Source: a virus. From it: DNA of 44,757 nucleotides. The notes under the pieces were generated by a model. The model had not been told where the DNA came from, made no database searches, and saw nothing but the letters and a program-made list of their open reading frames with translations. The stretch is from the IMG/VR virus record IMGVR_UViG_3300045988_163046. One strand, 5' to 3'. This document shows positions 1 through 44,757 of the stretch, one piece after another (positions within the stretch are counted from its first letter, which is position 1; every line of letters starts with the position of its first letter). The position numbers and the translations under genes were made by a program.

Positions 1-119
1 ATCTGATAAAAGTATTTATTTTTATAGCATCTTCTCTTTGCTTTTTTCTTTCCTTTAATTGAGCGAATATATTCGATTTAAATAAATATTTTTCCATCTT
101 AGCTCCTTCTATAATTCTA
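1..119. repeat. Terminal direct repeat, copy A (identical to 44639..44757)
   Basis: Read directly. Position x equals x+44638. Positions 1-97 (minus strand) duplicate the N-terminal codons of the ORF at 44427..44735. Confidence 0.95.
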
Positions 120-567
120 GTAATTTAGCAATCATATACTCAGGTCTATTGCTAAAATCTTCATTATCACATTCTTTTTTTTGAGCTTTTCTAAGTTGTT
201 CACGTGTAATAACTCCGTAATCTGCTTTTTTATGGCAATTAGGACACAACATAATCAGATTATCTAGTTCTCCACTACCACCTTCTGAAACAGGTACAAT
301 GTGGTGTATTTCACAACCATATGAAGGCAATGCTTTCCCTTTGCGAATGACCAAATTTTCGCTTATCTGCCATCCACATATCGCACATTTGCATTGATAC
401 AATGAGTAAACTTTATTTTTATCTCTAGACATATCCTTTGCTCTTTTAATTAGCGTAGGCTTTTCTTTTTCTCTAATAGCTGCACGTTTGCATTTATCAC
501 TACAATAAATCGCTCTGTTGCTTTTAGTTTCAAACTCTTTGCCACACACTTTGCATTTCTTTATCAT
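109..567 (-). CDS. HNH endonuclease with N-terminal zinc-ribbon
   Basis: Motifs CKVCGKEF...YCSDKCK and CAICGW...EIHHIVPVSEGG...NLIMLCPNCHKKAD. Confidence 0.8.
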   Translation of the reverse strand: MIKKCKVCGKEFETKSNRAIYCSDKCKRAAIREKEKPTLIKRAKDMSRDKNKVYSLYQCKCAICGWQISENLVIRKGKALPSYGCEIHHIVPVSEGGSGELDNLIMLCPNCHKKADYGVITREQLRKAQKKECDNEDFSNRPEYMIAKLLEL

Positions 568-621
568 GCTATACCTCTGCGTATCTAACGCCTAACAAAT
601 TGGTGCTTACTCCTTCTAACA

Positions 622-1053
622 TTAGGATCTTTCACCTGTTATTAAATATTCATTTAATTTTCTATAAATGTTTTTTTCGTCGTTTTCAAACGCAACATTG
701 CTTGCTAAATGACACGCTTTTCTTAAATAATCTAATTCTTCATCCGACATAACATATCCTTTAACAGATACCTTACAAACAACATTTCTCTTTTCTTCAG
801 CAACAACTTCCGAATTATTTTCTTTTGTTCTTTTATGCTTTACATGATCTTTCCCGGTTAATAGTCTATGTAACCAAATTGCACAAAGTGGACTATCAAC
901 ACCTTTAAAATCAAGATACATTGATCGTAATTCTAATTCTTCAGTAAAATAACATGGATTGTATTTTTTTAGCTCACCATCCGCATCAAATGCATCATAT
1001 GGTTCTAAACCATTTTCTTCCATGAATTTTTCAATCACTTTTGATTCCATCAT
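622..1053 (-). CDS. Hypothetical early protein
   Basis: 143-aa ORF in the early operon, translationally coupled (ATGA overlap) to the upstream ORF. No motif recognised. Confidence 0.55.
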   Translation of the reverse strand: MMESKVIEKFMEENGLEPYDAFDADGELKKYNPCYFTEELELRSMYLDFKGVDSPLCAIWLHRLLTGKDHVKHKRTKENNSEVVAEEKRNVVCKVSVKGYVMSDEELDYLRKACHLASNVAFENDEKNIYRKLNEYLITGERS

Positions 1054-1283
1054 TCTATTTCCTCCAATTCCAATTCTTCACATATTTTTACGATTATAAA
1101 TCCTTCTCTTGAACGCTTTTGTATTCCTTTTTTCTGCTTAGAAAGCATTGATCTAAATCCATTGATCGTTGTTTCTAGAAATGCCGCACATTCATCTTCT
1201 GTTCCGATACAAGCAGGAAGATCATCCTTGTATATTCCATATATTTTTCGTGCCATATTTACCTTATAAAAATCGAACATCAA
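1050..1283 (-). CDS. Hypothetical small early protein (likelier start at 1256)
   Basis: 77-aa ORF. The internal ATG at 1256 avoids overlap with the upstream gene. Confidence 0.5.
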   Translation of the reverse strand: MMFDFYKVNMARKIYGIYKDDLPACIGTEDECAAFLETTINGFRSMLSKQKKGIQKRSREGFIIVKICEELELEEIE

Positions 1284-1974
1284 ACGATGGCTTTTTCACT
1301 TTTCCATGACATGTATCTAAAACAGTTTGATAGCTGCAAAATAAATCTTTAGCCGCTTTCCTGCTCGATGGCCAAGATCTAACCAATACACCATGTTTAT
1401 ATAGTCCGATTTTTTTTCTTTCATATCTTGAACTTGCTAAAGAACCTGTTATGCTTGCACATTTGCTTCTATCAACAACATCAATCGCATCTAACTTGAG
1501 TTCATTTCCATAAACAAGAACGCAATCATCTGAATTTAAATCTCTCTTTATAAAAGCTTTTGCGAATATCCTGGCTGCATTCACTTCTTTTTTATTTATC
1601 TTTACCTTCCATTTTGTTTTATGCTTATAATTCGACAGTGTTTTCATACCACCGCTTTTTTTTGTGTATCTTACTGTACAATCTGGATATGCATAGTATT
1701 TTCTGCCACTTTCTGTGGTAAGAATCAAAACCGGATCATTTGTTAGATATCTCTTGTCTTTTGTTTCTTTTTCAATCAAAACACAACCTCTATAAAACGG
1801 TGCAAACACCGAAACATAATGATCAAATCTAGATTGTTTAATTTTTAGGGTTGCCATAACTTCTAAATCTGTTACCTCACCCTTGATATCTAATGGATCA
1901 TCCGGATTTTGCATCAAATAAACAACACCCTTCGTTCTTACTCTTCTAAGAACTTTATGTTTTTTCTTTGCCAT
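1264..1974 (-). CDS. Putative DNA-binding / degenerate homing-endonuclease-like protein (NUMOD1-like C-terminus)
   Basis: The C-terminal segment IGLYKHGVLVRSWPSSRKAAKDLFCSYQTVLDTCHGKVKK resembles NUMOD1/IENR1 helix-turn-helix modules. No catalytic motif was seen. Confidence 0.4.
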   Translation of the reverse strand: MAKKKHKVLRRVRTKGVVYLMQNPDDPLDIKGEVTDLEVMATLKIKQSRFDHYVSVFAPFYRGCVLIEKETKDKRYLTNDPVLILTTESGRKYYAYPDCTVRYTKKSGGMKTLSNYKHKTKWKVKINKKEVNAARIFAKAFIKRDLNSDDCVLVYGNELKLDAIDVVDRSKCASITGSLASSRYERKKIGLYKHGVLVRSWPSSRKAAKDLFCSYQTVLDTCHGKVKKPSFDVRFL

Positions 1975-2768
1975 CAGTTCAACCTATAATTCTTTCCAGG
2001 CTCTTTCTCAATTTCAAAGAAGAAACCATTGCACTTTTCAACAATTCTTCCAACAACTGCTTCATTGATATCAATCATTTCCTGGCTAGTTCTTTCGCAT
2101 GATATGATCGTCTGCATGTTGTTGTTATAGCGATAATCAATCAAATCAAAGATTGCTTTATCATCCAATCGATTTGCACTAGATTTGAACAAATCATCTA
2201 GATACAAGATTTGAGCGTGTTTAGCACGTTCTAGAAGCGAATAATCAAAGTTGCTAATAGAATTGCTCAACTCAATGTATCTGACGTACAGAACACGTTT
2301 ATTTTGTTCTAACAACCAATTACTGATTCCAGAACATAGATGTGTTTTCCCACATCCACTCTGTCCTAAAAACATCAACCAATTGCAAGGCATATGTTCT
2401 GCAAAATTGTTTTTGCAATCCTGGATGTAATTCACTGCCATTTTTTTGATTGCTTCCTGCCAAGGATCTGATGCATTGAAGCTATTGATTCGTTTATTCA
2501 ACAAATCACCTAGCCCACTGTTCTTTTTGTTTTTCTCAATCCACTCACTGCGATAGCTTGATAGTTTCTCACAGTCATTTCTTTTTGAACAAAATACCTT
2601 TGTTGCAGCTACCAAGTATTTCCCGTCGTAATACGCTGGCTTTTCCCAAATACCACATGCACCTGCCGCCATGCATTTATCACAATTGCTTTGGCAATGT
2701 TTGCTTTTAAGATATTTCTCATTGTTTGCATCATTTTGTTTTTGGATTATTTCACTAACTGACTGCAT
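1974..2768 (-). CDS. DnaC/IstB-like AAA+ ATPase (helicase loader)
   Basis: Walker A GQSGCGKTH, Walker B ILYLDDLF. It lies directly downstream of the initiator gene. The N-terminus is Cys-rich. Confidence 0.75.
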   Translation of the reverse strand: MQSVSEIIQKQNDANNEKYLKSKHCQSNCDKCMAAGACGIWEKPAYYDGKYLVAATKVFCSKRNDCEKLSSYRSEWIEKNKKNSGLGDLLNKRINSFNASDPWQEAIKKMAVNYIQDCKNNFAEHMPCNWLMFLGQSGCGKTHLCSGISNWLLEQNKRVLYVRYIELSNSISNFDYSLLERAKHAQILYLDDLFKSSANRLDDKAIFDLIDYRYNNNMQTIISCERTSQEMIDINEAVVGRIVEKCNGFFFEIEKEPGKNYRLN

Positions 2769-3571
2769 TACATCTTCATTCCTTTCGTGATCACAAAATT
2801 ATTTGTTTTTTGTTTAGGTGCTACACTGTTCAGATAAATTTCAAACTTAGATCCAAACAACGTGTCAGGTCTTAGATACTTGTTCATCTCTGTATCGTTT
2901 ACCCATTCAGAAGCTTTAACATCAATCACAAGCTTAAAGTCTTCTAATCTGAATCCTTCATTCCATCTAGCATGAATCTTATCTCTAGCAATACGATTAC
3001 TGTGTTTGTAATTCTTTGAACATTTAGAATTCAAGTAGTCAATAATTTCAACATAAGGGATTGTTTCTGATGCTGATAAATCAGTGTCGTCGGAACTTTC
3101 TTTTATATTTCTTTTATTATTAACTGTGTATATAAATGTTTTATTAACTGTCTTACATTGGACAGATTTGTCTTTTGTACATTGGACAGATTTGTCTTTT
3201 GTACATTGGACAGATTCGGTAAATGCATTGGACAAATTTGACCAATCGATAGATAAAGCATTTTTTAACTTTTCACCCATATTTCCAAATGCATACCAGC
3301 TTGTTTGATTCCAAGGATTTTCATTGTAATTTCCTTTGATAATCAAATCTTCATCAACCATTTTTTGAAGTATTCTTTGTATCTTTTTTTCACTCCAGTA
3401 TGGAAATAATTTTTTAAATCCTTTTGCAGAATTAAACGTCCAATATTTTCCATCATGATAGTTGTAATTATTTGCTTCATTTTTGTTGATCCAAAAACAA
3501 AACATATCAAATACAACAGCAACTTCAATGCCGTATTTGTCGGCAATTGCAATTTCAAAACTGTGTTTCAT
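2768..3571 (-). CDS. Replication initiator / replisome organiser (DnaD-like, conserved phage C-terminal domain)
   Basis: Winged-helix-like N-terminus. The C-terminus (IPYVEIIDYLNSK...ARWNEGF..EDFK.VID.K...W......YLRPDTLFG.KFE.YLN) is typical of phage DnaD-like initiators. It contains the iteron array. Confidence 0.6.
   Translation of the reverse strand: MKHSFEIAIADKYGIEVAVVFDMFCFWINKNEANNYNYHDGKYWTFNSAKGFKKLFPYWSEKKIQRILQKMVDEDLIIKGNYNENPWNQTSWYAFGNMGEKLKNALSIDWSNLSNAFTESVQCTKDKSVQCTKDKSVQCKTVNKTFIYTVNNKRNIKESSDDTDLSASETIPYVEIIDYLNSKCSKNYKHSNRIARDKIHARWNEGFRLEDFKLVIDVKASEWVNDTEMNKYLRPDTLFGSKFEIYLNSVAPKQKTNNFVITKGMKM
3155..3243. repeat. Iteron array (probable origin of replication) inside the initiator gene
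   Basis: The 24-bp unit ACATTGGACAGATTTGTCTTTTGT occurs exactly twice in tandem (3155-3178, 3179-3202). A third diverged unit and a fourth half-unit (ATTGGACAAAT) follow. The array encodes SVQCTKDK x2.5. Confidence 0.7.
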
Positions 3572-3580
3572 TTCTTATCC

Positions 3581-3844
3581 TCAAAATAAAGACATCGTCT
3601 CTATTTTCTTTCTATTCCTTGTATTACTTTTAGGTAGAATCACAAGCTCATAAAGCCTTCCATCCACCTGATAAAAACGATATGCTGCACCCATACAAGA
3701 AACATTTTTTCTTTGTACAAGAGCAGCTGTTATTCCATATTCTTCAAACATATAAACTGCATCAGGAACTACCTGTAGAACCTCATATGATGCATTTTGA
3801 ACCTGGATAACATCACCTGTATTAGCATTAGTAGCTTCTTTCAT
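3581..3844 (-). CDS. Hypothetical protein
   Basis: 87-aa ORF in the operon. No motif. Confidence 0.5.
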   Translation of the reverse strand: MKEATNANTGDVIQVQNASYEVLQVVPDAVYMFEEYGITAALVQRKNVSCMGAAYRFYQVDGRLYELVILPKSNTRNRKKIETMSLF

Positions 3845-3891
3845 TTATTTCTCCCGTCTTGTATAATTACCTCGAAAAGAGGTATATTTAT

Positions 3892-4347
3892 ATGAAATTT
3901 GATAATGATTTTTTAAATTTTGCTTTTAAATCGTGGCCTTATATAGTCGCGATAATTCCATCTTGTGTAGGCCTTCATAAGTCGATTAAAGTAGAGAAAA
4001 TTATAGCTGCTAATAAGGAACTTGTTTCTATAATCCAAGCTCGTGCACCAATTACTCAAGAGCATTACAATCAATTATTAAGTGTTTTCTCTGATTATTT
4101 AGACAAAGCCGCTAGATACAATAGATCAGATGGGAACACTTTATTAAAAGAATATCGTGCTGCCTATTTAAAATCTCGAATGCTAATCCCTGACAAAGAA
4201 CTACATGATAAAATGGATGAAGTTAATACGTATTTGTTAGATCAAAAAAAATCTAATATTAAATCTGAATTGGAATTCACTAACATGTTGGCTGATATAT
4301 CTGACTCTTTCAGTCTCTTTCTAGATCAAATTGAAAGAAACGCATGA
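3892..4347 (+). CDS. Hypothetical membrane-anchored protein (plus-strand insert)
   Basis: ATG at 3892 preceded by GAGGT. TATAAT at about 3862. N-terminal hydrophobic helix WPYIVAIIPSCVGL. Confidence 0.5.
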   Translation: MKFDNDFLNFAFKSWPYIVAIIPSCVGLHKSIKVEKIIAANKELVSIIQARAPITQEHYNQLLSVFSDYLDKAARYNRSDGNTLLKEYRAAYLKSRMLIPDKELHDKMDEVNTYLLDQKKSNIKSELEFTNMLADISDSFSLFLDQIERNA

Positions 4348-4517
4348 CATAGTCCAAATGCACATGCATGTCCATAGAACCAAAATTTAAAATACTGAAT
4401 TGCATGTCTTTTAATATCGTCTTTATAGTCATAGAATTTAGTTTCAATAAATTCTAAAATAAAAGCAATCGTGATTGTTACCATCCATCCAACATCCACT
4501 GCAAATTTAACATCCAT
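4326..4517 (-). CDS. Small membrane protein (uncertain)
   Basis: 63-aa ORF with two hydrophobic segments and a weak RBS. Its 3' end overlaps the convergent plus-strand ORF. Confidence 0.35.
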   Translation of the reverse strand: MDVKFAVDVGWMVTITIAFILEFIETKFYDYKDDIKRHAIQYFKFWFYGHACAFGLCHAFLSI

Positions 4518-4525
4518 TCCATTCC

Positions 4526-5425
4526 CTACTTTCTTTTCGCATAGCTCAATGATTCAAGATTCTGCTTTTTCATTTTCCGTGTTGTGCGAACATAGATTCT
4601 TGTAGTTTCTAAACTAGAATGGCCCAAAATGTCAGCTAGTTCTGCAATCGCATTTTCACCATTCTGCATCAAATACTGAATCGCAAACAAATGTCTGAAT
4701 GCATGAGGATGTACTTTACCAAGCTTAATTCCTCTGCATTTACCAGCAACCATCTTTAAGTCTCTAGACAACACACGAGCGTTTACAGGACTTTTCTTAT
4801 CAGAAGATGTAAATATACACCCTTCTTCAATTTTGTTGTCCTTGCAATATTTTAGAAGCTCTCGCCGCAAGTCTGAACGTAGAATGATTCCTCGACCTTT
4901 TCCTTTGTTCATAACATACACATTGTCATCCGTTACTGCTTCTACAGTAAAGAACTGTAGTTCGCTCAAACGAATGCCCGTATACCCAAACACCTTCATA
5001 ATCTCGTATAAGTCCATACGATTGATTTCACGAGCTTTTTTCAATAGCCTTTGAAATTCATTAGGCTCTAAAATATCATCCAAAGAATCATCTTTCTGGA
5101 CTCTCACGTTCTTCAATAAATTCTTTGAATAATATTTCTTTAGCTTAAGAAAATTAAAATCATCATCTGAATCAATGATTTCGCTATATTTAATAAATTT
5201 GTTTATGATCACAATATAGTTGTTTACTGTACTGATTTTATAATCATGCAGCAGTTTATCTTTCACACCAACTATATCGCTCTTTTGTATTTCACCATCA
5301 GGCAATGAGTTAACAAACAAAGTAGCAACATACTTGTATTTACGAATGGTATTCTTACTTTTCTCATCCGCTGTTTCTTCTTCAATAAACCCGTCAATTT
5401 TTGTTTGTAACTCATCCTTAGTCAT
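4526..5425 (-). CDS. Tyrosine recombinase, XerC/XerD-like (second recombinase of this genome)
   Basis: Catalytic signature GIRLSEL, HPHAFRH, LGHSSLETTRIYV. N-terminal SAM-like core-binding domain. Confidence 0.85.
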   Translation of the reverse strand: MTKDELQTKIDGFIEEETADEKSKNTIRKYKYVATLFVNSLPDGEIQKSDIVGVKDKLLHDYKISTVNNYIVIINKFIKYSEIIDSDDDFNFLKLKKYYSKNLLKNVRVQKDDSLDDILEPNEFQRLLKKAREINRMDLYEIMKVFGYTGIRLSELQFFTVEAVTDDNVYVMNKGKGRGIILRSDLRRELLKYCKDNKIEEGCIFTSSDKKSPVNARVLSRDLKMVAGKCRGIKLGKVHPHAFRHLFAIQYLMQNGENAIAELADILGHSSLETTRIYVRTTRKMKKQNLESLSYAKRK

Positions 5426-5426
5426 A

Positions 5427-5645
5427 TTACTTAACTACCTGGACAAGTGTTGTAACCAAGATCTTAGTAGATAAGAACACACATACATTCAATGCAAGTA
5501 AAGCGATATTAATGAATGTACACGCAACTACATAATTTTTTGGTTTAGGTTTTTCATTCATGACAATCTTGTCATCTAACTTATAGAATTCATACTTGTC
5601 GAAACTTGGAATCTCCCAAGTTTCTTTTTCTTTTTCTTTTGCCAT
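5427..5645 (-). CDS. Small C-terminally membrane-anchored protein
   Basis: ATG at 5645 preceded by AAGGAG. C-terminal TM segment YVVACTFINIALLALNVCVFL. Confidence 0.5.
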   Translation of the reverse strand: MAKEKEKETWEIPSFDKYEFYKLDDKIVMNEKPKPKNYVVACTFINIALLALNVCVFLSTKILVTTLVQVVK

Positions 5646-5686
5646 TTTATATCTCCTTATATAATAGTGATTGGAGGTGAAAAGAA

Positions 5687-5902
5687 ATGTCTGATTTAGC
5701 AATTCAAATCCACAAATTTGTCCTAGAAAACAAACGTGGAGAAGAAAAACTATGCAGTTTAGAAGATGTCATCGATGCGTTCCCTACTCATTCTGAAGAT
5801 CAAGTCAAAAAAGCACTTCACGAATTAGGTGATGACGGTTACATCCGTTCATTTATGAACGCTGACAACTTCATTTATTACGTATTCAGTGTGATAGAAT
5901 AA
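5687..5902 (+). CDS. Small plus-strand protein (possible winged-helix)
   Basis: GGAGGT RBS, 71 aa, followed by its own intrinsic terminator. Confidence 0.55.
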   Translation: MSDLAIQIHKFVLENKRGEEKLCSLEDVIDAFPTHSEDQVKKALHELGDDGYIRSFMNADNFIYYVFSVIE

Positions 5903-5905
5903 GTA

Positions 5906-6196
5906 TTAGCACTCTTTTGAGTGCTTTTCTTTTTGTCTTACCCTTTCATGAATCGAATATGCTCTATCTTGATGATCTATTCTTTTCACCAAAATCCAAT
6001 CCTTAGCCAAAATATCTTTTGTTGTAATACCTGCCATGCGAACAATATATCCTTTAAAAGGAATATAAGCGCCATAGCCATAAATAGCATTATCAAACGG
6101 CACTAAATAGCCATTTACAGTTGTGAGGAATGAATTCTTACGTACCATTCCCATTTTTCTTTTCTTTGCCAGCTTAGTGGCTTTAACAATATTCAT
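5906..6196 (-). CDS. DUF2829-like protein (family of the anti-Thoeris sponge Tad2), tentative
   Basis: N-terminus A.KLAKKRKMGMVRK and the C-terminal motif TKDILAKDWILV match the hallmark pattern of DUF2829 (..A...G.k..R..w ... DlLAeDW.iv). Confidence 0.4.
   Translation of the reverse strand: MNIVKATKLAKKRKMGMVRKNSFLTTVNGYLVPFDNAIYGYGAYIPFKGYIVRMAGITTKDILAKDWILVKRIDHQDRAYSIHERVRQKEKHSKEC
5908..5935 (+). terminator. Intrinsic terminator of 5687..5902
   Basis: AGCACTC-TTTT-GAGTGCT followed by TTTTCTTTTTG. It overlaps the last codons of the minus-strand gene 5906..6196. Confidence 0.65.
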
Positions 6197-6221
6197 TTTT
6201 TATTTCTCCTTTTAGAAACTG

Positions 6222-6292
6222 TGATATAATAAACATGTGGCTAATTTATACAGGGCTGCTGCCCTAGCACTCTTGTCCAAGAGTGCTTTTTA
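6222..6292 (+). ncRNA. Candidate ~55-nt antisense RNA (promoter to terminator)
   Basis: Extended -10 TGATATAAT at 6222-6230. Then hairpin AGGGC-TGCT-GCCCT, hairpin AGCACTCTT-GTCC-AAGAGTGCT, then TTTTTATTT. No ORF. Confidence 0.35.
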
Positions 6293-6524
6293 TTTGTTCC
6301 TTCCAAATGTCATTAAGAGCACTTCGGGTTTCAGGGAAGTATTCAACAAACAACGGAGTAGGAACTGCAAGAGTCTTTCCAAGCATAGTGTCTCGATATG
6401 ATCCTTCAAATATTTCACCCTTTTTATCTTTTTGTCTGCGTAGATTATGTAAAATCTTCCTGGCTTGTGTATCCTTTACAGGTAAAACCAGAAGTACATC
6501 CTTCACAGTTACGTACGCTTTCAT
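6264..6524 (-). CDS. Hypothetical protein (possible HTH)
   Basis: 86-aa ORF. The segment VTVKDVLLVLPVKDTQARKILHNLRR is loosely HTH-like. Confidence 0.5.
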   Translation of the reverse strand: MKAYVTVKDVLLVLPVKDTQARKILHNLRRQKDKKGEIFEGSYRDTMLGKTLAVPTPLFVEYFPETRSALNDIWKEQIKSTLGQEC

Positions 6525-6583
6525 TTCTTTTTGCTCTCCTTTCCGTTATGTTCATGTGTATAATTGATACGGAGGTATAACAC

Positions 6584-7033
6584 ATGAAATTACTAAATAC
6601 TTTTAAATCACTACTCGATATCGTCAATAAAATTATTCCTAGTTTTAGAATCATACGTTTTAACTCAAAAGTAATTGATTATGAGTTACAAAATAAAACT
6701 ACTTTGCTCTATATTCACCTTATAAACGATTCAAACTGTGATATAGAAATAAGAAACATTTCCATTGCCGATAACGATAAAGAATATCCTGTTCTCTTAG
6801 AACCGACCCTCATTAAAGTTGAAGGCGGTAAAGCTCAATATTCTCCTGCACTTCCTTTTCAAATGAATCCAAGGACGTCAAATTACGTTTATTTAATATT
6901 CCGTAATTATGAAGGAAGGTCTTTAGAGATTGATAATCTTCTCTCTTTGAAATTTCAAATAAATCGTAAGGAGTTAGTGATAAATCAATTCCTACCTCGT
7001 AAATCTTATTATCTGCATAATAAGCGGAGGTAA
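6584..7033 (+). CDS. Hypothetical beta-rich protein (plus strand)
   Basis: GGAGGT RBS 7 nt upstream of the ATG and TATAAT at 6559-6564. 149 aa. Confidence 0.5.
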   Translation: MKLLNTFKSLLDIVNKIIPSFRIIRFNSKVIDYELQNKTTLLYIHLINDSNCDIEIRNISIADNDKEYPVLLEPTLIKVEGGKAQYSPALPFQMNPRTSNYVYLIFRNYEGRSLEIDNLLSLKFQINRKELVINQFLPRKSYYLHNKRR

Positions 7034-7052
7034 TTACATTTCCTTTTTCCAT
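6813..7052 (-). CDS. Competing antisense ORF (79 aa from the ATG at 7052)
   Basis: GGAG RBS and a protein-like composition, but 221 nt overlap antisense with 6584..7033. Probably only one of the two is real. Confidence 0.3.
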   Translation of the reverse strand: MEKGNVITSAYYADNKIYEVGIDLSLTPYDLFEISKREDYQSLKTFLHNYGILNKRNLTSLDSFEKEVQENIELYRLQL

Positions 7053-7148
7053 AACATTCTCCATAAAATATAAAAAGCCCTGTGTAAACCTAAATAGTGG
7101 AATTTTACACAAGGCCTAAATTTACATTTGTTTTGTACGTATAAAACA

Positions 7149-7276
7149 TGGTATACTACTAGTGGCCTTGTGCCTTGATGATGATGTGAATTTGTCGCAA
7201 ACAATGAAACACATCAACATCCGATTTTCTAGGGTTCGTGTTCGGTCGCCAAACTAAATCACGTTCCCTATTTTTA
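7149..7276 (+). ncRNA. Candidate ~110-nt sRNA
   Basis: Extended -10 TGGTATACT at 7149-7157. A 12-bp stem (7177-7188/7210-7221, one mismatch) has a 21-nt loop. A terminator-like hairpin (7231-7269) plus T-run follows. No ORF. Confidence 0.3.
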
Positions 7277-7447
7277 TTTTACTTTGTTAATGAGCATTCT
7301 GACATATTCAGAACGGCTCATTTTTTCTTTTTTACAGAGTTCATCAAGTTTATTTAAAGTTGATTTATCAAACCGAATCTCTGTTCTAACATTTTTTGGT
7401 TCTCCTATTACAGGTCTTCCCATCTTAGACTTTGCGACTTCATTCAT
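7274..7447 (-). CDS. Ribbon-helix-helix (CopG/Arc-like) DNA-binding protein
   Basis: The pattern RTEIRFDKSTLNKLDELCKKEKMSRSEYVRMLI is typical RHH. ATG at 7447 is preceded by AAAGGAG. Confidence 0.6.
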   Translation of the reverse strand: MNEVAKSKMGRPVIGEPKNVRTEIRFDKSTLNKLDELCKKEKMSRSEYVRMLINKVK

Positions 7448-7554
7448 ACCGCTCCTTTCCCAATGAACAACATACTTTTGTACGTTGATTTGTCGCACAT
7501 ATATAATGACATATGTACGTAGTTATGTCAAACGGATTATGGCGAAAATTTCCA

Positions 7555-7731
7555 CTATTCAGTTTTCAAAGAACTATCGGACTCGGGATGTTTATCTGAG
7601 TCCGTTTCTGAGTCTTTTCTTTTGCTCTGAGTCAAAATACACGCGATATATCCTTGGTCATACTCTTCGATGTCATAACCCATCTTCTCAAGCTTCTCCA
7701 AGGCTTCTTTGACATTTTCATCAGCTGACAT
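7555..7731 (-). CDS. Small acidic protein, first gene of the leftward early operon
   Basis: AGGAGG RBS before the ATG at 7731. 58 aa. Confidence 0.5.
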   Translation of the reverse strand: MSADENVKEALEKLEKMGYDIEEYDQGYIACILTQSKRKDSETDSDKHPESDSSLKTE

Positions 7732-7746
7732 CACATCCCTCCTTTC

Positions 7747-7877
7747 ATAATACATTTTATGTATTAAATGTATTATCTGTAAACATTATAGCATTATCAT
7801 AATACATTTCAATGGACAAATAATATTTTTTTGTATTATTTATATACATTTGAAAGCTAAAACGCTATAATACATTT
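7747..7877. promoter_or_regulatory. Lysis-lysogeny switch: divergent promoters with repeated operator ATAATACATTT
   Basis: Direct copies at 7747-7757, 7799-7809 and 7867-7877, and an inverted copy at 7766-7776. Leftward TTGAAA-16-TATAAT lies at 7812-7785. A rightward TATAAT at 7866-7871 overlaps an operator. Confidence 0.55.
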
Positions 7878-7896
7878 AGATTGAGGTGATGTAATA

Positions 7897-8298
7897 ATGG
7901 ATGATAATATCGGTTCAAGAGTCAAAGAGATTCGACAAGAATTGAATTTAAGCATGGAAAAATTTGGTGCTCCTATCGGAGTTTCAAGAAGTTCTATTAA
8001 TAACATCGAAAAAGGACTTCATCATCCATCAGAAATCGTTATTAGATCCATATGTCGTGAATATAATATTGACTATGCTTGGTTAACAGAAGGTATTGGT
8101 GAAAATAAATTTATTTCCATTCCTGAGTCAAAGATAGATCAAATCATGGAAGATTATGGCTTAACTGAAAAAGAACGGCCACTTGTTCGAGGATATTTGG
8201 AAGCGCCCGAAGAAGTCAGACAACAAGTTGCCGATTATTTAAATTCAATTGTTGAAAGAGAAATAGCAAGAAGAGAAAAAGAAAAGAACAACAAATAG
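7897..8298 (+). CDS. XRE-family HTH repressor (cI-like)
   Basis: IGSRVKEIRQELNLSMEKFGAPIGVSRSSINNIEKG is a classic HTH_3. It is divergent from the early operon. Confidence 0.8.
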   Translation: MDDNIGSRVKEIRQELNLSMEKFGAPIGVSRSSINNIEKGLHHPSEIVIRSICREYNIDYAWLTEGIGENKFISIPESKIDQIMEDYGLTEKERPLVRGYLEAPEEVRQQVADYLNSIVEREIARREKEKNNK

Positions 8299-8384
8299 GT
8301 TGTTCTTTTTTGGTTAGATTTATTGTATGATTATCGTAAGAAATAGAAAGCGTTTACTAGGCGTAAACGAACGAGGGTTAAAAA

Positions 8385-9398
8385 ATGAAATTATTCAAAA
8401 CTATTGGGATTGCTACGCTTGCACTATCCATGTGCACAGGATGTACAAGCTACAAAGAAAGAGTTAAAGCCAACAATCAAACAGAAGAAATAACTGACAG
8501 AGAATCAGATGATTTAAAAGCAAATTCTTTTGAAATTGGTGATTTTACTATATACTTACCTGAGTATTTTCAAAATGTCGTAAGTACAAAAGAAGGGCTA
8601 TCATTCAGGGCGGATGAAGGATATCCTATTTTAACCATCACTTTAATGGATATGGAATTGAATAGTGAAGCAGCGGATGCCTTTATGGATGCTTTAAAAG
8701 ACAGAGATGATTTCATGGAAGATACCGATACAAGTTATGGAATAAGAACATTAAAAAGAGCTGGTCGTACTGTATATTATTCAGAAACAACAGGAAATTT
8801 GACGTTAAATGATGATGACAGTGACAACGATACAAGCACACCGTCAAAATGCTTTATATATCTTTTATCAAATAACAATAAAACATCATTTATCAGTATG
8901 ATATTAATTCAGCCTAACGAAGGATTGAAATACGATTACGAAAATGAATTTGATAACATTGTTGATAATGTAGTTGTTAACGATAAAAAAGAGGAAGAAG
9001 AACAAAGCAATACAAATTCAACCACTTCAAATTCTTCTTCAAACAATTCATCTTCTTCACCAACTACAACTACTCCAAGTACAAATTCAAATGCATCAAC
9101 TCCATCTCCAACAACAGGAGAAAAAAATGCACTAAGAACTGCAAGAGAATATTTAAATATTTCTGCATTCTCTTATTCAGGATTAATTCATCAACTAGAA
9201 TATGAAGGTTACTCAACAGAGGAAGCCACTTATGCAGCTGATAACTGCAACGCAAACTGGAACGAGCAGGCCGCTAAATCAGCAAAAGAATATTTAGACA
9301 TATCGTCCTTCTCTCGACAAGGATTAATAGATCAATTGATTTATGAAGGTTATACACAAGAACAAGCAGAATATGGTGTAACACAAAACGGATATTAA
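8385..9398 (+). CDS. ltp: Ltp-family surface lipoprotein (superinfection-exclusion type)
   Basis: Signal peptide with a lipobox-like LSMCTGC, an S/T/N-rich linker, and two C-terminal Ltp repeats (NALRTAREYLNISAFSYSGLIHQLEYEGYSTEEATYAADN / AAKSAKEYLDISSFSRQGLIDQLIYEGYTQEQAEYGV). Confidence 0.8.
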   Translation: MKLFKTIGIATLALSMCTGCTSYKERVKANNQTEEITDRESDDLKANSFEIGDFTIYLPEYFQNVVSTKEGLSFRADEGYPILTITLMDMELNSEAADAFMDALKDRDDFMEDTDTSYGIRTLKRAGRTVYYSETTGNLTLNDDDSDNDTSTPSKCFIYLLSNNNKTSFISMILIQPNEGLKYDYENEFDNIVDNVVVNDKKEEEEQSNTNSTTSNSSSNNSSSSPTTTTPSTNSNASTPSPTTGEKNALRTAREYLNISAFSYSGLIHQLEYEGYSTEEATYAADNCNANWNEQAAKSAKEYLDISSFSRQGLIDQLIYEGYTQEQAEYGVTQNGY

Positions 9399-9402
9399 AA
9401 AT

Positions 9403-9430
9403 ATAAGCTAGGGTAAATTCCCTAGCTTAT
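9403..9430. terminator. Bidirectional hairpin terminator after ltp
   Basis: ATAAGCTAGGG-TAAATT-CCCTAGCTTAT, flanked by A-rich sequence upstream and T-rich sequence downstream. Confidence 0.6.
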
Positions 9431-9870
9431 ATTTCTTCTTTGCCAACTACTTCATCAGACCATATTTCTTCTTGCTTGGTTTCGCCTTCATAGCCTTCAA
9501 ATCGTTCTGCAATTGAGATTCTCTTTTTTTCTTCCATTTAGTATCCTTCTTTTAAATTTGCGCGTAAATACCTATAGGTATTAGTGTTATTCATTTTTAG
9601 ATGATAACAGAAGTCTTTGTGCATGATTATACAGAATTTGCAGATCATCCACGTTAAGCTTTTCTGCCAGGATAATTAATTTTTTTATCCATAAATCCCT
9701 TTCCATAAGATCATCCCTTTCCATTCATTTTCTATGAATAAAAAGAAAAACGTTTTCCTTATTATAATATATAATAAGTCTTAAATTTTATATGTCAATG
9801 CCTGTTTTGTATTAAATTGTGCAAATATAATACTAAAAAGTGCAAATGGTTATATATCACATTGCCAGTA

Positions 9871-9899
9871 TTGAATTTTTTTCGGGGGGGGGGTAGAAT
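9871..9899 (+). promoter_or_regulatory. Sigma-A-like promoter whose 17-nt spacer contains a G10 homopolymer
   Basis: TTGAAT (9871-9876), TTTTTTC, G10 (9884-9893), TAGAAT (9894-9899). Confidence 0.45.
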
Positions 9900-10070
9900 T
9901 TTTAATGAACTTTTGGTTATATTATTAACTAATTTTGTTTTGTAAATATTTATTAATATTTTGCATTTTTCATTACTCTTTTTAAAATGTGATGTTATTA
10001 TTCATGTGTACATGATAAATATTTTAGGCTTTTTTCTATTTCCTCAAGAAAAGATTAGCAGAGAATGAAA

Positions 10071-10116
10071 AACAGATAGTGGTGTTGAGCAGCATACACT
10101 ATCTGTTTTTCTTTTT
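10071..10116. terminator. Strong bidirectional intrinsic terminator
   Basis: An 11-bp stem AACAGATAGTG/CACTATCTGTT with a 15-nt loop. TTTTTCTTTTT follows on plus. An A-run upstream gives a T-run on minus. Confidence 0.7.
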
Positions 10117-10272
10117 GTATTCTTTCATAACTTGTTTAATATCTTCACCAACTATATTCCAATCATTAGATAATGATATATAGTCGTCATAAAACGATCC
10201 TATTTTAATCTCAACCTTTGGAAACAAGTTTATATTTTTAAGTCCTTTTATTACATAATCTATTATCTTCAT
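10099..10272 (-). CDS. 57-aa protein, partner of the PBECR-like gene (immunity/antitoxin candidate)
   Basis: The ATG lies 15 nt after the upstream stop. Translated by hand to MKIIDYVIKGLKNINLFPKVEIKIGSFYDDYISLSNDWNIVGEDIKQVMKEYKKKNR. The stop codon sits in the terminator stem. Confidence 0.45.
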   Translation of the reverse strand: MKIIDYVIKGLKNINLFPKVEIKIGSFYDDYISLSNDWNIVGEDIKQVMKEYKKKNR

Positions 10273-10287
10273 ATACACCTCTAACTA

Positions 10288-10656
10288 TTATAATTTATTT
10301 GTTTTTAATTTATTGTATTTAGTTTCATTTATTGGATAAATCGTTTTAATTTTTAATATTGGCCCTGAACTTATTCTAACTGCAACTAGTACATTGTCTT
10401 CCATTTTCTTGACAATTTGTAAGCTGTTATTCTTTTTGTCCTCCGATATAAAATCTGGATTAGAAACAATCAATGATAAATCTCTGAAAACAATATCTAA
10501 AAACAAAGGATCATTAAAATCTTCTCTGTGTCTTTCTATATGATTTATTCTATCATCATACAAAGCAATAGTTTTATCTTTATATGATTCATCCAATCCA
10601 AACATTTCTATGTATTCATCTGTTATTTTATATAACATCTTTTTCGATTTATTCAT
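10288..10656 (-). CDS. PBECR-like (phage Barnase-EndoU-ColicinE5/D-RelE fold) putative RNase toxin
   Basis: The pattern IALYDDRINHIERHREDF...IVSNPDFI...NSLQIVKK..DNVLVAVRIS....LKIKTIYPI resembles PBECR-family proteins. ATG at 10656 with GGGAG RBS. Confidence 0.45.
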   Translation of the reverse strand: MNKSKKMLYKITDEYIEMFGLDESYKDKTIALYDDRINHIERHREDFNDPLFLDIVFRDLSLIVSNPDFISEDKKNNSLQIVKKMEDNVLVAVRISSGPILKIKTIYPINETKYNKLKTNKL

Positions 10657-10682
10657 GATTATATCTCCCAAATATAAAGTAA

Positions 10683-10707
10683 AGGCCTTGTTGCATTAAC
10701 AAGGCCT
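10683..10707 (-). terminator. Hairpin terminator/attenuator immediately upstream of the PBECR-like gene
   Basis: AGGCCTTGTT-GCATT-AACAAGGCCT followed on the minus strand by TTTACTTTATATT. Confidence 0.5.
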
Positions 10708-10924
10708 ACAATTTGTGTATATGGTGGGGCGATAGTTCCCACATCTCATCAGAATTTACATTCCTACCCTTGACACTTTCGTGCGCGATAGCCATCTTTC
10801 TATCCTCACATACACAATCAGAATGTTTTCTTTCAGCCAATAGACCTATCCAGTTCGAGGTGAACACAAACAACCCTACAGAAGCTATAAGCACTATGCA
10901 TGCTGGAACACAATACTTAATCAT
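10706..10924 (-). CDS. Possible 72-aa N-terminally membrane-anchored protein (uncertain)
   Basis: Hydrophobic N-terminus CVPACIVLIASVGLFVF and a weak RBS. An equally long ORF exists on the opposite strand. Local GC is elevated. Confidence 0.25.
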   Translation of the reverse strand: MIKYCVPACIVLIASVGLFVFTSNWIGLLAERKHSDCVCEDRKMAIAHESVKGRNVNSDEMWELSPHHIHKL

Positions 10925-11069
10925 AGCTTAACAGAACCTAATCTGTGACAAACAAGATAGAGCAGCAAGCTTATCTTCATCCGTATATTACATTATTTGC
11001 TAGTGAATTTCAATCAAATTTCTCCTATTTTGTACTTTTTTGTAACATTGTGTAATCTAATATCACTTT

Positions 11070-12167
11070 TTATAACAACTTATTCATCATATCAACAATG
11101 CTCTTATCTTTTGTATCAAACCAGTGTGCATATGTATTGTGCAATGTTTCAACTGTATCTCCTAAGCGTTTGGCTATGTCAAAATCTGAGAATCCAGCTC
11201 CAGCCATGTTATTAATTAGAAATGATGCGTGTGAATGTCTAAAATCATGAATTCTTATTTTAGGCAATCCATCATCTTTTTCTTTTGCCTTATTATATGC
11301 ATCATCAAATCTTCTTTGTACCGTTTGAGGTGATATTGGTTTATAGTATCCAAATACAAATTTATCTTTTGTGAAATCATCCCATTTAGAACATTCTAAA
11401 AACCATTCTCGAAGCATTTTAGACAATGTATTAGGCATTGTGATAGTTCTATAGCTATTGTTTGTTTTTGGCGGTGTAAGCCATTTATTAGGGTCTTTCT
11501 CTTTGTATCTATATGTTTTGTTGATGTCTATAGTTTGTTTTCTAAAATCAATGTCCTTCCATTGTAGGGCCATGGCTTCACCTTTTCGTAATCCCATATA
11601 GAATAAAACAGAATAAAAGCATTTCATCATTTGTTCATCCACTTCTTCAATGAATAAATCAAAATCATATTGCTGCCATATTGTCATTTCTTCTTTTCTT
11701 TCATTCAATCTAAGATCACGTTTTACATATGTCATTGGATTGGTTGGAATGTATTCAGAAGTAACACCAAATTTATATAGCTTATTTAAAAAGAAATATA
11801 TTCTTGATACGTATGCTTTTGAATATTTCTCATCAAATTTGTTGATCAAGTTTTGCATTTGCCTTTTATCTAGAAAATCAATATCTTTCATTTCCTTAGA
11901 AAGAACATTGTACAAATATTCATCTGATTTTAGTGTTGATTCTTTTACATATTTTTTATTATATTCTTTAAAAGCTTTATATAGTCTATCAAAATTCATA
12001 TCTGATGGAAGCATAAAGAAATCTTTCCTAAATTCAATCTCAGCTTTTTGTGCTTCCCATTTAGAATCAAAACCACGCTTACGATATCTCTTTATACATT
12101 TACCATCTTTATATATTTTCCCGGCAAACATATATTTTCCTGTTTTCCTATCTAATTCCACTGCCAT
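11070..12167 (-). CDS. int: Tyrosine integrase
   Basis: MGLRKGEA, RIHDFRHSHASFLI, LGDTVETLHNTYAH. An N-terminal AP2-like arm-binding region is present. The gene is adjacent to the putative attP. Confidence 0.9.
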   Translation of the reverse strand: MAVELDRKTGKYMFAGKIYKDGKCIKRYRKRGFDSKWEAQKAEIEFRKDFFMLPSDMNFDRLYKAFKEYNKKYVKESTLKSDEYLYNVLSKEMKDIDFLDKRQMQNLINKFDEKYSKAYVSRIYFFLNKLYKFGVTSEYIPTNPMTYVKRDLRLNERKEEMTIWQQYDFDLFIEEVDEQMMKCFYSVLFYMGLRKGEAMALQWKDIDFRKQTIDINKTYRYKEKDPNKWLTPPKTNNSYRTITMPNTLSKMLREWFLECSKWDDFTKDKFVFGYYKPISPQTVQRRFDDAYNKAKEKDDGLPKIRIHDFRHSHASFLINNMAGAGFSDFDIAKRLGDTVETLHNTYAHWFDTKDKSIVDMMNKLL

Positions 12168-12204
12168 TTTTGTGCCCTCTTATATGTCCATAATATGCAA
12201 AAAA

Positions 12205-12401
12205 GGGGTATAATTCAATATTTTAATATCAAATTATACCCCAATATACCCCAAGGCAAATAAAAAAGCCTTTAAATAAAGGCTTAAATTTCAATGGAGC
12301 AGATGAGGGGATTATATAAATACCTCATATCAATTGATTTTTGATGTTATTTACATCATTATCTACGTGTTTTGATAGCACTTTGTTGTTTTGTACCCCA
12401 A
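12205..12401. other. Putative attP: tRNA 3'-end core flanked by arm-type repeats
   Basis: On the minus strand, 12313-12295 reads AATCCCCTCATCTGCTCCA (T-loop end, T-stem, acceptor, discriminator U, CCA). TATACCCCAA is tandem at 12235-12254. An inverted GGGGTATA lies at 12205-12212 and TACCCCAA at 12394-12401. Confidence 0.4.
12266..12285 (-). terminator. Hairpin terminator downstream of the lysis genes
   Basis: AAGCCTTT-AAAT-AAAGGCTT with a T-run on the minus strand. Confidence 0.45.
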
Positions 12402-12478
12402 AATGTACCTCACTGCTTCACGCAAGAAAGATAATACAGTATAAACTATATTATGTCAAACAATTTTTTATATTTTTT

Positions 12479-13555
12479 TTATTCAATTTCTGTTAACGGT
12501 GTTGGATCAACCCAAACGCCACCAATCTTGACAATATTTTTTTGAACATTCACTGCATCGACTCTGATTCTAGATACGTAGACTACTGCATTTGTGGTAT
12601 GCAGTACATTGTCATTATATCCATCTGAATTTGGTACTTTATCTACCATACGAATAGGAAACCAACCTCCTAATTTAGACAAGTAGCAGCATAAATCATC
12701 GCCAATTTTCTTCAAGCCTTGGTTGCCAATTTTCATATGTACAGATGTAACATAGCTTCCTTCATGCAAGATTTGGTCGATAGTTTCTGCGCTAGACTGT
12801 GTAGCGCCTACTGGTGTATGGGGATCTGTATCAATACCAGCATCATTAGTCCATCCAATCGCTACTCCATTACGATCAACACGATATGGATATTTTGTTC
12901 CTTTAATTACTCTACCAATGACACCTGACCAATCACCTTTTTTAACTGTAGAAGTTCCGTAGCAATTCACACTCAATGTGTTTGTACAGATAGGTAAATT
13001 AACTGAATATTTTTCTCCACTTGGAGTTGTAGGTTTTGGTGTTTCAACCTTTCCATCTAACTTTGCATTTACTTCATTAGCCAATTGTGGCATACGTGCT
13101 TCCAACCATGCTCCAGGACATGATGTAGCCGAAAACATTTTGTGCATAGTCAATGATCCGCTAGAATTTCCTGTATAGTTCAATCTAAATCCATATCGTT
13201 TACAAATATCAACACATAGGTTCACCAAGCTATCCCAAGTAGCTTGCGTCATTTCTCCAGTTGCGTTATTAATGTTTCCACATTCAATTGTAATTGATTG
13301 AGAATCATTCAACCAATTTGAACTTGTCCATGCAGCATTTTCTTCATCAACACTGCATGCAATGTCTCCATTAATTCCAATACAATAATTGGAAGATGCT
13401 TGACGAGTATTTCGTGCAAAATAATCTGCACATTGTTTACCACTCCATGCCGCAGCCATGTAGTGTGGAGTGATTTTACAAACCTTATATCCAAAACGAC
13501 CATCATAATGTTGTGATGTTCTGTTACAATATGTTGCTAATCCGGAATACGACAT
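12479..13555 (-). CDS. Endolysin: N-acetylmuramoyl-L-alanine amidase (Amidase_2/PGRP-like) plus C-terminal wall-binding region
   Basis: ITPHYMAA...SSNYCIGINGDIACSVDEENAAWTSSN...SITIECGN. It is the last gene before attP and lies downstream of the holin. Confidence 0.85.
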   Translation of the reverse strand: MSYSGLATYCNRTSQHYDGRFGYKVCKITPHYMAAAWSGKQCADYFARNTRQASSNYCIGINGDIACSVDEENAAWTSSNWLNDSQSITIECGNINNATGEMTQATWDSLVNLCVDICKRYGFRLNYTGNSSGSLTMHKMFSATSCPGAWLEARMPQLANEVNAKLDGKVETPKPTTPSGEKYSVNLPICTNTLSVNCYGTSTVKKGDWSGVIGRVIKGTKYPYRVDRNGVAIGWTNDAGIDTDPHTPVGATQSSAETIDQILHEGSYVTSVHMKIGNQGLKKIGDDLCCYLSKLGGWFPIRMVDKVPNSDGYNDNVLHTTNAVVYVSRIRVDAVNVQKNIVKIGGVWVDPTPLTEIE

Positions 13556-13650
13556 TCTTCATCTACACCTTCTTCCTTGCCATTGCTTAATTCTTCTTTT
13601 GCTTCTTCTGATAGATTCTCATAATCTACTACTTTTTCTTCATCATTCAT
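13537..13650 (-). CDS. 37-aa acidic micro-ORF between holin and endolysin (uncertain)
   Basis: GGAGGA RBS 6 nt before the ATG at 13650. It overlaps the endolysin start by 19 nt. Sequence MNDEEKVVDYENLSEEAKEELSNGKEEGVDEECRIPD. Confidence 0.3.
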   Translation of the reverse strand: MNDEEKVVDYENLSEEAKEELSNGKEEGVDEECRIPD

Positions 13651-13652
13651 TA

Positions 13653-13874
13653 TTATTCCTCCGGTACACTAATTTCAGGTAATCCGCCAATACTAGTCAG
13701 CAACGAGACGATGCCTGACAAAACCGCTGACGAAATTACAACTCGCCAATCAACGGCTTCCAATAATGCAGATGCTCCAATAACACCAACAGCAGTTTGA
13801 GCAATTGTCTTTAATGCTCTGATACTTGCATAATAGCCATATTGAACCCACCATTCTTTACTATATTTTTTCAT
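13653..13874 (-). CDS. Holin (phiLC3-type, Phage_holin_4-like)
   Basis: The pattern IRALKTIAQTAVGVIGA...VDWRVVISSAVLSGIVSLLTSIGGLPE matches phiLC3-family holins. It sits immediately upstream of the endolysin. Confidence 0.8.
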   Translation of the reverse strand: MKKYSKEWWVQYGYYASIRALKTIAQTAVGVIGASALLEAVDWRVVISSAVLSGIVSLLTSIGGLPEISVPEE

Positions 13875-13953
13875 TTACAAATACCTCCTATCCTAATAAT
13901 AGTATTTAAATCGTTTGTACACTGTACAAAATAAAAGACCGTATTTAACGGCC

Positions 13954-14436
13954 TTATTGATACATATTAAACATGTCTCGTATATGTGTCTTAATCATTG
14001 TTTTTTCTTCATCTGAATCAACGCATCCATGAATCATAGTTACGATTTGTTGCATACATTTCATAGTCTTATCTAATTCACGATGAGACTTTTCCAAATC
14101 CATCTCGCCTTTTGTACGCTTATATTCTTCTTTGAACGCTTTATATTTTTTCAAATGTTCCGCAAGCTTATAAACAATATCTTCTGTTTCTGGATCATGA
14201 ATATTATATCCATCATTATCTTCTTTTAATCGGGCTACAGTTGAAACTCCATCTTTCCCTATCTCAATTTGATATTTATTTCTCATTGCTTCTATAGTTT
14301 CAATATCTTTGATATTATCCAAAGCTTGAGATAATGCATGGAAATAAGATTCTGCATATCCATATTTCTCTAACATGTTTACTGACTCATGCATTATCTT
14401 TTCATTAACTTCCATTGCTTTATGCATATTTTTCAC
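13954..14436 (-). CDS. Hypothetical helical protein (last gene of the five-gene cassette)
   Basis: 160-aa ORF abutting the upstream gene (stop and start adjacent). No motif. Confidence 0.55.
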   Translation of the reverse strand: MKNMHKAMEVNEKIMHESVNMLEKYGYAESYFHALSQALDNIKDIETIEAMRNKYQIEIGKDGVSTVARLKEDNDGYNIHDPETEDIVYKLAEHLKKYKAFKEEYKRTKGEMDLEKSHRELDKTMKCMQQIVTMIHGCVDSDEEKTMIKTHIRDMFNMYQ

Positions 14437-14856
14437 CTACGCAATCTTTTTAATGATAATGTTTGCATTTTGAATAGATAGATCTAAACCACTGTCATTT
14501 GCTAATGCAATTGTATAAGATGCGCCACATGGAACTTGAATTAGAGTGTCTCCACTTACATTTCCGTATGCATTTGCAGTTGCAACAGTATAAATAGATT
14601 GTGTTCCACCAATTGCTTCTCCGTTTAGTTCAAGTACTAAAGAAGCTTGTCCTGCCGCTGCACTCGTAATATCCGCAGTATAAGTTACTTCATAGATACC
14701 TGGCTTTGTTAGTGTAAACAATCCACTTCCTAGATCGTGTGCCAACCATCCTTTACATGGACACTGGCATGATTTTGATCTTACACGATCTGTAGGAAAC
14801 AAAACATTATTTGAATTATCGACTGTCTGAACAGCCGTAGCAATACTATTAATCAT
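14437..14856 (-). CDS. Small beta-rich protein resembling the BclA C-terminal / C1q-TNF jelly-roll domain
   Basis: The pattern VLFP.D......GLFTLTKPGIYEVTYTADITSAAAGQASLVLELNGEAI........NVSG.TLIQV..GASYTIALAN is reminiscent of BclA-CTD-like proteins of Firmicutes. Confidence 0.4.
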   Translation of the reverse strand: MINSIATAVQTVDNSNNVLFPTDRVRSKSCQCPCKGWLAHDLGSGLFTLTKPGIYEVTYTADITSAAAGQASLVLELNGEAIGGTQSIYTVATANAYGNVSGDTLIQVPCGASYTIALANDSGLDLSIQNANIIIKKIA

Positions 14857-14943
14857 TTCTTTTATCCTCCTATTAAAATAGGGATAGCCTTTTGACTATC
14901 CCGTTAAATCCAAAGGCAATTGCCTAATCACATATGTGCTAGA

Positions 14944-15567
14944 TTATAAGTTGTTGTAGCCATTACATCCACATCCGTTGTTATAAGCGTAATATGGTGA
15001 ACATGTAATGTAAGCTGGTTTTGGTGTTGGTTGCAAAGTATTAATGATGTTTGCTGATTGTGCCTGTTGACTTAATTGGAAATTAGCCGTCAATAATTCA
15101 CGATCACGATCAGCTAAACGATCACGTAATTCTTGCATAGTGTTTGCATTGATCAACGCACGTGTTGCTTCACCTTCTGAATGAATTGCTGTTGTAATGT
15201 CACAAGTATTTTTGAAACTTTGAGCATTTACATTGTCAATTGCTCGTTGAGTGTTGCAGCAGCATTCTTGTTGCTGAGCTTGCAAGTTTTGAAGTCCTAA
15301 CTGATTAGTATAGCGACTTTCTAATACATCACGTTGAGTTTGACAACCTGTTTGAGATACATTTGTGTTTGTGTTAAAAATATCTCGTTTAATGAATTCT
15401 TCATTTAATAAAGAATCATTTGTTAGGTTTCCGTTGCCATATCCTCCATATCCAAATAATACGAAGATTAGCAAGATCCAAATCCACCAACCTCCTCCGT
15501 CTCCAAAGCCGTCATTTCTTTCGGCTAAGTTGTAAGTTGGTTGAATTCCCATTCCGTTTTCCATCAT
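14944..15567 (-). CDS. Membrane-anchored Cys-cluster protein with a Gly/Trp-rich YjcZ-like segment
   Basis: GFGDGGGWWIWILLIFVLFGYGGYGNG hydrophobic segment. Cys clusters QQQECCCNTQ and YNNGCGCNGYNNL at the C-terminus. Confidence 0.55.
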   Translation of the reverse strand: MMENGMGIQPTYNLAERNDGFGDGGGWWIWILLIFVLFGYGGYGNGNLTNDSLLNEEFIKRDIFNTNTNVSQTGCQTQRDVLESRYTNQLGLQNLQAQQQECCCNTQRAIDNVNAQSFKNTCDITTAIHSEGEATRALINANTMQELRDRLADRDRELLTANFQLSQQAQSANIINTLQPTPKPAYITCSPYYAYNNGCGCNGYNNL

Positions 15568-15608
15568 ATATGTTCTCCTTTCTTTCTATAATAACGGTTT
15601 ATCCGTTG

Positions 15609-15851
15609 TTACCTGATTCCAAACTGTTTTGCCATTTGTTGAAGTTGTTGCTTTTGTTGTGGATTTAAATTACCCATCATCTGATTTAAAATCATTTGTG
15701 GATTTTGGCCACTGTTCATAAGCATTTGAAATTGTTGAAATGCTTGTGGATTTTTCTGTGATAGCATATTCATTAACATTTGTTGGGGATTTCCCATATT
15801 CATCATATTCATTGGATTCATATTACCCATAATACTTTTTAAAGGATTCAT
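15609..15851 (-). CDS. Met/Asn/Gln/Pro low-complexity protein (NPQ repeats)
   Basis: MGNMNPMNMMNMGNPQQMLMNMLSQKNPQAFQQFQMLMNSGQNPQMILNQMMGNLNPQQKQQLQQ. ATGA-coupled to the upstream gene. Confidence 0.5.
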   Translation of the reverse strand: MNPLKSIMGNMNPMNMMNMGNPQQMLMNMLSQKNPQAFQQFQMLMNSGQNPQMILNQMMGNLNPQQKQQLQQMAKQFGIR

Positions 15852-16297
15852 TTTGTTTGTGCTCCTTTCTTTGGTTGCTCATTAGCTTGTTTTGGTGGTT
15901 TGCTTAATGCACATATCAAATCATCTAATTTCTTTTCGATTCCATTTACACGATTTTCAATACTGTTAGAAGTATCTTCCGTGATTTCTTCAAATTTAAA
16001 TTTTTTAAATGTTCCATCTAAAGATTTCATATAAAAAATAGATTTATTGTTATCAAATAAAATCGTTGGTAAATTTGCATTCGCAAAGTTTCTAGCTTCC
16101 TGCTCATCGTTCACCCATTTTCCATTAAAATCAAAATTACCTTGTTGTTGTGGTGTAATCTGATTATTAATGTTGATAGGTGGAATATTTGCATACTGTT
16201 GTACTTGCTGAATTTGTTGATCTATCATTTGTCTTTGCTGCATCAAACTGTCAATTCGTGCTTGTGCTGGATTATAATTGTTATACATTTCAACCAC
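15848..16297 (-). CDS. Gln-rich N-terminal protein, first gene of the cassette
   Basis: AAAGAGGTGG RBS. N-terminus SLMQQRQMIDQQIQQVQQ and a C-terminal coiled segment. Confidence 0.55.
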   Translation of the reverse strand: MVEMYNNYNPAQARIDSLMQQRQMIDQQIQQVQQYANIPPININNQITPQQQGNFDFNGKWVNDEQEARNFANANLPTILFDNNKSIFYMKSLDGTFKKFKFEEITEDTSNSIENRVNGIEKKLDDLICALSKPPKQANEQPKKGAQTK

Positions 16298-16379
16298 CTC
16301 TTTATTACGCTTTAATTATATGGTTACGCAACAAATAATTTAATACTCGAATAATACTCATAAAATACCCAAAATAAAA

Positions 16380-16403
16380 TGAGCAACCATTATAGATTGC
16401 TCA
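16380..16403 (-). terminator. Intrinsic terminator separating the tail-fibre operon from the cassette
   Basis: TGAGCAA-10 nt-TTGCTCA followed on the minus strand by TTTTATTTT. It overlaps the stop of 16390..16626. Confidence 0.6.
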
Positions 16404-16626
16404 CATATTTATCAAACATTTTTCTTGCTTTGCATACTCTGTTCCTTATGGTTTGTACTTCCATATGTAATGCATCTGCAATTTCGGTACATGACATGTC
16501 ATATACGTATCTCATAATCAAAACCTGTTCATATTTCTTTCTTAATCCAACAGACTTGATAAGTATTAATGCATCATTAGGACGTATCTCTTTTAATCTG
16601 TTAGCTTTGTTAATATAAACCACCAC
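16390..16626 (-). CDS. Stand-alone sigma-70 region-4-like HTH protein
   Basis: LRKKYEQVLIMRYVYDMSCTEIADALHMEVQTIRNRVCKARKMF fits the region 4.2 pattern. Only 78 aa. Confidence 0.5.
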   Translation of the reverse strand: MVVYINKANRLKEIRPNDALILIKSVGLRKKYEQVLIMRYVYDMSCTEIADALHMEVQTIRNRVCKARKMFDKYVSNL

Positions 16627-16631
16627 CTTAA

Positions 16632-16865
16632 TTAAATTCGTTGGTTTGAATTAGCTTCGCAAGAACAATTATTCACATGATCATCTTTCCAATAACCACG
16701 ACAAACAATGGTAGAATAAAGAACAATAATCACTAAAACCAATACTGTAATAATCGTTCTACTTGTTTTATAGTTTCGATCAATTAATTTTGAACAAAAA
16801 CCATAAATGTTATCTACTTTTTCTTCTACATTTTGAAGTTTCTTGTTTGTATCTTTAATATCCAT
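16632..16865 (-). CDS. XhlA-like coiled-coil protein with C-terminal TM helix
   Basis: N-terminal coiled coil, then TIITVLVLVIIVLYSTIV. Architecture as in PBSX XhlA-type lysis accessory proteins. Confidence 0.4.
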   Translation of the reverse strand: MDIKDTNKKLQNVEEKVDNIYGFCSKLIDRNYKTSRTIITVLVLVIIVLYSTIVCRGYWKDDHVNNCSCEANSNQRI

Positions 16866-17148
16866 TTTTATTACGTTCCTCCAACGCTTCTACACGATTA
16901 AACAAAGTTTTTATTTGTTGTTTTAGTTCTGAAAGCTCCACTTCCATTGAATTGCTTCCTTTTTTTATTTCTGAAATTGAATCCTTTATATCACCTAAAT
17001 CCGATTTAATATGTTCCAATTCATTCTTCAAAAATGCCATATTGGATATTTGCTCTCCATCCATCTTTCGTGTGCCACGATTATACGTAATAAATGCAAT
17101 TACAAGCATGCATGCAGAAATAATAACACTAAGATATTCTCCACTCAT
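16855..17148 (-). CDS. Membrane-anchored coiled-coil protein
   Basis: N-terminal TM VIISACMLVIAFITY, then a heptad-rich helix. Confidence 0.5.
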   Translation of the reverse strand: MSGEYLSVIISACMLVIAFITYNRGTRKMDGEQISNMAFLKNELEHIKSDLGDIKDSISEIKKGSNSMEVELSELKQQIKTLFNRVEALEERNKNGY

Positions 17149-17215
17149 ATTAATTTTCCTTTCAACCTTTCATTCTATTTAAATGCAATAATTTACTAAT
17201 TTCTTATTTAGTTAA

Positions 17216-19663
17216 TTAACCTAGCAGACCATATCCGCTACCGAATTTGTTAAAATCCCAATATGTTGCATGACTTAGTTTGTAGCTTTCACCAATTCCA
17301 ACATATCTAATGGCTTTTATTTCACTAGGTTCTGATTCAAATGTGTCTAAATCTGCATATTTGATAGGAATATTTTCAACACCTAACTCAACTGCAAAAA
17401 TTCTGATTTTTCCGTTGTCTAATCGAATTGCAAATTGACCCTCAGCATAGCCAAATGTCTGTAAATTATTACCAACTGAAACAAACTCACCTGATAATGA
17501 ATCGGATTTTAAAATATGGAGTGAATCATAACGTTTAGATTCATCTTTTATGATTGCGTAAAAATAATTGTTTTCATAATAAATATGCACATCTATGGTC
17601 TGAGGGTAATCTTTAAAATTAAATTTACTTGTTGGAGAAACAGTGTGCGTAATATAATCATATTCTCCATATCGAGTGCCTTGCAACCCACTGTCACTAT
17701 TCAGAATTACATACAATTTTCCGTCATGTTTGAACCAACAAGGTGCCCAAATCACTACAGGCTCAGAACCGTCTGCATTTGTAATGTCTATAGGCTCAAG
17801 TTCTTCATAATCTACAAAATTTATAGTTCTGCACATATATAATTTTGTAGAATCTGTATATCCATCTGAATATACAATATAATAGTACTTTCCTATTTGA
17901 GTTATAGCTGGGTCTCTTAAAGCGTTAGTTCTTCCTTTTGTCATGTTATAAGCATTTTTGTTTATCAAGTAAAATGTTTCCAAATCGTCACTGCCAAGTA
18001 ATGATAAGTGTTGTTCGTCATACCCAAAACTAACCATTAAGTATCTATACATTGTTTTGATTGGTTCAGAAATCAGATTTTGCGTTGCTTCAATTTGTTT
18101 TCTTAAAGCTTCTCCTGCATTAGAATAAATAACGCCATCGGCACCAACTCTCATATCCTGTAATTCTGCATCACCGGACGTTGACCCATTTGGTAAAGAC
18201 GTGAAATTATCAATTCTTTTACGTTCTACGTCTAATTTATCTTCTGCTGAACTGATTTTAGAATCAATTAAAGATATTTCAGTTTCTGAATTGGTAACTT
18301 TTAATGTAATACTGTCGATTTTAGAATCAATTTCTTTTTTATTATAGAAATTTTCAACATTTTCTTTTTTTGCTACAATTTTTACGTTTTCAAAATACAT
18401 CTTTCCGAAACTACAACTAACATATATTGCATTTTTTGGAACTGATACTTCGTCTTTGTTGAAAGTCCCCGATATATAGTTATAATCATTATCATAGAAA
18501 ACAATTTGTTTATATAGCCCATTATCGCCAATATTATAGCCTGTCACTGATAATTTCACTGCATTGCTTGGGATTCGCATAAACGGTGTACAATAATATG
18601 AAATATCATATTCATTACGACCTGTATTTGGATTTATCGCAAACGTATCAAGCAAATCTTCTTTTCTAAAATTAAACGAATAAAAATCTTGCATTTTTTC
18701 TGTGTTTAATTTTTCTACAGTTTCGACTAAATTTCGTATTTTATAATTTATAACTCGTGGTCTGTACTCATAATTGAAACCAAACGATAATCTTAAAAAT
18801 CTTGCTTCATCTGGTGAAATGGCACTTAACGTATCAATATCAGCACCCATATCTTTATATGTACCCCTAATATATTTTTTGTTGATATCATAAAATTCAT
18901 AGAATATATAACCTCTACCAACAAAATAATACATTTCCCTAGGGGTTACTACTATATAATCTGTATAGCAAAAATTAGGATCACCAACTAAAGGTTCTCT
19001 TCCGCTTCCATCTATATTTTTTCCTTTATAAATAGTTACGCCATTTAATAAATTCTCTTGTAATTCGCTAATAGCGCTACGTTCTAAATAATCACACTCT
19101 TCCTTTAGTGAATTAACTTGTGATTGCAAATTTTCACTTTGTGTATTTATCATATTTGATAACTCGTTATAGATTTGTGCAATTCTATCTTCTTCTTCGC
19201 TACTAGGAGTATAAGATTTAATATAAATTCCATCAGGTGTAGTAACAGATGCAATTTGTGTAGACCATTTTTGATTAATCACACTTGAATTATCTTCTGT
19301 AATTACAGCGCTCATCGCAAAATGCAAAACCCCTGAGTTTTTCAAAGCATCAAATGGTACTTTCCATGCAAATTCACAAATATCATTACTAATTGTTTTG
19401 TTAATCGCAATTGACTGACCCTTAACTCCCTTAGAATCAATCCAATTTATATAAACAATTGAATCTTGCATTTTTTGAATTTCAGATAACTTGTTTCTGA
19501 TTCTAAATTTAATCAGTTTAGAATTTCCATCATATTGCACTCCGAACAATCTAGATACATTATTAATATTAATAGTATGTGTATCTGTATCAATCGTAAG
19601 ATATTCATCATCATAATCATAAGCAACCGCATCAAAACTTAGTCTTGCTTTCAATCCATCCAT
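17216..19663 (-). CDS. Tail fibre / receptor-binding protein with C-terminal GH43-like five-bladed propeller
   Basis: 815 aa. Central coiled coils. The C-terminal motifs LRDPAI, VIWAPCWF, IDVHIY and AEGQFAI match the Asp/Asp/Glu arrangement of GH43-type glycosidases. Confidence 0.55.
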   Translation of the reverse strand: MDGLKARLSFDAVAYDYDDEYLTIDTDTHTININNVSRLFGVQYDGNSKLIKFRIRNKLSEIQKMQDSIVYINWIDSKGVKGQSIAINKTISNDICEFAWKVPFDALKNSGVLHFAMSAVITEDNSSVINQKWSTQIASVTTPDGIYIKSYTPSSEEEDRIAQIYNELSNMINTQSENLQSQVNSLKEECDYLERSAISELQENLLNGVTIYKGKNIDGSGREPLVGDPNFCYTDYIVVTPREMYYFVGRGYIFYEFYDINKKYIRGTYKDMGADIDTLSAISPDEARFLRLSFGFNYEYRPRVINYKIRNLVETVEKLNTEKMQDFYSFNFRKEDLLDTFAINPNTGRNEYDISYYCTPFMRIPSNAVKLSVTGYNIGDNGLYKQIVFYDNDYNYISGTFNKDEVSVPKNAIYVSCSFGKMYFENVKIVAKKENVENFYNKKEIDSKIDSITLKVTNSETEISLIDSKISSAEDKLDVERKRIDNFTSLPNGSTSGDAELQDMRVGADGVIYSNAGEALRKQIEATQNLISEPIKTMYRYLMVSFGYDEQHLSLLGSDDLETFYLINKNAYNMTKGRTNALRDPAITQIGKYYYIVYSDGYTDSTKLYMCRTINFVDYEELEPIDITNADGSEPVVIWAPCWFKHDGKLYVILNSDSGLQGTRYGEYDYITHTVSPTSKFNFKDYPQTIDVHIYYENNYFYAIIKDESKRYDSLHILKSDSLSGEFVSVGNNLQTFGYAEGQFAIRLDNGKIRIFAVELGVENIPIKYADLDTFESEPSEIKAIRYVGIGESYKLSHATYWDFNKFGSGYGLLG

Positions 19664-19665
19664 TT

Positions 19666-19959
19666 CTAGTCTCCTTTCACTTTAAGAATTCCTTTTAATG
19701 GTGTTTCTTTAATTCCATTCACATCAATACGAACCATCCAATTATAAACACCAACAGAAAGTTCATCTGTTTGGCAAATTACCTTCAAAGATTCATCAAT
19801 AGGAATTTTAATAAGTTCTTTGCCATCTTTATAGATAATGAACTCTAAAGAATCAGCCTTACCAGGAATAAATACTTGTCCATTCTTATACTTTATTAAA
19901 ATATCTGTATAAATTGTATCTCCTTGATTTATGAAAATATGATCTCTTTTAATTTCCAT
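19666..19959 (-). CDS. Small structural protein (Ig-like beta protein?)
   Basis: GGAGAGGA RBS before the ATG at 19959. 97 aa, beta-rich. Confidence 0.5.
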   Translation of the reverse strand: MEIKRDHIFINQGDTIYTDILIKYKNGQVFIPGKADSLEFIIYKDGKELIKIPIDESLKVICQTDELSVGVYNWMVRIDVNGIKETPLKGILKVKGD

Positions 19960-19961
19960 TT

Positions 19962-21008
19962 TTAATCCTCTCCATATCTTTTTGCACCCTTCCATTTCAA
20001 TCCTGTATCACAATAAAGTCTACATTTCTCAAATGTTTTTCCATCACTACTCAAAACAAGTGATTTTCCCTTTTTCCAATTATTTCCATCAAACACCCAT
20101 ACTTCTCTATAAGATGCAGATGCAATGATATAAAAGTAATAATAATTGCTTGTTCTTCCTAAAGTATCTGTTACATAAACAAGCATTCTACGCTCATTAC
20201 CATTCGGCACTTTAAATTCCTTTGTAAGATTATCTGAAGTTAAATCACTTCCCATACCATCATAATCCCAATGACTCTTTGTAACATGTGCATCATCTGT
20301 TGTATGTGCAACGCACACTGCTTTATCATACTTATCATCAATATGAGATATAGTTACATCTACACTCGTTACAGATATCTTTTTATAGTCTTCTAACGTT
20401 GTTGCTTCTAATACTGTCTGAAGCAAGTATGATCCAGAGCAATCCGCCATAAACGGCTCGATATGAAATTCATAACTTGTCGAGCCTTTCAATTCACTTA
20501 CAATATGTGTTCCGTTTAATCTATCCACAATAAATTCTTTTGTTGCCATTGAATAAATACGCAAAGTATACAAATTGTAAGGATTTGTTTTTAACCTTCC
20601 ATAAATAGAAATTGAAGTACTATTAATATCTGTTACCTCTGCTTCATATGTAGGCAATTCAATCTTAGGCGTAGTCAATCTTGCTATTCCTGATAAATTA
20701 GGCCATCCCTGACAACTTGCACCCCATTCAAAAGAACGTTGTCTATTGCAATACATAGGTTCATTAATTTGTCCTAGATAATACCATCCTGAATCCTGGA
20801 TATAATTTAAATCCCATCTTGAAATAGTTTTAGAAAGTCCTCCAAGCGTAACAACATTGGTTGCTTGGATTTTGAAGTTTCCGGTATATTTAAACCTTAC
20901 ATCCGCTTTAAATTTTAAATTCGGATATGAACCTTCATATCGCTCATTGTAAGATTCAAACGTAAGTATTAAATACTGATTATATGGTAATGTTGCTAAA
21001 ACAGTCAT
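19962..21008 (-). CDS. Baseplate/tail accessory protein with FN3-like segment
   Basis: Position between the BppU-like protein and the fibre. The segment PTYEAEVTDINSTSISIYG...LKGSTSYEFHIEP is FN3-like. Confidence 0.45.
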   Translation of the reverse strand: MTVLATLPYNQYLILTFESYNERYEGSYPNLKFKADVRFKYTGNFKIQATNVVTLGGLSKTISRWDLNYIQDSGWYYLGQINEPMYCNRQRSFEWGASCQGWPNLSGIARLTTPKIELPTYEAEVTDINSTSISIYGRLKTNPYNLYTLRIYSMATKEFIVDRLNGTHIVSELKGSTSYEFHIEPFMADCSGSYLLQTVLEATTLEDYKKISVTSVDVTISHIDDKYDKAVCVAHTTDDAHVTKSHWDYDGMGSDLTSDNLTKEFKVPNGNERRMLVYVTDTLGRTSNYYYFYIIASASYREVWVFDGNNWKKGKSLVLSSDGKTFEKCRLYCDTGLKWKGAKRYGED

Positions 21009-21011
21009 ACG

Positions 21012-21608
21012 CTATTCCTCATATTTGATATAGATATCTCCGGCTTTATCACCATCTTGTACAACAGGATCTGAAGTACCATATCTAACATTAACTGTTA
21101 ATTTCAGTTGATTTTTAAATTGAGCCACATAATTTTCTAATTCATTTTTATATGCATTTACTTTCGCAACCAATTCCATCATAGATTTGTATTCTTCAGT
21201 CGATTCTAACGATTCCTGGGCTGCAAGATTATCAACAACCTTAATCTTAAAATTAAAAGTTGTGACAAATGTTCCACTAGATTCTAATGTCACCTGGCAT
21301 TCACAAATCCCTAATTCTGCTAAGATATTTTGAAAAGCTTCTGTATCTGAAAATTCAATTTCGTATGCATTTGAGTTTTCAAACCTTGATACAGATGTAG
21401 AACCAATACTAACCATTAATCCACTCGGCTTTTTAGTCCATAAAATCGCATGCAAAGATTCATCAACATTTGAGCTATTACTAGTAATCACATCATCACT
21501 GACAAATATTCTTAATCCTCGTCCCGAATCAGCTCTTACCATTTCAACAATCAAGTTGTCGTTTGGCTTCGTTAAACTAACAGTTAAATCATTATATACA
21601 ATTGCCAT
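21012..21608 (-). CDS. Baseplate upper protein-like (BppU N-domain-like)
   Basis: The N-terminus MAIVYNDLTVSLTKP...VEMVRADSGRGLRIFV resembles BppU_N. It lies directly after Tal. GAGG RBS. Confidence 0.4.
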   Translation of the reverse strand: MAIVYNDLTVSLTKPNDNLIVEMVRADSGRGLRIFVSDDVITSNSSNVDESLHAILWTKKPSGLMVSIGSTSVSRFENSNAYEIEFSDTEAFQNILAELGICECQVTLESSGTFVTTFNFKIKVVDNLAAQESLESTEEYKSMMELVAKVNAYKNELENYVAQFKNQLKLTVNVRYGTSDPVVQDGDKAGDIYIKYEE

Positions 21609-21609
21609 G

Positions 21610-23199
21610 TTATACCTCACTTTCTAATACAAGATCTAAATCTTCAGGCCGTTCTGTGATCAAGTTATAGGTCAATTTGTTTAAATAAAACCTTTCTCGT
21701 TTTCCAAAATCAGTCTCTACAAAAATTGAATCATTTATTTTTAACGCCTGTGCATTCGGCACATTGTATGGAAATAATTCTTCAAATTTAACAGAAGTTT
21801 CTGTTTTTGGTTCTTGCAGTTCTTTCTCCAAAGATTTTTTAGCTTGTATTCTAAGATAGTTTCTTAGGTTCACTTCATTTGTAAATACACCCAATGTTGT
21901 TTTCTTTGCTTGTGAATCATCCGCAATCAATTTGATATTGGAATATTCTTTTACATCAATTCTGTGAATTTCATCTGTATCCCAATTACTAGCCTTGACA
22001 ATCTCGTGATTTGGTAAAATGCGTCCATTGTACGCTTTAGGTATGATTCCTGTAACTACATTTTCCATTGATTTTTTCTTAGTGTATTCAGACATTTCTT
22101 TATTACTTATAAAGAAACCATTGGGCTTCAAATTAAAAGCATAGTAATCTGGATTCCCAAAGTAGCAGTCATAATTGTTAAACATCGCAACATATCTGTT
22201 ATTTTCACATTCAGGCCATCGGTTCATCATAGAATTTTCTTCTGTACCAAACAAGCATTGAATCAGATTATATCGAACCCAATATGCCGTTTGTGTAGAA
22301 TCAAGATCTTCAATCATCCATTTACACGCATTTCCAACTTCGGCAGCACCTCTATCAGAAACAATAACTTTGTTTCCGTTGCCAATACTCGTTGAACTAG
22401 GGTAGATGCCATAATATATGTTTTCATACGGTGCAATTTCATAATTAGATCCACTATTAATGAACCACCATTTTTCAGAATTATCTGATGGACTTTCAGA
22501 TAGACTACCTAGCACAACCTTTCCTGAATCCAATTTAAGCCATCTACATGAACATAAAGATAAAATTCCATATATATCTCCATATCTATCTGAGCCTACT
22601 TTTTTCAACATAAAAGTCTGTGCAGACGTTCTGTTTCTTTGATACATCTGTAGTTGTATAGATGCATCTTCACTTGCGCTTGGAACATCTAAACAATATC
22701 CACTATTCTGAACATTTCGGAAATAAACGATTTTTTCATTCTCTGCATTAACGTTGGTATAGTTTGCATATTTTCCATGTCCATAAATTTTATAAGGATA
22801 ATTGGGCCGTGAATTTGTGATAATATCATTCGCACTGTTTATCGCATCTTGCCACGTACCACTCATAGTACGATCATCAAACACAAACACTTCTTTTTGA
22901 GAATCAAAGAACACATGTGTTGCATAGCATGTATATGTATCGCTTTGTTTGTTGTATTTTGGATACACAATTCTATATAACTGTGGTTCTTCAAAATTTA
23001 TATCCACTTTAAACACGGATTCATCACTGATTTCCATACCCATCAAATCACTTTTTGGAAATTCTATTTCTACGTACCAAATAGAATTTCTTTCAAACAC
23101 TGCTTTTGCACTAACACAATGTTTTAAAATCACATCTCCATTACGTTCTTTCATTTGTGCATATGTTGTTTTTTTTCTAGAAAAGAATAACTGAATCAT
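21610..23199 (-). CDS. Tail-associated lysin-position protein (Tal) with an inserted lectin-like (ricin-type beta-trefoil?) region
   Basis: N-terminus typical of siphophage Tal/gp27-like proteins. The central region carries repeated ..W motifs (CRWLKL, EKWWFI, CKWMIE). Confidence 0.6.
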   Translation of the reverse strand: MIQLFFSRKKTTYAQMKERNGDVILKHCVSAKAVFERNSIWYVEIEFPKSDLMGMEISDESVFKVDINFEEPQLYRIVYPKYNKQSDTYTCYATHVFFDSQKEVFVFDDRTMSGTWQDAINSANDIITNSRPNYPYKIYGHGKYANYTNVNAENEKIVYFRNVQNSGYCLDVPSASEDASIQLQMYQRNRTSAQTFMLKKVGSDRYGDIYGILSLCSCRWLKLDSGKVVLGSLSESPSDNSEKWWFINSGSNYEIAPYENIYYGIYPSSTSIGNGNKVIVSDRGAAEVGNACKWMIEDLDSTQTAYWVRYNLIQCLFGTEENSMMNRWPECENNRYVAMFNNYDCYFGNPDYYAFNLKPNGFFISNKEMSEYTKKKSMENVVTGIIPKAYNGRILPNHEIVKASNWDTDEIHRIDVKEYSNIKLIADDSQAKKTTLGVFTNEVNLRNYLRIQAKKSLEKELQEPKTETSVKFEELFPYNVPNAQALKINDSIFVETDFGKRERFYLNKLTYNLITERPEDLDLVLESEV

Positions 23200-23201
23200 C
23201 T

Positions 23202-23984
23202 TTATTTCTCCCTATAATTACGTATAATTTCTGCACGAATAGCACCAATATCTGTTGTGATCAATACATTATTTGAACCATAATTAAACTTAAGCCCATC
23301 AAACGACCCACTTGTTTTCAATGTGTCATATTTATACGTTCCATTTTTATAGAATGTTTTCATATAAGAATTCTCTGTATTGATTTCAACATACGAAATA
23401 TCCGATGTACCATTGAAAGGATTTGTGATCGTAAAATCATTTCCATTACAATTGATCGTAATGTTTTTCGCATTCATGGAAGTGTTATATAAACGATAGA
23501 TTGGATATGCTGTTTCATAATAATTCGCAAGTTCTACCTTTTTTCCACTTACAATATCGTATGGCCTAGAATACTTATTTACGTATCTGTAAGGTTCACA
23601 AATAAACGTGATTGTAAATTCGCTTCCTCGTCCAAAATCTCTAGAATCCATATCGAACGTTACATTTTTTACCTTCCAATAATGTTCTCTATCATCACTA
23701 GTTAACTCCAATATCCCTTTATTTCCATTAAAATATTGTTGGATTTTATAGATACGATCTAGATATTCTTTCTTGCTATTTAAAACAAAATTGCATTTGA
23801 TAGGAATTTTGCGATCTTGATATACACCTGTATGACGATACGATGTTGTACCGTCACCAAGTGTAGATGTTTCTACAATTTCCTCTGCCATAGGAATAAT
23901 AGGACGCTCACTTACCTTTAATAAATACATAATATTTTGTGTATAACGAAGTTTATTTTCAGGTGTAAATCTAAAATGATACAT
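23202..23984 (-). CDS. Distal tail protein (Dit)
   Basis: Size and position immediately after the tape measure. GGAGG RBS before the ATG at 23984. Confidence 0.7.
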   Translation of the reverse strand: MYHFRFTPENKLRYTQNIMYLLKVSERPIIPMAEEIVETSTLGDGTTSYRHTGVYQDRKIPIKCNFVLNSKKEYLDRIYKIQQYFNGNKGILELTSDDREHYWKVKNVTFDMDSRDFGRGSEFTITFICEPYRYVNKYSRPYDIVSGKKVELANYYETAYPIYRLYNTSMNAKNITINCNGNDFTITNPFNGTSDISYVEINTENSYMKTFYKNGTYKYDTLKTSGSFDGLKFNYGSNNVLITTDIGAIRAEIIRNYREK

Positions 23985-23985
23985 T

Positions 23986-26900
23986 CTATGAACCTCCATT
24001 CCCCCATGATTTCAACATATCTCGAATTGATACAATTTCTTGTACAGTATCTGTAACAACATTTCCATCCAATTGCATAGGTTGTAAATTAATTGTTAAA
24101 TCACAATTTCCAATCGCATTAATCATTTGATCCAATCTTTTTGTGATTGCACTCAAATTTATATTACCAACGCTTCCATAGCTTCGTGATGTAGTTCCAC
24201 TCATAATAGCTGTTGTAGCATTCGCAACAGATGCATATGGACTGATATCAGAATATGTAGCAATTGCATCTGCACTCATTGGCATAATATCTGTGTCAAC
24301 TACAGGCCTATCCGTATTGAACAAAGATTGTGGGAAATAATTTTTATTGTTATCACCATCAACAACTTTTGTCTTTTTTAAAGTTGTTTGTGTTACCGTG
24401 ATAGGATGACTATCAGCATAACTTTGAGCTTTATCAATATTTGATTTAATATCTGAATAAGCTTTAGCAGAACTTGTAACCATGTTATCTAAAGATGGTT
24501 GTAATGCTTTTTCCATCTTTCCACCCATTTTTCCAACGGCTGATGATGTAGTACCATCATTCGCAAATGCATCCGCAATACCGGTAATCGAATTCTGAGA
24601 TTCTTTTAACATCTGCTCTCCGGCTTCTTTTATTTTAGGGTCAGTTCTTGCCATCATCTCTTGTACTGCTTCACCTACAGTTGATTGACCGCTTATAAAT
24701 TTTTGAGCAATGTCAGGTGGAATCGCTTGACCTTCCATTCCGGCAGATTTAACAGCTTGTGCCAATGTGATCAAACTATTCATCGCATTTGTAGCTTCTG
24801 TGATGCTTCCACAATTTGCTAAAATACTATTTGCTACACTTACAGGGATAGAGCCACCAATCATACCAGCTTGATCCACAAGCTGATTCATATTCATTAA
24901 AGTAGCCATGTAATTAGCTGCTTCTACCGCATTTGCAGTTCCATTTGTAATTCCTTCTTGAATACCAAGTGGAATTTGAATACCTGATTGCGCTGCCTGT
25001 GCTGCAATATCAGTCAATTGAGCTTTCATGGTTGTTCCCATTTGTTCAAACGACTGTGTTTCTAAGTAGCTTGATTGAAGAATGGATTGTGTCTGCGTTT
25101 CGTGCAATTTCGTATAAGAATCTGCTAAATCAGTACATAATGTATTAATTGATTCCTTCAATGCACTCGATTGATTCATATAATCTTGCATTGAAATATG
25201 GCCTGCTGCAAATTGTAAACTTAATTTTCTTAATGAATCTGTTGTAGTATTTATACTTTCCGTAAGCTCTGCATTCTTTAATTCCGCTTTTAATTGAGCA
25301 GCAGCATTTTTCTTTGCGATACTTGCCAACGCTTCTTGTTTTGCTTCTTCTTGAATCTGAGTAATTCTTTCTTTAATTGCATCAATACTTTTATAGTTCG
25401 CATCCTCATTAAGATTTAGCTTGCCAGTATTTTCATCAATCTCTACTCCTAAATCAGGATAAAGTTGATTTAACTCCCTAACCGCTTCTGCAAGCATAGT
25501 CTTTTGTGTAGCATTTAAAGATTCTTTTGCGTTAAGATCTTCAATTGTTTTCATCAAATGACTTGCAGTTTTGTTGTTTTGCATATACTGAGTTACAATT
25601 TCACCCATGCTTGTTTTAGTTTTAGACATTGATTTTGCATACTTCTCATAACCATCAATAACCTTTAATGTTACTGCATAATCAGTATCTTTATATGCAA
25701 GCTCTTTATTTGCGGTTTCCATCGCTTCCTTGCGTTTTTTATCCGCCCAGACAACAGCACCTGCAAACGCACCAAGTGCAACTGTAACCGCAGTAATTGC
25801 TGGATGTGTTAAGACAAAACCTTTTCCTAACGAAATGATAGAAGTATTTGCTAAATCTCCTGCTTTTGCAGCATCCCCAAATCCATCAGCTACCTTTTGT
25901 AAGCTTGGATGTGCTTTAGTAAAGAATTTAACAGCACTTTGCGTTGCACCAGATACTTTACTTACACCTTTTGCGGTTGGATAAGCGGCTGCCGTCAACA
26001 ATAACATCTTTGCGATTGTCTGTTGCGTTCCTTCATCTAAATTAGAGAATGCGTTAGCTGCCTTTTTTACTATCTTTAATAGATCTGTTAAGGTAGGTGT
26101 AAATGCCTGTCCTAGTTCATTACCAGCTTGTTTAATAGCTTCCCATGTTTGAGATAATTGAGATTTCAATGTCGCATAACGCTTTTCTGCTTCGTTTGCC
26201 ATTGCCGTATTGTCATTCCATGCATTTTTAGAAACATTTAATGCATTAGCCAATACATCCGAACTTTGTGCCAAAGCACCCATTGACTGTGCTTGTCGTA
26301 CTTCCTTAATTCCTAATTCATCCAATGTTTTTGTAACATCTGACGATTTTCCAATACCTTCTACAAACTTTAAGAATGTTCCCGCTGCATCTTCTCCCCA
26401 AGCCTTTTGGAATTGTTGAGAAGTCATACCAGATACTTCTGCAAACTTTTGTAGTTTCTTATCTCCCGTAGAAACAGATAGATCAATTGTCTTCAACATT
26501 TTAGAGACAGAGCTACCACCAGCAGCGGCTTCAATACCTAATGAAGATAATGCAGTTGATAATCCTAATACTTGGTTAGAATTAAAGCCTACCATCTTAC
26601 CTGCAACACCTAATCTAGTAGCCATATTCATAATATCTGCTTCGGTTGTAGAGAATTTATTTCCCAAATCTACAATTGTAGAACCCAAACGAGAATAATA
26701 TGTGTTCGTCTTTTTAGACTGCGAAACCATTACATTTGAGAACTTGGCAATACTTTGTGCTGCTTCTTCACCAACAAGATTTGTAGTATCTCCTAATTGC
26801 GTAATTGTCTTAGTAAACCCAACAATTGAATCTGTAGGGATACCCATTTGTCCTGCAAGTTCTGCATAATGGGCAATATCTTGATATGTGCTCGAGGTAT

Positions 26901-27759
26901 TTTGAGCTAGATCTTTTAATCCTTTATTGATTTTTTCAAACTGTTGAGGTGTCCCGTCTACTGTTTTTGTAACACCAGTCCATGCATCCTCAAACTCAAT
27001 AGCCGTCTTAGTAGCGGCTGCAATACCTGCAAAAGATAACATAGACAATGGTTTTACAGTGTTCGCAAACTGTTCTGCTTTTGAACTTACTTTTCCTAAC
27101 GTATCATACAGTCTTAACAATGTTTCATTCGTTGAAATAAATGATTTTGACATACCTGCCAATTCATTTTTAAGTCCTAAAGCACCTGCTTTTAAACCTA
27201 GATATGTGCGTTGAGAATCTTCGTATGTACTGCCTAAATCAACCAATACCTTTTTTTGTTCGGCAATGCCTGAAGTACAATCATCCATTGCTTCTTTTAA
27301 AGTAACATTTCGTGAAGCTAATCTTTGGATAGCACTTTCACCTTGTTCTGCCGAACGCGTACCGTTCGAAATTGCTTCTTTCCATGCGTTGATCTGCTTG
27401 TTGTTGTCTGCATATTCTTTATTCAAAGAATTAAATGTATGATTGTAATTATCAATAGACTTTGAAGCAGCATCAACAGCACTTGCCCACTGCTTCTGTG
27501 TCTTTGGATAATTCATCAGTTTCTTGTTATAGACTTCCAATTGCTTAGTTGTGCTTTTGATTTTATCTTGTAACAAGTTCTGATATGTCGCAAATGACTG
27601 AAAATCTCCTTCGTTGAATTTCATAGAAGATTTCAGTTTCGACATTGTTTTATCTAATCCTGCTGTTTCGGATTTTATTTTATTAATTGCTTTTTGAAAA
27701 CCTGTAGTATCTCCATCAATTTTTACGGAGATACCTCTTACTTGATTGTAACCTGACAA
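23986..27759 (-). CDS. Tape measure protein
   Basis: 1257 aa, helical and Ala/Gln-rich with hydrophobic central segments. TTG start with AGGAGG RBS. It follows the G/GT chaperone. Confidence 0.9.
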   Translation of the reverse strand: MSGYNQVRGISVKIDGDTTGFQKAINKIKSETAGLDKTMSKLKSSMKFNEGDFQSFATYQNLLQDKIKSTTKQLEVYNKKLMNYPKTQKQWASAVDAASKSIDNYNHTFNSLNKEYADNNKQINAWKEAISNGTRSAEQGESAIQRLASRNVTLKEAMDDCTSGIAEQKKVLVDLGSTYEDSQRTYLGLKAGALGLKNELAGMSKSFISTNETLLRLYDTLGKVSSKAEQFANTVKPLSMLSFAGIAAATKTAIEFEDAWTGVTKTVDGTPQQFEKINKGLKDLAQNTSSTYQDIAHYAELAGQMGIPTDSIVGFTKTITQLGDTTNLVGEEAAQSIAKFSNVMVSQSKKTNTYYSRLGSTIVDLGNKFSTTEADIMNMATRLGVAGKMVGFNSNQVLGLSTALSSLGIEAAAGGSSVSKMLKTIDLSVSTGDKKLQKFAEVSGMTSQQFQKAWGEDAAGTFLKFVEGIGKSSDVTKTLDELGIKEVRQAQSMGALAQSSDVLANALNVSKNAWNDNTAMANEAEKRYATLKSQLSQTWEAIKQAGNELGQAFTPTLTDLLKIVKKAANAFSNLDEGTQQTIAKMLLLTAAAYPTAKGVSKVSGATQSAVKFFTKAHPSLQKVADGFGDAAKAGDLANTSIISLGKGFVLTHPAITAVTVALGAFAGAVVWADKKRKEAMETANKELAYKDTDYAVTLKVIDGYEKYAKSMSKTKTSMGEIVTQYMQNNKTASHLMKTIEDLNAKESLNATQKTMLAEAVRELNQLYPDLGVEIDENTGKLNLNEDANYKSIDAIKERITQIQEEAKQEALASIAKKNAAAQLKAELKNAELTESINTTTDSLRKLSLQFAAGHISMQDYMNQSSALKESINTLCTDLADSYTKLHETQTQSILQSSYLETQSFEQMGTTMKAQLTDIAAQAAQSGIQIPLGIQEGITNGTANAVEAANYMATLMNMNQLVDQAGMIGGSIPVSVANSILANCGSITEATNAMNSLITLAQAVKSAGMEGQAIPPDIAQKFISGQSTVGEAVQEMMARTDPKIKEAGEQMLKESQNSITGIADAFANDGTTSSAVGKMGGKMEKALQPSLDNMVTSSAKAYSDIKSNIDKAQSYADSHPITVTQTTLKKTKVVDGDNNKNYFPQSLFNTDRPVVDTDIMPMSADAIATYSDISPYASVANATTAIMSGTTSRSYGSVGNINLSAITKRLDQMINAIGNCDLTINLQPMQLDGNVVTDTVQEIVSIRDMLKSWGNGGS

Positions 27760-27771
27760 TTTTAGTACCTC

Positions 27772-28388
27772 CTAAAATCTGTCAAAGTCTCTTTGGTCTG
27801 CTTCACGAATAGGAATTTTGTTTTTTGAATTATTTACTTTGGACTGCATATTTCCACGTGCAATAATCAAATCAAACAATCTTCCTATGCCCATATCCTC
27901 TATTTCATCTATTTTTAATCCTAAATTTAATCCGCCTAATACTAAATCAGTGTAGCTTACGCTTCTTTTTTTTTATCATCTGAAACCGCTTGATTGGATT
28001 CATCTTGTACCGTTGCTTTATTCGCATTGATAATCTGTTCTAAAATGACAACTCCGCTCATTACATAGGTTTCATAATCTTCAATTTCATCAACAAAATC
28101 TTGGAACGCTTTTGTTTCTTTTCCATGATATGTGTCATATGTCTTGATACATACCCAAACTAATCTTTCAAAAAATAAAGATCCGTTTACTTGCAATAAA
28201 ACGAAATAAGGATCTCTATCAGGATTTCCTTCACGAACATTTCTTTCAATAGCTTCACAAAATTTAATCTGCACTTCCTGAATATCCACTAACAAATCTC
28301 TGTTGAAACAATCTCTATAAATGCTAGCCGTTTTGCCTTTATACAATAAATTATATTTTTTACCATCAATACTTAACGTCTGTTCCAT
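27772..28388 (-). CDS. Tail assembly chaperone, -1 frameshift product (GT-like)
   Basis: A9 slippery run at 27966-27974. The -1 frame stays open for 64 codons (RSVSYTDLVLGGLNLGLKIDEIEDMGIGRLFDLIIARGN...DFDRF) and stops 12 nt before the tape-measure start. Confidence 0.65.
27957..28388 (-). CDS. Tail assembly chaperone (G-like)
   Basis: Position between the major tail and tape measure genes. It ends in GAT GAT AAA AAA AAA GAA GCG TAA. Confidence 0.75.
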   Translation of the reverse strand: MEQTLSIDGKKYNLLYKGKTASIYRDCFNRDLLVDIQEVQIKFCEAIERNVREGNPDRDPYFVLLQVNGSLFFERLVWVCIKTYDTYHGKETKAFQDFVDEIEDYETYVMSGVVILEQIINANKATVQDESNQAVSDDKKKEA

Positions 28389-28399
28389 ATAACCTCACA

Positions 28400-28419
28400 A
28401 AGAGGGGGTTGCCCCTCTT
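28400..28419 (-). terminator. GC-rich hairpin after the major tail gene (attenuator/stabiliser)
   Basis: AAGAGGGG-GTTG-CCCCTCTT overlapping the major tail stop codon. Confidence 0.45.
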
Positions 28420-29062
28420 ATAATGTGCTCACTTCCTTGCCATCATCACTTTGTACAACTACCGGTGTACCGGCTTCTTGGCTCACTTCACCAGCTTTTG
28501 GACTAGGTAATGTTGGAGCAGTTGTAAAGAAATCATCGTAATTTGTATCACCTTTACGACATTTTGCCTTTACCCATTGATGATCACCTTGTTCAACAGG
28601 AACTGCTGTAATATCCATTGATGTAGTAGTAGGATCAGTGCTCTCTTCTTTTGTTTCACCTTCTACATTTGGTCGTGCAAATACAACTTTATAAAAGATA
28701 TGTTTAGTAGCACTTACATCACCTTCGAATTGGAACATAAGCGCAACGTTATTAGGCAATACGTTTGCATCTTCTGCTAAGTTACCTTCTTCTGTTGTCA
28801 CTGTATTGAAAATCATTTTTTCAATTTCTTCTGGGATTTCAGACATTTCCAAGCTTCCTGAATATCCATTGTTTGTATTCGTTGTAAAATACGCAGTGTT
28901 ATCTGCATAATATGTATTTGTATCTCCTTCTGGATCTAGTGTTAATGATTTAGCACCTTTCCATGCAACAGGCGTATTATACGTAATTGTTCCTGCGTTT
29001 TCCGTAATAGCACATACATGTACGTTTCTTAGACCGTATCTTACTTTGTTTTTATCTGCCAT
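28418..29062 (-). CDS. Major tail protein (phi13-like)
   Basis: The N-terminus KVRYGLRNVHVCAITEN..TITYNTPVAWKGAKSLTLDPEGD..TYYADN is typical of the family. Position supports the call. Confidence 0.8.
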   Translation of the reverse strand: MADKNKVRYGLRNVHVCAITENAGTITYNTPVAWKGAKSLTLDPEGDTNTYYADNTAYFTTNTNNGYSGSLEMSEIPEEIEKMIFNTVTTEEGNLAEDANVLPNNVALMFQFEGDVSATKHIFYKVVFARPNVEGETKEESTDPTTTSMDITAVPVEQGDHQWVKAKCRKGDTNYDDFFTTAPTLPSPKAGEVSQEAGTPVVVQSDDGKEVSTL

Positions 29063-29067
29063 AGTTT

Positions 29068-29478
29068 TTATCCTTTCAAATATTTTTCGATTAAACTTGG
29101 CAGTTCCTTGATTGCGTTTGTTTCTCCATCCTTCCAGTGTTTGAATGCACGTGTACGTTTAGGAGAATTCCATAAATTATGTCCGTTTTCTAGTAAATGA
29201 GTTAATGAGTATTCATGGCCACTCGCATAAATAACACCGCGTGTATGACCTAATTCACGTTCTATCTTATATGTTATAGATCTTTTATATTTGCCCTTTC
29301 TGCGTGTGTTTCTATGATCTACATTGGCCTTAGCTTTAACAATGTCTTTAGAATCTTTTGTCGTTTCTTCTACTGCTCTATCAATCTGCGCCAAAGAATG
29401 CTCTTTATATTCTTGAATAATCTTTCTGATTTCTGGCCCAAGCTGCGACATATCGCAATATACATCATTGACGGCCAA
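29068..29478 (-). CDS. HK97 gp10-family tail-completion/neck protein
   Basis: The GHTRGVIYASGHEYSLTHLLENGH motif is characteristic of HK97 gp10-like proteins. Confidence 0.7.
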   Translation of the reverse strand: MAVNDVYCDMSQLGPEIRKIIQEYKEHSLAQIDRAVEETTKDSKDIVKAKANVDHRNTRRKGKYKRSITYKIERELGHTRGVIYASGHEYSLTHLLENGHNLWNSPKRTRAFKHWKDGETNAIKELPSLIEKYLKG

Positions 29479-29803
29479 CTAATGTCACCGTCCATTCAGT
29501 ACAGTGTACTTTTTGGGTTGTTATATCTTCATCTGTGATGGTTTGGTATGGTATTTCTAATTCATCAAACATGTCTTCGATTTTAGCTTCTAATTCAAAA
29601 TCTTTTTGATCCGTCACTAATCTGTAAATGTAAACTCCAATTTTGCAATACGTCATATTATCCGCATTGTAATTATTTGTATAATCCAACGCATAATTCC
29701 CATAGGGGGTATGGGGTTTTGACTTGAAACTTCCATATACAAATTGTCCTTCACCTAAAAGTTCAGTGAATTTAGCAACGATTTGTTGTCTTACTGTTTC
29801 CAT
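29465..29803 (-). CDS. Head-tail joining protein (putative)
   Basis: 112 aa, called by position in the connector cluster only. Confidence 0.4.
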   Translation of the reverse strand: METVRQQIVAKFTELLGEGQFVYGSFKSKPHTPYGNYALDYTNNYNADNMTYCKIGVYIYRLVTDQKDFELEAKIEDMFDELEIPYQTITDEDITTQKVHCTEWTVTLVGRQ

Positions 29804-30126
29804 TCTCCAGCATCCTGTTGAACATATAGTTCAATCGTATCTCCGGATGGGAATGTACGATAAACCGCATACTTTTTGTCGTTGTATTTCACTGTCGTTT
29901 CATCATTGTAATCAATACTTGGAATAACAAGCTTATACGCTAACTGTATGCCTGCCTGGTAGGCTTCATTAAATTCTTTTGAATAAATTCCACCAACTCG
30001 ACAAAATACTTCCTTCTCCGTTTCGTTAACATGTTCCACACCATCTTCATCAACATATCTTTCTTTTTCAATCAGATATGCCACATCATAATAAAGATTA
30101 TTCTCACGAGTATATTCATATGCCAT
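29791..30126 (-). CDS. Head closure protein (SPP1 gp16-like)
   Basis: Size, position and the pattern ..EKEVFCRVGGIYSKEFNEA. Confidence 0.6.
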   Translation of the reverse strand: MAYEYTRENNLYYDVAYLIEKERYVDEDGVEHVNETEKEVFCRVGGIYSKEFNEAYQAGIQLAYKLVIPSIDYNDETTVKYNDKKYAVYRTFPSGDTIELYVQQDAGEWKQ

Positions 30127-30127
30127 A

Positions 30128-30430
30128 CTATGTCACCTTCTTATGGGATTTATCTGTCATAAGAATCTGACGTAAATCCTCATACGTTTTAGCCATTGAT
30201 TCTTTATATGAAGCATCCGTTGTACCAAATTTTGACTTTACATATGTTATTACCGCTACTACAATTTCATCTTCTAAATCATCTTCATCAAATAAGATAT
30301 TTAATCTATCCAAATCGTATAAACATGCTCTGATATATGTTTTGATTTCATCATCATATGCGCGTGATTTTGCTCTTGTAGCAGCAGTTCTAACACGTTC
30401 TAGAAGGCTTTCAGAAATATTGAACGCCAT
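30128..30430 (-). CDS. Head-tail connector (gp6-like)
   Basis: 100-aa helical protein directly after the capsid gene. The pattern DDEIKTYIRACLYDL is typical of the family. Confidence 0.6.
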   Translation of the reverse strand: MAFNISESLLERVRTAATRAKSRAYDDEIKTYIRACLYDLDRLNILFDEDDLEDEIVVAVITYVKSKFGTTDASYKESMAKTYEDLRQILMTDKSHKKVT

Positions 30431-30440
30431 TATCTATCAC

Positions 30441-31900
30441 CTAAGCTTTCTTCGCACTGCTTTTTCGAGTAGTTTTCTTAGGCTCATCATCTAATAAAAT
30501 AGGTTCATCATCAGTTCCAACAGGTTCTTCATCATTTAATGATTGTGTTCCTGTTTGACTTTCATCTTTTGTAACATCTCCATTGCTTAAGCTACTTTTT
30601 TTTTTAACAAGAAGATGTATTGAGGATCTAATACTTTACCATCATTGATAACCAATGCTTGAGTTACTTCCTCATTCTTTTCATAATCCCAGTACTTCTT
30701 CACACCAAACTGCATATTTGAGTTGATCGCATAGGCTTCTTTTCCAACCCAATACATTCCGAAATATTCACCGTTTTTTGCTTCATCAAAATCTTTGAAT
30801 GTATCATTTTCAACGAAATTAACTGTTCTAGCTTTGAATGTTGCACGTTCTGCACCATCAATAGGATTATATGTTTCTGCATAAACAGGACGATTATTAT
30901 CGTCGGCCAACGTTTTAATGTTTGCTTCATATGTTGCAGGCGTCATTACAAACTCTGGTTTTAATTTACGCATTGATAAAGGAATCTTTGCGAACAATTT
31001 TGTTTGCCATGATTTCCAATCTTTCATTTCTGCTTCCGTAAATTCAATAATGTGATCTGTTTTAATACGTCCACTTACTTTATTAGCTTCTGTTAAAATA
31101 CCTTCACACTCATTGTTTTCAGATTGGCCTGTTAAAATTTCACGATCCATAGCTTCCAAATAAGCTTCTACAATAACTTTTGCTAATTCAGTTTCGAATG
31201 CATTTACAGTCAATACAGTTTGTAGTAATGTACGTGCTAAACGAATTTCACCAATCAAATATCCAAATTGTACAAATTCTGTAACAGAACCGGCCTTTTG
31301 ACGATCAGACACTGTTGTTTCTGTGATACGTTTAAATGTAGCCTTGAATGAACCGATAGGATATTTAACACCACCACGGAAATTTGTATGTAATACTGCA
31401 TTGTATAAGTAACCACGTGATTTACTTAATTCAGTCATTACTTTCTGAACAATTGTTTCTGGAATTAAAATACCTAAATCCGCTGCTACACCTGCTTCTG
31501 CGCTACGTTGTCTTAAGATTTCTGACTGTTTTCCTTTTTGAACGAATTCCATGAATGCACTACGATACTCCATATCGTCTTCCATTCCTTTTTTACGTTC
31601 TGACAATCCTTTTGGCATTGTTGGATTTGCTTTAGTACGAGCTACCTCTTGATAATTAACAAAAGTTTCATCTTCATCTTCAATAGATTTTGCCATAGTA
31701 TCCAAGAACGCATTACGTTGTGCAACCTGGCCTTTTAATTCTTTGTCACGCTTTTGTAAAATATCAAATTCCGCATGTAACATTTCCAAGTTTGTATTAG
31801 GATCGTTTTTGTTGACCTCATCTTGAATTTCTTTAAATCTTTTTTGAATCTGTTCGTGATTCATTGCCTTGAATGCTGCTAGTTGTTGCTCTGTAAACAT
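30441..31900 (-). CDS. Candidate C-terminally extended capsid isoform via -1 slippage at A10
   Basis: A10 run at 30596-30605 lies 2 codons before the stop. The -1 frame is open for 51 codons with no start codon and fills the entire 156-nt gap to the next gene. Confidence 0.35.
30587..31900 (-). CDS. Major capsid protein, HK97 fold, with N-terminal delta/scaffold-like coiled coil
   Basis: 437 aa, follows the prohead protease. N-terminal coiled coil, then capsid-like beta/alpha region. Confidence 0.9.
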   Translation of the reverse strand: MFTEQQLAAFKAMNHEQIQKRFKEIQDEVNKNDPNTNLEMLHAEFDILQKRDKELKGQVAQRNAFLDTMAKSIEDEDETFVNYQEVARTKANPTMPKGLSERKKGMEDDMEYRSAFMEFVQKGKQSEILRQRSAEAGVAADLGILIPETIVQKVMTELSKSRGYLYNAVLHTNFRGGVKYPIGSFKATFKRITETTVSDRQKAGSVTEFVQFGYLIGEIRLARTLLQTVLTVNAFETELAKVIVEAYLEAMDREILTGQSENNECEGILTEANKVSGRIKTDHIIEFTEAEMKDWKSWQTKLFAKIPLSMRKLKPEFVMTPATYEANIKTLADDNNRPVYAETYNPIDGAERATFKARTVNFVENDTFKDFDEAKNGEYFGMYWVGKEAYAINSNMQFGVKKYWDYEKNEEVTQALVINDGKVLDPQYIFLLKKKVA

Positions 31901-32511
31901 TAATTAATAGCCTCCTTAATCTGCAACAACAAACTCAGTCTTTCTCGTTTCTTTTCATTTTCTTTTTTAACCCGTTCTTCATCCATTAAAGACTTTGCTC
32001 TTGCTTCAATAGATGTTTGATCATTTGCAGGAATCGACACTGCCGAAACATCATAAATTTTTGATACTTTACGTGTTGTCCACATCTTTTTATCTCTATC
32101 ATATGATTCCTCGTCCACCATGTATCGCCATGACATCTGAGTAACCATTCCTGCCTGAATACTGTCGTACAAACGTTTTGCAGCTTCTGTTCTTCCTAAA
32201 TCTGCTGCAACAAACAATCCATGTTCATCTACTTCAACAATAAGTGAACCATTACTTGTACGTGCATATACCATTCCTTCATGATCAAATTGGAAGATGA
32301 TATCACTCATATCAGCGTTGTCCAAACTTGAACGTTCAATCAACTCATATACATCATTACCTTCGTAATCTCGATATAACGTGTAAGGTTCAAATGTTGT
32401 AGCATATCCTTCAACATAGTATTGAGTATCAATCCGTTTGTTTTCCGTCACCGGATTCATCTGAAACGGAATTGATCGCATTTGGATTTTGCTGTGGTTC
32501 GGTTTCGCCAT
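31900..32511 (-). CDS. Prohead protease (HK97 family, U35)
   Basis: YVEGYATTFEPY... pattern. AGGAGG RBS. Positioned between the portal and capsid genes. 83-nt overlap with the portal 3' end. Confidence 0.85.
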   Translation of the reverse strand: MAKPNHSKIQMRSIPFQMNPVTENKRIDTQYYVEGYATTFEPYTLYRDYEGNDVYELIERSSLDNADMSDIIFQFDHEGMVYARTSNGSLIVEVDEHGLFVAADLGRTEAAKRLYDSIQAGMVTQMSWRYMVDEESYDRDKKMWTTRKVSKIYDVSAVSIPANDQTSIEARAKSLMDEERVKKENEKKRERLSLLLQIKEAIN

Positions 32512-33712
32512 TGTAACTAATTCCTCCTTGATTTGATTTAGTTACCTGGATATATTCACCTCGAATAAAACGTTTCTTACCTTCATCATTTGGTAAAGGC
32601 GCTTTATTCATAATATTTAATGCCCCGTTTGTATCAATCATTCCACGATCAAACATTTGCGTTGCAACATTCAATTTTGTTTGTGTTGAATCATACTGTA
32701 AACGATCGCTTGTAAGAATGATTTCACTACCATTCATAATCTGATTTACGGAATATAACATTCCACTCAATACTTCTCCAACTTCAATAAAGAATGGTTC
32801 AATAATTGATTCATAAAATGCATTCCATTCATCAGGTTTATATTTATTTTGTAAAATAGCTTCACTAATTCCAAAATAGCTGTATACACTATTTTCAATG
32901 GCTTGCTTCTGCTTGGCATCCACTAATAGTGGCTTGCTTTCAATCGGTTTTACTTCATCAAAACGATTATCAACAAGGAATACGCCTGTTTCATTTTTGT
33001 TCAGGTTATTTCTTAAGATCATGTTCTGTTGTTCCTTGTAATCTTCGTCATCATCAATTGGTGTTGAAATTCTAGCCAAGAATCGAACAATAGAACTCGA
33101 CTTAATCGCATTGATTGCTCCTTCTTCCTGAGCAAGCATCAATTTAGCTGTTGTATCAAATGCATCATTAGTGTCACCAAAGTAATCATTTTTATACTGC
33201 ATTTGTCTTAGATGTCCTACTTTGCTGTATTCAATCAATTTTTCTTCGCCATAGATGAAATTAAAATAAATATAAACTTCACCATTGATTTCTTTTAACT
33301 GACACTGACTCGGAACAGCAGGCCATAATCCTTTAATCATTCCATATTCATCTTCAATTGGAATAATGAAAGCATTGTTTTCTGCAAAGTATATGGTTGC
33401 CAATCTTTTATAAAATTGACTAGCCGTCATATAAGGATTTGGCTTTTTCTTAACCAAATAGTTATATATCTTGCCTTTGTAGTCTTTGTTTGTCAATTCA
33501 GGTGAAGCTTTTCCACATGAAGTAGCAATTCGATTGATACATGCTCTGCATAGTCCAATCTCATATATTCCACCATCATATGATGAATACACTGGTGAAT
33601 ATCCACCTAAGCTTGCAAACATTGAATGTAATTGATTTTGTTTAGGTGCTGGCTTATTTAGTCCTAATAGACTTCCTAGCAAACCAAATCTTTTTCTTCT
33701 GCTTTTAGCCAC
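32429..33712 (-). CDS. Portal protein (HK97 family)
   Basis: 427 aa, immediately after TerL with an overlapping stop/start. Confidence 0.9.
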   Translation of the reverse strand: MAKSRRKRFGLLGSLLGLNKPAPKQNQLHSMFASLGGYSPVYSSYDGGIYEIGLCRACINRIATSCGKASPELTNKDYKGKIYNYLVKKKPNPYMTASQFYKRLATIYFAENNAFIIPIEDEYGMIKGLWPAVPSQCQLKEINGEVYIYFNFIYGEEKLIEYSKVGHLRQMQYKNDYFGDTNDAFDTTAKLMLAQEEGAINAIKSSSIVRFLARISTPIDDDEDYKEQQNMILRNNLNKNETGVFLVDNRFDEVKPIESKPLLVDAKQKQAIENSVYSYFGISEAILQNKYKPDEWNAFYESIIEPFFIEVGEVLSGMLYSVNQIMNGSEIILTSDRLQYDSTQTKLNVATQMFDRGMIDTNGALNIMNKAPLPNDEGKKRFIRGEYIQVTKSNQGGISYNGETEPQQNPNAINSVSDESGDGKQTD

Positions 33713-35370
33713 TAATTCACCTTCCTTTTCTTGTTTTCAAGGCGGTATTTAAATGTATCCCACCATTTTTGTCTTACTGTATATGCATCAATAACAGATG
33801 CATATCCATCAATATGTTTTCTTGGATCAGTTTTAATCATGCGTACACGATTGTCCTCCGCAACTTTCTTTAATGCCACACTAGACATATGTGCTTGTAA
33901 AAGTCCATTTGTTCCTGTATGAACAAATCCATCTCTTACATATCCTGTAAATTCATTAATAACCGGTGTAAGGTTAGTTCCTTGAATTACATCATCCATC
34001 TTGTATCCATATTTCTTCATATCATCCACAAGATACTGAGCCGAATAACGGTCATATCCAACGACTACACAATAAATCTTGTATTTCTTACGTAGCATTT
34101 CAAACCATTCCGTAACATCTTCATACCGTACAAAGTTTTCCCCACTTGGGCTTAAATATCCCAATTGAATAAATCTTGTATATGGTATTTTGTCTCTTTC
34201 TTCTAGCTCCTTGATTTTTAATGTTGGAAGCCAAAAATGAGTAAATATGTAGTCCTGTTCTTGAATTCGTATAACTACAGATGCGGCTGTTAAATCGGTT
34301 GTTTGTGACAAGTCAATTCCACCAACTGCATATGTATGTGCAAAATCTTCAAATCTAAGTTCTTCACCTTTAACTTTGTTAATATCTTCCGCACTAAACA
34401 GTGCTTCTGTTGAATTCTGTTTGATATTCGCATATTTTGTTATAAACTCCGCCTTATATGTCGGTGAGCTATGTGCTTTTAAAATTTCATTCTGCAAATA
34501 TTCATAAGAAACTGATATTCCAAGGTTTGGCATTGCTTTTCTTAATTCAATAGGATCATCCCATTTTTGAATATCATCAATCATATAAAAGAAAGGTAAC
34601 ATTTGTTTTTCATCAGACGTACCTAGTAAAACAGATGTTCCACGAACAAATAGTTCATCATATAATCCTTCATCAATATAGTTTGCGGTACTTACAGGAA
34701 TATAAAGTGGATCAGGTCTTGCCCCGCCTGCCGATAACATAACGTTGTACATTTTCATACCTGCTTCACCTTCCCAGGCTGCAAACTCATCAAAGATTGT
34801 CAAATATGGGTTGAATCCATCTGATTTTTTAGATGCAAAGGCAATTGGCTCCCATCTACAGTTGTTCTGTTTCATGTAGATATCTGTTCTACGTTTTTTT
34901 ACTCTTTGACTCAACGCTTTAGAGTGTTCCATCATTTGATACAAAACGTTGTAAATGATCTGCGCTTGTTTTAACTTTGGCGCTATATTGTATATCTGCA
35001 TACCTGCTTCATCAGATGTAAATCCAACATCAAGTTCAATACCTGCACAAAGAAATGATTTTCCTTGTTTTCGGCCCATGACCGTAGGTATTTCACGAAA
35101 CTGCCTTTTTCCATTCTTATCAACAAGCCCGAATATGCACGCAATATAGTATTTTTGCCAAGGCTCAAGCTTCACTTTTGTTGTTTTTCCTTCTACGTGA
35201 TGACAAAACGTTTCAATAAACGCTATATGCATTTCCGCTTTTTTCTCATCATAGAAGAAATCTCCATTTGCTAAACCTCTTTCAACATATTGAAGATTAA
35301 GCTTTATCCACTTACCGACTACATCTTCACCAGATTTAATTCGCTCTTTATAAATGTCTAGATATTTCAT
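33712..35370 (-). CDS. terL: Terminase large subunit
   Basis: Walker A-like MGRKQGKS, a DEF Walker B region, and a C-terminal nuclease domain. 552 aa. Confidence 0.9.
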   Translation of the reverse strand: MKYLDIYKERIKSGEDVVGKWIKLNLQYVERGLANGDFFYDEKKAEMHIAFIETFCHHVEGKTTKVKLEPWQKYYIACIFGLVDKNGKRQFREIPTVMGRKQGKSFLCAGIELDVGFTSDEAGMQIYNIAPKLKQAQIIYNVLYQMMEHSKALSQRVKKRRTDIYMKQNNCRWEPIAFASKKSDGFNPYLTIFDEFAAWEGEAGMKMYNVMLSAGGARPDPLYIPVSTANYIDEGLYDELFVRGTSVLLGTSDEKQMLPFFYMIDDIQKWDDPIELRKAMPNLGISVSYEYLQNEILKAHSSPTYKAEFITKYANIKQNSTEALFSAEDINKVKGEELRFEDFAHTYAVGGIDLSQTTDLTAASVVIRIQEQDYIFTHFWLPTLKIKELEERDKIPYTRFIQLGYLSPSGENFVRYEDVTEWFEMLRKKYKIYCVVVGYDRYSAQYLVDDMKKYGYKMDDVIQGTNLTPVINEFTGYVRDGFVHTGTNGLLQAHMSSVALKKVAEDNRVRMIKTDPRKHIDGYASVIDAYTVRQKWWDTFKYRLENKKRKVN

Positions 35371-35741
35371 TTAAATCTGCTCATGAACTCATCCAATTCA
35401 TCACCTTTTTTTCCGGATACTTCTGTTGTTTTTGAAAGTGAAGTAGGTGACAAGCCAAGTTCTTTGCAGTACTTCATGATCTGATCACGTAATTGAACGG
35501 TAATAATGTAGTATGGCGAGCGTGATAAATTCGTTGCACCGCCCTTGTTCGTATATTCAACAACCATCTGTAGTGATTTGTATCCATTTGCTTTACTTGA
35601 ATCTCTCCATTGCTTCATTGTTGAATCATATTGTGCCAAGGCATCCGCAAGTGAATCAACCGCAACCGAATATTCAGGAGAAAATGTGCCTAAATTCTCT
35701 AGTTGTGAATTGATTCTTTTTTTCCATGCTCCTTTTTGCAT
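35367..35741 (-). CDS. terS: Terminase small subunit (P27 family)
   Basis: The pattern ...YTNKGGATNLSRSPYYIITVQLRDQIMKYCKELGLSP is typical of P27-family TerS. GGAGG RBS. Confidence 0.75.
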   Translation of the reverse strand: MQKGAWKKRINSQLENLGTFSPEYSVAVDSLADALAQYDSTMKQWRDSSKANGYKSLQMVVEYTNKGGATNLSRSPYYIITVQLRDQIMKYCKELGLSPTSLSKTTEVSGKKGDELDEFMSRFK

Positions 35742-36085
35742 TCATCATCCTCCCTTCCACATCCTATAAGCATTCCGTTTTCATCAAATTCAAAAGATGG
35801 TTTACGTTTGGAATGTTCTTCAGCATGACATAAATCACACAACGCTTCCAAATTAGAATCGCCAAATAGAATGTGTACATCTCTATAGTTATCCTGGTCA
35901 ATGTGTACTTTGTGATGCACACAAGTCGACCTGGTATAGATACCTTTTTTCAAACATCTTTCACAAAGTGGATGTGCCTTTCTATACGCTTTGCTTTTCT
36001 TTTCCCAAGCCTTGCTTGAGTAAAATTTTCTAGCATAATTTCTAGCACCTGTTTTTGTTGCTTCTGAACCATAATATTTTTTCAT
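35699..36085 (-). CDS. HNH endonuclease (packaging-associated)
   Basis: CERCLKKG...CVHHKVHI...NLEALCDLCHAEEH. It lies directly upstream of and overlaps terS. Confidence 0.85.
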   Translation of the reverse strand: MKKYYGSEATKTGARNYARKFYSSKAWEKKSKAYRKAHPLCERCLKKGIYTRSTCVHHKVHIDQDNYRDVHILFGDSNLEALCDLCHAEEHSKRKPSFEFDENGMLIGCGREDDECKKEHGKKESIHN

Positions 36086-36163
36086 ATCGCTACATTCAAA
36101 GTTTTAGTTAACAGATTTAAAGGACGACAATATGAACAGTAAACACTTTGAATGCAGTGATAT

Positions 36164-36195
36164 GAAAAAGACCCGTGTTTCCACAGGTCTTTTTC
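36164..36195. terminator. Bidirectional hairpin terminator upstream of the packaging genes
   Basis: GAAAAAGACC-12 nt-GGTCTTTTTC. Confidence 0.55.
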
Positions 36196-36735
36196 AAACG
36201 GGCACAATAATGAAACAATCCAAGAACTACCTTGTTTGTTCTAGAAGATGTTTTCCAATCTTCACAACTACAGAATATCACGGTTTTTCTTTGTACACTG
36301 TACAAAATGAAGAAATTCAGATTTTACCCCCTCTCGTACGCGCATGACCGAGTTTTTTTAAACTCCCCACGCCGTTCCCCAAAGTGCAAAAAACTTTTTG
36401 AAAGATAGGGGCGGTCTATGCTGATCTGATCCATGCTATGGCGCTTTCAGGGTTAAAAATCAAACCTATGCAGCTATCACAACGCCGCCACGTTCACGGC
36501 TTCAGTCATATGACATTTATATATTTGTTATTGTGTTGAAAGATATTTCGACATGCATTGTTGAAAGCGTTGTTTCATAACATGGCCATGACTACATTAA
36601 TAGAACACACGCGCACGTTCTTATATATGCAATAAGTCTTGCATCACTCCAATATATTAGATCATGCGCACCAACTCCATACACTCCAACATATCCATTG
36701 TCTTCCTGGAACTGAAGCAAACCCCACCAAAAAAA
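36196..36735. other. ORF-free, GC-elevated block (candidate structured ncRNA and/or cos region)
   Basis: No ORF of 60 aa or more between about 36350 and 36940. It is visibly more G+C-rich than the flanks (for example CCCCCTCTCGTACGCGCATGACCGAG, CCCCACGCCGTTCCCC, ACGCCGCCACGTTCACGGC). Terminator hairpins bracket it. Confidence 0.3.
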
Positions 36736-36752
36736 GGACGTTCACAACGTCC
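36736..36752 (-). terminator. Minus-strand intrinsic terminator
   Basis: GGACGTT-CAC-AACGTCC followed on the minus strand by TTTTTTT. Coordinates are accurate to about 1 nt. Confidence 0.55.
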
Positions 36753-36922
36753 ATACATGTATATATTACTAGTCTGTTAACTATATGTTATAAGACTAGA
36801 ACCGAACACGCTTAAAAGCCTTTTAAATAGGCGCTTGCGTGCACGTTTCAAAAACAAAAAGCTTTTTGAAAAAATGAGCACTAAAAAAAATAAGTTTAGG
36901 AGATGTAAACATAGAAGAAAAA

Positions 36923-36946
36923 AGACACGCTCAATTTTGCGTGTCT
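36923..36946 (-). terminator. Intrinsic terminator of the HTH gene
   Basis: AGACACGC-8 nt-GCGTGTCT followed on the minus strand by TTTTTT. It overlaps the stop codon. Confidence 0.7.
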
Positions 36947-37187
36947 AGTCTTTGTTTTCTTGTATATCATTTATATTTAATTCAATTATTTTTTCTTTTG
37001 TTGTCTTGTCAATTATATTTATTTCCAAGCCCATCCAATCGCATAACTTTATAAACTCACCTAAATTCATTCTATCGTTTGAAATCGTGTTACTTAATGA
37101 TTGACGCGTACGGTTTATATGTTTTGCGTATTCTATTTGTGTTTTGTTTCGCATCGTGAACAACGCTTTTATTTTCTCTTTTAACAT
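36945..37187 (-). CDS. XRE-family HTH regulator (second repressor-like gene)
   Basis: MRNKTQIEYAKHINRTRQSLSNTISNDRMNLGEFIKLCDWMGLEI fits HTH_3. It is divergent from a plus-strand operon. Confidence 0.75.
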   Translation of the reverse strand: MLKEKIKALFTMRNKTQIEYAKHINRTRQSLSNTISNDRMNLGEFIKLCDWMGLEINIIDKTTKEKIIELNINDIQENKD

Positions 37188-37213
37188 TTTTTTGCCGTCC
37201 TTTCTTTATGTGT

Positions 37214-37315
37214 ATATTATCATATTTACTTTGTAAATTCAAACTGCAACGTTGTAAATAAAAAATATTACATTTTATTATTGACAATGTAATATTTATG
37301 GTGTACATTGTAAAT
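37214..37315. promoter_or_regulatory. Divergent promoters with three TTGTAAAT repeats
   Basis: Minus strand: TTGAAT-17-TGATAATAT (37242-37214). Plus strand: TTGACA-17-TACATT (37281-37309). TTGTAAAT occurs at 37231, 37252 and 37308. Confidence 0.55.
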
Positions 37316-37352
37316 GTCTTAAGAGACAAGCCACACGAAAGGAGGTGCAAAC

Positions 37353-37520
37353 GTGGCAAAGTATAAACGTAGCAAACCGATGAAACGTCGCGATAGAAAA
37401 AAGCGCGAAAAAAAAGAGCGCATGATTTCGTACCTATCCAAAACGTTCGAAATTATATACACGCTCTTAATCGGTGAAGCCCTCAAGCTTCTTGCTAAAT
37501 ATCTAAGTGACTTATTTTAG
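37353..37520 (+). CDS. Small basic protein with hydrophobic C-terminus (GTG start)
   Basis: AGGAGG RBS 7 nt before the GTG. 55 aa: VAKYKRSKPMKRRDRKKREKKERMISYLSKTFEIIYTLLIGEALKLLAKYLSDLF. A hairpin CTAAGTGAC/GTCACTTAG spans the stop. Confidence 0.4.
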   Translation: MAKYKRSKPMKRRDRKKREKKERMISYLSKTFEIIYTLLIGEALKLLAKYLSDLF

Positions 37521-37647
37521 TCACTTAGGTACTTATATTATACCACGTTTTAAAATATGGAACTACTAAAAATAGCGTTATTACTATCGTTAGCATTCAA
37601 TGCATATCTTTTAAAAAAAATGATTGAAAAGTAAGGAGGTTAAAGAT

Positions 37648-38118
37648 ATGTTATCTATTTGTGAAACTTCAACTAAACACGTGGCTTATATGGCTACACA
37701 ATACGACGATTTTGCGCATTCTACAGACGGCGCAATCATGGAAGCGCTTGGCGATGAAATTCTTGAAAATATGTATGATGATGAGCTTCTTCCATTATGG
37801 TTTGAATTTAGAAGTGAACGATATAATGAATATTATTATGAATTAGATAATGATAATCTTGATTCATGTTTATCAAGCTATGAGCCTAATGAAATTGTAA
37901 GAATGACATTGGCTGGTGACTTCCATTATTGTGACGATTATTTCATTATTAATGATTATGAGAATTTAGAAAGTTTTTCGGATTATAGACTATTAGAAGA
38001 AGCTAGAAAAGATGATGAGTTCAAAACTTGGCTTACTGATGAGAAAAGTGACTGGGATATGGACTGGTTAGAAGAAACTAGAAAACAATATTTAGCTTAC
38101 TTAAAAGAAGGGTACTAA
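37648..38118 (+). CDS. Highly acidic protein (DNA-mimic / anti-restriction-like candidate)
   Basis: AAGGAGG RBS. 156 aa rich in D/E/Y/W (for example DEILENMYDDELLPLWFEF, DEKSDWDMDWLEE). No family recognised. Confidence 0.55.
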   Translation: MLSICETSTKHVAYMATQYDDFAHSTDGAIMEALGDEILENMYDDELLPLWFEFRSERYNEYYYELDNDNLDSCLSSYEPNEIVRMTLAGDFHYCDDYFIINDYENLESFSDYRLLEEARKDDEFKTWLTDEKSDWDMDWLEETRKQYLAYLKEGY

Positions 38119-38119
38119 C

Positions 38120-38269
38120 ATGTTAACCCGCAAAGATCTTGACAAGATGAGCGCCGTCCAGGTGCTCATACTTGCGTTTTTAAAATTATATTTAGCAGCA
38201 TGTACATCTGGTTTAATTATGGGCATAATATTGGGCCTTTTAAATATCATACTTCCACTTATTTATTAA
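38120..38269 (+). CDS. 49-aa membrane peptide
   Basis: The ATG lies 1 nt after the upstream stop. Sequence MLTRKDLDKMSAVQVLILAFLKLYLAACTSGLIMGIILGLLNIILPLIY. Confidence 0.4.
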   Translation: MLTRKDLDKMSAVQVLILAFLKLYLAACTSGLIMGIILGLLNIILPLIY

Positions 38270-38286
38270 TTGTAGGAGGTTAAACA

Positions 38287-38559
38287 ATGGAACTTTTAGA
38301 AATTAAATTATTACATAAATACGCAAGAATAAGATCATATATGAATGATCTTATTTCAGGTAATTACATTATTTATGATTTTCATTATGAATGTTTAGTG
38401 GATCATATTGAATCTTTTATTTTTGATCTTGCTTATATCGAAAATAAAAAAGTTATAAATATTTATTATGATCAACTTTTAAACGATTCTAAACAAGTGA
38501 GCAACGAACTTTATACGCTTGTTATAAATATTTTTGAAGATAATGAATGGAGGTTTTAA
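38287..38559 (+). CDS. Hypothetical protein
   Basis: AGGAGG RBS. 90 aa. Confidence 0.55.
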   Translation: MELLEIKLLHKYARIRSYMNDLISGNYIIYDFHYECLVDHIESFIFDLAYIENKKVINIYYDQLLNDSKQVSNELYTLVINIFEDNEWRF

Positions 38560-38561
38560 AA

Positions 38562-38792
38562 ATGAATAATAATGAATATATTGAATTTACAGAAAAAAAA
38601 CTAGATCGACTAAATGGATCTAGCTGCAAGCCTTATACAATAACCAAACATTTAAACGGTTTATATGATCTTAATTATGGTTTAGATACTATTGTTTGGA
38701 TGCTTGAACCGCGCGAACTTTGGCTACTTGTAAATACTTTATATACTTTGGATATTTTAGGAGGGCTTAAAAATGACAATATGGAAGCGTGA
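38562..38792 (+). CDS. Hypothetical protein
   Basis: GGAGG RBS before the ATG at 38562. 76 aa. Confidence 0.5.
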   Translation: MNNNEYIEFTEKKLDRLNGSSCKPYTITKHLNGLYDLNYGLDTIVWMLEPRELWLLVNTLYTLDILGGLKNDNMEA

Positions 38793-39354
38793 GCGAACTC
38801 ACTTTAATTACTACATCACAAATGAAAGAAAACAACCCCACATTTATGTTGAAGCGTTAGGAACTCCCAACGCTTCAACTGAAAAAATTTTAAAAGATCA
38901 TGGTTTTAAATTTGATCATAATAAATGTATGTATGCAGCTGCTCAAACAAATGACTTAAGGCTTTTTGTCGCTCATGATCTTGACAAGCTTTTCAATTAT
39001 GATATTCAAATATACTTCAATGCAGAAGCGAAAAAAGAACTTTTCGCGCCTGATATCCAAGAAATAAAAGATATCTGTTATTTCTTCAAAATTTATAAAT
39101 GTTATATAGATATATTAAATAAGGATCTTTTTAAGATCTGTAAACCAGGTTCAAAAAGCTTGCTGGCAACTTATAATACTAATTCAAAAACTATAGATGT
39201 ATTTAATAGAAACAAATTGCAAGAAAGTTATGTTTACCATGATGGTAAAATCGAAAAAATGAGCATTGAAAAAGCTGCACCAAAAAAGAAGAAGAAAGCA
39301 GCACTTACAGAACAACAAAAGATCAACAAAATGCTGGAAGAGTTTCCGTTTTAA
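38773..39354 (+). CDS. Hypothetical protein with Lys-rich tail
   Basis: GGAGGG RBS. 193 aa. C-terminus PKKKKKAALTEQQK. Confidence 0.55.
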   Translation: MTIWKRERTHFNYYITNERKQPHIYVEALGTPNASTEKILKDHGFKFDHNKCMYAAAQTNDLRLFVAHDLDKLFNYDIQIYFNAEAKKELFAPDIQEIKDICYFFKIYKCYIDILNKDLFKICKPGSKSLLATYNTNSKTIDVFNRNKLQESYVYHDGKIEKMSIEKAAPKKKKKAALTEQQKINKMLEEFPF

Positions 39355-39380
39355 AAAGGACTTGCAAAAGTCCTTTTTTT
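39353..39380. terminator. Strong bidirectional intrinsic terminator between convergent units
   Basis: AAAGGACTT-GCAA-AAGTCCTTT with a T7 run on plus and an A-run upstream. Confidence 0.8.
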
Positions 39381-39518
39381 ATATCCAATTGAATCAACTG
39401 CAAAAAGTTTTTCTTGCTTCTTTTGTTTGAATATAAAAAAGGCCTTAAAAGCTTACTGAAAGCAATTAAAACCCTAATTAATTAACCATCTATATTATAA
39501 ACCGTGTTTTTCACTTTT

Positions 39519-39818
39519 TCAATTTAAGAAGTTCCTCATTTGTCTAGGATCTAGAATACTAAACACTTTCATTAAGTTTGATCTTGAATTAATATAAAAA
39601 TATTTTGAATCCTTTTTGAGACCATTTCCAATTTCTTTATTCAATAACTTTACAACCAAACTATCAAACTTTTCTTTATTGACTTCGAAATACCATACTT
39701 CTTTAGAACCATCTGTTTCTAAAGAAATAATTTCTGCATCATCCGAACATACAACAACTATTGTTGTATCTTTATAACTTATATGAATATCAGTATATAA
39801 AAACTTGTTTTCAAACAT
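39519..39818 (-). CDS. Paralogue 1 of a tandem triplicated small-protein family
   Basis: MFENKFLYTDIHISYKDTTIVVVCS...NKEKFDSLVVKLL aligns with the two upstream ORFs. Confidence 0.6.
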   Translation of the reverse strand: MFENKFLYTDIHISYKDTTIVVVCSDDAEIISLETDGSKEVWYFEVNKEKFDSLVVKLLNKEIGNGLKKDSKYFYINSRSNLMKVFSILDPRQMRNFLN

Positions 39819-39836
39819 TCCAACACCTCCAGAAGC

Positions 39837-40124
39837 TTATTTATCCAGGATTAGAAAAACTTTTTCTAATTGTTCTTGAGACGTTGGAAAAAACTTTTGA
39901 GATTCTTTTTCATGCTTGCATAGAATCGAACCGTCAAAAAACTTTTCCAGCAGCTGAGAAAACTTTTCTTTCTTCACATAATAAACATAATTCACAGGCA
40001 TATCTTCATCATCATGCGCATTGTATTCAAAAACTTTTTCAACCATCTTAGAACAAACAACACTAATTTGTACATTATCATATCTCACAAAAACTTCTTT
40101 ATAAGAAAACTTATTTTCATCCAT
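39837..40124 (-). CDS. Paralogue 2 of the tandem family
   Basis: AGGAG RBS before the ATG at 40124. MDENKFSYKEVFVRYDNVQISVVCS...KKEKFSQLLEKFF. Confidence 0.6.
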   Translation of the reverse strand: MDENKFSYKEVFVRYDNVQISVVCSKMVEKVFEYNAHDDEDMPVNYVYYVKKEKFSQLLEKFFDGSILCKHEKESQKFFPTSQEQLEKVFLILDK

Positions 40125-40146
40125 TTCATCACTCCTAAAAAACTTT

Positions 40147-40500
40147 CTACACATCAGCTAATGTTATCATAAATTTTTTATAATCTTCATCTGACTTTAG
40201 ATAAATCTTATTGCAGCCATTCATTACGTCTTCATAGTTTAAGCAATCAATTTCATTATCTAAAAACTTTCTATATAAACTTTTGAATTGCGGTTCACAA
40301 ATATAATGCTTAATAACGAGTATACCATTCTTATCATAATTACACCTATAAAACTTTTCATCTGCCATATAAACACATACAACACGATCTCCGTATTGTA
40401 CAAATAAACTTTGTGTATTATTGATCATAAACAGCTTATTAAGCTCATCACCTATATTTATATGTTTTTCTGTTAAAAACTTTGGTAATTTGTGTTTCAT
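40147..40500 (-). CDS. Paralogue 3 (N-terminally extended) of the tandem family
   Basis: ...SLFVQYGDRVVCVYMADEKFYRC...EPQFKSLYRKFLDNEI shares the core pattern. Confidence 0.55.
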   Translation of the reverse strand: MKHKLPKFLTEKHINIGDELNKLFMINNTQSLFVQYGDRVVCVYMADEKFYRCNYDKNGILVIKHYICEPQFKSLYRKFLDNEIDCLNYEDVMNGCNKIYLKSDEDYKKFMITLADV

Positions 40501-40565
40501 TTTCTTTACTCCTTAAACTTTTCTAATAAACTTATTTCTGTATAATTATCGTGGAGGATAACAAA

Positions 40566-40655
40566 ATGACAGAAAATGAAAAAAGTAATGATGGTGTTCA
40601 ATCTAGAACTAAAGGCACAGTCAAGAAAGAAATACCATCAGAAGGCGGAAAATAA
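40566..40655 (+). CDS. 29-aa hydrophilic micro-ORF on the opposite strand inside the moron
   Basis: TATAAT at 40541-40546, GGAGGA at 40553-40558, ATG at 40566. Sequence MTENEKSNDGVQSRTKGTVKKEIPSEGGK. Confidence 0.35.
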   Translation: MTENEKSNDGVQSRTKGTVKKEIPSEGGK

Positions 40656-40667
40656 CCTCCATAGTCA

Positions 40668-41264
40668 CTATCGTTGTTCGATGGTGACTATTTTCATTTC
40701 ATCATTAATAAAAACTTTTGCTCCTGGCAATGCACAAGCTTCTGAAAAACTTTTCTCAGATACACTTTTTCTTGGTGCTATAGTAAATTCACCAGTTCTT
40801 TCTGAATGCATTTCAATATATCCACACGCAATAAAACTTCCTTCTCTAGTATAGAAATATCCAATTGTCATGTTATCACTTTCAAAAACATCTTCCTGAA
40901 TAGTTCCAAAAGTCATTTCAGACAATCCTTTGCCTTTTCTAATCAAATTAACTAATGTTCTAAAAAGCTTAATAACATGAGCATGTACAGTAAACGAACT
41001 TATTAATGTTAATAAAAATGTAATCAAAACACTTTTATAAATATTCCATTTCAAATAATCACTAAAGAAGAAGCAAACAAGAATATTAAACAAGGATAAG
41101 ATCATCAAATACAATCTTTCTTTATCTGCTCGGTCTTGTTCTTCAATCACATTTGTGCATGTTAAAACGTAATAATTTAAATATCCACATCCACCTGCTG
41201 CAACAAACGCTAGTAAAACTTCTTTTATGAAATCTTCCACATTATCACTCCTATTTATCTGCAA
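40668..41264 (-). CDS. Membrane protein: three N-terminal TM helices plus a C-terminal soluble domain
   Basis: Hydrophobic segments LLAFVAAGGCGYLNYYVL, LYLMILSLFNILVCFFF and SVLITFLLTLISSFTV. It overlaps the lipoprotein gene by 14 nt. Confidence 0.6.
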   Translation of the reverse strand: MQINRSDNVEDFIKEVLLAFVAAGGCGYLNYYVLTCTNVIEEQDRADKERLYLMILSLFNILVCFFFSDYLKWNIYKSVLITFLLTLISSFTVHAHVIKLFRTLVNLIRKGKGLSEMTFGTIQEDVFESDNMTIGYFYTREGSFIACGYIEMHSERTGEFTIAPRKSVSEKSFSEACALPGAKVFINDEMKIVTIEQR

Positions 41265-41526
41265 TCGTTTCTACAAAACAATTATAATAAACATATCTTT
41301 TTCCATCATAATCAAATTTTACATATCCACCATCATTTGTTTCAATATCAATTCTACCTTCATAGCTTGCTATAATTTTTCCATCTGCTGTATACACATT
41401 AATTATTCTATTCAATCCGCCATTCAAATCTGATTTAACATCAGTGCCAAAACGATCCATAGAAGCACATCCAAACAAGGAAATGCCAATCATTCCAACC
41501 ATTAATAATTTGTATATTTTATTCAT
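41251..41526 (-). CDS. Small lipoprotein (beta-sandwich type)
   Basis: Signal peptide with lipobox LFGC. The mature part DLNGGLNRIINVYTADGKIIASYEGRIDIETNDGGYVKFDYDGKRYVYYN resembles small prophage lipoproteins. Confidence 0.7.
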   Translation of the reverse strand: MNKIYKLLMVGMIGISLFGCASMDRFGTDVKSDLNGGLNRIINVYTADGKIIASYEGRIDIETNDGGYVKFDYDGKRYVYYNCFVETIADK

Positions 41527-41557
41527 TTCATTCCTCTTTTCTATGTCCGATAACTAT

Positions 41558-41566
41558 ATATTATCA
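41558..41566 (-). promoter_or_regulatory. Extended -10 promoter (TGATAATAT) for the moron
   Basis: Read on the minus strand about 30 nt upstream of the lipoprotein RBS. A weak hairpin (41589-41605) lies upstream. Confidence 0.4.
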
Positions 41567-41672
41567 GACTAACTACAAACCTTTTAAAAGCCTAGTGAAT
41601 AGGCTACTTTGTAACACTTTTCTAAAATAAAAACTTTATGAAATTTTCAACCACGTATTTATGCAATTAATC

Positions 41673-41960
41673 TCATCTTACTTCACCTGTTTCAATCATC
41701 TTTGCCGCTTGTAAAATTCCTGTCTTAACCCACTTAGATTGATCATCATTATCAAAAACTCTTTTTGCGTTCTCTCTTAAACCTTTGACAATAGCATCAA
41801 TCGAGACTTCTTTGTTTTTCTTTTCAAGAATGTATTCAATAGCATCATCACATTTTCCAACCTTATTTGCCATAACAACAACATAGCCTTCATCTAATGC
41901 TTTTTGTAATTCTTCAAAACTTTTCCCATCAAAAATGTATGATCTGATTACTTTCTGCAT
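41673..41960 (-). CDS. Hypothetical protein
   Basis: 95-aa ORF. No motif. Confidence 0.55.
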   Translation of the reverse strand: MQKVIRSYIFDGKSFEELQKALDEGYVVVMANKVGKCDDAIEYILEKKNKEVSIDAIVKGLRENAKRVFDNDDQSKWVKTGILQAAKMIETGEVR

Positions 41961-41997
41961 TGTTTGTCCTCACTTATTTATTCAAATCTCCATATAA

Positions 41998-42228
41998 TTA
42001 ATAACACCTGGTTATCGGAATTAAAGTAGTTATTCTTCCATTGTATACAGGTATCAACGTAGTGCTGCAATGTGATGATGTATTAGACGATGTATCATTT
42101 GAGTCATCAGAAACAACAACTGCACACAACACAATTAAAACAATTGTAATAATAAGCGTACCAAATAATATTATTTCACAGATATAATCTCCAATCCATT
42201 CACCTATTCTTTTTAGCATATCAATCAT
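41998..42228 (-). CDS. Small membrane protein
   Basis: TM segment ICEIILFGTLIITIVLIVLCAVVV. ATGA-coupled to the upstream gene. Confidence 0.5.
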   Translation of the reverse strand: MIDMLKRIGEWIGDYICEIILFGTLIITIVLIVLCAVVVSDDSNDTSSNTSSHCSTTLIPVYNGRITTLIPITRCY

Positions 42229-42692
42229 TTGCTTAAATCTCCCATAACGAGCTTTTTAAGCTCTTTCTTCATTGCGTAATACATTTTCATTCTGCTACAG
42301 TACTTTTCTCCTGAAAGCTTTTCAAATGATTCTCCGTTGATATAATGACGTTTCATATATAAACGAATATCATCATTTGGAATAAGATCAATAATTGTTT
42401 CAGCTTCTCTCATCTTTCCTAAGATTAGATTCTTGTCGTCTTCAAGCACTTTTTCTTTTGAAATAAACTTTACAAGAACATCATTTGTAATATCCATATT
42501 TTTCTTTGAATCCAACCTTTGTTCAAACGATGGAGATTTTGGATCTGAAAATTCTTTTTTGCGAACCTCCAAATCCTTTAAAATTCCATCCAACGATTTA
42601 AACTTTCTTTCATAGATCTTGAACATTTCAAGTTTTTTAATCAGTGTATCCACCTGAACATCTACATATTCTTCATAATCCGTTTTACTCAT
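42225..42692 (-). CDS. Possible late-gene activator (ArpU/RinA/sigma region-4-like C-terminus)
   Basis: The C-terminus IRLYMKRHYINGESFEKLSGEKYCSRMKMYYAMKKELKKL is region-4-like. It is one of the last genes of the early operon, four genes upstream of the moron. Weak call. Confidence 0.3.
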   Translation of the reverse strand: MSKTDYEEYVDVQVDTLIKKLEMFKIYERKFKSLDGILKDLEVRKKEFSDPKSPSFEQRLDSKKNMDITNDVLVKFISKEKVLEDDKNLILGKMREAETIIDLIPNDDIRLYMKRHYINGESFEKLSGEKYCSRMKMYYAMKKELKKLVMGDLSK

Positions 42693-42824
42693 TTTCTCTC
42701 CTATGCAATCTCTTCAATTTCCTCAATGCTGCATGATGGAAATTTCATATAAAATTTGTACATTGCCATACTTTTTGATTCCTCCTGAACTTCCATCACA
42801 CAAATATTATTGTCTTTGATATAT

Positions 42825-43037
42825 TTAATCCTGTATTTCTTTAACACCTTTATATCCTAACCTTTCTAATTCTTTTTTTCTTTCTTCATTTTCTGTATAT
42901 TTAATCCATGTGCATCCTTCTACAAACCAATCATCTCCATAGACATTAAATACCTTTTCTATGGTTTCCTTGCAAATATCTTCTTCGCTTAAGTGATCTA
43001 CAATAAAAACTAATTCTTCTCTTGGTATGAATTTCAT
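42825..43037 (-). CDS. Hypothetical protein
   Basis: 70-aa ORF, coupled to the upstream gene. Confidence 0.5.
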   Translation of the reverse strand: MKFIPREELVFIVDHLSEEDICKETIEKVFNVYGDDWFVEGCTWIKYTENEERKKELERLGYKGVKEIQD

Positions 43038-43237
43038 TTTGTCTCCTCAAATCCTTCATAAGAACTGCGATACATACATTTGTATGCTCGCAAGTCCTTT
43101 TTCTTTTGTTCCAATTCGTGCATTAACACTTCATTCTGATCTTCTAAATTGTTGATTCTTCCAGATACAACAACCGAATACAACATCATTGCTGCAATGC
43201 TACCGAAAAAGAGTCCTGCAATAAAATAAATCATCAC
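43034..43237 (-). CDS. Small membrane-anchored coiled-coil protein
   Basis: N-terminal TM IYFIAGLFFGSIAAMMLYSVVV. Confidence 0.5.
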   Translation of the reverse strand: MMIYFIAGLFFGSIAAMMLYSVVVSGRINNLEDQNEVLMHELEQKKKDLRAYKCMYRSSYEGFEETK

Positions 43238-43464
43238 TCATTCTCTCCGACAAATTCAATCTGTTCTCTGTCTACGCAAAATCTAGCACCATCATTAAAT
43301 TCGATGTCATACAAATATCTAGTCGTGCCAACTAGTACACAAATGTTTTGCTGATGAACAATATTACCAACTTGACCGATGTAATCTTCTTTGTGTTTAC
43401 CAGTACTACTAATCAATTCTTCTTCATACGTATCATCTAAACTCAGTAATATAGCTTTCTGCAT
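43234..43464 (-). CDS. Hypothetical protein
   Basis: 76-aa ORF, coupled. Confidence 0.5.
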   Translation of the reverse strand: MQKAILLSLDDTYEEELISSTGKHKEDYIGQVGNIVHQQNICVLVGTTRYLYDIEFNDGARFCVDREQIEFVGENE

Positions 43465-43958
43465 TATTTGATTACCTCACAACTTTCTAGAATATCTTTA
43501 ATCAATTCGTCACCATTAATATTCTTGAAATGTCCTTTTTCTTTCATTTCTTTTAGTAAACCCATTTCCTTGAACTTAAAATCAACCGAGAAATGCTGTA
43601 ATAAATCATATTCAAATTGAGTTAATTTGTATGTTGGCTTTTTGTATGGACTTGCCAACCATTCAAATCTTTTTTCTCCACAACAGTCACAATTGAAATC
43701 GCATTCGTCACAATTTGTATCTTCACATGGTTTAGGCTCGCCATTTACTACCGCTAAATTATATTTAACATTTTGCACAATTTCATCTTTGAAGTGTTCG
43801 TAATTAGTTTCTGCTTTTTCTTCAAAATGCTCCTCTGCTAATTTAGCTAAAAAATCCAAATCTTGAGTAAATTGTTCTCTTATTTGCGCAGGATGGTTTG
43901 ATGATATACAAAAGTCGTACATTCTCATTATTGCATCTTGATAATTTTCTTTTGTCAT
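43464..43958 (-). CDS. Hypothetical protein with Cys cluster
   Basis: CEDTNCDECDFNCDCCGEK cluster. 164 aa. Confidence 0.55.
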   Translation of the reverse strand: MTKENYQDAIMRMYDFCISSNHPAQIREQFTQDLDFLAKLAEEHFEEKAETNYEHFKDEIVQNVKYNLAVVNGEPKPCEDTNCDECDFNCDCCGEKRFEWLASPYKKPTYKLTQFEYDLLQHFSVDFKFKEMGLLKEMKEKGHFKNINGDELIKDILESCEVIK

Positions 43959-43969
43959 TTAAATCCACC

Positions 43970-44419
43970 TCAATCTACAATCTTTCTGCCACAATTTGGA
44001 CAATATCTCGGTGCGTATTCTTTCATACATCTATCTTCTGGATAATCTTCATCAATTTCGATTTCGTTATAATTTTCGATAATAATTCCACAATTTGAAC
44101 ATTCAAATCCATCTACTAAATTATATTCTGATTCGTTGGTACAAGTTTCTTCTTCTAATCTGCTTATAGCCAAATACTCGACATTTTGTTGTCCTTCATA
44201 CCAATCATTTAACCAACTTACACAATCTTCGCAAGCATTCCACGCTGCACATTCCGTCGAATACGTCCATTCTTCTTCAAAATCATATTTGTATCTAAGA
44301 TAAACTAAAAAACTATAATCATCATTTTCTGCTATGTAATCATTTAATTCACTATCTGTCATTCCTTTTTTCAATCGAACAAATTCAATTGAAGGTATTT
44401 TAATATCGTTCATTTTCAT
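43970..44419 (-). CDS. Hypothetical protein with C-terminal zinc-ribbon
   Basis: FECSNCG...YCPNCGRK CxxC pairs. Confidence 0.55.
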   Translation of the reverse strand: MKMNDIKIPSIEFVRLKKGMTDSELNDYIAENDDYSFLVYLRYKYDFEEEWTYSTECAAWNACEDCVSWLNDWYEGQQNVEYLAISRLEEETCTNESEYNLVDGFECSNCGIIIENYNEIEIDEDYPEDRCMKEYAPRYCPNCGRKIVD

Positions 44420-44426
44420 TCTCCTT

Positions 44427-44735
44427 TTAACTCATTAATTTATTTCTGTAACGATTATCTAATTCTTCCATAACGTGCTTTCCACCGTATAGCTTTGATG
44501 CGTAAACAATATAGTCTAATTCATCTAGCATACTGTTCATCAAGTCTTTATTCGTACAGACAAATTTAATATTCTTTTGTAAAGATAAATAAGTCTGCTC
44601 AATTTGTTTATCAATTTCAGAAGCACTGCTTTTATCTAATCTGATAAAAGTATTTATTTTTATAGCATCTTCTCTTTGCTTTTTTCTTTCCTTTAATTGA
44701 GCGAATATATTCGATTTAAATAAATATTTTTCCAT
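44427..44735 (-). CDS. Hypothetical early protein (spans the contig junction)
   Basis: 102-aa ORF. Its first 97 nt are duplicated at 1..97 by the terminal overlap. Confidence 0.55.
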   Translation of the reverse strand: MEKYLFKSNIFAQLKERKKQREDAIKINTFIRLDKSSASEIDKQIEQTYLSLQKNIKFVCTNKDLMNSMLDELDYIVYASKLYGGKHVMEELDNRYRNKLMS

Positions 44736-44757
44736 CTTAGCTCCTTCTATAATTCTA
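44639..44757. repeat. Terminal direct repeat, copy B (identical to 1..119)
   Basis: Read directly. Confidence 0.95.

What the first reader, a model, noticed from the sequence alone, without database searches (positions are those of the whole stretch)
9871..10116. G10 homopolymer forming the spacer of a promoter: candidate phase-variable switch for an ORF-less ~200-nt transcript
TTGAAT and TAGAAT are separated by exactly 17 nt (T6 C G10). A 10-nt G run is the only long G/C homopolymer I noticed in this AT-rich genome. Gain or loss of one G would give a 16- or 18-nt spacer. That is the established mechanism of phase-variable promoters such as the Neisseria, Haemophilus and Bordetella fimbrial or porin promoters. 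Downstream I found no ORF with an RBS before the strong terminator at 10071-10116. That terminator is shared tail-to-tail with the PBECR-like nuclease operon, so read-through would be antisense to it. A stochastic switch in prophage cargo next to a toxin-like pair is unusual.
Basis: partly seen in the sequence, partly recalled or inferred. Interest (0 to 1): 0.7.

Follow-up and report, generated by a model that had tools for sequence, protein, structure and literature searches.

The report
Hypervariable poly-G tract in phage promoter
A run of ten G's sits between the two halves of a promoter-like site in a gut temperate phage; its length differs from phage to phage (5 to 13 G's) while the DNA around it hardly changes, so it is probably a slippage-driven on/off or dimmer switch for a small non-coding RNA, a kind of switch known in pathogens but not yet shown on a phage of this type.

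Summary
TTGAAT-T6-C-G10-TAGAAT lies at 9871-9899, and G10 is the only G/C run of 6 or more in the 44.7-kb window. The same element occurs in 68 related phage or prophage sequences from human-gut metagenomes; the host is an uncultured Erysipelotrichaceae. Every copy with the region intact has the G run. Its length ranges from 5 to 13 (G9 in 28, G10 in 12), while the flanks are almost invariant and control A/T runs in the same block do not vary. The commonest hexamer spacing is 16 nt, not 17. Lineages with T5 mostly carry G10 and lineages with T6 mostly carry G9, which suggests the total spacing is under selection. The -10 hexamer is kept in 64 of 68 copies; the -35 is poorly conserved. Downstream there is no conserved ORF, no Rfam match, and a conserved bidirectional terminator. 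The neighbouring PBECR nuclease pair is incidental: at least six different cargo layouts occupy that position. Best reading: a hypermutable promoter-spacer switch, working like porA or NikS, for a conserved ~210-nt non-coding RNA of unknown role. Transcription itself is untested. About 30% of copies carry short tracts that are probably locked off, and one relative lacks the whole block.

The parts
9871..9876 (+). -35-like hexamer TTGAAT (4 of 6 matches to TTGACA)
   Evidence: It varies among relatives: TTGAAT 46, TCGAAT 13, TCGATT 5, others 4.
9877..9883 (+). T6 run plus C, the 5' part of the spacer; the T run is itself length-variable (T5 to T7)
   Evidence: T5 in 16 copies, T6 in 47, T7 in 3. 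Control runs in the same block (T6 at 10030-10035, T7 at 9680-9686, T5 at 9979-9983) are essentially invariant.
9884..9893 (+). G10 homopolymer, the hypervariable tract
   Evidence: It is the only G/C run of 6 or more in the window. Lengths across 68 relatives: G5 x10, G6 x2, G7 x8, G8 x5, G9 x28, G10 x12, and G11, G12, G13 x1 each. Only 2 other G/C runs of 6 or more occur in 457 kb of related loci.
9894..9899 (+). -10-like hexamer TAGAAT (5 of 6 matches to TATAAT)
   Evidence: Conserved in 64 of 68 relatives (TGGAAT x2, TAAGAT x1, GAGAAT x1).
9905..10116 (+). Predicted ORF-less transcript of about 210 nt (candidate non-coding RNA). The 3' part, 9970-10115, is almost invariant in all relatives; 9925-9945 carries indels.
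   Evidence: Alignments. The small ORFs are broken by indels in L018, L025 and L032. No Rfam family reaches its threshold. Fold z-score is -4.4, mostly from the terminator. The start of the transcript is inferred from the -10 hexamer only.
10039..10045 (+). UUUCCUC, an anti-Shine-Dalgarno-like motif in the loop of the hairpin before the terminator
   Evidence: Predicted fold. This is a lead only: no phage target scored better than shuffled controls.
10064..10114 (.). Bidirectional intrinsic terminator, shared tail-to-tail with the minus-strand integrase/cargo operon
   Evidence: One compensatory G-C to A-U pair in the apical stem in 5 relatives. Sequence similarity to relatives stops just to its right.
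9587..9724 (-). Orphan small ORF, 45 aa (39 aa from the better-placed second ATG), transcribed divergently; it always travels with the block
   Evidence: Conserved reading frame in all relatives. Only homologues of 77% identity or more exist in 5.8 billion proteins. No Pfam, PHROG, NCBIfam or PDB match.
9771..9798 (-). Strong divergent promoter-like site TTGACA-16-TATTAT (11 of 12) for the small ORF
9810..9847 (+). Two 17-nt direct repeats (..GTGCAAAT) with starts 21 nt apart, lying between the divergent promoters; candidate operator sites
   Evidence: family D4. L008 has a 14-nt deletion that fuses the two copies.
9847..9855 (+). TGGTTATAT, upstream copy of a 9-mer that brackets the promoter
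   Evidence: Only two exact copies exist in the window, here and at 9914. TGGTTATA is kept at both positions in the divergent relative L018.
9914..9922 (+). TGGTTATAT, downstream copy (about +10 relative to the predicted start)
9960..9988 (+). Second, tract-independent promoter-like site TTTGCA-17-TAAAAT inside the conserved region; it could yield a shorter RNA of about 120 nt
   Evidence: 9 of 12, chance level. The -10 is conserved in L018; the -35 is not.

Best explanation
The G tract is a real, hypermutable simple-sequence repeat kept at one fixed position in the lysogeny module of a clade of temperate phages of gut Erysipelotrichaceae. Together with the adjacent T run it forms the spacer between a weak -35-like hexamer and a well-conserved -10 (TAGAAT). 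Slipped-strand mispairing during replication changes the spacer by one base at a time. That should move the promoter between more active geometry (16-17 nt; G9 or G10 with T6) and inactive geometry (15 nt or fewer, or 18). Lysogens would then differ stochastically in how much they make of a conserved, ORF-less RNA of about 210 nt that ends at the bidirectional terminator shared with the integrase/cargo operon.

Shown: the tract exists, is conserved, is hypervariable, and shows a spacing bias; there is no coding capacity; the terminator is real.

Inferred: that the hexamers are a working promoter, that an RNA is made, and what it does. The likeliest roles are a trans-acting regulatory RNA, or an RNA that pairs with the convergent integrase/cargo mRNA over the roughly 50-nt shared terminator.
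For: - G10 is unique in the window. Only 2 other G/C runs of 6 or more occur in 457 kb of related DNA.
- All 68 related copies carry a G run at this position, including the most divergent relative L018, whose 5' flank has many substitutions yet keeps G10.
- Length ranges from 5 to 13 while the flanks are nearly identical. Six of 48 groups with identical flanks hold more than one tract state.
- Control A/T runs of 5-7 in the same block are invariant, but the T run next to the G tract varies.
- Spacing of 16 nt is the mode (31 of 68). T5C lineages mostly have G10 and T6C lineages mostly G9 (Fisher p = 0.010). L012 has T7 with G8, again 16 nt.
- The -10 TAGAAT is kept in 64 of 68.
- No conserved ORF follows on either strand, and all real downstream genes are on the minus strand in every relative, so this is a stand-alone transcript and not a leader.
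- The terminator is conserved and has one compensatory pair.
- Precedents exist for the mechanism. The H. pylori sRNA NikS/HPnc4160 is controlled by a variable T repeat in its promoter region (PMC8035401). The poly-G spacer of the Neisseria porA promoter is from my own knowledge.
Against: - The promoter match (9 of 12) is at chance level for this AT-rich DNA, and there are no transcript data.
- The -35 is weak and varies; 20 of 68 copies have C at its second position. There is no TG extended -10.
- Two relatives have TGGAAT, which lacks the critical A at -11.
- 21 of 68 copies have 12-14-nt spacers. One G5 lineage is stable in 8 samples. One relative has lost the whole block. The RNA is therefore dispensable, and the switch is often not switching.
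- The clade is young, with blocks mostly over 95% identical, so shared ancestry explains part of the conservation.
- The T/G compensation test is not corrected for phylogeny.
- Tract lengths come from consensus assemblies, mostly Illumina, and could be off by one for G9/G10.
- There is no covariation support for RNA structure beyond the terminator, and no target was found.
Confidence: 0.5

Rival explanations
1. The tract is a neutral slippage hot-spot. It arose once in the ancestor of a young phage clade and simply expands and contracts, and neither the hexamers nor the downstream region makes a regulated product.
For: The promoter match is at chance level. The length distribution is wide, including G5-G7 and G12-G13, and the block is dispensable in L078. 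The relatives are closely related, so conservation may reflect recent ancestry or recombination of a scaffold that flanks a cargo hot-spot.
Against: A neutral G run in 33% GC DNA should pick up interruptions, yet only 2 of 68 copies are interrupted. It survives as G10 in L018, where the flank has diverged. Spacing of 16 nt is favoured through opposite changes in the T and G runs, and the neighbouring T run is far more variable than control T runs. The region downstream of the tract is more conserved than the adjacent protein-coding DNA.
Confidence: 0.2
2. The tract matters for spacing, but not between -35 and -10. It sets the distance or helical phase between protein-binding sites. These would be the two TGGTTATAT copies at 9847 and 9914, or the GTGCAAAT repeats and the -10. 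Tract length would then tune binding of a regulator or activator that controls this promoter or the divergent small-ORF promoter, as with Bordetella fim or Neisseria nadA.
For: TGGTTATAT occurs exactly twice in the window, bracketing the tract; TGGTTATA is kept at both positions in L018. Two 17-nt direct repeats with starts 21 nt apart lie between the divergent promoters. The -35 is poorly conserved, which is expected for an activator-dependent promoter.
Against: The 9-mer with one mismatch allowed is not enriched in the window (23 matches against 21.4 expected), so two exact copies could be chance plus shared ancestry. No DNA-binding protein is assigned. The cI-type operator candidates (AATACATTT, four copies at 7749-7877) are absent here. 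The strong minus-strand promoter is about 75 nt or more away from the tract.
Confidence: 0.15
3. The tract is a frameshift switch inside a small protein gene: the TTG-start 42-aa ORF at 9817-9945, which reads through the G run.
For: the ORF listing reports this ORF across the tract.
Against: It has no ribosome-binding site and a TTG start. Only G7, G10 and G13 would keep its frame, but the common state is G9. The sequence on both sides is changed by indels and substitutions in relatives without regard to the frame. It has no PHROG match.
Confidence: 0.02
4. The run is a sequencing or assembly artefact, such as two-colour-chemistry poly-G.
For: Homopolymer length calls of G9 against G10 can be off by one. 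Four IMG/VR loci end at or next to the tract.
Against: The run sits mid-contig with identical flanks in 68 sequences from IMG/VR, ENA and Logan assemblies of many samples and studies. Lineage-specific lengths are reproducible: G5 in 8 samples, and duplicate records agree.
Confidence: 0.01

Closest known systems
Neisseria meningitidis porA promoter (poly-G tract between -35 and -10); own knowledge, not re-read here
   Same: A G homopolymer of about 9-11 forms part of the spacer of a sigma-70-type promoter. One-base slippage changes the spacing from optimal to sub-optimal to inactive. Tract length differs among otherwise near-identical strains.
   Different: porA is a chromosomal gene of a Gram-negative pathogen and encodes a surface porin. 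Here the element is on a temperate phage of a Gram-positive-type gut commensal, the output has no ORF, a neighbouring T run co-varies with the G run, and expression has not been measured.
Helicobacter pylori sRNA NikS / HPnc4160 with a variable T repeat in its promoter region (PMC8035401)
   Same: A homopolymer in the promoter region of a stand-alone small RNA. The repeat is conserved but highly variable in length among strains, and length sets the RNA level.
   Different: It is a T repeat, chromosomal, in a Gram-negative host with many contingency loci. Its targets are known (cagA and outer-membrane proteins). There is no sequence or Rfam relationship to the RNA here.
Hypermutable polyG tracts in Campylobacter phages (Sorensen et al. 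2021, Cell Rep 35:109214; cited in PMC12823448)
   Same: Poly-G tracts carried on a phage genome in an AT-rich background, generating heterogeneous phage populations.
   Different: Those tracts lie inside coding genes (receptor-binding proteins) of lytic phages and act by frameshifting. Here the tract is intergenic, in a promoter-like spacer of a temperate phage's lysogeny module.
Bordetella pertussis fim2/fim3 poly-C tracts and Mycoplasma hyorhinis vlp poly-A tracts in promoters; own knowledge
   Same: Homopolymer length sets the distance between promoter elements or an activator site and the -10.
   Different: Those control surface-protein genes. The fim promoters depend on the activator BvgA; no activator is known here.
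Prophage-encoded regulatory small RNAs in general; own knowledge
   Same: A short ORF-less transcription unit with its own terminator in the lysogeny or accessory region of a prophage.
   Different: No homology to any Rfam family. No known example to my knowledge has a homopolymer switch, and the literature searches found none.

Membership tests
Simple-sequence-repeat (homopolymer) phase-variable promoter, porA type | A homopolymer of 8 or more lies between the -35 and -10 hexamers of a sigma-70-type promoter | tested here: met
   TTGAAT-T6-C-G10-TAGAAT at 9871-9899. The hexamers are consensus matches only (9 of 12, chance level).
Simple-sequence-repeat (homopolymer) phase-variable promoter, porA type | Tract length is polymorphic among closely related strains while the flanks stay constant | tested here: met
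   G5 to G13 in 68 copies. Six of 48 flank-identical groups hold more than one state. Control homopolymers are invariant.
Simple-sequence-repeat (homopolymer) phase-variable promoter, porA type | Tract length is heterogeneous and reversible within a clonal population | not testable with these tools
   No read-level data are available. Four loci ending at the tract are only a hint.
Simple-sequence-repeat (homopolymer) phase-variable promoter, porA type | Transcription starts downstream, and its level depends on tract length | not testable with these tools
   Needs 5' RACE or dRNA-seq and reporter fusions. Indirect support comes from the 16-nt modal spacing with T/G compensation.
Trans-acting bacterial or phage small RNA | No conserved protein-coding capacity | tested here: met
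   ORFs 9817-9945 and 9961-10068 have no ribosome-binding site and are broken by indels in relatives. No PHROG match.
Trans-acting bacterial or phage small RNA | Own promoter and Rho-independent terminator delimiting a 50-300-nt unit | tested here: inconclusive
   The terminator is well supported. The promoter is predicted only.
Trans-acting bacterial or phage small RNA | Conserved secondary structure supported by covariation | tested here: inconclusive
   In 35 distinct sequences the only compensatory pair is in the terminator. The body is too invariant to test.
Trans-acting bacterial or phage small RNA | Membership of a described RNA family | tested here: not met
   Best Rfam matches are far below gathering scores, for example Ref1C at 20 bits against a threshold of 90.
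Type I toxin-antitoxin (small hydrophobic toxin plus antisense RNA) | A conserved small hydrophobic ORF with a ribosome-binding site, and an RNA complementary to its mRNA | tested here: not met
   The 35-aa ORF 9961-10068 is not conserved. The conserved 39/45-aa ORF is not hydrophobic. The only complementarity to it is an 18-of-21 AT-rich match that is not conserved.
Phage attachment site (attP) | Lies at the prophage/host junction and contains the core shared with attB | tested here: not met
   Prophages L017, L019 and L020 join the host next to tRNA-Gly(GCC), at the 5' side of int. A tRNA 3'-end-like core sits at window 12286-12305.

The most novel reading that the evidence does not exclude
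A phage-borne contingency locus. The temperate phage keeps a hypermutable G tract, buffered by a co-varying T tract, so that lysogens stochastically switch a conserved non-coding RNA on and off. That RNA overlaps the shared bidirectional terminator by about 50 nt. It would then control the stability or expression of whatever integrase-proximal cargo cassette (nuclease pair, DUF1828/1829, DUF2335 and so on) is plugged in on the other side. This would be a generic bet-hedging switch for exchangeable prophage cargo in a Gram-positive-type gut commensal.
Probability: 0.1. Interest if true: 0.8.

Novelty: new member of a known kind. Interest (0 to 1): 0.55.

Why it matters
Slippage-driven phase variation is textbook for surface genes of Gram-negative pathogens. 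It is hardly documented for gut Firmicutes-type commensals or for temperate phages, and only a few cases control an RNA rather than a protein. If the switch is real, a widespread human-gut prophage would make its lysogens heterogeneous for a conserved regulatory RNA. The window's exact small ORF appears in 76 blocks of the public assembly index. The natural series of tract lengths (G5 to G13, T5 to T7) already provides an allelic ladder for testing promoter geometry. The locus also marks a sharply bounded cargo-exchange hot-spot next to the integrase.

Tried and rejected
- GenBank phages: no DNA match, near or distant.
- Exact-pattern scan of representative genomes: nothing found. An integrase search there gave one MAG with the element (L020) and one without it (L021).
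- attP hypothesis for the ORF-less AT-rich region: rejected. The junction is at tRNA-Gly on the other side of int.
- Leader or riboswitch for a downstream plus-strand gene: rejected. Every real downstream gene is on the minus strand in every relative.
- Small ORFs or a type I toxin: rejected, because they are not conserved.
- Rfam: no family.
- RNA covariation: uninformative outside the terminator.
- Search for phage mRNA targets at translation-initiation regions: the best energy (-28.3) is no better than shuffled RNAs (-26.4 +/- 2.4).
- Complementarity to the divergent small-ORF mRNA (repeat family D3): weak and not conserved.
- cI-type operators (AATACATTT): absent near the tract.
- A minus-strand promoter using the C run as its spacer: none fits (read). 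The minus-strand site at 9946-9919 is disrupted by indels in relatives.
- Function of the 45-aa ORF: no hit in Pfam, PHROGs, NCBIfam, PDB or among 5.8 billion proteins beyond close relatives.
- Scans for the 5' part or the terminator alone: no new contexts apart from two probable chance palindromes in large contigs.

Full report
**The observation**

The window reads TTGAAT (9871-9876), T6 (9877-9882), C (9883), G10 (9884-9893) and TAGAAT (9894-9899), exactly as described, with a 17-nt spacer. The window is 32.8% G+C. G10 is its only G or C run of six or more; the next longest are four runs of five. From those base frequencies, about 0.004 runs of ten are expected by chance (my arithmetic).

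The promoter match itself is unremarkable. It scores 9 of 12, and the scan found 36 such sites in 5.6 kb against 33.7 in shuffles. What is unusual is the tract, not the hexamers. The terminator at 10064-10114 is real. It has 18-nt arms and T runs on both sides, dominates the predicted fold (z = -4.4), and overlaps the stop codon of the minus-strand ORF that follows the PBECR3 gene.

**Context**

The window is a complete-looking temperate siphophage-type genome.
- Structural genes, an Amidase_2 lysin (12479-13555) and a tyrosine integrase (11070-12167) are on the minus strand.
- An XRE-type repressor (7897-8298) and an Ltp-family lipoprotein (8385-9398) are on the plus strand.

In integrated relatives the order is thrS, tRNA-Ser, tRNA-Asp, tRNA-Gly(GCC), int. 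A tRNA 3'-end-like core lies at window 12286-12305 between lysin and int. The window is therefore the excised form, and attP is not in the region under study.

The host is an uncultured member of the Erysipelotrichaceae. Its thrS is 81-85% identical to those of Dubosiella, Faecalicoccus and Floccifex, and one MAG is labelled Solobacterium sp..

**Relatives**

GenBank phages gave nothing. The following searches together gave 68 sequences that hold the element:
- pattern scans of IMG/VR and of metagenome contigs;
- the integrase search of representative genomes, which added one MAG copy (L020);
- look-ups of the neighbouring small ORF.

Of these, 57 are distinct over 150-nt flanks plus tract.

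The block from about 9550 to 10115 is nearly identical in all of them. To the right of the terminator, similarity stops abruptly, and at least six different layouts follow: the PBECR3 pair, DUF1828/1829 genes, DUF2335 genes, a pair of 134-aa genes, a 249-aa gene, or nothing so that int abuts the terminator. The left side also varies (Ltp or a 228-aa protein, MazEF, an IS110 element). The toxin-like neighbour in the window is therefore incidental.

**The tract in relatives**

Every copy has a G run at the same place.

| G-run length | G5 | G6 | G7 | G8 | G9 | G10 | G11 | G12 | G13 |
|---|---|---|---|---|---|---|---|---|---|
| Copies | 10 | 2 | 8 | 5 | 28 | 12 | 1 | 1 | 1 |

Only two tracts are interrupted: G4TG2 and GAG8. 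The most divergent relative, L018, has many substitutions in the 5' flank and altered hexamers (TCGAAT, TAAGAT) but still carries G10.

Six of 48 groups with identical 150-nt flanks hold more than one tract state. In the same block, control runs do not vary: T6 at 10030-10035 is T6 in 68 of 69 copies, T7 at 9680-9686 in 40 of 40, and T5 at 9979-9983 in 69 of 69. The T run next to the G tract is T5 in 16 copies, T6 in 47 and T7 in 3. In 457 kb of related DNA there are only two other G/C runs of six or more.

The tract is therefore real, conserved in position, and far more mutable than its surroundings. It is not a poly-G read artefact.

**Spacing**

| Distance between hexamers (nt) | 12 | 13 | 14 | 15 | 16 | 17 | 18 |
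|---|---|---|---|---|---|---|---|
| Copies | 10 | 5 | 6 | 6 | 31 | 7 | 3 |

The mode is 16 nt, not the window's 17. T5C lineages mostly have G10 (6 against 3 with G9) and T6C lineages mostly have G9 (20 against 4 with G10), giving Fisher p = 0.010 on the distinct set. L012 has T7 with G8, again 16 nt.

This is the best indirect evidence that the total distance between the flanks matters, as a promoter spacer would require. The test is not corrected for shared ancestry. The -10 is kept in 64 of 68 copies. The -35 is weak and variable, and two relatives have TGGAAT.

About 30% of copies have 12-14-nt spacers. One G5 lineage is identical in eight samples, which fits short tracts being stable and the promoter being locked off there. 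One relative (L078) has lost the whole block. Expression is therefore dispensable for the phage.

**What lies downstream**

Nothing between 9900 and 10070 is coding. The two TTG-start ORFs have no ribosome-binding site and are broken by indels in L018, L025 and L032. In every relative all real downstream genes are on the minus strand, so this is not a leader. No Rfam family is matched.

The 3' part (9970-10115) is almost invariant, even in L018. The segment 9925-9945 carries indels, and eight relatives have a 20-nt insertion just before the terminator. RNAalifold supports only the terminator, with one G-C to A-U compensatory pair.

A hairpin loop just upstream of the terminator carries UUUCCUC (10039-10045), which resembles an anti-Shine-Dalgarno seed. 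No phage translation-initiation region pairs with the RNA better than with shuffled controls. A second, tract-independent promoter-like site at 9960-9988 could give a shorter RNA.

Upstream there is a strong divergent promoter (9798-9771, 11 of 12). It would drive an orphan 39/45-aa ORF that always accompanies the block and has no detectable relatives outside this clade. Two 17-nt direct repeats lie between the promoters, and TGGTTATAT brackets the tract at 9847 and 9914.

**Interpretation**

This is a slippage-prone homopolymer pair forming the spacer of a sigma-A-type promoter, which switches or tunes a conserved stand-alone non-coding RNA in lysogens. It would work like the porA poly-G promoter (own knowledge) and like the T-repeat-controlled sRNA NikS of H. 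pylori (PMC8035401). Poly-G tracts on phage genomes are known from Campylobacter phages, but there they lie inside genes (reference in PMC12823448).

I put this at about 0.5. The main rivals are:
- a neutral hot-spot in a young clade (0.2);
- a spacing element between regulator-binding sites rather than between -35 and -10 (0.15).

A coding frameshift switch and an artefact are effectively excluded.

What the RNA does is unknown. Because it and the convergent integrase/cargo mRNA share the roughly 50-nt terminator hairpin, pairing at the 3' ends is a testable possibility alongside ordinary trans-acting regulation.

**Verdict**

The mechanism class is known. The setting is new: a temperate phage of a gut Erysipelotrichaceae, with an RNA output and a co-varying T run. 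Interest is moderate (0.55). It would rise if read-level heterogeneity and tract-dependent transcription were shown.

Noticed in passing
window 10115-11070, and the same position in L001-L078: The DNA immediately to the right of the shared terminator is a cargo-exchange hot-spot. At least six alternative contents lie between the terminator and int: the PBECR3 pair plus a 72-aa membrane protein, DUF1828/1829, DUF2335, a 134-aa pair, a 249-aa gene, or nothing. The breakpoint is sharp, at about 10115.
   Followed up: partly
window 9427-9537 (-): This is a remnant of the C-terminal end of a MazE/AbrB-type antitoxin (..ERFEGYEGE..EIWSDEVVGKEEI), disrupted by frame changes and a 14-nt indel among relatives. 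Intact MazE-PemK pairs sit at this position in L058 and L077, and a MazE gene alone in L074; L003 and L015 have an AbrB/MazE-like N-terminus.
   Followed up: partly
window 9587-9724 (-): An orphan 45-aa ORF (39 aa from the second ATG, which has the better ribosome-binding site). It begins with a tandem 18-nt duplication (MERDDL-MERDL). It is found only in this phage clade, always next to the G-tract block, and matches no family or structure.
   Followed up: partly
window 12168-12478: attP region between the lysin and int. It holds a tRNA-Gly 3'-end-like core at 12286-12305. It also has a strong minus-strand promoter-like site (12459-12431, 11 of 12) followed by two terminator-like hairpins (12285-12266, 12242-12205). 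This could be a short minus-strand transcript or the int regulatory region.
   Followed up: partly
window 7749-7877: Four of the six exact AATACATTT copies in the window cluster in the cI/cro intergenic region, three on the plus strand and one on the minus. They are candidate repressor operators.
   Followed up: partly
window 4526-5425 (-): A second tyrosine recombinase (299 aa, Phage_integrase E = 4e-18) lies among the early genes, in addition to the attP-adjacent integrase. Its role is unknown.
   Followed up: no
L041, L042, L044, L048 (IMG/VR): Four of 38 IMG/VR loci end within or a few bases from the G run. This suggests assemblies break there, either from read-level heterogeneity or from poor coverage of the homopolymer.
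   Followed up: no
window about 10059, in L009, L022, L024, L025, L028, L034, L035, L047: A 19-21-nt insertion (AGAAAAAAACGAATGAGCAA-like, apparently a partial duplication of AGAATGAAAAAC) lies just before the terminator in eight relatives.
   Followed up: no
L024:2425 and L031:4097: These are the only other G/C runs of six or more (C7) in 457 kb of related loci. Their context was not examined.
   Followed up: no
L078:900-1175: In this relative the whole block (both promoters, G tract, RNA region, terminator) is missing, and int abuts a 57-aa fusion ORF that keeps only the C-terminal half of the small protein.
   Followed up: partly

Follow-up and report, generated by a model that had tools for sequence, protein, structure and literature searches.

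A common accessory operon of gut phages that encodes a BclA-C/C1q-type head protein beside a cysteine-rich signature protein, and its tentative reading as a stalk-and-head assembly

The window analysed here is the whole 44,757-nucleotide stretch of IMG/VR virus record IMGVR_UViG_3300045988_163046, a siphovirus prophage of Holdemanella biformis that is temperate, an integrase gene being present, and that gave no match in a DNA search against 50,697 phage records. Five minus-strand genes, g1 to g5, occupy positions 13954-16297, downstream of the tail genes and on the same strand, between an XhlA-like/TM gene pair and a separate r1t-type holin gene. All five open reading frames are present where the original prediction had placed them, and its view of a discrete cassette holds; stable terminator-like hairpins stand at both ends of the unit, and every one of g1-g5 is preceded by a good Shine-Dalgarno sequence. 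The operon order is sig4, hairpin T1, g1-g2-g3, hairpin T2, g4-g5 and hairpin T3. For g1 and g5 the better-supported ATG codons give genes at 16288..15848 (146 aa) and 14427..13954 (157 aa), just as these genes were independently called in L005, a near-identical locus. The tight coupling ascribed to the five genes is seen in the 4-nt overlap of g1 with g2 and the 9-nt gap between g4 and g5, but not in the 87-nt gap between g3 and g4, inside which T2 lies.

The first gene of the unit is usually sig4 (16390..16626, minus strand), so the unit is larger than the five genes originally delineated. It encodes a 78-aa stand-alone sigma-70 region-4/HTH protein that had been taken for a mere neighbour; most viral contigs, and 45% of a set of 44 de-replicated loci, have sig4 directly 5' of g1. 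The protein matches Pfam Sigma70_r4_2 (E 2.1e-10, 40.6 bits against a cut-off of 25.7) and falls into the sigma factor/Q-like category of PHROG (phrog_79, E 1.5e-5), while its score against Phage_antitermQ, the family of lambdoid Q antiterminators (PF06530), is 21.7 bits, below the gathering threshold of 26. Its NCBIfam sigma matches all lie far below the cut-offs and extend over no more of the models than their C-terminal ~50 residues. Within the 78 aa region 4 alone matches, and because region 2 is absent sig4 is not a sigma factor; it is presumed to be a dedicated regulator. It is likened to the small stand-alone sigma-region-4, LuxR/GerE-type or Q-like phage regulators, with an HTH protein encoded just before a terminator and its presumed target genes; the sig4 gene is followed by T1, and no Q-binding or pause element was identified. 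Bacteroidota phages carry an excisionase-type HTH protein, different from sig4, in the same position.

T1 (16379..16404, minus strand), a hairpin with a U-run, overlaps the sig4 stop upstream of g1 (-15.2 kcal/mol, z -4.3), and the intrinsic terminator predicted at 16380-16403 is thus real; an equivalent within 150 nt upstream of g1 was seen in 27 of 54 de-replicated loci as against 10% of control ORFs. Between T1 and g1, the string TTAAAT-17 nt-TATAAT (16315..16343, minus strand) can be read as a candidate promoter with a weak -35 element, and it is missing from a consensus scan that demands 4/6 matches per hexamer. T2 (14881..14902, minus strand), with an interrupted U-run, lies in the g3-g4 gap and ends just before the g4 ribosome-binding site (-14.8 kcal/mol, z -3.6). 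Its equivalents, 2-30 nt before the start codon, occur in 16 of 26 g4 loci and 9 of 32 loci with the alternative head gene g4c (controls 10%), so that a conserved hairpin, with no space for a promoter, separates g3 from the head gene; T2 is likely to be an attenuator or mRNA stabiliser. The unit is closed by the terminator-like hairpin T3 (13935..13955, minus strand; -10.1 kcal/mol, z -3.75), upstream of the holin gene.

The first two proteins of the cassette proper are almost devoid of cysteine. The core protein g1 (15848..16288, minus strand), of no known family, consists of a Gln/Asn-rich N-terminal helix, in keeping with the Gln-rich N-terminus noted earlier, a disordered linker, an alpha/beta domain of ~45 aa, a C-terminal helix and a Lys-rich tail. 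It is present in 98% of the 44 loci, and its family comprises at least 1,485 clusters, all unnamed. It has no Pfam match and its profile search against the PDB returned only coiled-coil or designed-protein noise; its AF2 model is poor (pLDDT 58), and Foldseek searches with that model gave nothing usable in the PDB (best E 0.2) and only unannotated gut-phage homologs with automatic names in BFVD. The second core protein, g2 (15609..15851, minus strand; 80 aa), is always encoded immediately upstream of g3, and g2 or a g2-like ORF is found in 95% of the 44 loci. Its low-complexity Met/Asn/Gln/Pro composition is as previously described (Q 21%, M 20%, N 16%, P 8%), arranged in short NP-capped helices, and neither Pfam nor the PDB gave a meaningful match, the latter again only coiled-coil or designed-protein noise. 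Met-rich hydrophobic-binding domains such as those of STI1 and SGTA suggest an idea for g2, as a possible holdase for the hydrophobic segment of g3; no Pfam STI1 match was seen for g2.

The signature protein of the cassette is g3 (14944..15567, minus strand; 207 aa), which contains GGGWWIWILLIFVLFGYGGYGNG, ECCCN and GCGCNGY as reported from the sequence. Near its N-terminus a Gly-flanked Trp/aliphatic hydrophobic segment of ~15 residues (27-40) is followed by a helical region with CCC, NTCDI, a long helix (115-169), TCSPY and a C-terminal CGC. The hydrophobic segment is universal in the family; that of this g3 is flanked by no positive charges, hence gives no positive-inside signal. The CCC motif is kept in 63/63 de-replicated members and a C-terminal Cys cluster in 94%; cysteine makes up 4.3% of g3, 3.0% of g4 and 5.3% of g4c against a background of 1.4%. 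The family is very large, with over 5,106 clusters when grouped at 90% identity and 1,148 at 50%, and has no Pfam domain, no name and no domain fusions. The AF2 model of g3, with a pLDDT of 45, is unusable. The likeness to YjcZ-type sporulation peptides that had been proposed is not borne out, since there is no NCBIfam TIGR01732 match at E<=0.1 and a protein of 207 aa is no tiny peptide; nor does g3 match any lysis-category family of Pfam, PHROG or NCBIfam (holins, spanins, XhlA).

The head gene g4 (14437..14856, minus strand) encodes a free-standing BclA-C/C1q-TNF-type head domain of 139 aa with an N-terminal CxCxC cluster. The BclA-like jelly-roll foreseen for it was confirmed by Pfam BclA_C (PF18573; 41.4 bits against a curated cut-off of 38, E 1.6e-10), and the protein belongs with phrog_20016 (E 2e-18). 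With the family profile the closest PDB match is the F-BclA C-terminal domain 9h38 (E 6e-7), then BclA 2z5w (E 5e-4) and the further BclA structures 2r6q, 3twi and 1wck. Against C1q itself (PF00386) g4 scores 13.1 bits (E 0.11), under the gathering threshold of 23.7; the C1q tie is at superfamily level only, via BclA_C (PMC12357932). No GXY repeats occur in g4 and no cassette protein matches a Collagen family of Pfam, and the exosporium leader TIGR03720 had no NCBIfam match at E<=0.1. In other loci the place of g4 is taken by g4c, a Cys-rich beta protein that profile-profile comparison finds unrelated to g4; one or the other is present in 98% of the 44 loci. An N-terminal Cys cluster is found in 91% of g4c proteins, as the motif CxxxCxxC, and in 54% of g4 proteins. 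Profile searches of g4c against the PDB gave only coiled-coil or designed-protein noise, and neither g4 nor 28 g4c members match DUF3992 (ENA) or DUF4183 (F-ENA) in Pfam.

The last gene, g5 (13954..14427, minus strand), encodes a helical accessory protein and is a variable member, found in 23% of the 44 loci; in its relatives the centre is often rich in Arg, Gly and Tyr. Family and structure searches gave nothing significant, the PDB profile search yielding coiled-coil or designed-protein noise. A YppG-like assignment (PF14179; 21 bits against a threshold of 27, E 5.9e-4) was rejected, as it covers 42 residues only and is absent from the search with the g5 family profile. Another accessory gene, gF, occurs in 16% of the 44 loci and not in the window; its product is ferritin-like by profile against PDB ferritins (E 1.5e-5), with no Pfam match and with the ExxH position not conserved.

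Across all members, the only significant matches in Pfam, PHROG and NCBIfam were BclA_C for g4 and Sigma70_r4 for sig4, and besides sig4 every PHROG match is to a family of unknown function; as the original prediction had stated, the cassette genes lie outside the standard tail, lysis and conversion families of these collections. No enzyme or cofactor-biosynthesis domain was found anywhere in the cassette, and no Rosetta-stone fusions among the top 150 g3 representatives or 120 g1 hits. Inspection of sequence and hydropathy revealed no apparent signal-peptide-like N-terminal segment in g1, g2, g4 or g5.

Hundreds of unrelated phage loci repeat this gene order, which is far more than chance would give, and the counts over 44 de-replicated loci define a conserved core of g1, the Met/Gln/Asn/Pro-rich g2, g3 and a Cys-rich beta protein, g4 or g4c. 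The cassette is a very common operon among phages of anoxic animal guts, autonomous and accessory. The g3 family extends over prophages of common human gut bacteria, crAss-like phages and viruses assigned to gut methanogens, and carriers of the cassette or its g3 core include Bacteroides uniformis phage C3_41T2LP, crAss-like phages, Butyrivibrio phage Ceridwen, Clostridium perfringens phage CPD1, and Dialister and Phascolarctobacterium prophages. In Bacteroidota phages g3 alone is recognisably conserved, and a Dialister prophage carries the cassette without any head gene. The crAss-like phage cr116_1 bears the cassette at the exact site where PhiCrAss001 has 235 nt, and the cassette HMMs find no cassette in PhiCrAss001; it is thereby shown to be dispensable and to behave like an indel. 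PhiCrAss001 gp12 was rejected as a member, being a Cys-free coiled coil at 13.5 bits. As a separate observation, gp21 of the same phage is annotated as a head-fibre type protein. In the literature searched (BclA in prophages, the BclA-C domain, DUF7841, carrier phages, Methanomassiliicoccales viruses), neither a description of the cassette nor virion proteomics for carrier phages was found.

The original prediction had offered a novel fibre-tip or decoration complex among its hypotheses, and this stays the best available reading. We tentatively propose, with more doubt than confidence, that the operon encodes a late, self-assembling, cysteine-linked stalk-and-head structure that works like the BclA/ENA spore fibres but is owned by the phage. 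The genes would be expressed with the late genes or just after, and the assembly would be built inside the infected cell with no secretion. Its abundant subunit would be g3, a helical stalk that is held by CCC "knots" and ends in a Cys/Gly/Tyr tail, whose N-terminal hydrophobic segment may act as an anchor or bundle-forming part. The scarcer distal module would be g4, a presumably trimeric BclA-C/C1q-type head that may dock on the g3 tail by its N-terminal Cys cluster, with g4c as its unrelated replacement in other loci, and T2 would set the amount of g3 above that of g4. We take g1 and g2 as putative assembly factors, g2 perhaps shielding the hydrophobic segment of g3, and sig4 as the probable dedicated regulator. 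Release would come at lysis, and the product may be an appendage that virions, or lysis debris, use for adhesion or protection.

Several observations speak for the stalk-and-head reading, namely the synteny, the domain of g4, the hairpin between g3 and the head gene, the co-orientation with tail genes, the lack of apparent signal peptides and the dispensability. The head gene is swapped between g4 and g4c while g1-g3 and the C-terminal motif of g3 stay constant, as expected for an exchangeable distal module, and the Cys clusters predicted to meet, at the g3 C-terminus and the g4/g4c N-termini, point the same way. Against it, hydrophobic segments of 15 residues are met more typically in membrane proteins than in the fibres of virions, and the poor AF2 models of g3 and g1 lend a coiled-coil g3 trimer little credit. 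The C-terminus of g3 does not co-vary with the partner type, g4 or g4c, and the headless Dialister prophage and the g3-only conservation in Bacteroidota phages also count against it, as do CPD1, Dulem virus 39 and C3_41T2LP, in which the unit sits among replication or recombination genes and not structural ones.

Known systems offer partial parallels. BclA, F-BclA and L-BclA, which form the exosporium nap and the tip fibrils of Bacillus endospore appendages, have the same C-terminal BclA-C head as g4, and L-BclA, like g4, has a Cys motif at its N-terminus and is encoded together with a Cys-rich fibre subunit in a small operon. BclA-type fibrils are assembled in the cytoplasm without secretion and released by lysis, and the cassette products may, by analogy, follow the same route. 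In contrast, g4 has only 139 aa, with neither a collagen-like GXY stalk nor an exosporium leader, and is encoded by phages whose hosts mostly do not sporulate; its presumed stalk is supplied by another protein, the helical g3. In the three-gene L-ENA system the N-terminal double Cys of the C1q-like L-BclA is proposed to couple to a disulfide-linked fibre, and mRNA levels within the one operon differ ~10-fold (PMC11362473). The cassette can be likened to the ENA appendages (Ena1, Ena3A, F-ENA) in its small gene set and in the Cys-mediated covalent build, major subunit with minor tip and unequal operon expression proposed for it; it differs in that g3, g4 and g4c have no DUF3992/DUF4183 similarity, g3 is predicted to be helical and not a jelly-roll, and its fibre is a predicted one. 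Dispensable decoration or head-fibre proteins of the phi29/Nf type resemble the cassette in the indel-like spread, the presumed logic of a trimeric head and the closeness to late genes, with no sequence similarity; to our knowledge, known decoration proteins have neither a hydrophobic N-terminal segment nor a dedicated regulator.

The hydrophobic segment universal in g3 speaks for a different explanation, which we consider unlikely though worth serious attention, in which g3 sits in the cytoplasmic membrane by its N-terminal helix and acts, together with the other products, on the triggering of the holin, the disruption of the envelope or release. The lysis-timing role put forward in the original prediction is an unsupported possibility. 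T4 holin T, a class III holin, has a single N-terminal TMD and a large C-terminal domain with a disulfide, and g3 resembles it, as well as archaeal-virus egress proteins, in layout, with similar size, a short N-terminus, one hydrophobic helix and a Cys-containing C-domain of ~165 aa. Lysis genes also adjoin the unit in independent lineages: in the window it lies between XhlA-like/TM77 and the holin, in locus L170 after a GH25 endolysin, in Ceridwen after an endolysin, in cr116_1 after a holin and an L,D-carboxypeptidase, in the Dialister prophage before TM/XhlA-like/endolysin genes, and in loci L025 and L060 likewise beside lysis genes, with endolysin PHROGs among the upstream neighbours. Such adjacency may however only mirror a place at the late operon's end that tolerates insertions, and in CPD1, Dulem virus 39 and C3_41T2LP the unit is far from lysis genes. 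No member matches a holin, spanin or lysis family, the phages already own a holin and an endolysin, the positive-inside signal is wanting, and a lysis mechanism does not readily accommodate a C1q-type head that can be swapped and has no apparent signal peptide; unlike T4 holin T, g3 has a C-domain predicted to be helical with conserved CCC and CGC and is accompanied by g1, g2 and g4 or g4c. It is improbable, too, that the cassette is moron-type cargo of the lysogen, transcribed on its own from the prophage to alter the envelope or block incoming phage DNA in lysogenic conversion or superinfection exclusion. Terminators on both sides, a possible promoter and regulator of its own, the variable genome position with indel behaviour and the temperate nature of the window phage would suit such cargo, but crAss-like and plaque-isolated phages not known as temperate carry the cassette too, and it runs in the same direction as the late genes. 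Several loci have no space for a promoter beside the upstream hairpin, and therefore must be transcribed from the late genes that precede them; moreover, an Ltp-type exclusion lipoprotein is already encoded in the lysogeny region of this phage, and no member but g3 could reach the envelope.

It appears very improbable that the Cys clusters (CCC, CxxxCxxC, CGC) hold iron-sulfur or other metal centres, in concert with the ferritin-like gF, and do not form cross-links. The CxxxCxxC prevalent in g4c, the profile match of gF and a distribution limited to anaerobic gut communities would agree with a metal or redox module; on the other side stand the rarity of gF and its absence from the window, the loss of its ExxH motif, the lack of enzyme or cofactor-biosynthesis domains and a low-complexity, helical and jelly-roll make-up that looks structural. 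As for phage-borne spore-coat or exosporium proteins acting on the spore of the host, which the original prediction had entertained, this is almost certainly not the case, and the cassette is not tied to spores. The BclA_C domain of g4, the coat-protein-like composition (Cys, Gly/Tyr, Gln-rich), the weak YppG match and the sporulation of some hosts, e.g. C. perfringens, lend it colour, but the carriers include crAss-like phages and phages of hosts that do not sporulate (Bacteroides, Dialister, Phascolarctobacterium, Butyrivibrio), which refutes the idea by the standard that the original prediction had set, the exosporium leader and collagen repeats are both missing, and membership in YjcZ and YppG fails. 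H. biformis DSM3989 was included in a panel of spore formers and former spore formers whose main text does not state its class (PMC8340488), and therefore the non-spore argument rests on hosts other than Holdemanella. A bolder form of the appendage idea, to which we give a rather low probability, would see in the cassette a portable, secretion-independent "spore-appendage-like" kit that is assembled in the anoxic cytoplasm, released by lysis and hardened by disulfides in oxygen, and that aids virion adhesion, clustering or persistence between animal hosts; at the same low probability, the kit would be shared across several gut-phage families (sipho-, myo- and crAss-like) and across host phyla.

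Overall, the cassette is provisionally treated as a new category, by exclusion. If the stalk-and-head reading is true, it would be better classed as a variant of BclA/ENA-like fibres, and if the "spore-appendage-like" kit is true, it would be to phages what the BclA/ENA surface is to spores. All core proteins but the fourth, namely g1, g2 and g3, come from large unnamed families that lack a Pfam domain and a solved or confidently predicted fold, and for which no paper was found. Cultured carriers exist in CPD1, Ceridwen, C3_41T2LP and the Holdemanella prophages, and PhiCrAss001 against cr116_1-type phages provides a natural minus-cassette comparison. A module so common, with its order and regulatory layout kept across phage families, is likely to have a general role in the life of gut phages.

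The five open reading frames of the original prediction were confirmed on the minus strand of the window, with good ribosome-binding sites and the compositions described: g1 (15848-16288), g2 (15609-15851), g3 (14944-15567), g4 (14437-14856) and g5 (13954-14427). The better-supported starts of g1 (ATG 16288) and g5 (ATG 14427) agree with independent gene calls in locus L005, where the same phage is integrated beside radC, mreC and polA. Three hairpins followed by U-runs were located on the coding (minus) strand, namely T1 (16379-16404; -15.2 kcal/mol), T2 (14881-14902; -14.8 kcal/mol) and T3 (13935-13955; -10.1 kcal/mol), and for each of them 0 of 200 shuffles was as stable. Judged from the placement of these hairpins in the sequence, the unit reads as sig4 / T1 / g1-g2-g3 / T2 / g4-g5 / T3, where sig4 denotes a 78-aa stand-alone sigma-70 region-4/HTH protein encoded directly upstream of g1 (16390-16626, minus strand). 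The five genes had been called tightly coupled, which does not hold as a simple description, since T2 splits g1-g3 from g4-g5.

The window holds a siphovirus-type prophage (GC ~33%) with almost all genes on the minus strand, and near-identical proteins are named in NCBI as coming from Holdemanella biformis. Its late module encodes TerL, portal, major capsid, tape measure, Dit, a 529-aa Tal-like protein with a ricin-type lectin domain (21610-23199, minus strand) and, just upstream of the lysis region, an 815-aa protein (17216-19663, minus strand), which found no match in a PHROG search and is weakly GH43-like at its C-terminus (26.6 bits, below the cut-off of 32.2). An XhlA-like gene (16855-17148) and a 77-aa TM gene (16632-16865) lie between this module and the cassette, which is followed by an r1t-type holin (13653-13874), an Amidase_2 endolysin (12479-13555) and an integrase (11070-12167). 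Between holin and endolysin, and overlapping the endolysin start, is a strongly acidic 37-aa ORF (MNDEEKVVDYENLSEEAKEELSNGKEEGVDEECRIPD; 13537-13650, minus strand). Immediately 3' of the integrase gene and close to where the prophage is presumed to end, tandem Rfam sRNA motifs were identified at 10716-10929 (minus strand), consisting of a drum RNA (RF02958, 10818-10929, 74.8 bits) and a skipping-rope RNA (RF02924, 10716-10814, 57.9 bits). A second Phage_integrase-family gene is situated ~6 kb past the integrase (4526-5425, minus strand), and the window's left 10 kb may be part of another mobile element or an unusual lysogeny region.

Relatives of g3 and g4 were found adjacent in unrelated phage records by tblastn, and a g3 profile search retrieved 224 loci in species-representative genomes and at least 503 in IMG/VR. 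ORFs were called in 169 loci and iterated HMMs were made for each gene, giving the recurring order sig4-g1-g2-g3-(gS)-g4 or g4c-(gF)-(g5), in which g4c is an unrelated Cys-rich beta protein in the place of g4, and gS and gF are accessory genes of other loci. Among 44 loci with sufficient flank, de-replicated at <70% g3 identity, g1 was present in 98%, g2 or a g2-like small M/Q/N/P-rich ORF in 95%, g4 or g4c in 98%, sig4 in 45%, g5-type genes and gS in 23% each, and gF in 16%. The cassette is conserved and larger than originally described, and the survey of co-occurrence in other phages bears out a discrete unit with the shared order g1-g2-g3-g4/g4c, the window's copy being this four-gene core with sig4 and g5. 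The whole unit is kept in 45 of 49 close relatives of the window's phage with enough flank, and one of the 49 is a deletion derivative. This natural variant (L216, 6284-6963) has lost sig4, g1, g2, g3 and the 5' part of g4, and retains g5, holin and endolysin.

Several side features accompany the cassette elsewhere. In Clostridium phage CPD1 a 216-aa Cys-rich HNH-like ORF sits between g2 and g3 (L003, 4005-4655), an insert that suggests targeting of the cassette by homing endonucleases; HNH PHROGs also recur in genes downstream. The commonest family immediately downstream (8 de-replicated loci) is phrog_3754, whose function is not known and which may be an additional accessory member.

The regulatory layout also recurs. 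Of 54 loci, 27 have a terminator-like hairpin in the 150 nt ahead of g1, compared with 10% of control ORFs; in some loci its distance from the ribosome-binding site is just 10-20 nt. Another hairpin, between g3 and the head gene (g4 or g4c), ends 2-30 nt 5' of the start codon in 16 of 26 g4 loci and 9 of 32 g4c loci. Because a promoter would not fit between this hairpin and the head gene, it is likely to be a transcription attenuator or a stabiliser of the upstream mRNA, either of which would be predicted to yield g1-g3 in greater amount than g4-g5.

At the protein level, no relative of known function could be detected for three of the four core families. The likeness of g4 to the BclA C-terminal/C1q jelly-roll was substantiated: it passed the Pfam BclA_C cut-off, and its family profile matched best in the PDB to 9h38, the F-BclA C-terminal head of the F-ENA paper (PMC12357932), followed by BclA structures. 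Collagen repeats and leader are both absent from the g4 sequence, and the protein is a free-standing BclA-C head. In half of the loci its place is taken by g4c; kinship between the two was ruled out (hhalign probability 0.3%). The signature protein of the cassette is g3, whose family numbers over 5,106 clusters at the 90% identity level and 1,148 at the 50% level; all are stand-alone proteins of at most 299 aa (fusions were looked for among the top 150 representatives), and neither a family name nor a Pfam domain was found for them. All de-replicated members share a ~15-residue hydrophobic segment with Gly flanks, at least one CCC motif, NTCD, a long helix, P.PAY.TCSPY and a Cys/Gly/Tyr tail at the C-terminus. 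Proteins of the g1 family (no fewer than 1,485 clusters) consist of two helices, the first of them Q/N/Y-rich, with a small alpha/beta domain in between and a basic tail, and Pfam, PDB profile and Foldseek searches gave no relative of known kind. g2 is a small helical Met/Gln-rich protein, NP-capped, and g5 is helical with an Arg/Gly/Tyr-rich centre in many relatives. The g5 position is occupied in some loci (L170, 11578-12048; L169, 11200-11709) by a Pfam DUF7841 protein (E 1e-29), of which no mention was found in the searched literature.

The best-supported reading, a tentative one, is that the cassette would build, as a late product and independently of secretion, a Cys-linked stalk-and-head assembly. 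Its major subunit would be g3, with g4 or g4c as an exchangeable head of lower amount, g1 and g2 as helpers and sig4 as regulator, and it may be attached to virion, membrane or debris. Cysteine makes up 4.3% of g3, 3.0% of g4 and 5.3% of g4c against a background of 1.4%, clustering at the C-terminus of g3 and the N-termini of g4/g4c; g1 and g2 are nearly Cys-free. A metal or redox module is very improbable. The gF product (L001, 4604-5197; L003, 6322-6849; other loci) resembles PDB ferritins (E 1.5e-5) and is a divergent four-helix-bundle protein of ferritin-like type; its His, His, Glu and Glu positions are invariant, it lacks the canonical ExxH, and its gene is not in the window. As for a membrane or lysis accessory, which is rather unlikely, lysis genes adjoin the cassette in several independent lineages, and genes upstream are mainly tail genes and endolysins, those downstream being mixed; in CPD1, Dulem virus 39 and C3_41T2LP the cassette lies among replication or recombination genes instead. 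In the crAss-like phage cr116_1 it occupies a 3.8-kb gap between homologs of PhiCrAss001 gp30 and gp31, a position spanning 235 nt in PhiCrAss001, where the cassette HMM search found no cassette; it is therefore accessory and outside the essential virion. A moron serving the lysogen is improbable. In the window's phage, a 337-aa product (8385-9398, plus strand) contains two Lipoprotein_Ltp repeats (E 3e-29) and is a superinfection-exclusion lipoprotein of the TP-J34 Ltp type; a conventional exclusion gene is therefore already present.

A spore function, as in the coat or exosporium-like proteins first envisaged, is hardly credible, the host range of the carriers including the non-sporulating Bacteroides, Dialister, Phascolarctobacterium and Butyrivibrio, an outcome that the original prediction had itself named as fatal to the idea. 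Firm hosts are given by Holdemanella biformis prophages, C. perfringens phages CPD1, XP41-N3, CPQ4, HMD-PC1, PMQ04 and 17DYC, Butyrivibrio phage Ceridwen, a Coprococcus comes isolate, a Dialister isolate (2.5-Mb contig) and Phascolarctobacterium (545-kb contig); MAG-binned loci with less certain hosts add Treponema, Gastranaerophilales, Mycoplasmatota, Fibrobacter and others. Outside Bacillota, members of the g3 family are found in many crAss-like phages, in Bacteroides uniformis phage C3_41T2LP and in viruses assigned to Methanomassiliicoccales, where the cassette HMMs detected g3 alone and the small neighbour genes differ. Downstream of the Bacteroidota-type g3 in cr116_1 (L172, 5047-6616) and C3_41T2LP (L173) two proteins are encoded, one of 136 aa that is beta-rich and contains Cys and one of 168 aa made of beta plus coiled-coil parts; they are similar in make-up to g4c and g1, with no HMM match. 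Automatic names for this g3 are 'spike protein/glycoprotein' or 'outer capsid protein/viral fiber'. All interpretable sample names indicate gut or faecal origin. Probability left over from these readings falls to something else.

The stalk-and-head assembly would share its logic with L-ENA/BclA systems. In L-ENA, the N-terminal double Cys of a protein with a C1q-like head is proposed to link it to a disulfide-bonded fibre; three genes are enough, with a ~tenfold transcript-level difference inside one operon (PMC11362473). The cassette differs from BclA/ENA in being without collagen stalk, exosporium leader, ENA folds and spore context, and by analogy may work like these systems without being a member. 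No description of it was found in the searched literature, and by exclusion it is provisionally new in kind. Overall, the observation is solid and the distribution striking; the cassette is testable in cultured phages, and if the stalk-and-head model were confirmed, it would be classed with BclA/ENA-like fibres.

Follow-up and report, generated by a model that had tools for sequence, protein, structure and literature searches.

The DNA analysed here (the window; 44,757 nt, IMG/VR record IMGVR_UViG_3300045988_163046) is the complete genome of a temperate siphovirus-like phage of human-gut Firmicutes, assembled as a circle. It encodes a tyrosine integrase and has a terminal overlap of 119 nt. 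The packaging genes occupy positions 33712–36085 on the minus strand and were recognised by Pfam (HNH, Terminase_4, TerL_ATPase, TerL_nuclease) and by the HNH families of PHROGs. They comprise an HNH endonuclease (36085 to 35699; Pfam HNH, PHROGs), a P27-family small terminase, TerS (35741 to 35367; Terminase_4), whose gene overlaps the HNH gene by 43 nt, and the large terminase, TerL (35370 to 33712; TerL_ATPase and TerL_nuclease). A TIGR01558 match in these genes fell below its cut-off. Identity to catalogued phages is low, reaching at most 46% for HNH and 48% for TerL. Members of this phage family are found on at least 60 IMG/VR contigs and 26 metagenome contigs, some of them inside bacterial contigs of up to 141 kb.

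Immediately upstream of HNH-terS-terL, also on the minus strand, lies a non-coding gap at 36086–36944, between the HNH start (36085) and the stop of a small HTH gene (36945). Comparison of the gap with 50,697 phage records by blastn gave no match. A first-pass annotation of this DNA, made from the letters and their open reading frames, had described a conspicuous rise in G+C content over a block of 0.55 kb. In 200-nt windows, the whole-window mean is 0.328 (sd 0.04), and the maximum of 0.46 is indeed found here, in the windows starting at 36301 and 36321. The rise is, however, confined to about 36300–36520, and the G+C content of the whole of 36164–36946 is 0.382.

The gap contains three terminator hairpins, named T1, T2, and T3. 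T1 (36923–36946, minus strand) has an 8-bp stem followed by TTTTTTCTTCT; it ends the small HTH gene (37187 to 36945), at whose stop codon the stem begins. T2 (36736–36752, minus strand) consists of GGACGTTGTGAACGTCC followed by seven T. Both were called by the terminator scan as Rho-independent terminators, and T2 and T3 show an alternation of U-A, G-C, and U-G pairs. In T2 it is the sixth stem pair that alternates in this way among relatives, and U-G pairs in the minus sense only. T1 and T2 would insulate the late genes and the cos site described below from upstream transcription. The three hairpins had been proposed as the limits of the block, the third (T3, 36164–36195) as a bidirectional terminator. 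Scanning and folding confirm that all three are real, but T3 turned out to be a minus-strand terminator.

The cos site and the ends of the virion DNA

The physical ends of the phage chromosome are recorded in public assemblies. A related IMG/VR contig of 44,713 bp (3300045988_146550) carries Illumina adapter remnants at both ends, which abut window positions 36363 and 36375: adapter|GTTCAAAAAAACT at 36363 (locus L026) and adapter|TTCCCCGAAACGC at 36375 (L113). Two further contigs start at 36363 (L008, L038) and one ends at 36359 (L014). The tally is therefore three contigs at 36363, one at 36359, and one at 36375, the right-hand terminus resting on a single contig. Four independent contigs thus stop within 4 nt of each other. 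Other locus boundaries nearby come in adjacent pairs and are hence boundaries of storage chunks, not contig ends. Scans for the other end of contig 134465 and for more right-end termini found none. All contigs from bulk metagenomes read through the site, as is expected of prophage or replicating DNA. The phage has unique, fixed termini at one genomic site.

The 11 nt at 36364–36374 are missing from both adapter-ligated ends. In library preparation, the end-repair step fills in 5′ overhangs and trims 3′ ones away (PMC5557969), and the absence of the same 11 nt from both ends is the signature of 3′ cohesive ends. From this library chemistry we infer the polarity and the length of the overhang. 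The cohesive-end sequence, cosN, would be an 11-nt 3′ overhang reading 5′-CGGCGTGGGGA-3′ on the minus strand (36374–36364) and 5′-TCCCCACGCCG-3′ on the plus strand, with G or C at 9 of its 11 bases. The corresponding nicks would fall between 36374 and 36375 on the plus strand and between 36364 and 36363 on the minus strand.

The overhang lies in a cos module (36320–36440) that five diverged groups of phages share in its core and in the runs on either side. On the HTH side it contains ATGGATCAG, a C run (CCGCCCC on the minus strand, 36414–36408), and an A5/T6 tract. These are followed by the core GGGGAACGGCGTGGGGAGTT (36380 to 36361), an A7 tract, a small variable palindrome (36348–36335), and a G run (36331–36327). 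The C and G runs lie about 41 nt either side of the overhang centre. The core and both runs are kept in L065, L074, L134/139/140, L141, and L135/136, and the surrounding sequence differs. The cos sequence found no match in the phage collection. A 16-mer scan returned seven extra contigs that have nothing else in common with the window, as chance predicts for a 16-mer; a match to the core in L100 was rejected as a chance hit inside a peptidase gene.

The first-pass annotation had offered a cos region as one of its two readings and had named mapping of the termini as a check. The contig ends fix cos at 36363/36375, and the conservation of the core across diverged phages agrees with them. The module coincides with the whole-window G+C maximum: the peak is the overhang together with the symmetric C and G runs. 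The flagged region is largely ordinary, its composition anomaly being explained without a new RNA. Overall, we put at about 80% the probability that the gene-free, G+C-rich stretch is a cos site, followed by a probable late promoter and an RNA leader.

The site adjoins the terS and terL genes, and the HNH gene belongs to the same packaging module. By analogy with HK97, phiSLT, and sk1, the terminase (P27-type TerS plus TerL), aided by the adjacent HNH endonuclease, would nick the two strands 11 nt apart and so produce virion DNA with G+C-rich 3′ overhangs. Packaging would run leftward, making HNH the first gene on the chromosome, and after injection the ends would anneal to re-form the circle.

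The closest known system is the HK97-type cos with an HNH protein (HK97 gp74, Staphylococcus aureus phiSLT/phi12, Lactococcus sk1 HrdP). HK97 is the reference for 3′ cos ends (PMC5557969), and the role of HNH proteins in cos cleavage has been summarised (PMC12967558). Common to both are an HNH gene beside terS/terL, a portal, an HK97-fold capsid, a fixed cos, and 3′ overhangs. In contrast to the HK97 type, the present phage has cos upstream of its HNH gene, and that gene shares 43 nt with terS. The genome records of Lactobacillus iA2 and PLE2 and of Clostridioides difficile phiMMP04 close with the HNH gene, an indication that their cos sits between the HNH and terminase genes. HK97 reportedly has that same layout. 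The C. difficile phages phiCD481-1 and phiCD506 have 13-nt 3′ cos ends as determined by PhageTerm (PMC5557969). Like the present phage they are temperate siphoviruses of Firmicutes with 3′ cohesive ends of similar length, and their TerL is about 30% identical over 96% of its length; however, the present phage has an 11-nt overhang, a cos sequence unrelated to theirs, and a different host. The lambda cos (cosQ-cosN-cosB) is similar in having a nicking site with flanking accessory elements, about 120–200 bp in total, and terminase genes just downstream in the packaging direction. Lambda nevertheless makes 12-nt 5′ overhangs and needs no HNH protein, as against 3′ overhangs and an HNH gene here, and in the present phage the terminase-side element next to the cut site also carries a predicted promoter.

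Placing cos to the base gives the true ends, the orientation, and the first gene of an abundant family of uncultured human-gut prophages. The case also shows that public assemblies, through their adapter remnants and clusters of contig ends, can substitute for the mapping of termini. The cos module may also be used to seek satellites that hijack the same packaging system.

The predicted late promoter and the RNA leader

In a module separate from cos, about 85 nt downstream of the cut, lies a predicted late promoter (36272–36307, minus strand), composed of TTTTGTACAGTGTACAAA, 12 nt, and TATTCT (36277 to 36272). Within TTTTGTACAGTGTACAAA is an exact 15-nt palindrome (36305 to 36291), which would overlap the −35 position and be followed by an extended −10-like box, with TG at 36280–36279 and a predicted start at G 36265. 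The −10 box of the window fits the consensus at four of six positions, no −35 is seen, and the promoter scan made no call at 36272–36307. The block is 98–100% conserved among 54 relatives, and TRTGnTATnnT, with a G 7 nt later, is conserved in the five groups.

A second copy of the motif is found 22 kb away (13896–13952, minus strand). There, a terminator (13952 to 13936) is followed by TTTTGTACAGTGTACAAA, 12 nt, TATTAT, and the ribosome-binding site GGAGG, downstream of which lie a holin (13874 to 13653) and an Amidase_2 endolysin (13555 to 12479). The exact 15-nt palindrome occurs only at these two places in the window, at equal distance to the −10 box; all 18 nt of the motif and the spacing are the same at 36307 to 36272 and at 13931 to 13896. 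Its recurrence upstream of the holin-endolysin cassette suggests that the palindrome and −10 box are probably a late promoter. Binding sites for a late regulator or terminase had initially been suspected in other short repeats of the gap. These are present (TTGAAAGATA twice, at 36398 and 36536; GTCATATGAC at 36506–36515; CAAAAAGCTTTTTG at 36855–36868), but a palindrome other than these, TTGTACAGTGTACAA (36291–36305), is the strongest candidate for the site of a late regulator. The L134 and L141 groups have palindromes of their own, GCCCAATGGGC and one centred on CACTGTG. Two other candidate promoters were rejected: a sigma-70-like site (36099 to 36071), whose −10 is HNH codons 4–5 and whose −35 is not conserved in other groups, and one in the loop of the long hairpin described below, which is not conserved.

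Ltr activators have been described (PMC3753634), as have the Ltr/RinA/ArpU/LtrB-dependent late promoters of Gram-positive phages (PMC3753634, PMC3152322). The present arrangement resembles them in that a terminator, a repeated DNA motif, and a promoter without a good −35 precede the packaging operon, that the same control, to judge by the TTTTGTACAGTGTACAAA pair, extends to the lysis genes, and that a weakly DUF1492-like ORF is present. It differs from them in that the motif is an inverted repeat overlapping the −35 and not a set of upstream direct repeats, that the candidate activator gene is 6 kb away and not adjacent, and that a terminator is also seen downstream of the promoter. This ORF (42692 to 42225) matches DUF1492 at E = 1e-3 with 19.6 bits (Pfam cut-off 21.5) and phrog_36, “transcriptional regulator”, at E = 9e-5. 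NCBIfam gave no match to it, and homologues 93–95% identical to it have a precomputed PF07374 assignment. The late promoter would probably be served by a phage late activator, and this weakly DUF1492/LtrB-like ORF is a candidate.

The predicted transcript would open with a hairpin (36244–36263, minus strand; GAAGAU...AUCUUC with a purine-rich loop) and meet T3 after about 100 nt. The helix of the first hairpin is kept with other sequences, namely UAAAGAAU/AUUCUUUA in L134 and L141 and CGAAGAU/AUCUUCG in L135. T3 has the form GACCUGUG-GAAA-CACGGGUC followed by UUUUU. It folds at −23.1 kcal/mol on the minus strand and at −17.6 on the plus strand, and the G-U wobbles of its minus-sense stem become A-C mismatches when the plus strand is read, which makes it a terminator of the minus strand and not a bidirectional one. 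The structure, about 100 nt after the predicted start, is conserved in the five groups; the stems differ between groups (GCGGUA, AUGGAGG, AGAACUCAUC) with a U tract always following, and within the family one pair varies between C-G, U-A, and U-G.

T3 is followed by a long hairpin of 19–23 bp (36078–36169, minus strand; inverted repeat I1). It runs from a 5′ arm that begins within the U tract of T3, through a loop with a UCCU motif, to a 3′ arm whose end coincides with the HNH start codon (36085–36083). No Shine-Dalgarno sequence precedes the HNH AUG. In the five groups the arm sequences differ and all pair, at −25 to −30 kcal/mol and with one to four G-U pairs each; the hairpin is absent from HNH relatives at 31–37% identity. 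The leader (36266 to 36070) folds with z = −6.4, and its helices covary between groups. It is this conservation and covariation that point to the promoter and the leader structures. A pairing of TGATATT with AATATTA (HNH codons 3–5), seen in minimum-energy folds, was discarded and attributed to two independently conserved A+T-rich motifs. If polymerase reads through T3, the long hairpin would fold over the HNH start codon and probably hold the level of the nuclease low, while terS is provided with a strong ribosome-binding site of its own. Both the late-promoter motif and the leader, with its terminator and start-codon hairpin, offer a testable handle on late-gene control, and the leader also bears on the control of an HNH nuclease that could be toxic.

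It is awkward that a strong terminator should separate a late promoter from a late operon of about 22 kb, unless the terminator is read through. Lambda pR′-tR′ (6S RNA, Q) is similar in having a strong intrinsic terminator within about 100 nt of a late promoter, with a long late operon beyond. In the present phage, by contrast, the leader is placed between cos and the packaging genes and not ahead of the lysis genes. No antiterminator family, Q-like proteins included, was recognised among the Pfam and PHROGs matches of the ORFs in 36945–44735, most of which are unannotated. That the lysis cassette has a predicted promoter of its own speaks against processive antitermination of the Q type, and the terminator ahead of that promoter argues against a terminator-resistant polymerase. 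It is possible, if doubtful, that the leader is an undescribed cis-regulatory RNA device which gates the HNH-terminase operon through factor-dependent antitermination or processing of the long hairpin. Its parts may be the promoter-proximal hairpin with the purine loop, the terminator, the covarying 19–23-bp hairpin that hides a start codon without a Shine-Dalgarno sequence, and the UCCU loop. A conserved 55-aa arginine/lysine-rich protein encoded 1 kb upstream (37353–37520) is a conceivable partner. Such a device would link the packaging machinery at the genome end with late transcription.

The same elements could be read differently. The promoter-proximal hairpin, some 50 invariant nt, and the strong terminator, an arrangement conserved in five groups, would also suit a separate RNA some 100 nt long, starting near 36265 and ending in T3 near 36164. 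This RNA would be the main product of the promoter and act in trans as a late small RNA, being otherwise like lambda 6S RNA. No target or Rfam family is known for it, however, and indels make the stretch immediately ahead of T3 variable within the family. The HNH and terminase genes also need a promoter, for which 36272–36307 is the sole candidate. We regard the small RNA as unlikely.

The near-invariant block at 36229–36326 could instead, or also, be the binding site of TerS (cosB). Its position, with the cut site on one side and the terminase genes on the other, is that of cosB in lambda; its strict conservation suits a protein-binding site, and the promoter scan is silent there. If it were only cosB, the likeness to a promoter would be coincidental, T3 would merely stop upstream transcription, and the late genes would be transcribed from another promoter. 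Against this, the 18 nt and the −10 box are repeated 22 kb away, ahead of the lysis genes, a place in which a terminase site would serve no purpose. From group to group the −10 box is found 80 to 185 nt from the cos core, yet it remains linked to the hairpin, the terminator, and the HNH gene. The stretch from T3 to the HNH start codon is also too short for a second promoter, and none is conserved in it. An exclusive cosB role thus seems a little less probable still than the small RNA, and a late promoter followed by a leader is the preferred reading.

Other readings of the gap and the DNA to the right of cos

The size of the block, its lack of ORFs, its terminators on either side, and its elevated G+C content against an A+T-rich background had pointed the first-pass annotation to a large structured non-coding RNA transcribed between the terminators, either ROOL/GOLLD-like or of a new class. 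Phage-associated Rfam RNAs (drum, skipping-rope) do occur elsewhere in the window. In the region itself, a search of the whole window at the Rfam gathering score gave no match, and neither ROOL nor GOLLD appeared at E ≤ 10 in 35900–37400. That permissive search returned only sub-threshold miRNA/sRNA matches on the long hairpin, the best non-miRNA match being SSRC34 with 29 bits against a cut-off of 64. Compared with shuffles, the 540 nt between the terminators fold with z = −0.9 on the minus and −1.9 on the plus strand, and a column-shuffle alifold scan of 16 diverse sequences gave z near 0 over the G+C-rich part (36520–36250). Among the 54 relatives, compensatory changes are seen in 5 of 166 predicted pairs, all of them in short hairpins or terminators, and the alifold covariation term is only −1.98 kcal/mol. 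The 540-nt block thus shows no large multi-helix fold with stability and covariation. In addition, the cut that gives the virion DNA its ends falls midway through the block, and the right-hand 490 nt are missing from the other groups with the same cos core. The large-RNA reading is largely refuted, and we consider it highly improbable.

Equally improbable is packaging by headful (pac) or with terminal repeats, in which case the contig ends would be accidents of assembly. The window and many relatives do assemble as circles or with terminal overlaps. However, four independent contigs stop no more than 4 nt apart, one contig has adapter at both ends flanking the same 11 nt, and an HNH gene beside the terminase genes characterises cos phages (PMC12967558).

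As to coding content, the only ORFs in 36086–36944 are short and overlap one another, and none has a Pfam match. Among 54 distinct relatives, none of the three codon phases is favoured by the variable columns in any 120-nt window between 36890 and 36091; on real genes the same test gave counts of [7,5,50] for HNH and [5,4,46] for terS. The view that no credible ORF separates the HTH and packaging genes is thereby upheld. The least probable reading of all is a concealed small protein gene such as the 71-aa plus-strand ORF at 36132–36347, which has an ATG 7 nt past a Shine-Dalgarno-like AAAGGA, with a comparable Shine-Dalgarno sequence and ATG on the same strand in L134, but which lacks codon periodicity, is broken in relatives by a 16-nt insertion and 1-nt indels, and has an unrelated product in L134 and only mini-ORFs in L135 and L065 as counterparts.

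To the right of cos, 36441–36890 is family-specific non-coding DNA that forms the right end of the virion genome. It is about 81–95% conserved in relatives and has no codon periodicity; a nhmmer profile of 36890–36400 found no match in the diverged groups with the same cos core. Near 36890 it meets the variable HTH gene at a mosaic joint, where homology starts in nearly all relatives. The segment includes the palindromes CAAAAAGCTTTTTG and GTCATATGAC, a hairpin at 36770–36797, and a hypervariable stretch at about 36640–36700; the palindromes are candidate protein-binding sites. The motif CTTTCAAMA is enriched, with nine matches against 2.7 expected, three of them on the minus strand within 36396–36567. 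A cluster of three 8-bp half-sites lies at 36533–36567: TTTCAACA, an inverted TGTTGAAA (TGTCGAAA in the window), and TTTCAACA again. Its arms are invariant and show no covariation, and its spacers vary (the central 4 nt), a pattern which marks the cluster as a candidate protein-binding site.

The cos site and the true genome ends

The gap is 859 nt long (36086-36944), from the start of the HNH endonuclease gene (36085->35699, minus strand) to the stop codon of an HTH-like ORF of 80 aa (37187->36945). The first-pass annotation proposed a large structured RNA and/or a cos region here; the cos alternative is right, and contig ends with adapter remnants now allow its placement to a single base. 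Several relatives' contigs end within the gap. Contig 3300045988_146550 (44,713 bp) carries at one end the Illumina adapter tail TACACGACGCTCTTCCGATCT followed by GTTCAAAAAAACTGG, i.e., the window from 36363 down the minus strand, and at the opposite end the adapter tail CGCTCTTCCGATCT followed by TTCCCCGAAACGC, the window from 36375 up the plus strand. Contigs 090725 and 134465 start exactly at 36363, and contig 074254 at 36359. Since the adapters lie at fixed positions at both ends of a unit-length genome, these are native termini. The remaining locus boundaries in the region were rejected as termini: they occur as adjacent pairs, being storage-chunk boundaries.

The 11 nt at 36364-36374 are absent from both ends of contig 3300045988_146550. 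In ligation libraries 5' overhangs are filled in and 3' overhangs are degraded (PMC5557969), therefore the ends are 3' extensions. The overhang is 5'-CGGCGTGGGGA-3' on the minus strand, with its complement on the plus strand, the polarity being deduced from library chemistry. It is invariant in 52 of 54 relatives. In two read-through metagenome contigs, L227 and L244, the overhang's GGGG run is longer or shorter by one G; this may be true variation, or the assembly may have erred where coverage at the junction was low.

A scan of IMG/VR for the cos core recovered five groups of phages with HNH proteins only 65-76% identical (L065, L074, L134/139/140, L141 and L135/136). These share a C run about 25 nt before the core, the core itself, TTGGGGAACGGCG[T/A]GGGGAGTT, and after it an A-rich tract and, some 25 nt on, AAAGGGGG(G)TA; outside these elements the sequence has diverged. 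A profile of 36890-36400 gave no matches in the diverged phages, which leaves a cos module of about 120 bp (36320-36440). The C and G runs are symmetric, about 41 nt from the overhang centre. The site belongs to a well-known kind. In HK97, phiSLT and sk1 it is established that an HNH nuclease helps TerL and TerS to cut cos (PMC12967558), and in phiCD481-1 and phiCD506, which are related through TerL, the cos ends are 3' extensions of 13 nt (PMC5557969). In several catalogued HNH phages (iA2, PLE2, phiMMP04) the HNH gene closes the genome record, whereas here HNH and terS overlap and cos is found upstream of HNH.

A large structured RNA is unsupported by Rfam, folding z, the alifold scan or covariation. 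The region has no Rfam match at the gathering score; at E<=10 there are only sub-threshold matches, all on one long hairpin, with ROOL and GOLLD absent. For the 540-nt stretch bracketed by the inner terminators, the folding z is -0.88 (minus strand) and -1.93 (plus strand). In a sliding alifold scan with column shuffles as the null, z is about 0 over 36520-36250, and signals are confined to short hairpins: 36797-36770, 36619-36603, 36553-36533, terminators T2 and T3, and the long hairpin. The RNAalifold covariation term for all 54 sequences is merely -1.98 kcal/mol, and compensatory change is seen in 5 of 166 pairs, all in short hairpins, including the T2 and T3 stems and 36797-36770.

Genome context and composition of the gap

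The window looks like the entire genome of a temperate phage, in circular assembly. The 119-nt direct terminal repeat shared by its ends (1-119 and 44639-44757) is a mark of circular assembly, the true ends being at 36363 and 36375. After the HNH gene follow, on the minus strand, the P27-type small terminase gene terS (35741->35367), the large terminase TerL (35370->33712), the portal, HK97-fold capsid and tail genes, an r1t-type holin (13874->13653), an Amidase_2 endolysin (13555->12479) and a tyrosine integrase (12167->11070). The phage is distant from everything catalogued (best identity to known phages <=48% for TerL and <=46% for HNH; no nucleotide match to the gap in the phage collection), yet common in public data: 63 IMG/VR loci have HNH 92-100% identical, and further carriers are one MAG with the label Solobacterium and 26 metagenome contigs from the human gut, the longest of 141 kb.

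The earlier observation of an ORF-free, G+C-raised, terminator-bearing gap is confirmed as a whole. The ORFs in it are short, overlapping and without family matches, and the longest (36132-36347, plus strand) was rejected as a gene, being disrupted in relatives by a 16-nt insertion and single-base indels. Among 54 distinct relatives 361 of 831 aligned columns vary, and every 120-nt window has its variable columns shared evenly among the codon phases; the phase counts in the neighbouring genes are [7,5,50] for HNH and [5,4,46] for terS. G+C reaches 0.46 in the 200-nt windows from 36301 and 36321, the maximum of the whole window (mean 0.328, sd 0.04). The elevation is real, but it spans about 220 nt rather than the 0.55 kb first proposed, and much of it comes from the overhang, which is 9/11 G+C. 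The terminator scan called the two minus-strand terminators T1 (36923-36946) and T2 (36736-36752), and the short repeats named earlier do exist. The hairpin at 36164-36195 (T3) is a terminator as claimed, although not a bidirectional one: it serves the minus strand, folding at -23.1 kcal/mol there vs. -17.6 kcal/mol on the plus strand, where its G-U pairs become A-C mismatches.

The predicted late promoter and leader RNA

Within the gap, conservation is highest at 36326-36229 (98-100% column identity) rather than in the cos core. This segment contains the palindrome TTGTACAGTGTACAA (36305->36291), an exact 15-mer with a single further occurrence in the window (13929->13915). Both sites share TTTTGTACAGTGTACAAA and, 12 nt beyond it, a -10-like hexamer: TATTCT in the gap (preceded by TGA) and TATTAT at the lysis site. 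The latter copy (13896-13952, minus strand) has a terminator before it, and GGAGG and the holin-endolysin cassette directly after. A motif placed ahead of lysis genes would make sense as a late promoter and none as a terminase-binding site. The pattern TRTG-n-TAT-nn-T, with a G seven bases on, is kept across the five diverged groups, at 80 to 185 nt from the cos core, and the palindrome at the -35 position differs by group (GCCCAATGGGC in L134, CACTGTG-centred in L141). Activators of the Ltr/RinA/ArpU/LtrB type turn on the packaging and lysis operons of Gram-positive phages (PMC3753634), and the predicted late promoters fit this paradigm and follow the same logic. A 155-aa ORF (42692->42225, minus strand) is a candidate regulator of both, judging by its matches to DUF1492 (LtrB; weak, scoring below cut-off in the window copy) and to phrog_36 'transcriptional regulator'; PF07374 is precomputed for homologues 93-95% identical. 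Elsewhere, TTGTACATTGGACAG occurs twice at 3175-3213, 24 nt apart, within ORF 2768-3571, and matches the palindrome at 12/15 positions.

The predicted transcript would start at about 36265 and form three structures on the minus strand: a 5' hairpin (36263-36244), T3 (36195-36164) and a long hairpin of 19-23 bp (36169-36078), with the HNH AUG at the end of its 3' arm. This leader folds with z of -6.4. Across the five groups the sequences differ, yet each of the three helices persists; the long-hairpin arms, for example, are AUUCAAAGUG, GUACAGUU, CUAACUAUC, AUAAUCGG and AUACAUCAGU, with 1-4 G-U pairs per fold. There is no Shine-Dalgarno sequence at the HNH AUG, and in HNH relatives of 31-37% identity the ribosome-binding sites are ordinary and the long hairpin is absent; terS has its own strong Shine-Dalgarno sequence (GGGAGGA) within the HNH 3' end. 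The long hairpin would hold HNH translation low, and T3 would either attenuate the operon or render it conditional. The lysis copy of the predicted promoter has no leader terminator, and family searches of the ORFs from 36945 to 44735 recognised no antiterminator. Of all parts of the gap, only this leader, which combines a terminator with a hairpin on the start codon, might hold something new. The loop of the long hairpin (36106-36141, minus strand) bears an anti-Shine-Dalgarno-like pyrimidine motif, UCCU or CUCCU, in all five groups, kept despite 12-nt and 5-nt loop-length indels within the family.

The right part of the gap and other elements of the window

Conservation of 36441-36890 is limited to the phage family. 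Relatives are 88-96% identical from about 36890 through HNH; at about 36890 lies a mosaic joint, upstream of which the HTH gene is swapped for other alleles in most relatives. The L140 and L141 groups, diverged elsewhere, again carry the window's HTH allele (87-91% protein identity). The segment 36441-36890 includes T2 (minus strand), the palindrome TGTTGAAA-N4-TTTCAACA, which has invariant arms and is accompanied by a third half-site (36567-36533), and GTCATATGAC; a 17-nt repeat CAAAAARCTTTTTGAAA stands at 36387 and 36855, and a hypervariable stretch at 36700-36640. These elements look like putative protein-binding sites and insulators.

A divergent regulatory unit occupies 37188-37531, where the HTH ORF faces a 55-aa ORF (37353-37520, plus strand). 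The latter has a strong Shine-Dalgarno sequence, a sigma-70-like promoter at 37281-37309 and a hairpin terminator of its own at 37500-37531. The space between the two ORFs contains ACNTTGTAAAT three times, as well as a 22-nt inverted repeat. The protein of 55 aa, arginine/lysine-rich at its N-terminus and amphipathic at its C-terminus, is 80-84% conserved in the diverged L134 group and is not seen near L135 or L141.

Rfam places a drum RNA (10818-10929, 74.8 bits) and a skipping-rope RNA (10716-10814, 57.9 bits) head to tail on the minus strand, between the integrase and a PBECR3/PBECR2 nuclease ORF (10671->10288) of the same strand. Two Ltp-type surface-lipoprotein repeats (Pfam Lipoprotein_Ltp) in ORF 8385-9398 (plus strand) suggest a putative superinfection-exclusion gene in the lysogeny region.

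Follow-up and report, generated by a model that had tools for sequence, protein, structure and literature searches.

In a temperate siphophage whose host is a Solobacterium-like Firmicute, a variable accessory block is made up of three separable parts: a gene for a DUF5052 lipoprotein, a membrane gene with a convergent micro-ORF, and an array of three paralogues (P1 to P3). We observed that the membrane gene has its conserved partner in the micro-ORF, and not in the lipoprotein or the paralogues. The best explanation overall, to which we give a probability of about 0.45, is that this three-part block carries a membrane exclusion or abortive-infection effector that would be checked by its convergent partner.

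The block was studied in a viral genome record of 44,757 nucleotides (IMGVR_UViG_3300045988_163046), the whole of which is called the window here. All ORFs that a first-pass annotation had reported between 39519 and 41566 were recovered at their positions, namely five genes on the minus strand (lipoprotein, 3-TM protein and three paralogues) and one micro-ORF of 29 aa on the opposite strand (Table 1). The anatomy thus stood, but the single five-gene "unit" that had been read from it did not, since the block is composite. Early and regulatory genes lie on one side of the block and packaging genes on the other, an arrangement shared by related gut phages, whose host was assigned through a Solobacterium MAG. 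This accessory zone is hypervariable among relatives. A DNA search of the 2.5-kb region and of the structural module against GenBank phages gave no match, nor did Rfam in the region of the block.

Table 1. Features of the accessory block and of elements discussed with it (positions in the window)
Feature	Position	Strand	Remarks
P3, 99 aa	39519..39818	-	paralogue of P2
P2, 95 aa	39837..40124	-	most conserved paralogue
P1, 117 aa	40147..40500	-	most divergent paralogue
Indel segment	40525..40673		holds micro-ORF, TATAAT/SD and part of hairpin; from blastn break points
Micro-ORF, 29 aa	40566..40655	+	MTENEKSNDGVQSRTKGTVKKEIPSEGGK; convergent with membrane gene
Hairpin of 13 bp with T-run	40661..40691	+	from terminator scan; overlaps last membrane-gene codons
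Membrane protein, 190 aa	40668..41240	-	GTG start; phrog_4525 family
Lipoprotein, 91 aa	41251..41526	-	signal peptide, LFGC lipobox
Head element, about 100 bp	41545..41643	-	conserved; head of accessory block
Second head-element copy	36772..36871	-	upstream of HNH-TerS-TerL; 73% identity, E=6e-9
Block end	39353..39475	-	hairpin with U-run 39439-39475 and bidirectional terminator 39353-39380; fold z = -4.0
Ltp-domain protein (PF07553)	8385-9398		E=3e-29
Endolysin (Amidase_2)	12479-13555		26 kb from block

The first-pass annotation had read the five genes and the micro-ORF as a single operon, expressed in the lysogen, for exclusion or abortive infection. The lipoprotein and the membrane protein would then form an envelope pair, with the paralogues as diversified specificity factors. 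Such an operon would agree with the tight packing of the genes on one strand, between the head element and the terminators. However, the parts occur independently of each other in relatives. The P1-P3 array was nearly always present in the related gut phages, and the membrane gene was found intact, truncated, nonsense-mutated, fused or absent. L031, L036 and L037 carry the lipoprotein gene and P1-P3 without the membrane gene, L032-L034 carry them with mere fragments of it, and L005-L007 have YjcQ, the membrane gene and P1-P2. Deletion remnants, a nonsense copy or fusions of the membrane gene were seen in L032/33, L035, L008 and L034. In L008-L010, P1 is fused in frame to the TM portion of the membrane protein, which might point to a functional connection of these two proteins, but the fusions look like deletion products of a decaying region; in L005, a gap of 18 bp separates the membrane gene from P1. 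Since the lipoprotein is exchanged for YjcQ in some relatives and the membrane gene is lost in others, the two do not form a conserved envelope pair. Moreover, none of the distant copies of the membrane gene has a lipoprotein or P-family neighbour, the head element is common to the late operon, and the lysogeny module with its Ltp-type lipoprotein lies elsewhere. We thus consider a single operon of this kind very unlikely. Since the membrane gene is often decayed in this phage group, the phages can do without it, and it may serve them little at this site.

Synteny across prophages gave a divided answer: the five-gene set does not recur, but the membrane gene together with a micro-ORF does. An SD-preceded convergent ORF of 28-50 aa, rich in Lys and Pro, adjoins the membrane gene at its 3' end in all lineages examined (14/14), compared to 3 of 138 long ORFs used as a control. 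These small ORFs start with ATG or GTG, are preceded by predicted TATAAT or extended -10 boxes, and share a similar composition bias in the absence of nucleotide similarity between distant lineages, whose peptides are only loosely alignable. The pair is distributed over distant Firmicute prophages, from Streptococcus and from gut Erysipelotrichaceae, and most of its copies adjoin integrase or repressor genes: the integrase in L058, L063, L066/67, L068, L071 and L072, and cI/cro in Javan133/143, phiGBSVK-D and L065. The copies of L059-61 lie near ImmA, and in Javan214 the pair is inserted between TerL and portal. Genes for Abi_2, Abi_alpha or ion channels were found near some copies. Presence/absence polymorphism in collinear relatives, one mark of a moron, was observed for the membrane gene, whether accompanied by the micro-ORF or not. 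A promoter and terminator active in the lysogen, another such mark, have predicted counterparts in the head element, the -10 boxes and the hairpins with T-runs. This cassette appears to be the only true moron of the block. Nothing relevant was found in the literature on exclusion genes with convergent small ORFs; the cassette is undescribed, and it recurs in many Gram-positive prophages.

We then considered whether the micro-ORF encodes a peptide. It was present with the signals described before (GGAGGA and ATG 40566, with TATAAT upstream) and ends with a stop at 40655. Among 32 unique copies, eight sites vary, of which seven are synonymous third positions and one is an Ile>Val change (P=0.0026), so that the peptide is identical in 30 of the 32. 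Synonymous-site diversity was alike in the micro-ORF (7/30) and in the membrane gene (51/191). In a second clade, six synonymous codon changes were counted versus three non-synonymous ones. The micro-ORF is thus coding and under purifying selection at the protein level. Alternatively, it might be untranslated and the segment might act as a structured antisense RNA or terminator, or as the promoter region of P1-P3, in line with the very strong predicted structure around 40661-40691 (fold z-scores of -5.6 and -6.1 for the plus and minus strands, respectively), the very short TATAAT-to-ATG leader in the window, and a promoter-like site on the minus strand (40572-40545). Given the codon-position periodicity, the near invariance of the peptide and the recurrence of an SD-preceded ORF of the same biased composition in distant lineages, this alternative is extremely improbable. 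The hairpin with its T-run is the predicted terminator of the micro-ORF transcript. The indel segment that holds the micro-ORF is present in the window clade and missing from the L005-L007 clade, in which the membrane gene is intact; the peptide is therefore no obligatory antidote there.

For the membrane gene, the most likely start is GTG 41240 and not the overlapping TTG 41264; this GTG is the one called in relatives and lies 10 nt past the stop of the lipoprotein gene. In agreement with the proposed 3-TM protein, three N-terminal helices were detected, two of them clearly hydrophobic (residues ~43-61 and ~68-88) and a weaker one with a GGxGY motif (~5-27). After the last helix comes a stretch rich in Lys and Arg, which favours an N-out/C-in topology. 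The C-terminal domain is small and beta-rich (AF2 model, pLDDT 88.5). The protein matched phrog_4525 (E=1.6e-17), annotated as 'unknown function', with which it has its architecture of three helices and a C-terminal domain in ~200 aa in common. The family comprises 53 representatives of 190-228 aa with GGxGYxNY, INxxR and G140 as conserved features. A Foldseek search of the AF2 model against PDB returned no fold match (nothing below E=0.08), and a scan of genome contigs gave no match either. A derivation of the C-terminal domain from a diverged P-family domain was rejected (hhalign probability 0.2%), and a 795-aa match to this domain, a MucBP repeat protein, was treated as spurious. We also looked for a link to the Sfi21 orf203-type exclusion protein, and found none: tblastn with a streptococcal member of the family retrieved only four streptococcal prophages and no Sfi21-like phage.

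The lipoprotein is the second separable part. Its signal peptide and LFGC lipobox were found, as expected for the small secreted lipoprotein that had been predicted. It matched Pfam DUF5052 (PF16475) with E=4e-5 and 23.7 bits, versus a gathering cut-off of 29.4, over profile positions 3-74 of 199 (the first ~40% of the model), and phrog_2316 with E=1.1e-13 over positions 1-89 of 191. Its tblastn matches carry the annotation DUF5052 family protein. From these alignments, it appears to be a short relative of the DUF5052/phrog_2316 family, which is annotated as 'unknown function'; a literature search on DUF5052 found nothing relevant. An identity as Ltp-type exclusion lipoprotein was dismissed, as 41251-41526 has no PF07553 match. 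The other exclusion candidate of this phage is the Ltp-type lipoprotein at 8385-9398, which adjoins the repressor in the lysogeny module, away from the block. A spanin pair of lipoprotein and membrane protein was rejected as well, with the endolysin far from the block, the pair not conserved and Solobacterium as host. Spanin pairs are expected in the lysis module of a phage with a diderm host, and Solobacterium is monoderm.

As to the third part, direct comparison matched P2 to P3 (E=2e-13, 37% identity) and P1 to P2 (E=7e-5), and showed no detectable similarity between P1 and P3; the three tandem paralogues are thus borne out through P2, which most likely starts at ATG 40124. The arms-race diversification suggested for them found little backing: they are old duplicates whose orthologues are kept in each phage, P2 being 84-99% identical across relatives. 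P3 orthologues are 65-100% identical where present, and missing in about ten sampled relatives. The P2 family has at least 342 members; among 120 listed, none carries a Pfam domain or a function name given by its source. The AF2 model of P2 (pLDDT 86) found no fold match in PDB or in BFVD (nothing below E=0.08), the latter searched with this model only; the array of P1-P3 has an orphan alpha/beta fold. Scattered weak matches of P2 to nucleotidyltransferases (probability <=0.25) were set aside, since no catalytic motif is kept in P1 and P3.

The timing of the block was approached through its ends. The head element consists of a hairpin, GCCTATTCACTAGGC, followed by TTTT and an inverted repeat, GTCTGATAATATATAGTTATCGGAC, and it is kept in all relatives, 5' of either the lipoprotein or the YjcQ gene. 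The promoter that had been proposed, TGATAATAT, falls within this inverted repeat. Taken as a generic promoter-like match it carries little weight, with 47 such matches versus 48 expected from shuffles, but it sits in a conserved and duplicated element whose 25-nt core occurs twice in the window versus 0 expected. The second copy is followed by a hairpin with T7 at 36752-36736. At the other end, the bidirectional terminator was located as described, 3' of P3 and common to the plus-strand island, so that the block does run from a conserved, predicted promoter-like element to terminators. Duplication of the head element before the HNH-terminase operon suggests lytic, not lysogenic, control of the predicted promoter in this phage, and the whole block is probably transcribed in a lytic, late-type manner from this duplicated element, not from the prophage. 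Nothing points to the expression in lysogens that had been assumed for this phage, the head element being paralogous to that of HNH-TerS-TerL. If the block is indeed late, a role in lysogen protection becomes doubtful for this particular copy.

In a further step, we weighed the possibility that the whole block consists of lytic accessory genes under a late-type promoter, for host takeover, counter-defence or a block of re-adsorption. The lipoprotein would then mask a receptor, P1-P3 would serve anti-defence or takeover, and the membrane cassette would be a passenger. In addition to the head element duplicated before the late operon, this possibility is consistent with a putative regulator of 155 aa (42225-42692; phrog_36/weak DUF1492) encoded just upstream of the block, with ArdA in the adjoining plus-strand convergent island of relatives, and with the charge of the paralogues, P2 and P3 being small and acidic and P1 near neutral. 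Moreover, lipoprotein homologues are present not only in temperate phages but also in large myophages that infect Bacillus and Staphylococcus and that we take to be virulent types. However, P1-P3 show no homology to any known anti-defence protein, and the late-promoter nature of the head element is itself something that we infer. We regard this possibility as rather unlikely.

Under the preferred reading, that of an effector checked by its convergent partner, the membrane protein would sit in the envelope as the effector of phage exclusion or abortive infection, and may oligomerize through its GGxGY helix, with the cytoplasmic domain as a sensor or gate. The predicted 3'-overlapping transcripts could provide antisense control or transcriptional interference, and the peptide, basic and rich in Lys and Pro, may bind to the cytoplasmic domain, which is acidic; we infer this contact, and the function itself, from the features described above. 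A wider proposal is that the 3-TM protein and its convergent micro-gene constitute an unrecognized and widespread two-gene system of Firmicute prophages, with a membrane effector for exclusion or abortive infection, or a membrane toxin, on one side and, on the other, a partner that is both an antisense RNA and a basic, Lys/Pro-rich peptide antidote or trigger. We put this forward as a speculative and rather improbable extension; if true, the system would combine the logic of type I with that of protein antitoxins, and its membrane component would be unusually large.

As had been stated, the block corresponds to no known defence system: in PADLOC-DB 2.0.0, the lipoprotein, the membrane protein, P1, P3 and the micro-ORF had no match, and P2 had chance-level matches only (E=0.03). 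Searches of the components against Pfam, NCBIfam and PDB gave no match beyond the weak DUF5052 one, and profile searches against PDB sequences returned nothing. Sie2009-type membrane proteins of lactococcal P335 phages and the Ltp lipoprotein of the S. thermophilus phage TP-J34 are products of prophage superinfection-exclusion genes. The block resembles them in having small membrane or lipoproteins as accessory genes, and most copies of the membrane family likewise lie in a lysogeny module. In contrast, neither sequences nor profiles matched, the lipoprotein of the block is DUF5052-like and not Ltp, and the copy in the window is read in the direction of lytic transcription and lies well away from the lysogeny module. 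A convergent gene that is translated is not known as a partner of Sie genes. In P22 and lambda, the exclusion gene sieB is tuned by the antisense sas RNA and by the internal product Esc. Our proposal is similar in that a single prophage locus would supply the gene for exclusion or abortive infection together with the antisense RNA and the small protein that tune it; it differs by the lack of homology, by another host type, and by Esc being an in-frame internal product and not a convergent gene.

Convergent, 3'-overlapping transcripts are also typical of the type I toxin-antitoxin systems txpA/ratA and bsrG/SR4, both on Bacillus prophage elements, and par (fst) of pAD1. The membrane gene and the micro-ORF might thus be a type I-like addiction pair, whose antisense RNA also encodes a peptide and which stabilizes the prophage without any anti-phage role. 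Indeed, the pair resides on prophages and moves as a unit, with a membrane-targeted product, a convergent partner predicted to overlap it at the 3' end, and terminators that are shared or nested, inside or beyond the partner gene. However, a 'toxin' of 190-225 aa with a folded C-terminal domain is far above the size of a type I toxin, a hydrophobic peptide of <60 aa, and was rejected as such. Convergent overlapping geometry and a terminator are predicted, as for an antisense antitoxin, but the partner carries a protein-coding signature, its constraint acting at the protein and not at the RNA level, and the L005 clade tolerates its loss next to an intact membrane gene. An addiction pair is therefore unlikely.

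Annotation routinely overlooks small convergent genes, and the micro-ORF shows clear coding constraint. Genes of its type are tied to a membrane-protein family across distant prophages, at sites of the kind that lysogens use for exclusion and abortive-infection genes. These results also correct the unit for testing, since 39519-41566 as a whole mixes three unrelated parts, whereas the cassette is compact (~0.75 kb) and readily cloned. The duplicated 100-bp element provides a starting point for the study of late-gene control in phages of an uncultured group. If the pair is functional, it would represent a new type of module, for anti-phage action or addiction, and its control by sense/antisense transcripts plus a peptide would be unusual.

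The block at 39519-41566 comprises five minus-strand ORFs and a plus-strand micro-ORF (see the table), largely as the first-pass annotation had described. The three tandem paralogues are real, with P2 related to P3 at E=2e-13, P1 to P2 at E=7e-5, and P1 to P3 traceably only via P2. Based on gene-caller starts in close relatives, the membrane protein most likely begins at GTG 41240 (190 aa), its AGGAG box overlapping the lipoprotein stop; in P2, a good SD precedes ATG 40124, giving 95 aa. Hydropathy of the membrane protein showed a weaker GGxGY-bearing helix followed by two clear helices, and an N-out/C-in topology is favoured by the Lys/Arg-rich stretch after the last helix.

Features of the block and of the surrounding phage genome
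Feature	Coordinates	Strand	Remarks
Repressor-like HTH_3 gene	7897-8298	+
Ltp-domain lipoprotein	8385-9398	+	337 aa; two Lipoprotein_Ltp domains (PF07553, E=3e-29)
Integrase with Arm domain	11070-12167	-	adjoins endolysin
Amidase endolysin	12479-13555	-
TerL	33712-35370		structural genes extend up to TerL
TerS and HNH	35367-36085
Hairpin + T7	36752-36736		after copy B
Head element paralogue (copy B)	36772-36871	-	upstream of HNH-TerS-TerL
Convergent island	37353-39354	+	between block and packaging genes
Bidirectional terminator	39353-39380		downstream of P3
Hairpin with U-run	39439-39475		downstream of P3
P3	39519-39818	-	small ORF
P2	39837-40154	-	small ORF
P1	40147-40500	-	small ORF
Micro-ORF	40566-40655	+	29 aa; GGAGGA and TATAAT upstream
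Hairpin, 13 bp, with T-run	40661-40691		3' of micro-ORF; extends into last codons of membrane gene
Membrane protein ORF	40668-41264	-	counted from TTG
Lipoprotein ORF	41251-41526	-	91 aa; signal peptide and LFGC lipobox
Head element	41545-41643	-	~100 bp
Putative regulator		 	155 aa; before block; phrog_36, weak DUF1492
Early genes	from window start, across the ends, then 44757 to 41673

The block is composite. Its parts vary independently across about 60 related loci, which are collinear and differ exactly there, and the single five-gene unit proposed by the first-pass annotation was thus wrong. The relatives L003, L023 and L029 carry the lipoprotein, a 106-aa gene, the membrane gene, the micro-ORF and P1-P3; most close relatives and the window are without the 106-aa gene, and several relatives are also without P3. 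In L005-L007, which have neither lipoprotein nor micro-ORF, YjcQ replaces the lipoprotein and is accompanied by the membrane gene, P1, P2 and a 183-aa gene. L008-L010 carry YjcQ and a 225-aa protein in which the TM part (residues 1-109) is joined in frame to full-length P1 (L008 8716-9393), and L031, L036 and L037 carry the lipoprotein, P1-like genes, P2 and P3, the membrane gene being missing. Since relatives carry either one without the other, the supposed lipoprotein/membrane pair is not conserved. Membrane-gene remnants after internal deletion were seen in L032 and L033, a 206-aa three-part chimera including a C-terminal-domain piece and a P1-like part in L034 (7011-7631), and a 99%-identical copy, split by gene callers into 104- and 82-aa ORFs, in L035 (6908-7480). 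The membrane gene is thus decaying in relatives (L008-L010, L034, L035). P2 was found in all sampled relatives and P1 and P3 in most, with identities between phages of 84-99% (P2), 51-100% (P1) and 65-100% (P3), and the array is old and orthologous. Because the convergent island adjoining the block encodes the anti-restriction protein ArdA in some relatives (L005 12531-13031; also L006), the zone between early and late genes is probably a general accessory/counter-defence hotspot.

It is with the micro-ORF that the membrane gene forms a conserved pair. An exhaustive HMMER search yielded 53 representative membrane-protein relatives (about 200-225 aa). In every lineage with readable DNA (the streptococcal prophages Javan133/143, Javan214 and phiGBSVK-D; the distant loci L057, L058-61, L062, L063, L065, L066/67, L068, L070, L071 and L072; and the window), an opposite-strand, SD-preceded ATG/GTG ORF of 28-50 aa abuts or overlaps the membrane-gene stop. 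As a control, the same search rule found such a neighbour at 3/138 other long ORFs of these loci. The encoded peptides are all hydrophilic, basic and Lys/Pro/Thr/Asn-rich, and some have a common C-terminal motif (STYRPPRPTTNTKEPKR; ASYRPARPTTTTKAPKPKK; DYFKRPTNPTPKNK). Textbook extended -10 boxes precede several of the small ORFs, as TGnTATAAT in Javan133 and Javan214. Reading of the sequences placed the membrane-gene terminator beyond the small ORF in Javan214 and L058/L062, so that the two predicted RNAs must overlap. L065 (5001-6290) has tandem membrane-family genes (211 and 210 aa) with one common convergent 31-aa ORF, directly after cI/cro/HTH_17 genes.

The micro-ORF itself is real. Within the window clade (41 loci, 32 unique sequences), 8 of its 90 nt are variable; seven of these sites fall at codon position 3 and are all synonymous, and the remaining one is Ile>Val (binomial P = 0.0026). 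No other frame is open throughout. Given this pattern, and a third-position diversity equal to that of the membrane gene (7/30 and 51/191), selection acts on the peptide and not on the RNA. In a second clade, codon differences in the small ORF were 6 synonymous versus 3 non-synonymous. The window's copy of the micro-ORF segment is strongly structured on both strands (z = -5.6 and -6.1).

The first-pass annotation had also given the block its own promoter and suggested expression in lysogens. The proposed box, TGATAATAT, does fall inside a conserved head element, kept in all relatives whichever gene comes next (lipoprotein, YjcQ or an extra 54-aa gene); generic promoter matches were at shuffle level. 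Copy B of this element (73% identity, E=6e-9) is likewise kept in all relatives, and the 25-nt core common to both copies, GTCnnATAAnATATAGTTAnCnGAC, has two occurrences in the window against none in shuffles. The copy B arrangement resembles what would be a promoter-plus-terminator (antitermination-type) late control region. On the simplest reading, the element would be a promoter depending on the putative regulator upstream and common to the accessory block and the late operon. This sharing argues for lytic timing, and lysogen expression of the unit is unsupported. Of all promoter-like matches in the region, the best (39494-39522, -; TTGAAA-17-TATAAT, 11 of 12) sits on the P3 stop codon and faces the two terminators; it could drive a short RNA that is antisense to no annotated feature, or be due to chance.

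The window is an entire temperate siphophage genome, circularly permuted, whose sole genome match is an uncultured Solobacterium MAG; its relatives come from human-gut metagenomes. Given the layout of early, structural and packaging genes, the block lies in the lytic transcription direction, in the order putative regulator, block, convergent plus-strand island, packaging genes. The gene between regulator and block (41998-42228, -; phrog_30457) encodes a single-pass membrane protein of 76 aa whose tail is rich in Ser, Thr and Asn. An 80-aa ORF resembling a small HTH DNA-binding protein, without Pfam match (36945-37187, -), is divergent from the island; a bidirectional terminator (36923-36946) and copy B follow just downstream of it, and this site may be a second regulatory node. 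The ~690-bp gap from copy B to HNH may contain cos, since it holds no convincing ORF; a long hairpin-forming stretch (~36060-36190) upstream of and overlapping the HNH start gave sub-threshold microRNA-type Rfam matches only. Of two tyrosine-recombinase genes, one lies inside the early operon (4526-5425, -), and the other is probably the true integrase, given its Arm-binding domain and place next to the endolysin. The Ltp-domain protein directly follows the HTH_3 gene, ~30 kb from the block, in the position canonical for Ltp-type superinfection exclusion, and is this phage's evident lysogen-side exclusion candidate.

As the first-pass annotation had anticipated, no known defence system matched: PADLOC, NCBIfam and Pfam searches with the block components gave nothing except a sub-threshold DUF5052 match for the lipoprotein. 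The PHROG families matched (2316 and 4525) are both annotated as of unknown function. Confident AF2 models of P2 and the membrane protein (pLDDT 86 and 88.5) gave no Foldseek match below E=0.08 in PDB or, for P2, in BFVD, and profile searches against PDB sequences found none. Profile comparison ruled out that the membrane C-terminal domain is a P-family domain. The P1-P3 family is an orphan of at least 342 members. The lipoprotein has homologues in temperate phages as well as in large phages of Bacillus, Staphylococcus, Lysinibacillus and C. difficile, so this family is not tied to lysogeny.

Elsewhere, the cassette of membrane gene and micro-ORF lies beside and divergent from an integrase (L058, L063, L066/67, L068, L071, L072) or adjoins cI/cro (Javan133/143, phiGBSVK-D and L065, the last with two tandem membrane genes). 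In L059-61 it is flanked by a host-like gene on one side and ImmA on the other; in L057 it comes after a protein with a weak NlpC/P60 match (below Pfam threshold), and in Javan214 it forms a classic moron that separates TerL from portal. The lysogeny zone is where Gram-positive prophages hold exclusion and abortive-infection genes, and Abi_2, Abi_alpha and an ion-channel protein are found among the genes near the cassette; the suggested link to exclusion or Abi is guilt by association, not proof. The exclusion interpretation thus survives in spirit for the membrane gene and micro-ORF only, not for the unit. A strict toxin-antidote relation is argued against by the L005 clade, in which the micro-ORF is missing and the membrane gene is retained. 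From anatomy and context only, the membrane gene product may act at the membrane as an exclusion or Abi effector, controlled by both an antisense RNA and the peptide.
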